In this document: in pieces, positions 1 to 47,053 of the stretch | Layout: every line of letters begins with the position of its first letter | How positions within the stretch are numbered: the stretch's first letter is position 1 | Assembly: GCA_963728565.1 (NCBI GenBank) | Contig: CAVSLC010000026.1 | Span: 1-47,053, forward strand | Length of the DNA: 47,053 nt | Source: an uncultured delta proteobacterium | GTDB lineage: Bacteria; Desulfobacterota; Binatia; UBA9968 | Direction of reading: 5' to 3' | The notes under the pieces: generated by a model | Told to the model about the DNA's origin: nothing | The model's input: the letters and a program-made list of their open reading frames with translations, nothing else | Database searches by the model: none | Made by a program: the position numbers and the translations under genes

Positions 1-116
1 GAGAGAGAGGGACTGGGAATACCGACTCTGACAGTTTGATGTGCTTGCCCGAAGGTATAAGCTGAATTGAAAAGAGCGGCGCTGCCGACGAGGACAAGGA
101 AAAGCAATTTTATCAT
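1..116 (-). CDS. 5' end of a probable ABC substrate-binding protein (runs off the window)
   Basis: Manual translation from ATG at 116: MIKLLFLVLVGSAALFNSAYTFGQAHQTVRVGIPSPSLS. Signal peptide followed by a VRVGIPS start like the neighbouring NMT1/SsuA-type proteins. Confidence 0.6.
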   Translation of the reverse strand, partial: MIKLLFLVLVGSAALFNSAYTFGQAHQTVRVGIPSPSL

Positions 117-240
117 GGCACGGATTTCTATACCGCGCAGATGCTGTGTGTCAAAAGGAGACACGGGGGAAAAAAGTAAGATATAGGCAATAGGTGACGT
201 ACGGAGCCTGATTTACTGATACTCCCGGCAACGCTCACCA

Positions 241-1211
241 ATGATCGCTATGCAAATCCAGATAATTCGAATCTGCATTCGAGCCGTTCTGTTCTCGTCC
301 CTGTCATTTACGTCCGCCTCGGCGGCTGAGCGTGTGGTGATTGCCAGCCTCAGCCCGGGGTCGTTCGAGTTTCCGATCCAGATCTCGACCGTGCGCGGAT
401 TTTTCAGAGATGAAGAGCTCAGAATTGTCAAAGTGCAAATGCAGCCTCAGGTCGCGGTGATGGCGCTCGTTGCCGGCGACGTCGATTATTCTCTCTCGTG
501 GGGATCGGCCCTTCGCGCCGCCATCACCGGAGTGCCGTTGCGAGTAGTCGCAGGCATTGCCGCCCGACCGCTCCACGTCCTTATGGCTCGGCCGGAAATC
601 CAATCTGGTAAAGATCTCAAGGACAAAAGGATCGGCGTCGACTCATTTGCCGGGACGATGGAATACCTCGCCCGCGTGGCGGCCAAACACGACGGGCTCG
701 ATCCTAATCGCGACATCAAGGTGCTCGTAACCGGCTCGTGTCCCAATCGCGTCGCCGCTCTGAAAGGAAACCTCATTGACGCTACACCGATCGACATCGC
801 ATTTGCGGTTAAAGCAGAAGAAGAAGGATTGAAGCGCCTCGTCAACTTAGCCGAGATCGTCGATCTGCCGATCTCCGGCGTCGCGGTGTTAGAAAAGAAA
901 TTGGCCACGGATCGAGCTCAGGCGAAAAAGGTGCTCCGGGCGGTGCTCAGAGGAACTCGGTTCATGAAAGAGAACCGTCAGGAAACCGTCAAGATGATGG
1001 CTGACTTTCTCGGTATTACGCCCGCGCAAGCGGGCCGAGCCTATGACGCTTCAATCCGGTCCTTTACCGATGACGGCATGTCTCCGATAAAGGGCTTGGT
1101 CTTAACCTGGAGCTAACAAGGAACGGCCTCAAGATAACCAAAGATATTCCTCTCAGTCAGGTAGTCGATTGGGGCCTGATGAAAGAATTGAAAAGTGACG
1201 GCAAGTTCTAA
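241..1211 (+). CDS. ABC substrate-binding protein, NMT1/THI5/SsuA-like; 1-nt frameshift near 1081
   Basis: Signal peptide and GFFRDEEL, ALVAGDVD, DLKDKRIGV motifs. After ~1081 the alternative frame reads SDKGLGLNLELTRNGLKITKDIPLSQVVDWGLMKELKSDGKF to TAA at 1209-1211. Confidence 0.8.
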
Positions 1212-1411
<200 letters not shown>

Positions 1412-1505
1412 AGTTTGTCGATGATACCCCATATGTGTGGCTACGGGACTACCAATCACGTAAGCCGTAAGTCCATCGAAGTGCTAAAAATCAGGAGGAT
1501 TAATC

Positions 1506-2348
1506 ATGGGTAGAAGAACGCACATGGCCATGTGCACGAAGAATAACCGGCGATTGGCCCGGTTCTATAGAATCGTTTTTGGCTGGGATGAAGTTTGGAA
1601 CCCGGTGTAAAACAGTCCCTATGCGTATTACATCGGCGACGGCTATTTCAATTTGAATTGTCTGCAGATTCGCCAGGGTGGCGCCCGGGAAAAACAATCT
1701 TCAAACCTTGGCCATAGTCGCGGCGCTGGCGTGGTTGTGGAAGGAAGAGTCATTCTTCCCGAAGTAGGCATCAATCATATCGGTTTTCAGGTCGATGATC
1801 TTGCTGAAGCGAATCGAAAGCTCGCCAGCCTCAAACCGGCCATTACGCCAGTGGCGAGCCCGCCAGACGGGCGTTATGAAGATCAACGATTTTTGGATCC
1901 GGAGGTCAATGACATCGAGCTGAGCCAACGAGTTTGGGATCCAGGACCGGAGAAGAAATCGGCAGCGGCACGCCACGTCGCCTTTGGCGCTGCGGATCCC
2001 GATCGCCTGGCGGAGTTTTACCGATTTGCGCTGGACATGAAGCCCGTAGGAAGGGTCGAAGCCAAAGACACCGGCATGACTGCAGTTTACCTTTCGGATG
2101 GAACGATGAATATGGCGCTGGTTAAGAATTCGCCGATCGCAAAGCGCGGCGTGCAGTTGCTCGGCATTAAAGTTGAGAATATCAAAGAAATTGGCAAACG
2201 CTTGCAGCAATCAGCCGAGTTTCTTTATCCCGGCGAGACTCCTATAGAACTCCGTGAACGTCCGGCGAGCAGCCCGTACAAAGCTGTCTATTTCAAGGAT
2301 CCGGACGGAAACGAAATCGATCTTTCTGAAGAAGGTTGGGATGTATAG
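1506..2348 (+). pseudogene. Two-domain VOC/glyoxalase-family protein with in-frame TAA at 1608-1610
   Basis: AGGAGG RBS before ATG 1506. MGRRTHMAMCTKNNRRLARFY...NPV*NSPYAYYIGDGYFNLN is in frame with ORF 1653-2348, which carries GINHIGFQV, DPEVNDIEL, HVAF and DPDGNEIDL VOC motifs. Confidence 0.75.
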
Positions 2349-2382
2349 TCGCATTCGGAAGAACGGGTGAAAGCAAATTGAC

Positions 2383-3348
2383 ATGAGAAGAATGGCAGCA
2401 GCATTATTAGCGATTTTGTTTCTGACTGGTGCAGGGCGAGCGGCAGCGGCGCCTTTACGGATTTCTTACGCGGCCATTGCGGCAAACATTGCCGGCATCT
2501 GGATGGCGGAAGGAAGCGGGGCGTTTAAGAAGTACGGTTTGGACGTTCAGCTAGTTTATATTCCTTCGAGCGGGACGAATGTTCAGGCTCTGCTTGGCGG
2601 CAGCATAGACGTCATGGTCGCAGGCAGCAGCGGCATCGTGAGCGCCGCAGCGCGCGGCGCGCCACTCGTCGCCATCGCATCGCAAATGAACCGCCCGCCG
2701 GTAACACTTTACGTTCAACCCGACATTACCAAACCTGATCAGTTGAGAAATCAGGTATTAGGCATTACGCGTTACGGCTCGTCGACGCATGCTTTATCCA
2801 CACTGGTGCTCCGAAAATTCGGATTGGAAAAAAGCGTTACGTTGAGACCCTTGGGCGAGACGCCCGCGGTACAAGCGGCGTTCGAGCAGAAGATGATCGC
2901 CGGCATGCTCACGACGGTAAAACCGCGGATAGCCGCTCGGCCCTTAGTTAATGCCGCTGATTTGGACATCCCATATCCGATGAGTATCATCGGAGTGACG
3001 CAAAGCTTTCTTCAAACCAATCGAGAAACCCTGGAACGGCTTCTGCGCGCATACGTCGAAGGTGTCGCGATGATGGTTAACGACAAGGACCGAGCGGTGA
3101 ATATTCTCGCCAAGTACTTGCGTCGATCGGATCCTGCCTTCCTCGATGAAACTTACTCCTTGGTAAAAACCTATACCGAGCGTATTCCGCGCTTCGATTC
3201 GCGGGCGATTCCTGTCTTGTTGGAATTCGATCAAGTGAAAGGCGTTACTGCCGATGCTCTCGCGTCGAGAGTCATCGACAACAGCATTGTTGATCAGCTT
3301 GCTGAAGAGAAATTCTTTGAAAAATTTTTCGGTAAAGAACTTCGCTAG
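2383..3348 (+). CDS. ABC substrate-binding protein, NMT1/THI5/SsuA-like
   Basis: Signal peptide; GAFKKYGLDVQLV, QALLGGSID, LGITRYGSST, IDNSIVDQL. Confidence 0.88.
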   Translation: MRRMAAALLAILFLTGAGRAAAAPLRISYAAIAANIAGIWMAEGSGAFKKYGLDVQLVYIPSSGTNVQALLGGSIDVMVAGSSGIVSAAARGAPLVAIASQMNRPPVTLYVQPDITKPDQLRNQVLGITRYGSSTHALSTLVLRKFGLEKSVTLRPLGETPAVQAAFEQKMIAGMLTTVKPRIAARPLVNAADLDIPYPMSIIGVTQSFLQTNRETLERLLRAYVEGVAMMVNDKDRAVNILAKYLRRSDPAFLDETYSLVKTYTERIPRFDSRAIPVLLEFDQVKGVTADALASRVIDNSIVDQLAEEKFFEKFFGKELR

Positions 3349-3815
3349 AAAGCAAAGGCTTCTCTAGAGTCCTTCCGATACGAACACATAAACAATTGGC
3401 AGCAACTGCCCGAGTAAGAACATAAACATCGCGAGAAGCCCGCCATAAAATAGTGTTGGTAAAATAACTCCTAGTCCGGTTGTGATCATTTGCGGCCTCG
3501 TTCCCTGGTGTAAAACGTTCCTCGTGGATCGAGCCTTCAGCAAGATTCTCGCCACTAAGAAATACCGCATATAAAGACGAAGAATCCTATTTTGAGGCGG
3601 CCACGGCACCACCCCGTTCCAAACGTGAGACGGTCGAACCACCAGTGAAACACTGCGCGCTGGCTTTCATCCGGCGCGGCGTAACTATTTTGCTAACGTT
3701 GGCTTACAAGTATCAGTGACATTTAACTCCCGCTGCATGATTTCGTCCTCGTCTTATGCTTGGGACGTTTATTCGTTTGCGGTCTTCGCGATCTTACATT
3801 TTTAAGAGCTTCAGC

Positions 3816-3831
3816 TGGCATGAGTTTGGCT
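3816..3831 (+). promoter_or_regulatory. Possible sigma54 -24/-12 promoter
   Basis: TGGCATGAGTTTGGCT fits GG-N10-GC about 100 bp upstream of the collagen-like gene, with mismatches to TGGCACG-N4-TTGC. Confidence 0.25.
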
Positions 3832-3931
3832 GTGACTTGCTACATGACCTTTGCAGCTGCCTTATACCACCCGGGCAGTTGCAACTGTTGTTTGCAGCAA
3901 TGATATTGCGAGAACAAAGAGGAGGTGAGCA

Positions 3932-4321
3932 ATGAAAAAATATCTAATGGTGGTTCTGTCTCTAGTCGTTATATCTGCGTCGGGGGCTAGCTATGTGTCA
4001 GCCCAGGATTCCCAGCGTAAGAATGAGGGAGCGAAAGTAGAAGGTCGCGCGGGTGATACAAACTTCGACGTGCGAATCCAAGGAGACAAAGAAAATCGGA
4101 GCCGTGTTCCACAGCCTGGCGAAGGTGAGAGAGGATCACCGGGTCCGCAGGGCCCTGCCGGCGCGCCTGGTCCTCAAGGACCCTCCGGGCCTGCCGGTTC
4201 ATCTAGCAGCGGATTCCTCGGGATGGACTCGACCGTTGCGCTCTTCGTCGGCTTGGGTGTGTTTGCAATCGTTGTTATTGCTATTGTAGCTGCGTCCCGG
4301 AACGGAAGTCGTCAGGTGTGA
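3932..4321 (+). CDS. Small exported, membrane-anchored protein with a short collagen-like (Gly-X-Y) segment
   Basis: GGAGGT RBS, signal peptide, GERGSPGPQGPAGAPGPQGPSGPAGS, C-terminal TM helix followed by basic residues. Confidence 0.8.
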   Translation: MKKYLMVVLSLVVISASGASYVSAQDSQRKNEGAKVEGRAGDTNFDVRIQGDKENRSRVPQPGEGERGSPGPQGPAGAPGPQGPSGPAGSSSSGFLGMDSTVALFVGLGVFAIVVIAIVAASRNGSRQV

Positions 4322-4340
4322 TTCTGCGCGATTCACGGTT

Positions 4341-4370
4341 TGACGGGTCTCGTTGTATCGAGATCCGTCA
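4341..4370. terminator. Hairpin between convergent genes, probable terminator
   Basis: TGACGGGTCTCG-TTGTAT-CGAGATCCGTCA inverted repeat. Confidence 0.55.
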
Positions 4371-4396
4371 AACTTGAGTTGGTCATTGTTATTCGC

Positions 4397-5775
4397 TTAT
4401 TCGTCGACGTCCATTTTCGAATCAAAACAGCTAGAATCTGGACAGTTCCTGGTCGCGTCTCCTGAAATGAGCCTTTCATAATGCCGACGCAAGACGGCTC
4501 CGGTGGCGGGGTCGCCCATTATGTCGTTAGAATCGGCGACGATTTCCATCACCTGAAATCCATCTTCAGCAAGATCTTTGTAGCCGCGAAAGTAAGCGTC
4601 TCTAAAGCCGAGGATGTGACCTAACTCGTGCGCCAAAACACCTCTGGTAATATCGTGTGGGCCCAGGATGATCGCTCGCCCATCTACATGTGTCGTTCTC
4701 GCGCCGGTTGTAAGGATCGCCCCGTCTACGGGAAAATGATCCACATGCTTTCGGATATTCATGCGCTCCCCGTTCTGCGGTGTCTTATCGGTTCCGTAAA
4801 GATGTTCAGGAGAGACATAGGAAAAATGGAGCTGCACGCGAAAATCGTCTTCGCCGCTGCGCAGGTGCCAAGTATCTTCCATCGCTCTCTTGGCGGATTG
4901 CACAAACGCGTTATCTTGTATATCCGTGTAAAACGGTACGTGAATGATCCAATTGCTAATTTGCTGCTCGAAGCGAACAAGTCCCGGCGTATCATAAAAA
5001 AGATCTCTAGCGGCATCGATCTCGCGCGCCAGCCTATTTTCCTCTCGATTAAACCGCTGCTGAATTCGTTTAAACTCGTCATAACCACCTGAGAGATTGT
5101 TCCGTGCGCGCTCGTTAGGGCAGCAGCGTACCGAGCATTGAAAACTTCGAGAACCTCCTGACGCTTCAGCACCCGATCATGAAGCACGCTCTCCCTTTCG
5201 TATTTTGATCGATTCGCAGCGATCGCTCCTTGCCATAGCCGATTGTACTGGATATGCGCATCGATATTTTGCTGCTGCTCGCGGGTCTGCCGGTATCGCA
5301 CTGCAAGCTGTTGGTAAGCCATCTGCCGCATTTTTGGCTCAAGCGATGAGGCGCGCTTCAAAGCGCGCGCGGATCGGCCCACCTCACTCGCTGCTCTATC
5401 GATCAAATGATCCGTCCAAGGCCAACTGTACTGCGCTGATCGCGCGCGCGGGGGTTGCGCCAATGGCGCTGGGTCGGCAACGATGTTCGGTAGAATCTGA
5501 TAGCCGTGCTGCAACGGATTAGGTGGCTCGACAATTGGAAGCAGCTCAGGAGCCCCGCTCTGTAAAGCATCCACAAGCGATTCGTAATAAGCGTGGAGAC
5601 GTTTGGTATAATCATCGTAATGCTCCTGAACTCCGTCGCCGCGCTGCACGTGGACTGGAACGTGGGGCGCACCAGGAGCCTGCCGCGCTTCAAAACCAGA
5701 AGGTTTGAGCGCCACAAAACAAACTGATGACAAAAAAACCGCCAGAGTCGCCGAAGCCAGGTTTAGAGCTGCCAT
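4397..5775 (-). CDS. Exported zinc metalloprotease-like protein (HExxHxxGxxD), frameshifted near 5041
   Basis: N-terminal hydrophobic segment. Restoring one base at ~5041 joins ORF 4759-5775 to ORF 4397-4903 via ENRLAREIDAA...VPFYTDIQD. Contains HELGHILGFRD and a downstream DIMGD Met-turn-like motif. Confidence 0.65.
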
Positions 5776-6053
5776 AAAATAGCCGGTACATTACCTTGCA
5801 AGCTCTTCTACAGCAAGAATGTGTGATCGAAATAATGCGTTAGGCCTGAAGCGAGCGAGCACCGACCTGACTCATTATTACGGAACCTAAATAGAGGGAC
5901 TCGTCGCCGCGTTCATACCGCCGTAGCGCCGGAGCACTAAGACGGTTGCGAAACTCATCTGTCGCATACGCTAATTATACTGGATGTGTTGGTTCGGGGT
6001 TCGCATAAGAGACAAAGTCACTACCTAATCCGCGTCGTCGTTGCTGGAGGTAA

Positions 6054-6404
6054 CTAGCGCAACTTGTTTTTGCACTTAATCGCGTTGATCGCGGCGCGAC
6101 AACGTTGATCCGGTGGCGCCCAGTCACTGGGCAAGCCTTTGGCGCGGGAAGCTTTTGCAAGCTCTTTAAGATACTGCTTCAACAAACCCAACTCGTCCAT
6201 CCGCTGTTCGAGATCGTCGGCATAGGTAGGATCGGTCGAGTAATCCGGAACTCGGGCCGAGCGCCACCGGCCGCCTTTGTCCTTTCTTTTGCCCCAAGGT
6301 TGGTGTTCCCGACGCTCGATATCTTTCCAACCAAACACCCGCTCGGCCGTCAAAGCATCGAGCTCGTGGCCTGCCGGTAGTTTGTCAACGTTTAATTGCG
6401 CCAT
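6054..6404 (-). CDS. BC1872-like / phage ABA-sandwich domain protein
   Basis: AGHELDALTAERVFGW, VPDYSTD and CRAA motifs as recalled for this family. Confidence 0.6.
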   Translation of the reverse strand: MAQLNVDKLPAGHELDALTAERVFGWKDIERREHQPWGKRKDKGGRWRSARVPDYSTDPTYADDLEQRMDELGLLKQYLKELAKASRAKGLPSDWAPPDQRCRAAINAIKCKNKLR

Positions 6405-6571
6405 GTCTCTGTTCAATCACAAAATCGTCCAACCTCGCAAAGCCAGCCGTTGCCCGGCTCCAGATCAGTCAGATTCCTTATAGACTCGCATATCTGGTTG
6501 GGAGGCGCTTGTGAACGACTGATTGCATCGATCCGGTTGTCACGGCAGTCGATTTGTTACACAAAAGAGAA

Positions 6572-7624
6572 ATGCGTTGTAATCGGCATCAAGCCGCTTT
6601 TGTTTTAAGTTTGCTCCTGGGTCTAGCTGCTTGCGGCCGGGTGAGTACGGAACAGTCAGTCTCCGACCAGCCTGCGCATCATGTGGACGGCGGCTTTCGT
6701 AATACCAGTGCTGATTTCCAACGGCCGTCGAGCTTGACCCGCTGGCGTTTTATGGCGCGTCGTTTATGGGCGAGTTACACGTCACCGCGGGCTTTCGAGG
6801 CTCCCCGAGTGGCTAACGACGGCAAGGCCCTTCAAGCCGGCTTGATCAACCCGAGCATCACCTGGGTCGGCCATGCGACTCTGCTAGTCCAGATGAACGG
6901 CGTCAATGCGCTCACCGACCCGCAGTGGAGCGAACGCGCAAGCCCGGTCTCATGGGGCGGGCCGCCGCGCTTGAGCGCGCCTGGCTTAGCTTTCGAGGAC
7001 CTGCCGCCGATTCATGTTGTGATCATATCGCACGATCATTACGATCATCTGGACTTGACCACGGTGAAACGACTTGCCGATACCCACAATCCGCTTTTTC
7101 TAGTCCCTTTGGGTATGAAAGCATGGTTTGCGAAAAACGGCATGAACCACGTCGAGGAACTCGATTGGTGGCAGGAGCGCGAGTATCGAGGCGTCAAGTT
7201 CGTTTGCTTACCGGCGCAGCATTTCTCACAACGAACCTTATGGGACGGTAATGAGCGACTGTGGGCATCATGGGCGATGTTGAGCCGTGAGCGGCGACTG
7301 TATTTCAGCGGTGATACCGGCTATTTCGACGGCTTCAAGGAGATCGGCCGGAAGCTTGGTCCATTCGATCTGGCAGCGGTCGCAATCGGCGCGTATGTTC
7401 CGCCGGAGATTATGAAAAGCGTCCACACCACGCCGGAGGAAGCGGTACAAACGTCCATCGATCTGAACGCGCGTATTCTGCTGGGAATTCACTGGGGGAC
7501 ATTCGATTTAGCCGAAGAGCCGCTTGAGGAGCCGCCTGGGCGAATGCTCGCCGAAGTCCGTCGCCGCGGCATCGACAGGGACCAGGCCTGGATCTTTAAC
7601 ATCGGCGAAACACGGAAATGGTAG
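6572..7624 (+). CDS. MBL-fold metallo-hydrolase, NAPE-PLD/RomA-like, probable lipoprotein
   Basis: LAAC lipobox; TWVGHAT, LTDPQWSER, SHDHYDHLD, PAQHFS, FSGDTGY, IHWGTF. Confidence 0.9.
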   Translation: MRCNRHQAAFVLSLLLGLAACGRVSTEQSVSDQPAHHVDGGFRNTSADFQRPSSLTRWRFMARRLWASYTSPRAFEAPRVANDGKALQAGLINPSITWVGHATLLVQMNGVNALTDPQWSERASPVSWGGPPRLSAPGLAFEDLPPIHVVIISHDHYDHLDLTTVKRLADTHNPLFLVPLGMKAWFAKNGMNHVEELDWWQEREYRGVKFVCLPAQHFSQRTLWDGNERLWASWAMLSRERRLYFSGDTGYFDGFKEIGRKLGPFDLAAVAIGAYVPPEIMKSVHTTPEEAVQTSIDLNARILLGIHWGTFDLAEEPLEEPPGRMLAEVRRRGIDRDQAWIFNIGETRKW

Positions 7625-7727
7625 ACTAACAATGCTAGAGACAATTCAGGCCAGCTTCGGTGTGTGTTAGGCTTGCCATTGCGCCGAGGATGCGCGTTAG
7701 CCCTTCAATTTTCTTGATCTTGCGAAC

Positions 7728-8576
7728 TCACCGTCCACTTTCCGAGAGTACTACTATCTCAACCGGCTGGGGCAACTCCGTTTTGGAAACTTTGAGAATC
7801 GGGCCGGGCGAATGTTTAACCCGCGGAAAGCCGCTAATGAAGCGGTCGGCGGCTCCCTGCCACCAGTAATGCTCCGGAATTGCGATTCGCGGATTGACCT
7901 GTTTGGTCACTTCAATCGCTTCGCTGGGCGTCACAGTAAACATGCCGCCCGCCACCGGCACGAGCAGCACATCTATTTTTCCCAATAGCTTAAGCTGCGG
8001 CGGCGTCAGCAGGTGACCGAGATCGCCTAGATGAGCGATGCAAATGTCATCGACGCGAAAAACGAAGATGGCGTTTTTGCCGCGTTGCAGGCCCTGGCTC
8101 TTGTCGTGATAGGCGGGAACCGAGTAAACCGAAACGTCACGGATAGTCTCATGCACCGGATTCCAGTTTTCTCCGGTGGGGGTGAGGCCCTGGAAGATTA
8201 TAGGGTTGCCTTTGGCCATATAGATATTGTTGTGCGCGCCATGTTGATGACTGGTGGTGACAACATGTTGATCGAGGGTTGGCCAGCGCAAATCACTGCG
8301 CGAATGCGGATCGGCAAGAATGCGGGTGCCTTTGCTCGAGGTAATCTGAAATGTCGAATGCCCGAACCATTCGATTTCAACCGGCCGGGAGTGGGTGGCC
8401 GCCACTCTGACGATGGGCCTCCGGACCACCTCCATTTCATGGCAGAAAGCCAGGACAGCTTGCGGTAACGCTACCGTCGCCGCGATGAAGAGCAAAACAA
8501 ACTCAATCAACTGCGCTGTAGAAATCGCTCTCCTGGTGTTCTTCGGGTAACGCTTATCCGGGTTATGCTGAGACAT
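7728..8576 (-). CDS. MBL-fold metallo-hydrolase (Lactamase_B_3-like), exported
   Basis: WFGHSTF, ADPH, SHQHGAH, AYHD, HLGDLGH, IPEHY; N-terminal signal/TM segment. Confidence 0.85.
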   Translation of the reverse strand: MSQHNPDKRYPKNTRRAISTAQLIEFVLLFIAATVALPQAVLAFCHEMEVVRRPIVRVAATHSRPVEIEWFGHSTFQITSSKGTRILADPHSRSDLRWPTLDQHVVTTSHQHGAHNNIYMAKGNPIIFQGLTPTGENWNPVHETIRDVSVYSVPAYHDKSQGLQRGKNAIFVFRVDDICIAHLGDLGHLLTPPQLKLLGKIDVLLVPVAGGMFTVTPSEAIEVTKQVNPRIAIPEHYWWQGAADRFISGFPRVKHSPGPILKVSKTELPQPVEIVVLSESGR

Positions 8577-8591
8577 TGCGCAGTTATGAGC

Positions 8592-10848
8592 CTATAGCAG
8601 ACCCCATTTCCGTCGCATCCACCATTCGACGCAAAGCAGCAGCAGGATCGGCAAGAAAGTCCACAGTGTACTCCAAAGCTGCGTCTGGCGGCGCTCAACG
8701 ATTTGCGATGGCGCGTGCTGCTCAAGCTTTGCCGCTATTTGCTCAAGAGCCTTTTCATTCCAATCAGCAATCGGAAAGTAAAATCCCTGACTAGATTCGG
8801 CGATCGCCTGGAGGAGCTCGGTCCGTGGCCTGCCATCGTCGGTTTCACCGTAGGGAAACGCTGCGGAGAAACTCGAGCGGTCTTTCCCGAGAGGGTTGCC
8901 GCCGAGGTTAGCCTCTGCTTCCACTCGGTAAGAGCCTTCTCGTGTGGGGGTGTATTCGCCGGTATATTCGCCTTCGGCGCTGTCAGCTTTGGCTGTGATC
9001 AAGCTGGGCTCGCCATCAGGTCCGAACACGCGCACCTGCACCGCTGCCTGGCGGGTCGGGGTGAAATCATCCTTTAAGACGCGCAGCTTGATAGCTAGTT
9101 TTTCTCCCGGCCGAGCCAACGGAATAGGTTGTATCTTTACCTGCTCGAAGGAAGGTTCTTGAGCCAGCCAACGGACCGACTGGCGAATCAGCTTGAGATG
9201 ATTCTGCGGCGACTCTCGATTGCCGACCGCGATGAAGTTCCAGCGCCACACATCATCGCTCATCAGCGCTAACGTCCGCCCTTTGCCGAAGCGGCCGACT
9301 GTCAGCAAGGGCGCTCCTTTAGCCGCGCTATCGCCGCCGGCAACCAGCAGGGTTTGACCGCGCGCGGCGCGCACCTGGTTGATCGAGGTAAGCGGCGGTA
9401 TCTTGGCCCATGCGCTTTCATTAGCGCGTGGATCGGGGAACAGGCGCGTAATCGGATGGGCTTTTCCCGAAGCGGTTAACGCCGGCGGAACGCTGCTGTC
9501 ATTGCGATAGGTTCCCTTGCCGTCCATTTCGACGGGGAGCACTTCCTTGAGCGCGCTTTCGCCGTAACCGCCGCTGTCGAACGAGCGCACGCCGCCGAGC
9601 ATCGCCAGGCCGCCGCCGTCGCGCACGAAGTCTTTTACTTTGTCCAGGTAGACAGGATTGAAATAAGCGCGATGAGAGAAGTCGTCGAAATAGACCACGT
9701 CGAAGTTCTTCAGTTCCTCGAGAAATATGTCGTCGATGGGAAAGGGGATCAAGCTCAGCCGCGAGTCAGGCACATCGACGCTATCGGTCGGTGTGCGCAA
9801 AAAGACAAAGGACACCAGTTCAATCAGCGGGTCCTGCTTCATCGCCATGCGCAGAAAACGATAGTTCCAGGCCGGCGAGCCGGATAAAGTGAGGACGCGA
9901 ATCTTGTCGCGCTGAACATCGACCTTGAAGTCCTTATGATTGTTCTGGCTGATTTGCTCGCCGGGCTGGGCCGGGATGTTCAATGAAAAATGATGCGGGC
10001 CGATATCCTTGGGAGTGAAGCTCAATGTGATCTTGCGCGTGAAATCGTCGTCATCGATGCTGACGGTGCGGCTGGTGATCAGGCCGCTGCCGCGATTGAA
10101 ATAAAGCGGTACGGTCTTACCTTTCATCCCGGATGCCCGCACGGTGAGGTCGAACTTGAATTCACGCCCGCGAAACGCGAACTCAGGAGTTCGGAGGTCG
10201 GTCACGCGCACGTCGGTGAAGCCCTCGGTGTCTCCGGCGCCGACGGTAAACACCGGCACCGGCAACGCGCTGCTTCCTTCCAAGCTTTGCCTATCGCCAT
10301 TGGCGATACCGTCGCTGAAAATCACTATTCCGGACTGCGAGACCGGCCTCCTTGGCGGCGGTTTGCAGCAGCTCCAGCAACTGGGTTCCCTGGTCTTGCG
10401 CTTTGAGCTGCGCCACCGATTCCGGCGCAATCGGTTCCAGGCTCGTGCCGAACCGGTAAATTCTTAAATCGTACTGGCGGCTAAGTTTCTGAATGAGAGG
10501 TTCTTCTCCCTCGGTCAATTTTTGTTTGACCAGATCGAGACGGGTCGGCGCCTTTTCCGGAGCGCCTCGGGGGTTGGCGGGAAATGTCATGCTCTGAGAA
10601 TCGTCAATCAGTAATGTGAGCGGTCGCCGCAGTTGCCTGACCTGCTTCTCCACCAACGCCGGACTCAACAGAAAGAAAATCAGCAAACCATAAACACAGG
10701 CGCGCACAGAGACCAAAAAAATGCTCTGCCCGATGCTCAGGCGCCGTCGCAGGCTGAGAAACTGCTGGACCAGTAAAGCGATGCTGACGGCAACAACCAG
10801 CGCAACCAGCCACCACGGCACACTGCTTGTGAGATAGAGATCCTTCAT
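8592..10848 (-). CDS. Membrane protein with vWA-like and GATase1-like (DUF1355-type) domains; frameshift near 10341
   Basis: MKDLYLTSS start with two TM helices and LIDDSQSM. After the frameshift: VIFSDG, LKNFDVV, FVRDGGGLAMLGG, FGKGRTLALMSDDVWRW and C-terminal EWWMRRKWGLL. Confidence 0.8.
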
Positions 10849-10850
10849 CG

Positions 10851-11621
10851 TCAGCGCGTCAGCCGCTTGCGGATAAACGGGACGTGAATCAAATCTTCTT
10901 TGTAATTCTCGGTCATGGCGTAGAGGATCAGATTGATGCCGAGGTGAAACGCGTCCCGACGCTGTTCCTCTCCGCCTGGGGTGCAGGCGTTGGTCCATTT
11001 ACCCAACTGATCGCGTTCCCAGGCGCCGGCCAGGTTGTTCTGACAATAGACAACGGGAGTGGAACTGCCGACCGTCAAGCCCTCCAGAGTGGGGCTGACG
11101 ATTCTAACGCCGCCGATGCGGCGCAGAAGATAGTAGCTCCTCAGCGCCGCGTGGCCATTGGGCAGCCGTTTGAACTCGTTGCCTGGAAAAACTCGCTGCA
11201 TCTCCCGCCTTATGGATTTGTCGAAGCCGTAACCCTGTTGACCCAAACCGTCATCGATCAAGAGAAAACCGCCGAATGAGAGAAATAACCGCAGGGTCTC
11301 GATCTCCTCAGCGGTAAACGGCTCGAATTCGTATCTGCCGGTGATGTAGAGAAACGGATAATTAAAAAGATCCTGGTCGGTAAGATTGACTTCGTGCCTG
11401 GCGCCGGCTGCTTCTACGCTGGTGCGCTGCATCAGCTCTTCCATCAACGGAGTAACCGATAGCGGATGCGGGTTCCAGTCGCCGCCGCGGTATTTGATCT
11501 GGGCAAAAACGAATTGCGTCGGGGTTTTGCCTTTCGGATGGCTGGCGCTGGCGACCGCCGGCAACAGCCCGGCAGTTACCAGAGTTTTAGAAAGAATGAA
11601 AAGAAAATCTCGCCTGTGCAT
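10851..11621 (-). CDS. DUF4159 domain protein with Tat-type signal peptide
   Basis: MHRRDFL twin-arginine motif; GGDWN, LFNYPFLYITG, FLSFGGFLLIDD, GINLILYAMT. Confidence 0.85.
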   Translation of the reverse strand: MHRRDFLFILSKTLVTAGLLPAVASASHPKGKTPTQFVFAQIKYRGGDWNPHPLSVTPLMEELMQRTSVEAAGARHEVNLTDQDLFNYPFLYITGRYEFEPFTAEEIETLRLFLSFGGFLLIDDGLGQQGYGFDKSIRREMQRVFPGNEFKRLPNGHAALRSYYLLRRIGGVRIVSPTLEGLTVGSSTPVVYCQNNLAGAWERDQLGKWTNACTPGGEEQRRDAFHLGINLILYAMTENYKEDLIHVPFIRKRLTR

Positions 11622-11652
11622 AAGCAATCGATTCTCCGCAGCAAGAAGAAAA

Positions 11653-13746
11653 CTAAATGCGTTGAGCGAACCAGCCTTCCAACAAAAGGGTCGCGAGCAA
11701 GAGCCCGAGCAGTGGCAGCGCAAGATCTCTCCGAGTTCCGCCCTGTCGCAGGGTTTCGATGGGAACCACGTCGGCCCGAACCGGGCTGAGTTTGGCTTGC
11801 AGTTCACGCTCGCTGATCTCCTCCAGGCGGGATTCGAGAAACGGCGGGTTGACCGCGTACAACCGCGGTGTGCCGCTTTCCTGATTTCCGCCCGTTAGAG
11901 CTAGCTGGTAGATGCCCGAGAGATCGTTGTCTTCAAAAGAACCGGAGGCGCGATCTTGCGCCGCGCTCATTACAACTTCGGCCGGTTGCTTGTTGGGCTT
12001 GGTAACGCGAATCGTTTTGCCGACATAACCGGGCGGCAAGGAGAGCTCTTTGACATCACCGACGCTGATTCCACCATCGAGGAGGCCGCGTTTGCCGCCG
12101 GCGAGGTAGTTTGTCAGCGAATGAATCATCGGCAGATAGGCGGTTTTGACCGGCAGATCGCTCCAGTCCCGGTCCGCCGTGGTGGTGATGAACATAACCC
12201 GGCCGGAGCCCACTTTGTGTTCGATCAGGAGCGGATCGCCGTTTGCCAGCGACATCAACACGGATTTGCCGGACGCCGAGACTCGAGAATATCCCCAGAC
12301 CCGCGCCGACTTGATCGACTCCTGCAAAAGGTTGTCTGAAAGACTTTGCAGCGCCGGATGGGTTAATTCCAGCTTGCCGATTTTTTCTCCGCTAGCTTCC
12401 AAACCCTGCTTCTTGTCGCGTATGGGTGTTTGGAGGATCTGGGCCAGCTTGGCGTTGTAGTGATCAGCTTGCAGCCGGTCGCCGCCGAAAATCAACAGAC
12501 CGCCGCCGCCGCGCAGATAATTCTGCAGTTTGGCGACAAACGCATCGGTTAAGGCGGCGACGTTGCACAAGACAATTACCTGATAGCCGTCCAAGGCGGC
12601 CGCGCTCAACCCTTCAGGAATGATCACGGTGGGCAAGTACGGTGACGAGTCGCTCTCGCCGGAGGGGTTGAGCGCGCGGGTCAGAAAAAACGTTTCGCTC
12701 TGGACCAATGATGTCTGCGGATCGCCGTCGACGACCAGGACCCTTAGCTGATCCTGAGCGTGCACGCCGAAATGCAGCGAAGCATTGCCGGCCAGCCCGT
12801 CTTTTTTGATGGTCAATTGTCCGGCATGCGATCCCGCTTGAGACAAGCGAGTTTGCAGGGTAACCGTGGCATCCCCTCTGGGTGGAACCGACGTGAGTTT
12901 TTGGTCTTTGTTTTGTCCGTCTATGCTCAGTTGCACGAGCAGATCCTTGATTTCCTGATCACTGAAGTTTGCCACGACGGCTTCGAGGTGCAGCGGCAAA
13001 TCGACACCGATGCCCTGTCCGGCGGCACGGATCTCTTTGACCGCTACGTTCAGCGGTTTCTGTTTGCTGCCGACGCGGATCGCCTTGACTGGGATTGCCG
13101 GATCAACCTGCTTCAGTGAAGACATCGAAAAATTGTCCCAGCCGGTGAGACCGAGATCGCTGATCAGGCGAATTTCCTTTTGTCCGGCGGGTTCGCCCAA
13201 GATCTCATAAGCCTTGCCGAGAGCGGTCGAATAATCAGCGGTGCCCTCGGCAATTGCTATTTGATCGAGCTCCTTTAGCAGAACATCTTTTTCGAGCTTG
13301 AGACGGATCGGTTCTTTGCCGGAAATGCTGGTGGGAATGATTGCGGCGCGGTCGTTGTCGCCGAGCGAGGTGATCAATAGCCGCGCCGCTTCTTTGGCTT
13401 GCTTGAATCCTATGCCGTCGCCGCTCCACGTCATGCTCAGCGAATTATCCAGCAAAATCACCAACGAAACCGGGCCTCCGCCGGCGAACAAGCCGGCGCC
13501 GGTTTGAAAAATCGGATTGGCAAGCAGCAATGCTAGCAGCACCACGGCCATGGTTCTTAGCGCCAGCAGGATCCAATGACGCAGCCGGTAACTGCGCGAG
13601 ATACGCTTTTGCGACATCAGGATAAAACGCACCGCGGGAAAGCGGATGCGGTTTAGCTTGCGGCGGTTGAGCAAGTGAATCAGCAGCGGTAAGGAGGCTG
13701 CGATCAGACCAAAAAGGAAGATCGGGTAGAGAAAAAAGACCGACAT
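11653..13746 (-). CDS. BatA N-terminal domain / vWA protein
   Basis: PLLIHLLNRRK..IRFPAVRF BatA motif, LDNSLSM MIDAS, LISD, VLVVDG, WSDLP, C-terminal TM helix. Confidence 0.88.
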   Translation of the reverse strand: MSVFFLYPIFLFGLIAASLPLLIHLLNRRKLNRIRFPAVRFILMSQKRISRSYRLRHWILLALRTMAVVLLALLLANPIFQTGAGLFAGGGPVSLVILLDNSLSMTWSGDGIGFKQAKEAARLLITSLGDNDRAAIIPTSISGKEPIRLKLEKDVLLKELDQIAIAEGTADYSTALGKAYEILGEPAGQKEIRLISDLGLTGWDNFSMSSLKQVDPAIPVKAIRVGSKQKPLNVAVKEIRAAGQGIGVDLPLHLEAVVANFSDQEIKDLLVQLSIDGQNKDQKLTSVPPRGDATVTLQTRLSQAGSHAGQLTIKKDGLAGNASLHFGVHAQDQLRVLVVDGDPQTSLVQSETFFLTRALNPSGESDSSPYLPTVIIPEGLSAAALDGYQVIVLCNVAALTDAFVAKLQNYLRGGGGLLIFGGDRLQADHYNAKLAQILQTPIRDKKQGLEASGEKIGKLELTHPALQSLSDNLLQESIKSARVWGYSRVSASGKSVLMSLANGDPLLIEHKVGSGRVMFITTTADRDWSDLPVKTAYLPMIHSLTNYLAGGKRGLLDGGISVGDVKELSLPPGYVGKTIRVTKPNKQPAEVVMSAAQDRASGSFEDNDLSGIYQLALTGGNQESGTPRLYAVNPPFLESRLEEISERELQAKLSPVRADVVPIETLRQGGTRRDLALPLLGLLLATLLLEGWFAQRI

Positions 13747-13753
13747 CGGCAGC

Positions 13754-14647
13754 TCATTCCCTCCAGCTCAAGTAACTGGCCAGCGCCCGGTCTAATGGGG
13801 TCGATGTAGAGATGAGCTGATAATCGATGGAGCTATCGTGGCACTCCTTGCGCATCTGTTCGGTGAACTCTTCGACGACTTTCCGGTAGGTTTGGCGAAT
13901 CGCGCGCGGATCGGCGATCACGTTGAGATTAGCGGCTTCCAGGTCCTCGAACAAAATGTTGCCTTCAAACGGCAGATCGAGCTCGGCTTGGTCGAGAATA
14001 TGAAAGACGATGACATCGTTGCCTTTGAAGCGGAACAAGCGCAAGCCTTTGAGGATCTGCGCCGGTTCGTCCAGCAGATCGGAGACAAGAACTACGATGC
14101 CACGCCGTCTAATCTGGCCGGCGATCTCTTCGAGAATTCTGCCGACGTTGGTTTCGCCGCCGGGCCGATGGTTTTCAAGCGCGTGAACGATTTGGGTCAG
14201 GTAATCGCGCTTGGCGCGCGGCGGTATGACATTTTCGATGCGGTTTGAAAAGGTCACCAGACCGGCGGCATCTTGCTGCCGCAGGATGAGATAGGCGAGC
14301 GAAGCGGTGAGGGTGCAACCGTAATCGAATTTGGTGATGCCATCGGACGAGTAATCCATCGAGGCGCTGGTATCGAGTAGAAGATAGGCCCGCAGGTTGG
14401 TTTCGTCTTCGTATTCCTTGATGAAATAGCGGTCGAATTTTCCCAGCGCCTTCCAATCGATGCGCCGAATCTCGTCGCCCGGAGAATATTCGCGATGCTC
14501 TTCGAACTCTACGCTGAACCCTTTGGAGCGGCTGCGGTGAATGCCGGACATGATACCTTCCACCACCCATCGCGCCCGCAGTGAGAGATTGGATATCCCG
14601 GCCAAAACCTTCGGATCAAAGTATTTTTTCTGCCCATTGGCGATCAC
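13754..14647 (-). CDS. DUF58 protein (MoxR-associated)
   Basis: GIHRSRSKGFSVEFEEHREYSPGDEIRRIDWK, LLDTSASM, LVSDLLD. Confidence 0.93.
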   Translation of the reverse strand: MIANGQKKYFDPKVLAGISNLSLRARWVVEGIMSGIHRSRSKGFSVEFEEHREYSPGDEIRRIDWKALGKFDRYFIKEYEDETNLRAYLLLDTSASMDYSSDGITKFDYGCTLTASLAYLILRQQDAAGLVTFSNRIENVIPPRAKRDYLTQIVHALENHRPGGETNVGRILEEIAGQIRRRGIVVLVSDLLDEPAQILKGLRLFRFKGNDVIVFHILDQAELDLPFEGNILFEDLEAANLNVIADPRAIRQTYRKVVEEFTEQMRKECHDSSIDYQLISTSTPLDRALASYLSWRE

Positions 14648-15168
14648 GTTGCTCCACCTTTACCACCGCGGAAAAATATAATCTAGCCAGCTTCTCAAGC
14701 TCGGTTCGGTGGCGCAGACTGCCGGTTTTGGGGGTATTTTCCCCCGGCTAGGAGCGGCTCTGGCTGTGGCTCGCACGAATCGCCTGATCGGCCGAACCAA
14801 TCGATTTGAGATGATAACCGTAGCCGCGCGGGTCTTAGATGCGGATGCGTTAAGGCGGCAACGTTTCACATGATCGCGCCGGATGGCGCGCCCTCTTACC
14901 AGAACGTTATTGATTCGCCGCCGGAGTATCGTTTAGGTGACCATAGGAGGCGGTCCTGAGATCCTGAGGATCGTTTCCTAGTATTACCAATGTTTCGATC
15001 TTTGCCACGGCATTGATCTGCCGTTGCTGTCGCGGAGCTTTTGTTTGCCGACGATCCCAAAGCATCCGGTCGTGGCGGTGTTGAGACGCCTGCTTCTAAC
15101 CCGGAAACGTTCGCAACCTGCCTTGATCAATCCTTTTATAGTTATAGGCTCAGGAAGGAGGGCAAATT

Positions 15169-15564
15169 ATGAAAGGTTATGTGACAAACATTGAAGACGA
15201 TACGTTGAAAAACAAAGATTTCAGGCGAGTCTTATATACCGGAAAAAATTCACAGCTGGTTTTGATGAGCCTTCGGCCAAAGGAGGAGATTGGCGAAGAA
15301 ACTCACACGCTGGATCAGTTCATCCGGGTGGAAGCCGGCAGCGGTGTTGCGGTGTTGGACGGAGTGGAGCATGAGATTTCCGACGGAACGGCTGTGGTTA
15401 TCCCGGCCGGCACAAAACACAACGTCATCAATAATTCAGAGCGAGACGCATTAAAGCTTTATACGATTTATTCTCCGCCTGAGCATCGCGACGGGACAAT
15501 CCATAAAACCAAAGCTGATGCGCTGGCGCACGAGGAACATTTTGACGGCAAGACGACTGAATAG
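15169..15564 (+). CDS. Cupin domain protein
   Basis: GGAGG RBS; FRRVLYTG, IGEETH, DQFIRVE, IPAGTKHNV, KLYTIYSPPEH. Confidence 0.9.
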   Translation: MKGYVTNIEDDTLKNKDFRRVLYTGKNSQLVLMSLRPKEEIGEETHTLDQFIRVEAGSGVAVLDGVEHEISDGTAVVIPAGTKHNVINNSERDALKLYTIYSPPEHRDGTIHKTKADALAHEEHFDGKTTE

Positions 15565-15595
15565 CCGAAGGTTGCGACCACGGCAGTTTCGAAAG

Positions 15596-15625
15596 TTCAC
15601 CACGAAGGTCGCGAAGGACACGAAG
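15596..15625 (+). repeat. Short 9-bp-period intergenic repeat
   Basis: TTCAC-CACGAAGGT-CGCGAAGGA-CACGAAG. Confidence 0.5.
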
Positions 15626-15974
15626 AAGTTAAAGCAAATTACTCACAAAATATTCCGCGAAGCTGCGTACTACTTTGTTGAAACTATTGCAGCTTGCGCA
15701 ATTCCGACGGCCATCCTAATGAGAAAGAGGATTTACTCGGACCGAGCGGCCGGGACGCCGAGTCGGGAAATTTATTTTTATCCTTAGCGCCTTTGCGTTC
15801 TGTGCGGAGATAATCCGTTTCGGCTGCCGCTCTGTTAATCGCCGGTTTGTGCTGAGAGAGACGCTTACTCGATTGGTTGTTGCGGTGATCGTGACCATAT
15901 CCAACACATGGATCGCTCAGAGCGCAGCATGATGCGTCCCTAGTGCTAGATGACCAGCCACCGGGAGAAATCCT

Positions 15975-17369
15975 ATGACAATTACTTATGACGCGGTGAT
16001 CATCGGCGCCGGACAGGCGGGGCCGCCCCTGGCCGTCCGGCTCGCCGGTGCCGGAAGGAAAGTCGCGATCGTCGAGCGCCACCAGTTTGGCGGCACCTGC
16101 GTCAACACCGGTTGCATCCCGACCAAGACCTTGATCGCCAGCGCCCGGGTGGCGCATATGGCGCGGCGCGCCATGGAATATGGCGTCGGCGTCGGCAGCT
16201 CGATCACTGTTGATATGAAACGAGTCAAAGAGCGCAAAGACGCTGTAGTGCGTCGCTCCAACGACGGTGTCGAGAAATGGCTAAGAGGCACTGAAAACCT
16301 GACTGTGTATCAAGCTCATGCGCGCTTTGAAGGGCCGCGCCAAGTTCGGATCGGCGATGAGATTGTCGAAGCAGGCCAGATTTTCATCAATGTTGGCGCG
16401 CGCGCGTTGGTACCGCCGCTGCCGGGACTCGATCAGGTGAGTTATTTCAACAACTCGACCATGATGAAAGTGGATTTTGTGCCGGAGCATCTAATCGTAG
16501 TCGGCGGCAGCTATGTGGGTTTGGAGTTTGGTCAGATGTACCGTCGCTTTGGCAGCGAAGTTACGATCGTCGAGATGGGACCGCGGCTGGTCCGGCGGGA
16601 AGACGAAGATGTTTCCGAAGCCATCAGAGAGATTCTACAAAATGAAAGCATCCATGTCCGGCTTGATGCCGAATGCATCGCCTTGGAAAAGCACGGCGAC
16701 AAGGTCGCTGTCGATCTCGATTGCAGCACGGGCGATAAAAAAGTCATCGGCTCGCATCTGCTCCTCGCCGTCGGCCGCGTGCCCAACACCGACGATCTCG
16801 GCCTGGATAAGGCCGGTGTCGCCGTCGATCGACGCGGTTACGTTCAGGTCGACGATCAGCTTTGCACCAACGTTCCTGGCATCTACGCGCTCGGTGACTG
16901 CAACGGCCGGGGAGCTTTTACGCATACGTCATACAACGACTATGAGATCGTCGCCGGCAACCTTCTGGACAATGACAGGCGGCGGGTAAGCGACCGTATC
17001 ACCGCTTATGCGCTCTATACCGATCCGCCGCTGGGGCGGGCCGGGATGACAGAATCGGCAGTGCGCGAAGCGGGGCGCAAAGCGTTGATGGCGACACGGC
17101 CGATGACCCGGGTTGGCCGCGCGGTGGAGAAAGGCGAGACCCAGGGATTCTTGAAAATCCTGGTGGACGCGGAGACCAAGGAAATTCTCGGCGCATCGCT
17201 GCTGGGCATCGAATGCGATGAAGTGATTCATTCGATTCTCGACGTGATGTATGCCAAAGCGCCCTATACGGTTATCCAGCGCGCCATGCACATTCATCCT
17301 ACGATCACAGAATTGATTCCGACTCTTCTCGGCGAGCTCAAACCTATGGACCCATCTATGAATAGCTAA
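15975..17369 (+). CDS. Class I pyridine nucleotide-disulfide oxidoreductase (mercuric reductase-like/RclA-like)
   Basis: GAGQAG, GGTCVNTGCIPTK redox disulfide, GGSYVGLE, HIHPT. No C-terminal Cys pair. Confidence 0.9.
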   Translation: MTITYDAVIIGAGQAGPPLAVRLAGAGRKVAIVERHQFGGTCVNTGCIPTKTLIASARVAHMARRAMEYGVGVGSSITVDMKRVKERKDAVVRRSNDGVEKWLRGTENLTVYQAHARFEGPRQVRIGDEIVEAGQIFINVGARALVPPLPGLDQVSYFNNSTMMKVDFVPEHLIVVGGSYVGLEFGQMYRRFGSEVTIVEMGPRLVRREDEDVSEAIREILQNESIHVRLDAECIALEKHGDKVAVDLDCSTGDKKVIGSHLLLAVGRVPNTDDLGLDKAGVAVDRRGYVQVDDQLCTNVPGIYALGDCNGRGAFTHTSYNDYEIVAGNLLDNDRRRVSDRITAYALYTDPPLGRAGMTESAVREAGRKALMATRPMTRVGRAVEKGETQGFLKILVDAETKEILGASLLGIECDEVIHSILDVMYAKAPYTVIQRAMHIHPTITELIPTLLGELKPMDPSMNS

Positions 17370-17398
17370 ACTGTCGGTTAGACTAGAAGGAGAAAACC

Positions 17399-18067
17399 AT
17401 GGCACCCACAAGTAGACCAGATCAACTCTCTGAAGAGATGATCGATGCGACTTTGGCGGATAGCTTTCCCGCGAGCGATCCGCCGTCATGGACACTGGGC
17501 CGCGATCGTAACGAGCAAGAAAAAATCGCCGGCGCCGCAGCCACCCAAACGTCAAAAATAGATGACAAGGAGAAGTTTATTATGAAAACAAATATCGACC
17601 TTTCGGAGGAACAACGTACCGGTGTTGTGAAGATCCTGAACAGCGTGTTGTCTGATGAGTATCTTCTCTACACCAAAACCCGAAACTACCATTGGAACGT
17701 CACCGGACCGCAGTTCCACGACCTGCACAAGTTTTTTGAGGAGCAATATACCGAACTCAGTGAAATCGTCGATCAGGTCGCGGAACGCGGGCGCTCTCTT
17801 GACGGTTGGGCATTCGGTACCATGAGCGAATTCTCCCAGCACACCAGGCTCAAGGAACACCCGGGCCACTATCCCAGGGCGCGCGAGATGATTGCTAACC
17901 TACTAGCCGACCATGAGGCAGTCATCCGGCAGTTGCGCGGCGATCTGGAGACCTGCGCCGACAAATATCATGACATGGGGACCAACGATTTTCTTACAGG
18001 CTTGATGGAACAGCACGAAAAGATGGCCTGGATGTTAAGAGCATTTCTGCAAGCCGAATCAGTTTAG
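17399..18067 (+). CDS. dps: Dps (DNA starvation/stationary-phase protection protein); core starts at ATG 17582 with an in-frame 61-aa upstream extension
   Basis: LYTKTRNYHWNVTGPQFHDLHKFFEEQY, DQVAER, HEKMAWML. Both ATGs have an AAGGAG RBS. Confidence 0.9.
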   Translation: MAPTSRPDQLSEEMIDATLADSFPASDPPSWTLGRDRNEQEKIAGAAATQTSKIDDKEKFIMKTNIDLSEEQRTGVVKILNSVLSDEYLLYTKTRNYHWNVTGPQFHDLHKFFEEQYTELSEIVDQVAERGRSLDGWAFGTMSEFSQHTRLKEHPGHYPRAREMIANLLADHEAVIRQLRGDLETCADKYHDMGTNDFLTGLMEQHEKMAWMLRAFLQAESV

Positions 18068-18164
18068 TCCAGGTTCCGAGCATTTGGATCAGCTTTCACT
18101 GATTGCCGGATCAATCTTGACGCTATACGGTCGAAGAATTTCAAAAACAAAGGAGGGATTATCG

Positions 18165-18788
18165 ATGGCGACAAATGAGGCGTATCAAGCCAAGCAGTTC
18201 AAACTGAGCGGTCTTCAAGGGATTTCCGATCAAACCCTCGAGATGCACTTCAAACTCTATGAGGGCTACGTTAAAGAAACCAACCGGCTGACAGAAAAGA
18301 TCTCGGAGTTGTTAAAAGACGGGCAGGTCGATCAGGAGGAGATGCCGGCTTATTCAGAGCTCACCCGCCGTCTGGGTTTCGAATATAACGGCATGGTGCT
18401 GCATGAGTACTATTTCGGCAACATGACCAAAGGTGGATCGGGTGATCCAGGCAAGCAGTCGGCTTTTTATAAAGCGGCCGAGACCGGCTTTGGCAGCTAT
18501 GATATCTGGAAAGCCGACTTTGTCAGCATCGGTAAAATGCGCGGTGTCGGCTGGGCCATCTGCTTTCAGGATCCAAAACGCGGCCGGCTCAGCAATCAGT
18601 GGGTAACCTTACATGAGATCGGCAATGTTGCGGGATTCGAGCCGGTGCTGGTGATGGACGTATGGGAACACGCGTTTCTGCTCGATTACAAGCCCGCTGA
18701 ACGGCCCAAATACATCGAGGCATTTTTCGCAAACATCGACTGGAAGGCCGTCGAAGAGCGCCTCCAAGGCGATTTCAAAAAGACATAG
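18165..18788 (+). CDS. Fe/Mn-family superoxide dismutase
   Basis: GGAGG RBS; EMHFKLYEGY, LHEYYF, DVWEHAF metal-ligand motifs. Confidence 0.88.
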   Translation: MATNEAYQAKQFKLSGLQGISDQTLEMHFKLYEGYVKETNRLTEKISELLKDGQVDQEEMPAYSELTRRLGFEYNGMVLHEYYFGNMTKGGSGDPGKQSAFYKAAETGFGSYDIWKADFVSIGKMRGVGWAICFQDPKRGRLSNQWVTLHEIGNVAGFEPVLVMDVWEHAFLLDYKPAERPKYIEAFFANIDWKAVEERLQGDFKKT

Positions 18789-19021
18789 ATCCGATGAAGA
18801 TATCCTTCGGAATAATTCATAGCGGTGCTTCGCGCCGGTCTTGGATCGCGAACAATTCCGATGATACGGCTGCTATGATCTAGCGCTACGCATTCGTGAA
18901 AGTCGCGCCGCATTGCTTGGCCGATCGGCTGTTCTCATTCCTCTAGCTTAGCGGGCAATGCGGCGCGCGCTCGATGATACGGCGATCAGACAAACAATTC
19001 GAGTCGATCGGGAGAGACTCG

Positions 19022-20257
19022 ATGGAACCCATATCCGCGGACGCCTCCACCTCATATCCCCGGCTGCTGCGATTGATTTTAGCGATCCTCATTCTCCTTA
19101 GTTCGTCAGTCCTGAGCGGCTGCGATCGAGAAAGCCGGGGTGTAAGTTCAGACACTGCCGGGAAAACAGAAACTGCCCCGCCAACCGAAGTCAGCGCTAT
19201 TACCATCGCGCCAAAAACTCTGCCGGTTACGTTTGAAGCCGTCGGGCAAACCGAGGGCTCCCGGGAAGTCGAAGTGCGAGCTCGAGTCGGGGGAATCCTG
19301 CTGCGCCGTTTTTACAACGAGGGCAGCTGGGTGAAGCAGGGCACTGCGTTGTTTAAGATCGATCCGGCGCCTTACGAAGCGGCGCTCAACAAGCTCAACG
19401 GAACATTGGAGCAGGAGGAAGCGCAGCTCGAGAAGGCCAAGCGGGATGAAGCGCGCCTGAAGCCTTTATTTGCTGAAAACGCCGTCAGCCGAAAGGACTA
19501 CGAAGATGCGGTATCGGCGCGGGAGACAGCGCAGGCCAGAGTTCAGTCGGCCCGCGCCGGCGTCACCGAAGCGCAACTCAATCTCGACTACACAAACGTT
19601 CAAGCGCCGATCAACGGCGTCACCGGGCGCGCCGAAAAATCGGACGGCAGCCTGGTAGCGGCCGGCGCGGACTTGCTGACTAGAATATCGCAGGTAGATC
19701 CAATCTACGCCAACTTCAGCTACTCTGAAAATGCCATGCTGCGCATCCGCGACGAAGTAGCGGCGAAACAGCTCGCATTGCCGCCGAAAAACGAGTTCAA
19801 GGTGGAGCTAAAGCTGGCAGACGGCGGCAATTATCCCGCCATGGGCAAGGTGAATTTCAATGATTTTAGGGTGCAGGCGGGGACCGGCACCATCCAGGTC
19901 CGCGCGGTCTTTCCTAATCCCAAGAGAACCTTGCTTCCCGGCCAGTTCGTGCGCGTGATCTTACACGGTGCAAGCCGCCCGGAGGCGATCTTGATCCCCC
20001 AGCAGGCGGCCCTGACCGGTCCAAAGGGAAAGTTCGTATATGTCGTCAACGCAGAAGGTAAGACGGAGTCACGTCCAATCGAGACGGGAGAATGGAGAGA
20101 GGATCAGTTCCTGGTAACGTCAGGCCTCAGTTCCGGCGAGCGAGTACTCGTGAGCGGCATCATGAAGCTACAGCCGGGTATGCCGGTGAAGGTCGTCGAG
20201 GCCGGCGTCAGTCCCGCATCTCGAGCGCGGCCCGATAAACAAGTTAAACAGCAGTGA
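19022..20257 (+). CDS. RND efflux periplasmic adaptor (MFP, AcrA/MexA-like)
   Basis: LSGC lipobox; [37 protein letters not shown]. Confidence 0.93.
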
Positions 20258-20270
20258 GATTGAGATAAGA

Positions 20271-23200
20271 ATGTTTGCGCATTTCTTTATCGATCGCCCG
20301 ATTTTTGCCACTGTCATTTCGATCGTGATCGTTCTCGTGGGTCTGGCGGCGATGATGACCTTGCCGATCGCGCAGTATCCCGAGATCACGCCGCCCGTAG
20401 TCACAATTTCCGCCAATTACACCGGTGCCAGCGCTGAAGTGCTGGCAAATACCGTCGCAGCGCCCATTGAACAGCAGATCAACGGCGTCGAAAACATGAT
20501 CTATATGAATTCGACCGGCGCCAGCAGCAACGGACAAGTTCAGATCAATGTCACCTTCGCCATCGGCACCGACATCGATCAAGCGGTGATCGATGTCAAT
20601 AACCGCATCCGCGTTGCCGAACCGTTGTTGCCCCAGGAAGTCCAACGGCTGGGGATCAATGCGCAGAAACGCTCGACCAGCTTCCTTCAGATCGTCGCTT
20701 TGCAGTCTCCGGACGGACGCCAGGATCCGCTTTACATCAGCAACTACGCTTCGATCAACATCGTGGACGCGCTCAAGCGCATCGGCGGCGTTGGCGATGT
20801 GCAGATATTCGGGGCGCAAGTGTATGCCATGCGCATTTGGCTGCAGCCCAATCGAATGGCGGAGTTCGGCGTTACCACTTCCGACGTTGCCGCTGCGATT
20901 CAGGAGCAAAACTCTCAGTTTGCCGCCGGTCAGATCGGTCAGGAGCCGATCCGCTCCGAGCAACAGCTCACATATACCGTTACCACGAAAGGACGCCTGG
21001 TCGAGCCCGAGGAGTTTGGCAATATCATCGTTCGCGCCAACGCGGACGCTTCGATGCTGCACCTGAAGGATTTCGCACGTATTGAGCTAGGCGCGCAAAG
21101 CTACGACGCCGTCGGCAAGCTCAACGGCCAGCCGACAACCTTGCTGGCGATTTTTTTACAACCGGGAGCCAACGCGCTGGCCACGGCGCAAAATGTGGCC
21201 GCGACGATGAAGGAGCTTTCTGCGAGCTTTCCGAGCGGTATCGTTTACTCGGTCCCCTACGACACAACCCGTTTCGTCACAGCGTCGATCAATGAGGTAG
21301 TGAAGACTTTCGTCGAGGCGATCCTGCTGGTGCTCGTGGTGGTGTTTGTTTTTCTACAGAACTGGCGCGCCACGGTGATTCCGATTGTCGCGGTGCCGGT
21401 TTCTTTGATCGGCACCTTCGCCGGAATGTATCTGCTTGGTTTTTCGATCAATACTTTGACCTTGTTCGGCATGGTGCTGGCCATCGGCATTGTCGTGGAT
21501 GACGCCATTGTGGTGCTGGAGAACGTCGAGCGCATCATGTCGGAGGAGCGGTTATCGCCCAGGGATGCCGCCATCAAAGCCATGCAGGAAGTCAGCGGGC
21601 CGGTGATCGCGATCGTACTGGTGCTGTGCGCGGTATTCATTCCGGTGGGATTTTTGGGCGGCATCGCCGGCCAGCTCTACCAGCAGTTTGCCATCACCAT
21701 TGCCGTTTCGGTGGTTATTTCCGGGCTCGTTGCGCTGACCTTGACGCCCGCTCTGTGCGTCGTGCTGCTAAAGCAGGAGCAAGGCGAGCCCTGGCGCGTG
21801 TTTCGCTGGTTCAATCGCGCCTTCGATGCGGGCACCAACGGGTATGCTCGCGCCGTCGGCTTTTTCAATCATCGGTGGCCTCTCTCTTTGGCAGTTTTCG
21901 CTCTGGTCATTGCCGGCGTGCTATTACTCTTTCGGGTTTTGCCGACGAGCTTCATTCCGGCAGAAGATCAAGGTTACTATATCACCGGAATAACGATGCC
22001 GGATGGCACCGCTCTGGACCGCACCGATGCGGTTGCGTCACGGGTGGTGGAAATCGCGAGTGCGAATCCCGCTGTTCAGGACGTCATCAGTATCACCGGG
22101 TTCGATATCCTGGGCGGGGGACAACGGACATCGGCGGCGACGCTCTTTGTCAGCCTGACAGCGTGGGATGAGCGCGCGGCTCATGTACAGGAGCTGATCC
22201 GTGAGATGAGTACGAAGGCCGCTCAAACTATCCGTGAGGGTCTGGTGGTGGCTTTCAATCCGCCGGCGATCTCCGGCTTGGGAACCACTGGAGGATTCGA
22301 GCTCTATGTGCAGAACCGCGGCCAAGGTGACAGCGCCTATCTTGCGCAAGTCACTCAGCAACTGATTGCGCAAGCGAGTAAAGCGCCGGAACTGGCCGGG
22401 CTCTCGACGACGTTTCGCCCGACCGTGCCGCAGCTTTATGTCGAGCTCGATCGCGAACGCGCCAAGGTTTATGGCGTCCCGATCACGGCCGTTTTCGATA
22501 CTCTACAGGCTTTGTTCGGATCGCTCTATGTTAATGACTTCAATCAGTTCGGCAGGACTTACCGGGTTCAGTTACAAGCCGAGCCGGAGTTTCGCTCGGC
22601 GCCGGGCGATATTGGCAAAGTCTACGTGCGTTCAGCAAAGGGCGAGATGATCCCGCTCGGCAGCTTGCTAACCGTCCGAGAAATAACCGGTCCGGATACC
22701 ATCGAACGTTACCTCAATTTTCCGGCGGCCAAGGTCATCGGCAACGCCGCGCCGGGATACAGCTCGGGGGACGCTATTGCGGCAATGGAGCGGCTTGCCC
22801 AGGAATCCTTGCCGGCGGATTTCAGTTTCGCTTGGACCGGCCAAGCGTTCCAGGAAAAGGAAAGTGGCGGCGCCACGGGCATTGTGTTTGGCGCGGCGAT
22901 AGTCATGGTGTTCCTCATTCTAGCGGCCATGTATGAGAGATGGACGTTGCCGATTGCCGTGCTGCTTTCGGTACCGTTTGCGCTGTTGGGCGCGCTTATC
23001 GCCATCTGGATGCGCGGGCTCGAAAACGATGTTTACTTCCAGATCGGTCTGGTGACCTTGATCGCGCTGGCAGCCAAGAACGCGATCCTGATCGTCGAAT
23101 TTGCGGTTCTCGAACGCGACCGCGGCAAGAACGCTTATGATGCAGCGATCAGCGCCGCCAGGCTGCGCTTTCGTCCGATCATCATGACATCGCTGGCGTT

Positions 23201-23426
23201 CATTCTAGGTGTCGTGCCGTTGGCCTTGAGTACCGGGGCGGGGGCGGCAAGCCGGCACTCAATCGGTACAGGGGTGATCGGCGGCATGTTGGCCGCCACC
23301 CTCATAGCGACTCTGTTTATTCCGTTCTTCTACGTTGTGTTGACCAAACGCAGTGATCCCAAACCGGCTGAGGAACCGGAGCCCGCCGCGGCGCAAGCAG
23401 AACCGGTTAAGAGGAGCGGATCATGA
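20271..23426 (+). CDS. RND efflux permease (HAE1, AcrB/MexB-like)
   Basis: [51 protein letters not shown]. Confidence 0.96.
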
Positions 23427-24805
23427 GGCGGCAGCTCGCATTTGCCTTAGCTGCACTTGGGCTCTCCGGCTGTATGATGGGCGCCGATTACACCCGACCT
23501 GATGTAACCGTCCCTCCCGGATGGCGCATGATCAATGGTGATCCCAACGCAGTCATCAACGAACAGTGGTGGAGTCAATTCAATGATCCACAACTCGACC
23601 GATTGATCGAGATCGCGCTGGCGGAAAATCTGGACGTCGCCAGCGCCGTCGCTCGGGTCGAAGAAGCGCGAGCGCTGTTAGCGACCTCGCGAGCGGCCCT
23701 CTTCCCGCAAGTCGGCGCCTCGGCGAGCGCAGCGCGCTCGAGAAGCAGTACCGGGACAACTCCGCTTCCAGGAGTGAGCCTCACCAACAATTTTTATTCA
23801 GCTGTGCTGGATGCCTCTTTCGAGCTCGACCTATGGGGACGGCTACGGCGCGCCACCGAAGCGGCTCGTGCGGTGCTTTTATCTACAGAGTATGCCGCTC
23901 AAGTAGTTCGCTTGGCGCTGGTTAGCCAGGTGGCACAGTCGTATTTCGATCTGCGCAATCTCGATCTCCAACTCGATATTGCGCGAGGGACATTGGCGTC
24001 CCGGGAGGAAGCTCTGCGTTTGGTGACCAGACGTTTCGAAGGCGGCGTCGTTTCCGAACTGGATCTGCGGCAAGCCGAAAGCGAGGCCGCGGTCGCCGCC
24101 GCCGCGGTGCCGAATCTCGAACAGCAAATCGTCCAGAGAGAGAATGAGCTGAGTATCCTGCTCGGGCGCAATCCCGAAGACATCATGCGCGGTCGCGGCG
24201 TATTTGAATCCGCGATTCCCGAGGTGCCGGTTGGCCTGCCTTCCACTCTGCTCGTCCGTCGGCCGGATATTCTTGCGGCGGAAGAAAGCCTGGTTGCCGC
24301 CAATGCGCGCGTTGGCGCGGCCAGAGCAGCCTATTTCCCGCGCCTTTCTTTGACCGGCTTGCTCGGGGTGGAGAGCGCCGAGCTGTCGGACTGGTTCAGC
24401 CGCGGCTCGCGCGTATGGCAGATGACCGGAGGCCTGACAGCGCCGATCTTTACGGCGGGAAGAATCGGCGCCGAGATTGAGACCGCCACCGCGCAGCAGC
24501 AACAGGCGCTATTCGACTATCTGCGGACCATACAAACGGGTTTGAGAGAAGTGGAAGACTCTTTAATTGCAACCCGAAAGATCCGGGAACAACAGGCGGC
24601 GCAAGACCGGCAGGTGCAGGCGCTGCAAAGGACCTTGCGGCTTGCCACCTTGCGCTATGAGAACGGCTATTCGAGTTTCCTGGAGGTCCTCGACGCCCAG
24701 CGCAGTCTGTTCAGTGCCGAGCTCCAGCAGGTACAGCTCCAGCGCGCGCGACTGGGCGCCATCGTCAATCTTTATAAAGCGCTGGGGGGTGGCTGGGTGC
24801 CATAA
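23423..24805 (+). CDS. RND outer-membrane factor lipoprotein (OprM/NodT-like)
   Basis: LSGC lipobox, [28 protein letters not shown]; ATGA overlap with the permease. Confidence 0.94.
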
Positions 24806-24828
24806 CAACGTTCTCGTTCGCGTCTCGA

Positions 24829-25545
24829 TCAGGACCGATCATCGAGCTCAGCGTAGTGGCGGAAGAGACCTTCCTGATTGAACGGCAGACGACGCTCGGA
24901 CGCGAGATACGCGGCCAGCCGCGGACGCGCGGCCAGCCGGTCGTGCAGCGCGATCACTCGCCGATATTTGCGTTCCTGTTTTGCCATCGCCCGTGGAAAT
25001 GCATAGCGCGAACCTTCAATCATCTGGAAGAGCGACAGGTCGACGTATGAAACCGCATTGCCGACTAGAACGCGGCCTCCGTTGCGCTCCAGGATCTGCT
25101 CGAAGTAACGCAGAAACTTGGGCTGGCGTTCGGCCTTGAAAATCTCCGCGCAGCGCTTCGCCTCGCGCTTCTGCTCTTCGTAGTACAAGCTGCTTGCGAC
25201 CGGATGATGCGTGTCGTGAACTTCGGCGACCCAATCGGCGATGGTGAGCTGTAGTTGATGCGCCCAAAGGCGCGCCGCCTCCTCTTTTGGCGCGAGATGA
25301 AGTCGCCGGCCGAGGAAGAATAGAATGTTGGCGGTTTGGGCGATGACCAGCTTGCCGGCTTTTAAAAACGGCGGCGCGAACGGTGGTCGCTTGACCGACC
25401 GGCTTTCCAGAAACTTCGACATTGACCCCATCCCGCGCGGCCGCCGCGCGACATCGAGATAAGCCGCGCCGGCGTCTTCCAAGGCGAGCCGAACAAATTC
25501 GCCGCGTCCCTGTATCTCGGGCCAGTAGTAGAGCTCGTAGCGCAT
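24829..25545 (-). CDS. Glutathione S-transferase
   Basis: YELYYWPEIQGRGEFVRLALE, FAPPFL, QTANIL, SYVDLSLF. Confidence 0.9.
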   Translation of the reverse strand: MRYELYYWPEIQGRGEFVRLALEDAGAAYLDVARRPRGMGSMSKFLESRSVKRPPFAPPFLKAGKLVIAQTANILFFLGRRLHLAPKEEAARLWAHQLQLTIADWVAEVHDTHHPVASSLYYEEQKREAKRCAEIFKAERQPKFLRYFEQILERNGGRVLVGNAVSYVDLSLFQMIEGSRYAFPRAMAKQERKYRRVIALHDRLAARPRLAAYLASERRLPFNQEGLFRHYAELDDRS

Positions 25546-25811
25546 GATCTCCTCCGCCGAATTCTATTCATGACTAACGACCACGCAGAAACCGTATGCG
25601 AATGCTGCAGGTTATGATCACAAGTGGTCGCGCTCCGCTCCGTCGAACGCTTTTCCGATACCTGGCCGCTCGTCGGGCAAAAGATGGATTTTCTCGAATG
25701 TGGCATCCAAGTGGCGTGCATCGCGCCGCTGTGTCTGCTCGCGGTATGAGTGCCTGTGCTTGTTTGCTACTCGCAGGCTCTAGGCGGATGCGAGAGACTG
25801 GTATTGGTTAT

Positions 25812-26889
25812 CTAGTTCGGCGCCACCCAGGCCGTCAGAATCGACGGCGTGTCCTGCATCAGTGCCTGCCATGACTCGCCACGATCAAGACTCCTGTAGA
25901 GCGCGCCTTTACCTTGAATACGCGCATCGAAACCGTAGCCGCGCGCGCCATCGCCCATGCCACAGAAGAGCGCATCGGGATCGCTCGGGTGCCGCAGTAA
26001 AACCCATGGCATCCAGGGATTCTCTTTTTCCAGGCCGCGAGCGACAATACGCCAGTTCTCGCCGCCGTCGTCGCTTAGCATAATATGTCCCTTGGGTGTA
26101 ATCCCCTCACGCATCCACACGCCTGGAGAACCCTTGCCGCCGCAGACGACCATGCGCGGGTTCGCTCCCGGCAAAAAATGCCACTCGTGCGAATAGCTGT
26201 GCAGCTCGGTATAGGCCCACGGCATGCCGTTCTCGACCCGGCGCCACTGTCGGCCTGCGTCATCGGTGCGATAGTAGCCCCGCGCCGATGAAACATAATA
26301 ACGTTCTTGGCTGCCAGGGTAATTTTCGATGTGATGCATATCGACATAGGCGATCCCGGTGCTCCGGTCTTCCCATGTCTCACCGCGATCCCGACTTAGC
26401 AGGTTCCCGCCATGTTCGAGCAGAACCCAAATCAGATTCTGCTCATCGGGATGGATGAAGATCTGACGCACATGGGGAAACTCGACGCCGCGCAAGCGCG
26501 GCGGCACGTCCCATTTCTTTTTTACTTCGTCACCAAAGTTGAGCATGCTGTCGAGCGGCTGCCCAACTTTTACCACTGTCTTCGCTGCGGAACAGGCGGA
26601 TCGGGCCGATGCCCATGTAGACAACGCGCTCGTCATGCGGATCGACCGTGAACGTGCGCACATCGCCATCCATAATCTTGGTCCAAGTCTTTCCTGCGTC
26701 ATCGGTGCGATAGCCGCCATCGAATGCCACTGCGGCAAAAACGATCTCGGGCTTGGTCGCGCAGCCGGTCAAATGCTCGAGTGTTTTTCCCTGGAAGAAT
26801 TCGCCAACCGTCTTCATCGACGAATTCTGCGGTTCCATGATCTTCAACCCGCCATTATGAGCGATGTAGTAGCGCAATGATTCAGACAT
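25812..26889 (-). CDS. BNR/Asp-box beta-propeller protein; frameshift near 26562
   Basis: Repeated Asp-boxes RTDDAGKTW, RSEDSGKSW, SRDRGETW, RTDDAGRQW, SDDGGENW, RSLDRGESW across two ORFs joined by removing one base. Confidence 0.8.
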
Positions 26890-27727
26890 ATTTACCTGCT
26901 TAGGTTTATCGGCCAACGTCCATGCAACCCGGCGACCTCAGCGCGGAAATCTCTAGCACTCCCGTGATTTGTTCTTCTAGAATAGGATCACTTTCTACAA
27001 GCATGTTTGATTTCACGGATCACGATTGTGCGTTGCAACTTGGCACAGAGCTCTCAGGAACCCTTGGAAAGAATTGTTTTATTGCTCGCGTGGGACTGTG
27101 TCAATCTTAAGGTGAGTTTGACCGGAAACCGGGCCGATGGCGAGTATTTAGGTGATGGGAGGCAACTAGCACGAAGCGCGCTCTACGGTGATCTGCTAAA
27201 CGTTCGCGATAAAGACGCGAACCTGAAATTCGTGTTACAATTCATGGCCGCGGGGCGAACCCGCCTCTGTTGCGTGACATTGATAAATCAATTCAAATTA
27301 TCACTTGAATAGCTAACTTCCCGGTTATCGCTCTGACCTACCACAAAAAGAACCGGCGACGAATGAAAATCTACGATCTTTCAATACAGATCCTTGTTGT
27401 CTCCTTATTATATAGTCGTGCTGCTGTTTCTTTATTTCGTTCCTTACATTTTTCTGATCTTTCGCGGGCGATTCTTGATGAACCCGATTCAACCCGTGCT
27501 TATGTTCCTGTGCTTTGAAATCTCTGGTGAGTAAAAAAATTGCAGCTGATGGCGGCCGATGGAACCACGACAGATCTATGGCGTCCGGTATTTACCCCGC
27601 TTCTAGCTCCAGCTAATCCATCATTCGATTTTGACAAATGTTGCCGGAAGCCCACCATTCTTGCCACGGCAATCCGCTTTCCGCTGTTGGCTCTGAATAC
27701 GAATGATGCGGAGGATCAGCAGTCCTG

Positions 27728-28138
27728 TCACCTCGGTCTGCCCTGTGCGTTCTGGGGCACCGAACCCAGATCCATAACCCAATCCAGCGACGAGCGGCAC
27801 CAGGATTGTGTTTTCGGTCGCAATTCCCGTCGCTGGCGAATCGTTCCGACTCGGAGGTTGAATGTCTGTGGATCGCTTTCGGCGGCTGCATAAATCCGTG
27901 ATCCGCATTGAGGACAGAAAGCCTGAGCTCGCCTAGCGCCGCTTTCCGCGGTCTTCACATAAATTTTTGGCTGGCCGCTGAGCAACCTGAAAGCCTCCTT
28001 GTCCGCCGAAACCGACGTCGTAAAAGCTGAACCCGTCAGGCTTTGGCAATCCGTGCAATGACATACGCCGACCTTTTGTGGATCGATTTCAGCCTCATAG
28101 GTGATAAAGCCGCAGTGGCAACTACCGTCAATTTTCAT
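27728..28138 (-). CDS. GFA/CENP-V family protein
   Basis: GSCHCG, CHCTDCQ, FCPQCGS. Confidence 0.93.
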   Translation of the reverse strand: MKIDGSCHCGFITYEAEIDPQKVGVCHCTDCQSLTGSAFTTSVSADKEAFRLLSGQPKIYVKTAESGARRAQAFCPQCGSRIYAAAESDPQTFNLRVGTIRQRRELRPKTQSWCRSSLDWVMDLGSVPQNAQGRPR

Positions 28139-28530
28139 AAACCCTCCGTAGCGGTTTGGCTTGCTGATGAGCTTCTTAAAACGGTTCTACTGTCGAGATA
28201 AGAACGTGTCAATCTTTAGTTGACCCTACCGGGAGTCGAATGCGAGCGCTGATCAGTTCCGACTTCCCCACATCGCGGTCAGTCCTATGCGGCTCCTGAC
28301 GGTGACCAATCTAGCATGTATTATTCGCAGGGCGTTCGGGCCTGTCGACAAGCATGATCGAGTAGCTTCGAATTAAACGGAATGAGATGTGGTGTCATTC
28401 GAATTCTCATTCCCTGAAAAACTCCAAAAGGAACACCTGACCGAGTTCTACTGCGCTCTGTGATTGCAGAGCGGGCTACCAGCGAATAAGATCAGCCGAG
28501 ACGAGAAATTTAGCGTATTCGGAGGGATAC

Positions 28531-29163
28531 ATGCGAAGCAAAACTTTTCTACGGCCGCTGGCAAGAGTTGCGGCGGTGCTGCTAATTTTCGCAGGCCTCG
28601 CGCATGGCGCTGAGTCAAACCGCGATAGCATGCCGCTGGCCAAAGCAACGTTTGCCGGCGGCTGTTTCTGGTGTATGGAACCGCCCTACGATGAGCTCGA
28701 AGGCGTGACTTCGACAATCTCCGGTTATACGGGCGGCACCAAAAAGAATCCGACCTACGAGCAGGTCAGCGCCGGCGCCACCGGCCACACGGAAGCGGTA
28801 GAGATCACTTATGATCCAAATAAAATCAGCTATGAGAAACTGCTCGATGTGTTCTGGCGCAACATCGATCCGTTAACCGCCAATGCGCAGTTCTGTGACT
28901 CCGGCAGCCAATATCGCTCCGCCATTTTTTATCACGACCAAACCCAGAAGACGCTTGCGGAAGCCTCAAAAAAGCGACTTCAACATCGTTTCAAACAACC
29001 GATCGTGACTGAAATCATTCGCGCCTCGGAATTCTATCCGGCCGAAAATTATCACCAGGACTATTATAAGAAGAACCCGATTCGCTACAAAGTCTATCGG
29101 TATGGCTGCGGCCGCGACAACCGCCTCCGGGAGCTTTGGGGATCTGAAAAGAACAACAGTTAG
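28531..29163 (+). CDS. msrA: Peptide methionine sulfoxide reductase A, with signal peptide
   Basis: AGGCFWCME, GYTGG, TGHTEAV, FYPAENYHQDYY. Confidence 0.95.
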   Translation: MRSKTFLRPLARVAAVLLIFAGLAHGAESNRDSMPLAKATFAGGCFWCMEPPYDELEGVTSTISGYTGGTKKNPTYEQVSAGATGHTEAVEITYDPNKISYEKLLDVFWRNIDPLTANAQFCDSGSQYRSAIFYHDQTQKTLAEASKKRLQHRFKQPIVTEIIRASEFYPAENYHQDYYKKNPIRYKVYRYGCGRDNRLRELWGSEKNNS

Positions 29164-29326
29164 CCTGCGTCACGAAACGTGATCGCAATTGGCCATCAAG
29201 TTTTTGCGTTGTGATGTAAGAAGGATAAACCGAGAATAGAAGATCCGACTGATGCTGCATTGCGGCCACGTCAACATGACTGCCTGACGCCGACTTTGCT
29301 CTCTCGAACAGGGGCGTTCGCGTCCG

Positions 29327-29758
29327 TTATGTGCTTCCAGTTAGCCTGCTCAGCAGGATTCCAGTTAACCACAGGAAGCTGACGATCTGCACGAAAAAGA
29401 ACCCGAAGCGCACGGCTGTCACCGTGTTGGTCTGAACGAAGCATACGTGCACCAGCGATTGCATGATGCGGGCAACCAGAACCGCGACTGCCAGCGCATT
29501 AACCAAGGCGCTACCCACATTGCCAACGTACAGCCCGAAAACAATTGCGCCAAAAACCGGGAGATTCTCGACGCAGTTCGCGTGTGCCCGCATCGCCCGT
29601 TTGTACCAGTCCGCTCCCTCGATCTGATCCGCGCGGAACTCGCGTATCGCCACACGTCCCGTCAGAATTCGACTCCAACGGTATACCCCGACTGTAGCGA
29701 GCAACAACAACACGGTCCAAGCGGCGAATCCGACCAGCATCCATACCGGTAACATCAT
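29327..29758 (-). CDS. MAPEG family membrane protein
   Basis: RAMRAHANCVENLPVF and ARIMQSLVH; four hydrophobic helices. Confidence 0.88.
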   Translation of the reverse strand: MMLPVWMLVGFAAWTVLLLLATVGVYRWSRILTGRVAIREFRADQIEGADWYKRAMRAHANCVENLPVFGAIVFGLYVGNVGSALVNALAVAVLVARIMQSLVHVCFVQTNTVTAVRFGFFFVQIVSFLWLTGILLSRLTGST

Positions 29759-29902
29759 GAGGCCGCCTCATCGTGTGACGCGTGACGTCCGCGATAAATG
29801 CGCGTGCGAGCGATGCTCGCGGAGCGTCATTGTCAGCCCGTGAAGTTAGACCCTGCCGTCCAGGGATCTCGCTCAGAAACTTTCGGATCTGAGATTGATG
29901 GA

Positions 29903-30193
29903 TCAATCTTCTCGTGGGGCGACGACGATGCACAGGAAAATGCCGACTGCGAATAGTGCAATGGCAATTCCGATGAGCGGGACAAAGAGCCACCGAAGCT
30001 CACCGGCCGCAGCAAATGCTTCGTATGAGCTTGCCCAGTTCTTGGGATCGCCGATTCCCCAACCGGCGATAGTCTCGATAGCGATCAAGCAGGCGACGAG
30101 TCCTAGACCTAAACACCAATTCCGCACGAGCCTAAGTCTTTCGAGGTTCGCTAAGTCATTCAGCTGTTCGTGTCGCTTCGATGCCATTGCCAA
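29903..30193 (-). CDS. Hypothetical two-TM membrane protein
   Basis: Two clear hydrophobic helices; no family recognised. Confidence 0.5.
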   Translation of the reverse strand: MAMASKRHEQLNDLANLERLRLVRNWCLGLGLVACLIAIETIAGWGIGDPKNWASSYEAFAAAGELRWLFVPLIGIAIALFAVGIFLCIVVAPRED

Positions 30194-30249
30194 AAGGGTC
30201 TAACTGTTAAATCTACTGCCGGATTACTTATGGGCGGCCTTATTCATAT

Positions 30250-30373
30250 GCAGGCTGCTCAAAAACCTCAGAGGCAAGGCGCGCGAAGTTCGATGAGCTG
30301 AGACGTACGCTCAGTACGTTGAAGCGAGTCGGGCCAGCGCAACGAAGCATATGAGGCTTTTTCAGTAGCCTGC
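30250..30373. mobile_element. MITE-like element, copy 1 (~125 bp)
   Basis: Terminal inverted repeats GCAGGCTGCTCAAAAA / TTTTTCAGTAGCCTGC followed by TAG; homologous to 45108-45234. Confidence 0.75.
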
Positions 30374-31236
30374 TAGCTCTTCAAAAACGGCACGCCCAGG
30401 CGCATCAGGTCGTCGAAGGCATCCCAATGCACCATGTGCTTGCAGCCATTGACGATGTGGAGATTGATCTCTGGCTGCATTTTTTTAAGCAATTCGGCGC
30501 GTTCACCGGCGTGCGCGCGGTCTTCGCGGCCAAAGAACATCAACAGCGGCATCTTCAGCTCAGTCAGCCTTTGCCATATTGGCTTGGCCTGCGACGCGCC
30601 GCCGCCGGCGGGGGCGTCCTGGTTCTGGCGTTCCTGGTGCGCCTTGAAATTGCGGCCAGTCATGCGGCTGTGGCGGATCGCCACGTCTTCATCGGAGATC
30701 AATGAATGATTGAAGGTGTCGGCTTGCAAAAGTTTGCGGGCATCCTCCAACGTCGGTTCCTTTTGCGCCATTTCCTTGTCGACCCGCGCCTGTACCGCTT
30801 CGTACTTGCCCACCTGCTCCTGGGTCTGCGGCGGCAGCAGCGAGCCGGTGCCAAGAATGATCACATGCGAGTAGCGGCTGGGATCTTCCAAGGCCAGCTG
30901 AACCGCGAAGCCGCCGGAGCGTGAATGCGCGATCAGCGCGGTCTTGCCCAATCCCGCGGCATCGATGAATTTAGGAATGGAATTGCGTTGCTGCGCCGTG
31001 CTTTGCTTGGCGGGTACGTCGGAGAGGCCAAATCCAGGAAGGTCAAAGGCGACCGCGCGAAATCCGGCTTCGGCAAGAGGACCGAGGTTGCGCAGAAACA
31101 CGTCCGCCGAGCTTCCCAGCGAAGCGCCGTGAAGAAACAGCACCGACGGGCCTGAGCCTTCTTCGATATAACGGAGCTGCAGCCCATCGACGTTAACGAA
31201 CTTATCTTTCGGCTTGGTTCTTTCCACCTTATCCAT
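30373..31236 (-). CDS. Alpha/beta fold hydrolase
   Basis: LFLHG, FDLPGFGLS, nucleophile elbow AHSRSG, GRED, CKHMVH. Confidence 0.9.
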   Translation of the reverse strand: MDKVERTKPKDKFVNVDGLQLRYIEEGSGPSVLFLHGASLGSSADVFLRNLGPLAEAGFRAVAFDLPGFGLSDVPAKQSTAQQRNSIPKFIDAAGLGKTALIAHSRSGGFAVQLALEDPSRYSHVIILGTGSLLPPQTQEQVGKYEAVQARVDKEMAQKEPTLEDARKLLQADTFNHSLISDEDVAIRHSRMTGRNFKAHQERQNQDAPAGGGASQAKPIWQRLTELKMPLLMFFGREDRAHAGERAELLKKMQPEINLHIVNGCKHMVHWDAFDDLMRLGVPFLKS

Positions 31237-31260
31237 GACATCGTCTCCTATTTCGGCAGA

Positions 31261-31340
31261 GATTCAGGCCGTTCAAAATGTCTCAGCTGCTTGATTACTC
31301 TTGCTGACTCGCATTCGAGATCTATCGACCAGCCTGAATC
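31261..31340. repeat. Short inverted-repeat element resembling the MITE ends
   Basis: GATTCAGGCCGTTCAAAA ... CAGCCTGAATC. Confidence 0.45.
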
Positions 31341-31509
31341 TCATTTTCAATATTCTGTAGCGAGGAAGTTTAACGAAACTTTTTCTTGAGCCGACCTATA
31401 ACGCCGAAGGCACGAGGTGTCAATCACTCGCGGGCTCCGTAGAATGAGTAAACGAGATGCTACCGTTCTGTCCGCGAAATTGCCAGGAAACATCCCAGCG
31501 CTCAGAGCC

Positions 31510-31593
31510 GTCATACCGCGACAAAGCGGCTCCAGATATCTTTCAATTTCGTCGATTCCGAGTCGCGCCAGTTTTCGCGCTTGCCTGAAATGA
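31510..31593. repeat. Degenerate GTCATTCCCGCG-type REP-like element
   Basis: GTCATACCGCG..AGCGGCTCCAG ... GATTCCGAGTCGCGC ... GCTTGCCTGAAATGA. Confidence 0.35.
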
Positions 31594-31756
31594 TGATTAT
31601 TTGCTAGCGCTTGTCCTGAATAGCGCAGCGACTATGGACGGGATTGAATTTTTTGATCGGTTGCCGTCGCATCGAAAAGATCGGACGATTTATGTTTTTT
31701 CGGTTCGCGATGCGGTTTGACCGGGCCGGAACGAATGAAAGGCGAAGGAGAAACCT

Positions 31757-34084
31757 GTGACGATCAAAACACAGACGCTTCTGATGGTAACCGTGTTGCT
31801 CGTCGTCGCGGTCTTCGCCACCGCGGGAGTCGTGGTTTGGGGCTCGCGCCGGGCGTTGCTCGCTGAAAGCGAAACTCAGGGTTTGGTCATCGCCCGGCTC
31901 TTGGCTCGTAGCGCGGCCTTCGGCGCGCAGGTGACCAGCGATGTCGAGAAAGCGATTGGCGAGCAGATGATCGTCGAGGCCACGATCGCTGCGCATTTGG
32001 TGGCTCTGGGTGAGGCGGCAGGAGTCGGCGCGAATGAGATCAACCGGCGACTTAGACAAATTGCCGACGACACGGTGCTGGACGAAATCTGGATTACCGA
32101 CGAGAAGGGTCATGCTTACTTAAGAAATAATACCGAAATAGACTTCACGTTCAGTCCGGATCGGCAGCTGCAACCCCAGGCTCACGCCTTCTGGCCTCTG
32201 CTCACCGGCAAGAACAAAGCTGTCGTCCAGGAGGCGCGTCAGCGCGAAATCGACACGCAGGTTTTCAAATACGTCGGGGTCGCGGGGGTGGATAAGCCGC
32301 GCATCGTCCAGGTCGGTTATCACGCCGCCATGCTTCGACAACTGCAGCAGAGCATGGGGCTGACTCGTCTGGTCAACCAGCTGGTATCCGACGGAAGCGT
32401 CATTGCAATCCGTGTCCTCGACAAGAACATGGTCACCGTGGACTATGCGGAGAGGCTCCGAGACAACAAGCTTCCGGAGCCGACCGAGGCCGACTTCGCG
32501 GTTTGGCGCAACTTGGCGCGCGAAGGGCGAACCGAAAGCTCTTCGGAAGCATCTCTGCTCAAGGTCGTCGTTCCGATCGGCGAAGAGGGGGGAGAGCTAA
32601 AAGGTGGAACAATTCTGGTCACTCTGCCGACGGATCACGTGCAGGCTGCGATTCAGAACAGGATTCGGTTGGCCATGGTGGTGAGCGGGTTGGTATTGTT
32701 GCTCGGGTCGATGATCGCGACCTTTGGCGCCAAGACGATTTCTCGGCCCATTGTCGACCTGACGGAGATGACCCGACGGATCGCAAGCGGTGACTTCACT
32801 CAAAGGATCGCCATCTCGGCAAAGAATGAAATTGGCGCTCTTGCGACCTCGTTCAATGAAATGACCGGGCGCTTGAACGAATCCATCGAGCACCTCAAGG
32901 AAACCACCGCGGCGAAGGAACGCATCGAAAGCGAGCTACAGATCGCCCATGAAATTCAGATGAGCATGGTGCCGAAGATCTTTCCTCCGTTTCCCGAGCG
33001 CAGCGAGTTCGATATTTTCGCCGCTCTGGTGCCGGCCAAGGAGGTAGGAGGGGATCTCTACGACTTCTTCTTCATCGATGACGATCATCTATGTTTTGCA
33101 GTCGGCGACGTCTCCGGCAAGGGAGTACCGGCATCGCTGTTTATGGCCGTGACCAAAACCCTGTTTCGGGCGACCGCCGGCAACGGCGGCAGTCCGGGTG
33201 AAATCCTCGCGCGGTTGAATACCGAGATCTGTCGCGATAACGACTCCTGTATGTTCGTGACCTTCTTTTGTGGGATCTTGAATATCCGCACCGGCCAGGT
33301 CCATTATAGTAACGCCGGGCACAATCTGCCCTTTTATCTTAGCCGCGAGGGCGTCAGTGCTTTGGAAAACTTCGGCGGAATATCCCTGGGGCTTATGGAG
33401 CAAGGCCCCTATGCATCAGGCGGGGTGGTTCTCGGTCCCGGTGAAAGTTTACTGCTTTACACCGACGGCGTGACCGAGGCCATGAATCCGAGCAGAACGC
33501 TTTATTCCGATGAGCGGCTCGAGCTGTTTCTAGGCACAAGTGACAGCTTGGCTCCGCGTCAGATCATCGACAGTTTGATCAGCGATGTAAGGCATTTCGC
33601 TGGCCAAGCGCCGCAATCGGATGATATTACGGTTCTTGCGCTGCAGTATTTTGGGACCGCGAAGCAAATGCTCGAACCGGTCGAGATCAGGGTCCACAAC
33701 AAACTTTCGGAGCTTGACTCAGCTAACCAGACCCTGACGGAATTTGGCCGTCGACACGGACTGCCCGAGAGTGTCCTGCACGACCTCAACCTCGTCGTGG
33801 GGGAACTTCTCACAAACATCATCTCCTATGGTTACGTCGACGACGGCGAACACGAGATCACGGTGAGGCTTAGCGTTGAACCCGGAGAGATAAGAGTCGA
33901 AGTGGAAGATGACGCGAAGCCGTTCAATCCTTTGGAAATGCCGGAGGCCGATACGACGAAACCTTTGGATGAAAGGGCTGTAGGTGGACTGGGCATCCAT
34001 CTCGTGCGCCAGCTCACCGACGGCCTGGAATACCAGAGACGTGAAGGGAAGAATCTACTGGCGATGAGGAAACGCCTGCGCTAG
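31757..34084 (+). CDS. Membrane sensor-HAMP-PP2C (SpoIIE/RsbU) phosphatase fused to an RsbW-like HATPase
   Basis: TM-periplasmic-TM; HAMP (NEIGALATSFNEM); VGGDLYD, GDVSGKG, YTDGVTEA, SDDIT; then ELLTNIISYG, EDDAKPFNP, GGLGIHLV. Confidence 0.93.
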   Translation: MTIKTQTLLMVTVLLVVAVFATAGVVVWGSRRALLAESETQGLVIARLLARSAAFGAQVTSDVEKAIGEQMIVEATIAAHLVALGEAAGVGANEINRRLRQIADDTVLDEIWITDEKGHAYLRNNTEIDFTFSPDRQLQPQAHAFWPLLTGKNKAVVQEARQREIDTQVFKYVGVAGVDKPRIVQVGYHAAMLRQLQQSMGLTRLVNQLVSDGSVIAIRVLDKNMVTVDYAERLRDNKLPEPTEADFAVWRNLAREGRTESSSEASLLKVVVPIGEEGGELKGGTILVTLPTDHVQAAIQNRIRLAMVVSGLVLLLGSMIATFGAKTISRPIVDLTEMTRRIASGDFTQRIAISAKNEIGALATSFNEMTGRLNESIEHLKETTAAKERIESELQIAHEIQMSMVPKIFPPFPERSEFDIFAALVPAKEVGGDLYDFFFIDDDHLCFAVGDVSGKGVPASLFMAVTKTLFRATAGNGGSPGEILARLNTEICRDNDSCMFVTFFCGILNIRTGQVHYSNAGHNLPFYLSREGVSALENFGGISLGLMEQGPYASGGVVLGPGESLLLYTDGVTEAMNPSRTLYSDERLELFLGTSDSLAPRQIIDSLISDVRHFAGQAPQSDDITVLALQYFGTAKQMLEPVEIRVHNKLSELDSANQTLTEFGRRHGLPESVLHDLNLVVGELLTNIISYGYVDDGEHEITVRLSVEPGEIRVEVEDDAKPFNPLEMPEADTTKPLDERAVGGLGIHLVRQLTDGLEYQRREGKNLLAMRKRLR

Positions 34085-34169
34085 CAGGCAAGAGGTTTTT
34101 CAACAACCTCATAGTGCATCAGTAGCCGAAGCCAGGCGGGAATCTTTCGATCACGAAAAGAGGCGCAAT

Positions 34170-34484
34170 ATGAAGGAACTGGAAATCACCGAGCAGCAGT
34201 CGCAATCGACGACGGTTCTTTCCGTCGTTGGCGCCGTGGATAGTAATACGGCTCCGGAGCTACAACAGGCCTTGTTGCGGGCGACTGAGACTTCCACCGG
34301 AGGCGTGGAGCTCGATCTGGCGAAGGTTTCGTATTTGAGCAGCGCCGGCCTGCGCGCTTTGCTGATGGCGGCAAAGGCGCTGCAAAAACGCAGCGAACGC
34401 CTGAAACTTATCAACGTCCCGCTGCCGATAAAGAACGTGTTGAATCTCACCGGCTTTGCGACATTCATCGACGTCAGCCCTTGA
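34170..34484 (+). CDS. STAS anti-anti-sigma factor (RsbV/SpoIIAA-like)
   Basis: GAVDSNTAPEL and LDLAKVSYLSSAGLRAL with the phosphoacceptor Ser region. Confidence 0.93.
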   Translation: MKELEITEQQSQSTTVLSVVGAVDSNTAPELQQALLRATETSTGGVELDLAKVSYLSSAGLRALLMAAKALQKRSERLKLINVPLPIKNVLNLTGFATFIDVSP

Positions 34485-34526
34485 TGCTATAGGCGCGGCC
34501 AAGGACTGCGGCGCGCGCGAGATAGT

Positions 34527-36254
34527 ATGAAGATAGAAGCCAACGTTTGGCAGAAAGTTTCTGGCACCCCTTCCGTCGACATCTTTCCGATCATACCCAA
34601 GGCCAACTGCGTTTCATCGAATTGCTACATTTTTTCCGCTCCCGAGGCGCTCGTGGTCGTCGATCCCGGCGCAAGCGCCGAGCAGACGGAGCAAATAAGC
34701 CGAATTCTAACCGACGCCCTGACAGTGTCACAGCGCCCGGTCCTCCTATTTCTTACCCATTGCCATCAAGACCACTCACAGGAGGCGGATCTTGAACTTC
34801 CCACAGGTACGGAAGTCAAGCGGTTCGCGCACAAGTCGGGAGTTGAGGCGCTCAAGCAGCGCGACCGCAACCTGACTACCGCTTATCTCTATCCGTGGAA
34901 CCCTGAAATATGCACGGCGCGATTCGAGGGAATCCTATTCGCTTCCAGCCCGGCGTCGGAACCGGCCGTGCTGGAATTGTCCGACGGCCGACGATTCGAG
35001 CTTTACACTGAGCCGATGGCGCTGCCCCATGGCGCAACGCTGCAACGACAATGGCTTTCTCTCGGCGCCGGAAATCGCCTTGAGATTTATCACACGCCCG
35101 GACATTCGGCGTGCAGCATATCGTTAAGAATCGGATCGTTGCTGATGCTGGGTGATTTGCCGTTCGCCGCCAACCCCGGCGTGTGCGGCCTCGACGGCTG
35201 GAACCACGGAGATCTTTTGCAAACACTGCGCAACGTCGATGGGCTCCTGGAAATACCCGACATCACGGCGTGTTGCCCCGGGCATGGTTACTGCGTTTCG
35301 GCGCAAAGCATGCGCGAGAAGCTCCGGTTGATGGAGACCGAAGCTTCCAATCTGACCGACGTGCCGCTCATGGATGCCGAACGTATTAGCGCTCTTAAAA
35401 TCTACGCGGATGAACTGCTCGAAGAAACGGCGGCGCTGCTTACGATTTTTTCCGGGCGCCTGTACACGGTGTCTTACTGCCTATCCATGCTCGAGGAGGA
35501 GGGCGGCGCGGCCAGCCGGGTTCTCGAGAGCTTGGATATCGATCAGATCGACCGCATCCTCTCGGACTTTCGCCGTGTCGCGGAAGCGTTCAACTCGAGC
35601 CCCATGCCCGAATGGACCGTAGTGCTCAAAGGCGTTCAAGTCGCCAGATCATTGCAAAAAGTTCTGTCCGCAGAAAACGTTCGGCAAATTCTCGATCTCT
35701 CTCTGGTTGATCGGGCCCAGCGTCGGCTAGAAGATTTCTTGAATCTTGTGCGCGGCTTGCAATTTTTCCAGACCGAGCAGCCGGGAGCCGTAAACGAGAT
35801 CATAACGGAGCTCCTGAAGCAGACCAGGGAAATCACGTTGATGGAATCCGCTGATCTGATGGAAGCGCTGGACGATGAATCTTTTCTGCAGGCTCTCACG
35901 CGCCGAATGGCGGCGTACTCGCCTCTGCGAGGCGTCCAGTTCGAATTTGCGCCGGCCGCGCAGGAGACCAAAGCAAACATCGGCGCGGAGCGGCTCGGCG
36001 ATATATTGACCAATGTGATGGAAGGAATGGCCGGAACGGGCGTCAAGCACATCAGCATTGCCACTCAGGTGTCATCGGGCCAGGTGGAGATTCGACTATC
36101 GAGCCGCGAACGGATGGATTCGGCTGCGTTCGGTAAGCGCCGGCTCGATCTTTACAACAGAACCCTCGGCTGGCTCGGCGGCAGCTTCGAATGCATCCAG
36201 CACGAGGGTAGCCCTGATTTCATCATCAGATTGCCGGCGCTCAAAACAATGTGA
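34527..36254 (+). CDS. MBL-fold metallo-hydrolase fused to a helical region and a degenerate HATPase-like C-terminus
   Basis: SNCY, VVDPG, THCHQDH, HTPGHS, GDLPF, PGHG; C-terminal ERLGDILTNVME...LGGSF...FIIRLP. Confidence 0.8.
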   Translation: MKIEANVWQKVSGTPSVDIFPIIPKANCVSSNCYIFSAPEALVVVDPGASAEQTEQISRILTDALTVSQRPVLLFLTHCHQDHSQEADLELPTGTEVKRFAHKSGVEALKQRDRNLTTAYLYPWNPEICTARFEGILFASSPASEPAVLELSDGRRFELYTEPMALPHGATLQRQWLSLGAGNRLEIYHTPGHSACSISLRIGSLLMLGDLPFAANPGVCGLDGWNHGDLLQTLRNVDGLLEIPDITACCPGHGYCVSAQSMREKLRLMETEASNLTDVPLMDAERISALKIYADELLEETAALLTIFSGRLYTVSYCLSMLEEEGGAASRVLESLDIDQIDRILSDFRRVAEAFNSSPMPEWTVVLKGVQVARSLQKVLSAENVRQILDLSLVDRAQRRLEDFLNLVRGLQFFQTEQPGAVNEIITELLKQTREITLMESADLMEALDDESFLQALTRRMAAYSPLRGVQFEFAPAAQETKANIGAERLGDILTNVMEGMAGTGVKHISIATQVSSGQVEIRLSSRERMDSAAFGKRRLDLYNRTLGWLGGSFECIQHEGSPDFIIRLPALKTM

Positions 36255-36477
36255 TGCGAGCGGTTCCAAAGAACAACGCCGGAAACTCCGCGATAAATGA
36301 GTAAGCCGCCAACAGGGTTGCGTGATCGCACGCTCTCGCCGCAAAGAGACTTTGCGTGCGCGACTCACCCTTGATTTTCCCCTGCTCTTTGCGTCTCAGA
36401 AGAGATGGCCTGCGCACGCTGAATGAGAAAAATTTGGTTGACATCTTTCGCCAAAGATAATCAGAATACGGCTGATC

Positions 36478-37274
36478 ATGCCTAAGCAATCAATCTTTAT
36501 AAGCTACCGGCGGCAAGATACGGCAGCCTACGCGGGTCGCATCTATGATCGCCTGGCGGCGAAATACGGCGAGCCGAATGTTTTTATGGACATCGACAGA
36601 ATCGAGCCGGGACAAGATTTCGTCGACGCCATCAATCATAGCGTGGCGGAAGCGGGCGTCCTCCTTGTCCTCATCGGACGAGAGTGGATCAAGATGACCG
36701 ACAAAAGCGGCGTCCGTCGACTGGACAATCCGGAAGATTTTGTACGATTGGAGATTCTTGCCGGGCTCGAACAAAAGACCGTTATCATCCCGGTTCTTCT
36801 GGCGGACGCCGAGATGCCCTCTGCGCAGGCCTTGCCGGCGCCGCTGCAGCCGTTCGCGCGCAGGAACGCAATCGAGATAAGCGACTCGAGATTTCATTCG
36901 GACGTGGATCGATTGATCGAAGCCATCGAAAAAATATTCAATCCACAGAGAGCCGCGGTGCCACCGATCAGACCCGAGCAGCGAAACCAAAGTTCGATGC
37001 CATTTATTAGCGCGAGTTCGCGTCCTAACATGAGCTTCATTGCCGCGGCGGTTGTGGCGGTGGCACTGATGGTCGCGGGAATTTGGTGGTTCACGACCGG
37101 AGGCGAGCGCGAAGCAAGTTTTCAGGGAGAACCCTATATCCAGTCTCCGCCGAAGTCTGCCGAGAAGTCGCCGAGAACTCACCGCGTCAAGATCCACGCC
37201 AGTCTCCCGTGCAACAAGATCCAACCCAAATGAGTCCGGCATATAATCCTAGACAGAGTGCTCCAGCCCAGTAA
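36478..37274 (+). CDS. TIR_2 domain membrane protein; probable frameshift near 37175 in the Pro/Gln-rich tail (stop at 37233 as given)
   Basis: IFISYRRQD, VFMDIDRIEPGQDF, RRLDNPEDFVRLEI, IPVL; TM helix; alternative tail SPRQDPRQSPVQQDP. Confidence 0.85.
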
Positions 37275-37303
37275 GCAGCTCGGTGCGGTGATAGGAAGTT
37301 TCC

Positions 37304-37417
37304 CTATCTGCCGTCGTCGATGCCGACGAGGATGATGGCGTTGGCGATCAGCCAACCATCGTCGCCCTTTCATGGAGCACATGGAGGACCACGTTGATGT
37401 GCCCGCCGCTGGGCAAA
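37304..37417 (-). pseudogene. Degenerate third copy of the Lin0512-family 3' end
   Basis: Reads GDDGWLIANAIILVGIDDGR* and LPSGGHINVV, against GKDGWLIANAIIVVSIDDGK* and LPHGGGHVNVV in 41529-41873; small deletions. Confidence 0.85.
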
Positions 37418-37597
37418 GCCAAACAGTTGAGCGGTCGAAGCAATCTGGGTTCTGGCTCGCTCTCCCCAACGCTCATCCAGGACCGCAGGACCGCTCGCGC
37501 GCGATGGGGACGTTTAAAAAATCCATTGACATGAGATTTCCATGGTGGGTACTCTCCGCAGTGCGTCAGATCATTTGCTGGCGTGATCGGAGGGCCC

Positions 37598-38587
37598 ATG
37601 AGACACGCACTGCGAGCAGCTTGTCTGGTTCATAGCCTTCTGTGGGTTCAAACGGCCGTTGCCGAGCCGAGCGTGAGAGATCTGGCGGCACGGACTGAAG
37701 TACATCCCATTCAGACGCTCACCGTTTCAGTGCGGCAGTTCTTGACCGGAGACCAAGATGGCAAACCCGTGACCATCGCGGGCCATCTGCGCTTTCCACA
37801 AGCGGCGAGCGGCCGGTTGCCGGCAGATCATCCTGCAACATGGCTCGTCCGGCTCCAATGCACGCGACGAACTCTGGGCAAAAACTTTCAACGAGATGGG
37901 GATCGCGACATTTTCGGTAGACAGCTTCTCCGGGCGCGGCCTGGTTCGTACATCGACGAATCTTGGGCAGTTCAACTTGTATAGCGTCATTCTCGACGCC
38001 TATCGCGCCTTCAACGTGCTGGCGGATCATTCGCGAATCGATCCGACGCGGATTGCAATCATGGGGTTTTCACTGGGCGGCGTCTCGGCACTCTACTCGA
38101 GCATGAAAAGATTTCAGAAAATGTGGAACTCACGGGTTGCTTATCGTCGCCCACATTCCCTTTTATGCCGGCTGCTCTGCTACGTATATCGGCGACACCG
38201 ACGTGGGCGCCGCGCCCATACGACAGTTTCACGGCGCGGCCGACGACTACACGCCCGTGGCGCCGTGCCGGGCTTATTTTGAACGACTGCGCGCTGCCGG
38301 GCGCGATGCCGTGCTGACCGAGTACCCGGACGCGCATCATAGTTTTGATAATCCGCTCGGCAATAAGGTTCCGACGATCTCGAAGGGCTCGCAAAAGCTT
38401 CCGCGGATGCAAGCTCAAGGAAGAGCCGCTCGGCACGATGGTCCACGCCGAATCGGGCGAGCGCTTCACCTGGAAGGACCCGTGCATTCAAAGCGACCCG
38501 CACACCGGCTACAATGAGGCGGCGGCGAGCGCCGCGCGGGTTGCCGTCAAGGATTTCGTGAGAACACTATTCAAGCTGGAACGGTGA
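37598..38587 (+). pseudogene. Dienelactone hydrolase-family protein with about three frameshifts (~37826, ~38140, ~38400)
   Basis: Signal peptide; LQHGSSG, VDSFSGRG, GFSLGG, FHGAADDY, YPDAHHSFD, GYNEAAA spread over four reading-frame segments. Confidence 0.8.
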
Positions 38588-38658
38588 AAATCTTTTGCGA
38601 AGGACTTGCCACTGAGTCGGACAAAAATTTTCAATCGATACGAAAGGAGCCGATAGCA

Positions 38659-39289
38659 ATGAAAAGTATGCGCGCGATTACTCTGGAGCTACTGCTCGTG
38701 ATGGGACTCACGGTTATGGGGTGCTCATCGGAGATGTCTAATCGGGGAGACACAGGTTGGATCACGCTTCTCGACGGCTCGAATCCGAAGACCCTGGACA
38801 ACTGGAACCGGATCGGCGACGCCAATTGGCGAGCCGAGGATGGCGCCATCGTGGCCGACAAAGGCAAAGGTGGCCATCTGGTCTCGAAGAACTCCTATAA
38901 GGATTTCCAAATTCGCGCCGAGTTCTGGGCGGACCACACCACCAATAGCGGGATCTTTTTTCGCGTTTCCGATCCCACAACCATCGGATCCAAAAACGCT
39001 TACGAGGCGAATATCTACGATCAGCGCCCGGGGCAGGAATACAGCACCGGAGCGATCGTCGATGTCGCCAAGGTGTCTCCGATCCCGAAGGCGGGCGGCA
39101 AGTGGAATACCTATCGAAATCACCGCCAAAGGCTCACATCTAACGGTCGTTCTCAATGGCGCCAAAACCGCCGATGTCCAGCACAGCCAGTTCACGGAGG
39201 GTCCGATCTCGCTCCAGTTTGGCAACCGTGAAAAAGGAGCCCCAGGCGGCGCGATCAAATGGCGCAGAGTGCAGATCAGGCCGCTGTAA
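38659..39289 (+). pseudogene. DUF1080 (3-keto-disaccharide hydrolase-like) lipoprotein; frameshift near 39112
   Basis: AAGGAG RBS, MGC lipobox, GWITLLDG, NSGIFFR, YEANIYD, GKWNT; then EITAKG...GPISLQ...IKWRRVQIRPL in the shifted frame. Confidence 0.8.
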
Positions 39290-39360
39290 CCCGTGTCATC
39301 ACAGCGCAGCAGCAAAGCTGCTCGTCGATAAAGGTTCAAAAGAAGGATTGAGGGATTGAA

Positions 39361-39656
39361 CTCTCCAATCTTATGATTGCGGCGCCGAATTGGGCCGAAG
39401 TTCGCTACATCGTAGAACGAAAAGTTGGTCTTTCGGAATGGCTTCGGGTCCGAGCGCGGTTGCTGGGTCTACCTCTAAATATAGTTCCCGCCGACCAAGA
39501 GTTGTCGGAGTGGCTGGTGAGTTGAAAGTGGTGAAAAAGATGTCTTTGGCGGATTGTTTTGCCGCAGCACTGGCGAAGCGGGAAAAGGCGGAAATATACA
39601 CCGGAGATCCCGAGTTCAAGACGGTGGAGCGAGAAATCAAAGTCATTTGGTTATAG
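39361..39656 (+). pseudogene. vapC: 5'-truncated, frameshifted VapC (PIN) toxin remnant
   Basis: NWAEVRYIVERK...LPLNIVPADQELSE, shift at ~39510, then AGELK...SLADCFAAALAK...YTGDPEFK...IWL. Confidence 0.75.
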
Positions 39657-39694
39657 GAGCTTCTTGCGGCTCTAAACAAATACGCAATACGCAA

Positions 39695-40228
39695 TCACGA
39701 CCCTCCTGATTCCGGCTGAGCCTGATGGTATTCTTTGTCTATCGCTGCAAGCACGAGGTCGAAGTCATCGAAGTTTTCGCCTTTAGCGAGATCTATGATC
39801 CGACCGAATTCCGGCCAATCCCTTGTATCAAACCAATGAGGAAACGTTTTCAGAAACCAGCCGAGAAAGCCGGTTACCTCCGGCGACATTGTCTGCGTAA
39901 GAATTGAATGAACCACCGCCGCTTCAAAGAGATGGAATTTGGTGGCTTCAGGGAAAAAGGCGAACTGCTGCTCTGGGTCCTTATCTGCATGTTTCAAAAA
40001 GTTTTGGGCTGATCGATAAGCCCGCCTGAGATCCGGGTCTAAGCGATCAAAGATGATCTTTATGTCTTTAGGCCTGGCAAGATCCGTAAGAATCCCCTGG
40101 GCAGCCGCAGCCAAAGTATGGACGGCGAGCAAGTCTTTGCGTTCAAAGAAAAGTCGGATTGCAACGCGCAACTGACGATCGGCCGCCTCGACCTTACTGA
40201 TGATCTGATATTGATATTTGCCCAACAT
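39695..40228 (-). CDS. Hypothetical alpha-helical protein, possibly HEPN-like
   Basis: KVEAADRQLRVAIRLFF, AVHTLAAAA, QNFLKHADKDP. Confidence 0.65.
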   Translation of the reverse strand: MLGKYQYQIISKVEAADRQLRVAIRLFFERKDLLAVHTLAAAAQGILTDLARPKDIKIIFDRLDPDLRRAYRSAQNFLKHADKDPEQQFAFFPEATKFHLFEAAVVHSILTQTMSPEVTGFLGWFLKTFPHWFDTRDWPEFGRIIDLAKGENFDDFDLVLAAIDKEYHQAQPESGGS

Positions 40229-40432
40229 AATAGCGCGAGGATTCTAACACTGCACCAGTGCCATTACCAGAAAAGCGAGCGGTCCGCGCGGTTCGAGCCA
40301 GCATTCTAGAGCTTCGAGCAGATCATAGGCTTTCTGTAAGCTCCGCTCGTTCCCTCATCGTGAATCCCGGCTTGAGATTCTCCATCAGCCGGTTGAAAAG
40401 TTTCTTTGCACCGTTAGATTCCTGATGCACGG

Positions 40433-40480
40433 GGAACGATTTGAACGTAGCGTAGCGATTGAACGGCTTGAACGTTTTGA
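40433..40480. repeat. TTGAACG-type REP-like repeat
   Basis: GAACGATTTGAACGTAGCGTAGCGATTGAACGGCTTGAACGTTTTGA, close to 42130-42176. Confidence 0.75.
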
Positions 40481-40493
40481 CCAAAAGTTGCGG

Positions 40494-40673
40494 TTATTTC
40501 CCGTCGTCGATGCTGACGACGATGATGGCGTTGGCGATCAGCCATCCGTCCTGGCCAGTTTCATTTAGCACCTGCAATCCGCCTTGAACCACGTTGACGT
40601 GGCCGCCGCCGTGGGGCAACGTTTCCAGGACGGACTGCTTATCTACTGCAGCGGGCTTGGGCAACGCTGATGG
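40494..40673 (-). pseudogene. Second copy of the Lin0512-family 3' half (no 5' half)
   Basis: PKPAAVDKQSVLETLPHGGGHVNVVQGGLQVLNETGQDGWLIANAIIVVSIDDGK* aligns ungapped with 41529-41696. Confidence 0.92.
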
Positions 40674-40735
40674 CTCAAATATCCGTTCTGAAAAACTTTC
40701 GCCACGTCGAGCAAATTGATCCAATTGGTGGACCG

Positions 40736-40754
40736 TGATAGCATTATGCTATCA
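40736..40754. promoter_or_regulatory. Probable TA autoregulatory operator
   Basis: Perfect palindrome TGATAGCAT-T-ATGCTATCA just upstream of the antitoxin RBS. Confidence 0.7.
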
Positions 40755-40771
40755 AAATGGAAGGAGCCAAG

Positions 40772-41002
40772 ATGGGTCAAGTATTGGTGAGAAACCTCCC
40801 GGCAGAAGTTGTGAAAAAGCTGAAAAGCAGAGCCAAGCAACACCGGCGTTCACTGCAAGAGGAACTCAAGAACATTCTTGAGCAGGCAGCTGAGCATAAC
40901 GTGAAAGACATTCAAGCTAACGTCAACACGGTTCGCAAGCTCTTTGCCGGCCGTAAGTTCAGTGACAGTTCCGATCTGATTCGGCAAGATCGGGCGCGGT
41001 GA
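40772..41002 (+). CDS. FitA-like ribbon-helix-helix antitoxin
   Basis: MGQVLVRNLPAEVVKKLKSRAKQHRRSLQEELKNIL and DSSDLIRQDR; GTGA overlap with the toxin. Confidence 0.88.
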   Translation: MGQVLVRNLPAEVVKKLKSRAKQHRRSLQEELKNILEQAAEHNVKDIQANVNTVRKLFAGRKFSDSSDLIRQDRAR

Positions 41003-41424
41003 GCCTCTTTGTCGTTGACGCAAGTGTGGCGATCAAGTGGTTCTTGCCGGAAAATCACAGTGAGGCCGCGCTTCGGCTGCTTACTCAACCGCATACGTTG
41101 CATGCTCCCGACCTGATCTTTTCAGAGTTCGGCAACGTTCTCTGGAAGCGGGTTAGAAGAAACGAGATCCTTAAAGAGGAAGCCGATGCAATACTGGAGG
41201 GCTTGCGAACTCTTAACCTCCAAGTGCAACCCTCGCAGGCGCTAATTCCGTTAGCGCTTGAAATCGCATGTGGCGAGAATCGTACCGTCTATGACAGTCT
41301 TTATCTCGCTGCCGCAATTGCGCTTCAGTCGCCGTTAATCACGGCCGATGCCAGATTTTTTCGCGCTCTTAGTAAAGGACCCTTCTCGGCGCATCTGCTT
41401 TGGGTCGAGGACATCCCACAGTAG
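40999..41424 (+). CDS. vapC: VapC PIN-domain toxin
   Basis: VVDASVAIKW, EFGNVLWK, TVYDSLYLA, LITAD. Confidence 0.92.
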   Translation: MSLFVVDASVAIKWFLPENHSEAALRLLTQPHTLHAPDLIFSEFGNVLWKRVRRNEILKEEADAILEGLRTLNLQVQPSQALIPLALEIACGENRTVYDSLYLAAAIALQSPLITADARFFRALSKGPFSAHLLWVEDIPQ

Positions 41425-41528
41425 CTTTATTCAGCTTATCGAACGTGAAACACGGGCCGACTACTTTGTCCGGTTAAGATGCGGCGTTCCGTGACTCAGT
41501 AGGAAGAGAGCTCGGCTCAATCACTTCG

Positions 41529-41873
41529 CTATTTTCCGTCGTCGATGCTGACGACGATGATCGCGTTGGCGATCAGCCATCCGTCCTTGCCCGTTTCATT
41601 GAGCACCTGCAATCCGCCTTGAACCACGTTGACGTGCCCGCCGCCGTGGGGCAACGTTTCCAGCACGGCCTGCTTATCTACCGCTTCGGGCTTCGGCACG
41701 CCGATGGTGACATCGACCCGCATATCGTCGGCGGTCTTTCCCACTAGCTTGGGAAATCCCAAGCTGCTGTGATGGATGGCATCGAACACCGCTCGCTTGG
41801 CGGCACTCGTGTAATCCAATCCGTGAACATCCACTCCCATCCCCATTTCTGTAACGCACCGTACCAAAGCCAT
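41529..41873 (-). CDS. Lin0512 family protein
   Basis: EMGMGVDVHG.DYTSAAKRAVFDAIHHSSL, VTIGVPKPEAVD, LPHG, GGL, IANA; GGAGG RBS. Confidence 0.88.
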   Translation of the reverse strand: MALVRCVTEMGMGVDVHGLDYTSAAKRAVFDAIHHSSLGFPKLVGKTADDMRVDVTIGVPKPEAVDKQAVLETLPHGGGHVNVVQGGLQVLNETGKDGWLIANAIIVVSIDDGK

Positions 41874-41910
41874 ACTTAGTTACCTCCATGAAGACGAACC
41901 CATTTCAGAA

Positions 41911-42176
41911 GTTCCAAAGGTTCCAATGTTCCAGACGTTCCAATCGTTTCGAATCCGGACAACCCGACGCATGCCAATACGAAGATACGCTGAAGTTCTG
42001 GAACGAAGCAACAGCTGGAACGACAGGAATCTTTCGAACTAGTTTGCCTTGCGACGTGTCGAATCAACTATTGTGCTCGAGACCATTGGAACCATCGCAA
42101 CGTCTGCACGAATGGAATTGTCTTCTCTGACGTTTTGAACGATTGGAACGGAGCGTAGCGGTTGAACGTTTTGAAC
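41911..42176. repeat. Composite intergenic repeat: ~9-bp GTTCCAA tandem (41911-41954) opposite TTGAACG/TTGGAAC units (42130-42176)
   Basis: GTTCCAAAG GTTCCAAT GTTCCAGAC GTTCCAATC at left; GAACGATTGGAACGGAGCGTAGCGGTTGAACGTTTTGAAC at right. Confidence 0.7.
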
Positions 42177-42180
42177 ACGT

Positions 42181-43530
42181 TCATTTTCCCAACGAAGCTG
42201 CCGCATGCTCCGCCGCGATCATGCCGAGACCGAGCGAAGCCAACAATCCGTTTCCCGGCAGATAGCCTTCCAGCCCTTTGCCCGAGACACCCACGGCGAC
42301 ACCGCCGCCGGCGTAAAGATTGGGAATGATCGATCCGTCGGCGCGCAGAACCTGGGCGTCGGTGTTCACCTTCAGGCCGCCCTGAGTATGGTAGAGCGCC
42401 ACGGTTACTTTGATGCCATAGTAGGGCGCCTCGAAAGGCTGGGGCAGAACGCGCCCGAAAGCGTCTTTTTGACCACGCGCCGAGAATGCGTTGCACTCGT
42501 CGATGGTTTGCTTCAGCCCCTCGGCGTCGATGGCCAGTTTGCCGGCGAGCTCCTCCGGCGTTTCGGCCTTCAGCAAAAGCCCGGCGTCGAAAAGACGTCG
42601 CAAGCTTCTCAGGCCCGGCGCGTCTCGATGCGACTGAAAAATCCGCTCATCGAAAATCTCGTAGGCTTGTTTGCCGGGCAGATCGAGCATTTTAATCCCG
42701 AGGCCGCCGGGGTATCGCGTCTCATCGACAAAACGCTTTCCCAAGGCATCGACCATGATGCCGCCGGACAGCGCGACTTCCGGCGGCACCGCGCGCTTTC
42801 CCGGACCGAGGTAGGCAGGATAGGGCTGGAACGCGGCCATGTTCTCCAGCGCCGCGCCAATCTCCAAGCCCATTTTGATGCCGTCGCCGGTGCTGCCATG
42901 ATGGCCGGGGAATGGGATGTCGACGGCTTTGGGAATGTATCGGGACAATAACTCCGTGCTCGCTCCGAATCCGCCCGAGGCCAGAATAATTTTTCGCGCG
43001 GTGAGAATTCCGTCTTTTGTTTTTACTCCGATGACGGCGCCGCCGGCGTCCCGTTCGAGCGCGAGCACCGCCGTGGAGAAGCGTAGCTCGATATTCTTTT
43101 CCCGCTCCACTGCCGCGAACAGAAAATCGGTGATGGTCTTGTCCTCCTTCCACGAGTGTGAGCGCTTGCCGCTGTGGCCGAAGGCAAACTCGCCGATTTG
43201 AAACTCGATGCCGGCTTGGTCCGCGAGAAAGTCGGCGACTCGCCCGGAATTCTCCGCCAGTCGACGGGTGAGGACGGCATCGCTCTCGCCGTTGTTGCGC
43301 CGCAAAATATCTTCGGCATAGAGGGCTGCGCTATCTTGGACGTTCAACTCACGCTGCCGGCGGCTGCCGGCGGCGCGAATGCCCTTGGACGAAAACGCTG
43401 TCCCGCCGCCGGGCTTATCCGTTTTCTCGAGCAACAACACCCGCGCGCCCTTCTTGGCTGCCACCAACGCCGCCATGAGCCCGCATCCGCCCGCGCCGAT
43501 GACGATGATGTCGGGATCTACGTTCTGCAT
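42181..43530 (-). CDS. FAD-dependent oxidoreductase (FAD_binding_2; flavocytochrome c/fumarate reductase flavoprotein-like)
   Basis: IGAGGCG, LASGGF, STGDG, GKRFVDE, HTQGGLKVN, IPNLYAGG. Confidence 0.88.
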   Translation of the reverse strand: MQNVDPDIIVIGAGGCGLMAALVAAKKGARVLLLEKTDKPGGGTAFSSKGIRAAGSRRQRELNVQDSAALYAEDILRRNNGESDAVLTRRLAENSGRVADFLADQAGIEFQIGEFAFGHSGKRSHSWKEDKTITDFLFAAVEREKNIELRFSTAVLALERDAGGAVIGVKTKDGILTARKIILASGGFGASTELLSRYIPKAVDIPFPGHHGSTGDGIKMGLEIGAALENMAAFQPYPAYLGPGKRAVPPEVALSGGIMVDALGKRFVDETRYPGGLGIKMLDLPGKQAYEIFDERIFQSHRDAPGLRSLRRLFDAGLLLKAETPEELAGKLAIDAEGLKQTIDECNAFSARGQKDAFGRVLPQPFEAPYYGIKVTVALYHTQGGLKVNTDAQVLRADGSIIPNLYAGGGVAVGVSGKGLEGYLPGNGLLASLGLGMIAAEHAAASLGK

Positions 43531-43578
43531 GAGATCTGATTCCCAGGGACCAACTTCTCAGACATGACGCTTACTCGC

Positions 43579-44868
43579 TCATCCTGATTTCGAGAATACC
43601 CGGTACACAGCCTGTGCCCCTTCCAACAGACGGTGGTCCTGGTTGCGATGACCGATGAGCTGAATGCCCACCGGCAAACCGGATGGTCCGGTAAAGACTG
43701 GCAGCGTGAGACAGGGAGTATAGGTCCACGTCGATAGAATATTGAAAGACGTATCGCCAGTGCTGGCCAGTCCGGCCGGAGCTTCGCCGGGCGCGCTCGG
43801 TGTGAGCAGCAGGTCTAAATCTTTCATAGCGTCGGCGAGATGACTGCGGCACTTCTCCAGCACGTCCTCGGCTTCGCGGTATTGCTCGTACGAGATATTG
43901 AGCCAGCCGGCGAACTTATCGCGCTGGAACTGGCTCAAGAGGTCCCAATGATGCTGCCGTTCCCAGCTAAGGCCGCGCGAGAACTCGAAATCATTGATGC
44001 GCCGGCCCATGGTCTCGAACTGTTCGAACGGCGCTCCAAGATCGACGTCGGAGACTTTCGCTCCGGCCTTCGCCAGCGCGCTTGCGGCCTCTTCAAGAAA
44101 TTTCTTGGTGTATTCCTCGGCGCGGTCCCAGAACAGTCGGCAAAAGCCGATTTTGAGCTGGTTTACTGAAACATCGGCGAGAGGTTTCGCGGGAAATCCT
44201 GTCAGGGCAGCTCGGAACAGCGCGAGATCCTCGACAGCGCGAGCGAACAACCCAACGGTGTCGAACGATGCGGTATTCTGCTTCACGCCCTGCGTGCTGA
44301 ATTCGCCGAAGCTCGGCTTGTAGCCAATGCAGCCGCAGAACGCCGCCGGACGGATCACCGATCCGACGGTTTGGGTGCCGAACCCCAGCGGCACCATGAA
44401 ATCGCCGACCGCGGCCGCCGAGCCGCTGGAGGAGCCGCCGGGGGTATGCTCCGGGTTGTGCGGATTGGTGGTGTGTCCCAGTGGAGATCGACTGGCGAAC
44501 TCGGTCGTGACCGTCTTGCCCAACAGCACTCCGCCGGCCGCGCGGCTGAGCGCCACACAGGCAGCGTCCGCCTTCGGACGATTGCCTTTATAGATGGGAG
44601 ATCCGTACTCCGTGGGCAAATCGGCGCTATCCATGATGTCCTTGGCGGCGAACGGAATCCCGTGAAGGGGCCCGCGCTTGGCGCTCTTGTCGCATTGCCG
44701 CGCCTGCGCCAGGGCAAATTCGCGGTCCAGATGGACCCACGCCTTCACTTGCGATTCCCGCGAATCGATCCGCTCCAGGCAGGAGCGCACCAGAGCTTCG
44801 GACGTGAGTTTGCCTTCGCCGATGCGCGCCGCCGCTTCATTCGCCGATAAGCGAAATAGATCTGCCAT
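43579..44868 (-). CDS. Amidase signature family protein
   Basis: GPLHGIPFAAKD, GKTVTTEFA, TPGGSSSGSAAAV, GTQTVGSVIRPAAFCG; AGGAG RBS before ATG 44868. Confidence 0.92.
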   Translation of the reverse strand: MADLFRLSANEAAARIGEGKLTSEALVRSCLERIDSRESQVKAWVHLDREFALAQARQCDKSAKRGPLHGIPFAAKDIMDSADLPTEYGSPIYKGNRPKADAACVALSRAAGGVLLGKTVTTEFASRSPLGHTTNPHNPEHTPGGSSSGSAAAVGDFMVPLGFGTQTVGSVIRPAAFCGCIGYKPSFGEFSTQGVKQNTASFDTVGLFARAVEDLALFRAALTGFPAKPLADVSVNQLKIGFCRLFWDRAEEYTKKFLEEAASALAKAGAKVSDVDLGAPFEQFETMGRRINDFEFSRGLSWERQHHWDLLSQFQRDKFAGWLNISYEQYREAEDVLEKCRSHLADAMKDLDLLLTPSAPGEAPAGLASTGDTSFNILSTWTYTPCLTLPVFTGPSGLPVGIQLIGHRNQDHRLLEGAQAVYRVFSKSG

Positions 44869-45107
44869 GTGATTCTCCTTCAACGATTGTAAAGAGGAAT
44901 TCATCCGGAAACTTTTCCGAACATAACCGAGCAGGCGTGGTGACTGCAACAACAACTCGAACGAGCGGCGACCCCGAGTGCGGAAAGGAGACCTTCTTTT
45001 TCTCTTGCGTGACGAGCAGGAACCGCGATAGATGGCACTTATGGAACGGACGGCGCGCGGTTCGGTACGCCGAATTCGTTATCGCATAATCGTGCTGAAA
45101 GCCTCTC

Positions 45108-45234
45108 GCAGGCTGCTCAAAAAGATTCAGAGGCGAGACGCGCGAAAAATCGACGAGAGGAGGCGTACTTACAGTACGTCGCAGCGAGGCGATTGAGCGG
45201 CAACGAAGCATATGGGTCTTTTTCAGCAGCCTGC
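45108..45234. mobile_element. MITE-like element, copy 2
   Basis: GCAGGCTGCTCAAAAA ... CAGTACGT ... GCAACGAAGCATATG ... TTTTTCAGCAGCCTGC then TAG. Confidence 0.75.
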
Positions 45235-45249
45235 TAGAAAGGGAAGATC

Positions 45250-46401
45250 ATGGCACGAAACGGTTACAAAATTCTCGATAGCGACATGCATGTGTACGAA
45301 CCGCATGATCTGTATCTGAGATATATGGATCCCAAGTGGGGGGAGCGGATTCCGCAAGGCGCGCCGCGCCAGCGGCATGGTCAAATCAAGTTTACGCTGG
45401 CGAACGGTAAGCCGCTGCGGCCGTCCGGGACAGCATCGCTGAGCGCGACTTCACCCAAGAAGAACGTTAACGAAGCTGCGCCCGGCGAAGCGGAAGTAGC
45501 GCACCGATACGAAAGAGCGCTGGCGCGGGATTACGACGCGGTGTCGCAGCTGGAAGCGATGGACGTCGAGGGTTTGGACGTGGCGGTGCTGTTTCGGACT
45601 TTTCCGCTGCATTGCGACGACAGCCTGGAGCCGGAATACGCCAACGATCTGTGCCGCGCATGGAATAGCTGGATGGCGGACTTTTGCAAAGTCGATTCCA
45701 AGCGGCTCCGACCCTCGGCGCTGATCACGCTTCATGACGTCGATCTGGCGGTGGACGAAACGCGCCGCGCGATCACGGAATTAGGCGCCATCGGTTTATG
45801 TCTGGTGCCGGAGCCGGCCAACGGGCGCCACATACACGATCGCTACTACGATCCGGTGTGGCGCGAAGCGGAGAAGCTCGGGGTACCGGTGTGTTTTCAT
45901 CCGGCGGCCAATCCCAACACCGATCAGGTAGTGCATCGTTTCAAAGGCCATAACAATGAAGCGGTTCTGATCAACGCTTTTCGCAATCCCGTGGAGCTGA
46001 TGCTGGCGGTTGGGAGTTTTTGCGCCGGCGGTGTTTTAGAGCGATTCCCCAAGCTGCGGGTAGCGTTTCTCGAAGGCAATTGCGGCTGGTTACCCTGGGC
46101 GCTATATCGCTTGGACGAACGCTGGGAGATGCGCAAGGGGTACTGCAACGAGCCGATGAGCATGAAGCCGAGTGATTATTTTATGCGCCAATGCTTTATC
46201 TCGGTGGATGTTGAAGAGGACTTGCTCGGCGACGTGCTCAGACGAATCGGCGACGACAACGTGGTGATCTCCACGGACTATCCGCACGCCGACTCTCACT
46301 GGCCGGATGCGATGAACCATTTTATGGCGCTGGAGATGCCGAGCAATTCACGAAGGAAAATTCTCTGGGACAACTGCGCTCGCCTTTACGGCGTTCAATA
46401 A
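45250..46401 (+). CDS. Amidohydrolase family protein (Amidohydro_2)
   Basis: DSDMHVYEP, CFHP, LERFPKLRVAFLEGNCGW, STDYPHAD, ILWDNCARLY. Confidence 0.92.
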   Translation: MARNGYKILDSDMHVYEPHDLYLRYMDPKWGERIPQGAPRQRHGQIKFTLANGKPLRPSGTASLSATSPKKNVNEAAPGEAEVAHRYERALARDYDAVSQLEAMDVEGLDVAVLFRTFPLHCDDSLEPEYANDLCRAWNSWMADFCKVDSKRLRPSALITLHDVDLAVDETRRAITELGAIGLCLVPEPANGRHIHDRYYDPVWREAEKLGVPVCFHPAANPNTDQVVHRFKGHNNEAVLINAFRNPVELMLAVGSFCAGGVLERFPKLRVAFLEGNCGWLPWALYRLDERWEMRKGYCNEPMSMKPSDYFMRQCFISVDVEEDLLGDVLRRIGDDNVVISTDYPHADSHWPDAMNHFMALEMPSNSRRKILWDNCARLYGVQ

Positions 46402-46642
46402 CCGATAGTCTGCACGAAGCAGCGTTTACACAGCGATCAGGTCTAGTGTTGCAGCATGCTGTTATAACGTAAAGTCATCACTGTTGCGTTGGGTATCGAG
46501 TATTCCGGCGCAACTCTATCATGTGACTCCCGCTACGGGCCACTTTCCGGATCGGGCCATGACAACTTCATTTAACAACGTAAGATAACGTTTAAGCGCT
46601 TGGAGTTCGGTTCTTAGGGAGAAGCGTTCTCTAAAAAAAACG

Positions 46643-46890
46643 ATGCACCGAGCAAACCGTCATTTTCTGCCTGCTTATACTTGGTATTCAAGCATCAGTT
46701 CAGCAGCTAGTTCCAATATTTCCAATTGTTTTAGCGGGTGCAGTCGCTCCGCTAGGATAGTTTGGAGGACAACCGTTCAACGGTTTCATCGTTCAACGAC
46801 AGGGGAAACTTCCACGTTTCGGGGATTCTAGGAACCCGCGATCGTCGCCGGTATCTGCATTGGTTTTGGCAGCAAAGAAGCGATTTGACA
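46643..46890 (+). pseudogene. Decayed REP-associated tyrosine transposase (RAYT/Y1) N-terminus interrupted by repeat sequence
   Basis: MHRANRHFLPAYTWY, then ~150 bp with GTTCCAA/GTTCAA units, then RDRRRYLHW and frameshifted AKKRF. Resembles the MPRANR.FLPG..WH...RDR..YL.W.FEAKKRF start of such transposases as recalled. Confidence 0.55.
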
Positions 46891-47053
46891 GCGAGCAGAT
46901 CAACGAATACGTTTGGCAGGAATGCTGATATTCAGCACGGCAAACGTGGCTTCGCCGAAATTCAGCGCGAAAATTAATGACCATCTCTCGCCTTTGACCG
47001 CATCTTCCACGGCTGCCGCAACGTTTGACGAAAGATGTCGATGACTACCGGTT

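Follow-up and report, generated by a model that had tools for sequence, protein, structure and literature searches.

The window analysed here is a stretch of 47,053 nt that carries one intact Lin0512-family gene, whose protein is 80-98% identical in amino acids to those of 80 loci and has no toxin features. The 3' end of this gene occurs three times in direct orientation, as the original prediction held, and the copies match one another far above chance. In a blastn comparison of the gene region with the window, 41530-41707 aligns with 40495-40673 (92.2% identity, 179 nt, E 1e-70) and 41525-41644 aligns with 37300-37409 (79.2%, 120 columns, E 2e-24). With a nucleotide profile of 79 Lin0512 genes, fragment 2 was located to 40495-40673 (E 3e-41, covering gene nt 167-344) and fragment 3 to 37305-37449 (E 2e-19, covering gene nt 183-344), the latter reaching about 30 nt beyond the 37304-37417 first proposed. 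The repeat in fragment 2 starts at gene nt ~167, and in all three copies the repeat ends at the stop codon. Both genes anchoring the upstream side are common to the related locus L001, and the amidase is also found in L016, L023, L027 and L071. The alpha/beta-hydrolase gene follows Lin0512 at 0.3-0.8 kb in L029 and L023 and at 4.1 kb in L022; because it is a conserved downstream neighbour in these three loci, it is probably the far edge of the variable region. The features are summarized in Table 1.

Table 1. Features of the Lin0512 locus, from the upstream anchor genes to the likely outer limit of the variable region.
Feature	Position	Strand	Basis or description
Upstream anchor genes	42181..44955	-	FAD oxidoreductase 42181-43530; amidase 43579-44955
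Lin0512-family gene, intact, 114 aa, 345 nt	41529..41873	-	PF09585 E 1.6e-32; TIGR02058 above cut-off
Repeat copy 1	41529-41707	-	last 179 nt of the intact Lin0512 gene
fitA-vapC cargo	40674..41528	+	fitA 40757-41002, PF22513 E 7.6e-14; vapC 40999-41424, PIN E 7e-16
Fragment 2, displaced Lin0512 3' end	40494..40673	-	gene nt ~167-345; 92% identity to copy 1
Fragment 2 downstream flank	40331..40493	-	orthologous to the flank after the intact gene in L001
177-aa ORF	39695..40228	-	large uncharacterised all-helical family; GC 0.50
vapC (PIN) remnant	39364..39690	+	weak PIN match; 5'-truncated, without antitoxin gene
DUF1080 / 3-keto-disaccharide hydrolase pseudogene	38584..39289	+	PF06439 across two frames
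Dienelactone-hydrolase (DLH)-type pseudogene	37583..38517	+	Pfam matches spread over three frames
Fragment 3, old 3' fragment of a different Lin0512 allele (L002/L026-like)	37304..37449	-	profile and blastn
TIR-domain gene	36478..37233	+	TIR_2 E 1.2e-13; between fragment 3 stop codon and MBL block
MBL-STAS-SpoIIE block	31664..36263	+	Pfam; MBL-fold (575 aa) 34527-36254; STAS 34170-34484; SpoIIE/HAMP/HATPase 31757-34084
Putative residue of a fourth displaced fragment	31654..31669	-	L002 alignment stops here
Alpha/beta-hydrolase gene	30373..31236	-	conserved downstream neighbour

The cargo nearest the gene, a fitA-vapC pair whose two members are both borne out by domain matches, begins right after the Lin0512 stop codon and is 855 nt long. 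Its GC content is 0.51 against 0.58-0.61 in the neighbours, and the pair was found neither in L001 nor in any of the 80 Lin0512 loci. It had been named the newest arrival; it may be no recent one, since the ORF at the cargo-side junction of fragment 2 recurs in protein records (P0121-P0124 and P0131) at 84-95% identity, P0121 matching at 95% over the full length. The 177-aa ORF, earlier called HEPN-like, belongs to a family with 2178 representatives at E<=0.001 and has no match in Pfam, NCBIfam or PADLOC. Its structure model (pLDDT 90.9) matches nothing in the PDB at E<=0.001, a HEPN protein ranking 7th with probability 0.72, and the HEPN-like identity is unconfirmed by the domain, PADLOC and structure searches. 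The vapC remnant was read correctly, being 85.5% identical at the nucleotide level to L025 10319-10648, which lies within an intact PIN gene with a MazE-type antitoxin. The frameshifts predicted in the two genes beyond it consist of six single-base insertions relative to intact L001 orthologues: two +1 frameshifts in the DUF1080 pseudogene (near 39244 and 39113) and four +1 insertions in the DLH pseudogene (near 38396, 38143, 37827 and 37594), whose L001 counterpart is a 340-aa ORF. The TIR gene has weak ThsB-like matches and is an indel relative to L002, which has none at this position. The array is not made up of toxin-antitoxin and defence genes alone; a regulatory module of the partner-switching type and two pseudogenes of hydrolases are also part of its cargo. 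Integrase, transposase and resolvase families are absent from 129 window ORFs of at least 90 aa (those lying wholly inside the window), in agreement with what had been said of integrases, and from 111 ORFs of 12 related loci; searches for tRNA genes and Rfam families gave no match.

Fragment 2 bears the signature of a once-functional allele, as the original prediction proposed from a codon count that proved exact on recount. Over the last 56 codons it differs from the gene at 12 codons, comprising 8 synonymous changes, 3 missense changes (E63A, A69S, K96Q) and a TAG/TAA swap. When substitutions were placed at random for the 13 of 170 nt that differ, three or fewer non-synonymous changes arose in 0.02% of 20,000 trials, and 8 of the 13 differences are third-position states present in 2-34 of 37 related functional genes. 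Both results support divergence as a working gene end. In a tree, the window gene, the L001 gene and fragment 2 form one group with a support of 0.976.

Fragment 3 had been described as the end of this same gene, decayed with distance, and does not fit that description. Over its last 66 nt it matches the L002 and L026 genes at 94-95% identity and the gene in the window at only 85%, and it shares with the L002 gene a CTC at codon 107 that occurs in 2 of 38 genes. Judged by these sites, fragment 3 is a different allele, nearest L026 and L002. Its 5' part is eroded by indels, the decay being independent in the window and in L001, where the orthologue lies at 19701-19824 with the same flank on the TIR side. 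The MBL-STAS-SpoIIE block beyond it is 86.1% identical over 4620 nt to L002 10382-14992. The same block thus has the same ends in two contexts: L002 has an intact Lin0512 gene immediately before it and a 57-nt 3' fragment after it, and the homology stops distally at window 31664, corresponding to L002 14992. The rare CTC-107 allele precedes the block in both L002 and the window, and gene end and cargo appear to have travelled together, each end being followed by the block with which it seems to have come. Where L002 has its 57-nt fragment, window positions 31654..31669 are possibly the remnant of a fourth fragment, too short for significance alone.

Relatives provide further partial copies. 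A gene-profile search of 81 sources returned seven extra copies at E<=3e-4 in six sources, namely the window (2), L001, L002, L006, L009 and L029, and all seven are in direct orientation. On the downstream side of the intact gene are all four 3' fragments and the single internal one, and on its upstream side are both 5' fragments (L006 and L029), which speaks against the 3'-specific process originally envisaged. The start points vary (gene nt ~167, 183-204 and 288), the L009 fragment and fragment 2 having the same one (gene nt ~164-167). Truncated Lin0512 ORFs also occur in metagenome protein sets, where they are partly due to frameshifts and contig ends, and their number is weak evidence.

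For three events, empty-site comparators are available. L001 has the same FAD oxidoreductase-Lin0512 arrangement with a single intact gene end and no toxin-antitoxin pair, and this end with its 170-nt flank corresponds to fragment 2 with its flank (window 40485->40331 against L001 10365-10519, 91% and then 81% identity). The first ~60 nt of this flank are a GTTCAA-type repeat dispersed across loci. The L002 fragment and 14-18 nt of its flank match the gene end and flank of L013 and L008, with which L002 shares its upstream gene. L029 mirrors this pattern at the 5' end: its 5' fragment retains as upstream neighbour an ornithine-cyclodeaminase-family gene that, in 9 of the 10 loci holding it, is directly upstream of intact Lin0512. 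Downstream content among the relatives varies and 3' fragments recur, so the invariant content without 3' duplicates that would have counted against the original prediction is not what they show. Among locus pairs of this group with a shared 3 kb upstream, only 4 of 38 also share the 3 kb downstream; in Dehalococcoidia, 288 of 295 pairs share the downstream 3 kb, despite more synonymous divergence of the genes. By this comparison, Lin0512 marks a synteny break in this group only. Several MAGs of the group have 2-3 Lin0512 loci each, which provides many targets.

We favour, with moderate confidence, the view that the region downstream of Lin0512 is a variable accessory-gene region of a Binatia-like bacterium that has grown by repeated insertion into the Lin0512 gene, with homologous recombination and not a dedicated integrase as the agent. 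Accessory blocks would then have entered the tail of a small conserved gene repeatedly, with no integrase gene nearby. The core of the original accretion model is backed by L001, L002 and L029, whereas its 3' specificity and its account of fragment 3 are not; the interval between fragments 2 and 3 is not one cassette and contains two further differences from L001, neither with a fragment, so other processes are also at work in the array. Each insertion would bring in part of a Lin0512 gene together with a block of genes, and after landing one intact gene would be kept while the displaced end came to lie beyond the cargo as a direct repeat. Cassettes are most likely inserted and spread by the general homologous recombination of the cell, presumably through a RecA-type agent, with the partial copies serving as homology arms. 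A block with the gene on one side and a fragment on the other would carry its own two arms and could thus be copied into any Lin0512 locus, orthologue or paralogue, either by an ordinary double crossover or by loop-out between the repeats and single-crossover re-entry; the intermediates, whether circular or linear, and the sequence in which the events took place are likewise conjectural. For a cassette to form in the first place, a single illegitimate join would be needed, through homology-facilitated illegitimate recombination, the process to which displacement arrays are attributed in one source (PMC5361080). Hotspots without mobile-element genes recombine at flanking core genes, according to another (PMC5635113). 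The use of both gene ends is explained by recombination anywhere in the conserved gene but not by a single attachment site.

This mechanism is read from its end products, and several features count against it. At 57 nt in L002 and 179 nt in the window, the right-hand arms are so short as to be a poor substrate for homologous recombination. A DUF1080 gene lies upstream of intact Lin0512 in L002 but is cargo in the window, which a simple stacking order does not account for. Polarity also seems ambiguous. Incoming DNA had been thought to supply the replacement 3' end; insertion is supported by the L001 comparison, but either the working end or fragment 2 may be the newcomer. Identity to the L001 3' end is 95.3% for the working end and only 91.8% for fragment 2, although it is fragment 2 that has the L001-type flank, and the informative sites switch back and forth between these two ends.

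The discrete ends of the repeats and cargo (stop codon, distal end of the MBL block, fitA-side junction) also fit a site-specific element. The blocks could be decayed islands or cassettes without an integrase, CIME-like or IMEX/pdif-like, that a recombinase encoded elsewhere in the genome has inserted at an att site at the extreme 3' end, the partial copies being attL and attR. Such an origin, which we consider improbable, would account for direct repeats that enclose cargo and an intact gene that is always restored, for the shared stop-codon boundary, for the identical MBL block ends in two genomes, and for the recurring fragment 2 junction and the common start of fragment 2 and the L009 fragment. 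Tandem accretion is on record for cis-mobilizable elements whose integrase has been lost (PMC5704250). Codons 107-113 moreover form a 7-6-7 inverted repeat in which third-position variation is somewhat low; however, the Val-Val-x-x-Asp-Asp codons give rise to this repeat, which may be coincidence, and conservation at synonymous sites is not confined to the 3' end. The missing recombinase families in the window and the 12 related loci, the unequal start points, and the 5' fragments of L006 and L029, which have no 3' site, all weigh against it.

It is likewise unlikely that two or three full-length Lin0512 genes, each with its own neighbours, once lay a few kb apart and that deletions took the 5' parts of the downstream copies, with nothing inserted. 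MAGs of the group do carry multiple Lin0512 loci, the allele of fragment 3 differs, L002 has an intact gene at the syntenic spot between DUF1080 and the MBL block, and fragment 3 is old, decaying independently in two loci. However, two full-length copies within 10 kb occur in 0 of 81 sources, and the layout of 3' fragments downstream and 5' fragments upstream would arise by random decay with a chance of roughly 1 in 32 to 1 in 64. The empty-site relatives have a single gene followed by the flank that here adjoins a fragment, and fragment 2 falls in the window/L001 allele clade and not with a distant paralogue. Although the window resembles a metagenome-assembled contig, the ~8% difference between fragment 2 and the gene is within strain or species range and six +1 insertions packed in two adjacent genes are unusual, a merging of strain variants into one contig is very improbable, given that L001, an independent assembly, contains fragment 3 and its flank as well, that P0121 matches the junction ORF over the full length, that L002, L006 and L029 share the architecture, and that an 855-nt toxin-antitoxin cassette lies between the copies, which a collapsed bubble would not yield.

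Insertion into Lin0512 by homologous recombination shares features with several known systems. In E. coli, prophage e14 sits in the icd gene, as does phage 21. The e14 element lies within the 3' end of this protein gene, for which it provides a new end, while the former end (the icdC pseudogene) persists as a direct-repeat fragment past the element; the two ends differ mainly by conservative changes, and deletion between them gives a chimeric working gene (PMC13626634). Prophage e14 has a site-specific integrase of its own and is excised upon SOS induction, whereas the Lin0512 locus is without a recombinase, its cargo can be <1 kb, there is a stack of several events, and the 5' end is affected too. 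In ICE/IME/CIME accretion of the ICESt1/ICESt3 type, the target is also a gene 3' end, older members lack integration genes and the newest adjoins the gene (PMC5704250); these systems have a known tyrosine integrase, short att cores and a helper ICE in the same genome or array, but neither an att core nor an integrase is demonstrable here.

Rhs/CDI/T6SS displacement arrays also use a conserved gene part to anchor incoming DNA by homology, moving the previous 3' end and partner gene downstream into a chronological array with no integrase (PMC5361080). In those arrays another toxin domain comes in along with its immunity gene, and the function served is diversity of toxins and immunity; at Lin0512 the incoming end encodes the same conserved protein and the cargo genes are unrelated. 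Integrase-free hotspots likewise have a variable block between conserved genes with fast turnover among close relatives, but their arms are two different core genes and there is no duplication (PMC5635113). At Lin0512 both arms derive from a single gene of 345 nt, of which partial copies stay behind. Integron cassette arrays also stack small integrase-less modules, often toxin-antitoxin pairs, at one site with a recombinase in trans, and IMEX at dif and the pdif modules of Acinetobacter plasmids are similarly stacked, small and integrase-less, often with toxin-antitoxin genes and a trans recombinase. At the Lin0512 locus no IntI, attI or attC-like sites were found and no dif-like site is shown; its repeats, unlike those modules, are 57-179 nt of coding sequence.

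The 47-kb window (55.6% GC) carries a Lin0512-family gene and, downstream of it, two partial copies of its 3' end, which are listed with the neighbouring features in the table. The gene matches PF09585 at 112 bits (cut-off 23.4) and TIGR02058 at 69 bits (cut-off 56.85), and these full-length profile matches above the curated cut-offs place it in the family. No paper was found under the names Lin0512, TIGR02058 or PF09585, and the sole relative in the PDB is an uncharacterised protein (3c8l). A mobile-element origin of Lin0512 was rejected because none of 72,556 plasmid records matched it in tblastn. The repeat runs up to the stop codon in both fragments; it begins at gene nt ~167 in fragment 2, and fragment 3 is also recovered by a 79-gene profile (E 2e-19). 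The codon count originally made for fragment 2 (eight synonymous changes, three missense changes and a TAG/TAA exchange) is exact, and its synonymous excess is significant (P ~2e-4 in 20,000 random-substitution trials). The original prediction held that incoming DNA enters the gene, gives it a new end and moves the old end downstream, and this central idea is supported by the geometry of the copies, by pairs of loci with empty sites and by the linkage of gene ends to cargo. Insertion in this region is real and recurrent; its mechanism is read from the end products.

Features of the Lin0512 region in the window
Feature	Position	Orientation	Remarks
Lin0512-family gene, 114 aa	41529-41873	minus	PF09585 and TIGR02058, each over cut-off
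fitA-vapC	between gene and fragment 2	opposite strand to gene	intact; PF22513 51.8 bits, PIN 59.4 bits
Fragment 2	40494-40673	same as gene (direct)	92.2% identity over 179 nt, E 1e-70
160-nt flank	after fragment 2 in gene direction		first part is a dispersed GTTCAA-type repeat
177-aa ORF	39695-40228		large uncharacterised helical family
vapC, 5'-truncated	after 177-aa ORF in gene direction		intact relative with antitoxin in related locus L025
DUF1080 and dienelactone-hydrolase-type genes	37583-39289		six single-base insertions versus intact L001 orthologues
Fragment 3	37304 to ~37449	direct	79% over 120 columns with indels, E 2e-24
TIR-domain gene	between fragment 3 and MBL block		
MBL-fold/STAS/SpoIIE-HAMP-kinase block	31757-36254; 10395-14895 in related locus L002		partner-switching-type
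alpha/beta-hydrolase gene	30373-31236		probable end of variable region

The relatives are the best 80 of 391 related loci from one genome-contig scan, and among these the closest to the window come from MAGs labelled 'uncultured delta proteobacterium' or Candidatus Binatia. A high-identity group (loci L001-L038 and L071) shares 83-98% amino acid identity, and the remaining loci are from Dehalococcoidia (77-82%). L001, the closest among those 80, has the amidase, FAD oxidoreductase and Lin0512 genes arranged as in the window, without fitA-vapC and without a second gene end. The end of its gene and the next 170 nt align with fragment 2 and its flank in the window, the flank at 91% and then 81% identity. 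L001 further shares the DUF1080 and hydrolase genes (both intact), fragment 3 and the TIR gene, and holds other content, free of fragments, at two places between those shared parts. It is an 'empty' relative and not an excision product. In L002, the intact Lin0512 gene is directly followed by the MBL-STAS-SpoIIE block, which aligns with window 36263->31664 over 4.6 kb at 86% identity, and a 57-nt 3' fragment stands behind the block. This fragment with 14-18 nt of flank corresponds to the gene end and flank of L013 and L008, two loci in which the upstream gene of L002 is present and the block absent.

Loci L029 and L006 are mirror images, in which a 5' fragment lies upstream of the cargo and the intact gene; the repeat spans -34 to +90 in L029 (86% identity) and -129 to +132 in L006 (94% identity). 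The upstream neighbour of the 5' fragment in L029 is an ornithine-cyclodeaminase-family gene, which in 9 of the 10 loci containing it stands directly upstream of intact Lin0512 with matching spacing. An internal piece, gene nt 164-233, is found 1 kb downstream of the gene in L009 and starts at the same position as fragment 2. Of 81 sources, six (all from the high-identity group) contain between them seven partial copies at E<=3e-4. Every copy is in direct orientation, with 3' and internal pieces downstream of the gene and 5' pieces upstream. None of the 41 Dehalococcoidia loci holds a fragment.

Synteny in the high-identity group breaks at Lin0512. There, 38 pairs of loci share 3 kb upstream, only 4 of which also share 3 kb downstream, and 13 pairs share the downstream side, with the upstream common to 4 of the 13. 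Nucleotide homology between high-identity pairs stops at most 5 nt from the stop codon in 444 of 528. Among Dehalococcoidia, 288 of 295 upstream-sharing pairs share the downstream side too; synonymous divergence is greater in this class, with a mean third-position entropy of ~1.4-1.7 bits versus 0.6-0.9 in the high-identity group.

The cargo between the gene ends is varied. The fitA (PF22513) and vapC (PIN) scores are both over cut-off and the genes overlap by 4 nt (40999-41002); as an RHH antitoxin gene overlapping a downstream PIN toxin gene, the pair is a predicted type II toxin-antitoxin system of the FitA/VapB-VapC kind. The 177-aa ORF belongs to a family with 2178 representatives (50% clustering) in which K79-H80 is invariant and R18 and Q19 are near-invariant. 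Its AlphaFold model is confident and all-helical; no Pfam family, no match in profile libraries and no significant fold match in a PDB search were found. The best HEPN structure match, 2hsb, comes only at rank 7 (E 0.86, probability 0.72, TM 0.44), and the invariant pair is K79-H80, not the HEPN motif Rx4-6H. The HEPN-like identity first given to this ORF stays tentative after profile libraries, the ESM Atlas, the AlphaFold model and the PDB search. GC content is ~0.50 in the toxin-antitoxin cassette, the 177-aa ORF and the vapC remnant versus 0.55-0.61 around them. All six frameshifts in the DUF1080 and hydrolase genes are +1 insertions relative to L001, with zero deletions and most of them outside homopolymers, a pattern unusual for natural decay that may reflect consensus error. 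The furthest block, comprising a SpoIIE/HAMP phosphatase with a kinase-like domain, a STAS protein and a 575-aa MBL-fold protein, forms a conserved partner-switching-type module that behaves as one transferable block. The interval from the TIR gene to the MBL gene yielded no Lin0512 fragment.

Some smaller features of the loci were also recorded. In L001, a 4.8-kb block replaces the 177-aa ORF and vapC remnant of the window and includes a split HATPase_c_3 protein (13597-14912) that weakly resembles BbrUII-type restriction and MzaB proteins and possibly represents another defence gene. An amidohydrolase_2 gene is present as a tandem duplicate in L001 (2244-3416, 4540-5849) and as a single copy in the window. 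A short repeat of GTTCAA/GTTCCA units lies at 40434-40485, 42130-42183 and 41906-41945 of the window, behind the stop codons of Lin0512 (fragment 2) and the FAD oxidoreductase, and occurs also in L006, L009, L012, L026 and L029. Since relatives carry several copies per locus, it is a lineage-specific intergenic repeat family.

Fragment 3 had been taken for a worn copy of the window gene, but its last 66 nt are closer to the genes of L026 (95.5%) and L002 (93.9%) than to the window gene (84.8%). It has CTC at codon 107, which among genes is found in only 2 of 38, L002 being one of them. The CTC-107 allele stands just upstream of the MBL-STAS-SpoIIE block both in L002, as the intact gene, and in the window, as fragment 3. 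Homology between the window and L002 stops at one distal point, where L002 has its displaced fragment and the window a 16-nt trace; a fourth fragment behind SpoIIE in the window was rejected, as this trace is not significant. The shared allele, the block and the common distal end show that gene end and cargo occur as one unit, with identical ends, in two contexts. Fragment 3 is old, because its copies in the window and L001 have decayed differently.

A tree of the 3' 170 nt places fragment 2 with the window and L001 genes (support 0.976), with an ambiguous order inside the group. Third-position states found in 2-34 of 37 related genes account for eight of the 13 differences of fragment 2, and the other five, which include the three missense codons, are found in none of the 37. 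Post-displacement decay was rejected as the source of these five nucleotides, since they include E63A and A69S, which are common to other fragment records and therefore older. A junction ORF that starts on the fitA side and reads on into the fragment has counterparts in the protein records P0121 (95%, full length), P0122 (84%), P0123, P0124 and P0131. Given this recurrence and the missense changes common to other records, the junction is real in independent data; it probably predates the split of the window and L001, in which case L001 may have lost the fitA-vapC cassette by recombination between repeats. Only junction-bearing records were used from the protein database; fragment counts were set aside because the N-terminal 'fragments' include many contig ends and frameshifted read-throughs. 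Identity of the L001 3' end is 95.3% to the working end and 91.8% to fragment 2, with informative sites that favour now one, now the other. Per-segment identities, site-by-site polarisation (L001 and 37 genes) and the 3' 170-nt tree gave no clean answer on the polarity of the fitA-vapC event, so that either end may have been the incoming one.

The targeting of the 3' end alone, as originally proposed, gives way to use of both gene ends, given the 5' fragments in L029 and L006. Because both ends are used, fragment starts vary and 240 ORFs contain no recombinase gene, general homologous recombination in a conserved multi-copy gene fits better than a 3'-specific attachment site. Several MAGs contain 2-3 Lin0512 loci. 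The founding event would be one illegitimate join that forms a gene end with cargo. A block flanked by gene and gene fragment would then carry its own homology arms, so that a double crossover could copy it into any other Lin0512 locus, or the block could loop out and re-enter by a single crossover. A homology-facilitated founding join is proposed in one report for T6SS and Rhs displacement arrays (PMC5361080). Another describes many horizontal-transfer hotspots without any mobile-element gene, where gene gain is presented as unsettled, and has such hotspots recombine at flanking core genes (PMC5635113).

A less probable rival is insertion of the blocks by a recombinase acting in trans. It is favoured by ends that are discrete and recurring, by short arms and by a 7-6-7 inverted repeat that immediately precedes the stop codon. 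This repeat lies in the Val-Val-Ser-Ile-Asp-Asp codons (codons 107-113, 41529-41560), is also found in the fragments, and has third positions less variable than the gene average in the high-identity group. Extra 3' synonymous conservation was rejected as the sign of a DNA site, because variation in that group is low gene-wide with a weak dip at codons 107-112. The 3' repeats have a common distal end at the stop codon and start at different points (gene nt ~167, 183-204, 288), the 5' events do not include the gene's 3' end, and other block boundaries lack the 7-6-7 repeat. In IMEX and pdif modules, each boundary has a 28-bp dif-like site (two 11-bp arms, 6-bp spacer). A Xer-like agent is one comparison for a recombinase in trans. 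Another is CIME-like accretion, as described in PMC5704250. As in CIME accretion, direct repeats bound each element and one restores the target gene; the tyrosine or serine recombinase of that system has no counterpart here, since integrase, transposase and resolvase families are absent from 129 window ORFs (at least 90 aa) and from 111 ORFs of 12 loci. It is quite improbable that the last ~60 nt of Binatia-like Lin0512, with the 7-6-7 repeat, are an attachment site for small cassettes lacking an integrase, moved in and out by a recombinase of the host (Xer-like or some other acting in trans). If true, this would be an integron-like cassette system on the end of a protein-coding gene, shared by the paralogues of a genome.

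Decay of tandem paralogues is less likely, and two full-length Lin0512 copies within 10 kb occur in none of the 81 sources; assembly error is likewise less likely. An integron was rejected for want of an integrase family and of an Rfam match in 30000-44000, and because the flank repeat consists of direct GTTCAA-type units with no imperfect palindrome. The window has no tRNA or tmRNA gene and no integrase, which removes a tRNA island, and a known RNA is dismissed as Rfam gave no match in 30000-44000 at E<=1. A promoter and terminator scan gave nothing useful.

Among known systems, e14 in icd with its icdC fragment, as described in PMC13626634, is the closest structural analogue of the Lin0512 array. 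CIME/ICE accretion is closest in stacking, and the Rhs, CDI and T6SS orphan arrays are closest in integrase-free displacement. The latter arrays have a conserved 5' core and variable toxic 3' tips with an immunity gene, whereas the displaced Lin0512 ends encode the same conserved C-terminus of a gene without a toxin domain, and the likeness is of mechanism only. What sets the Lin0512 case apart from all of these systems is a displaced piece that forms the conserved end of a small non-toxin gene, a cargo of unrelated genes, the use of both gene ends and no recombinase seen.

Lin0512 insertions leave readable scars. Each one keeps the preceding gene end as a remnant, which makes it possible to count events, to order them in part and to pair them with 'empty' relatives. 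Were homologous recombination the sole agent, a small multi-copy conserved gene would be a portable landing pad, and toxin-antitoxin, TIR and regulatory modules would hop, with no integrase involved, between loci and genomes of an uncultured soil phylum. Such hotspots can be searched for by a simple rule, namely an intact gene accompanied, a few kb off, by a partial copy of its own end in direct orientation. Separately, the protein records P0155, P0153 and P0147-P0149 have the last 25-39 Lin0512 codons fused to unrelated sequence, which in P0155 is the C-terminus of a molybdopterin-binding-domain protein, and in these records two different upstream sequences meet Lin0512 at one codon, ~76.
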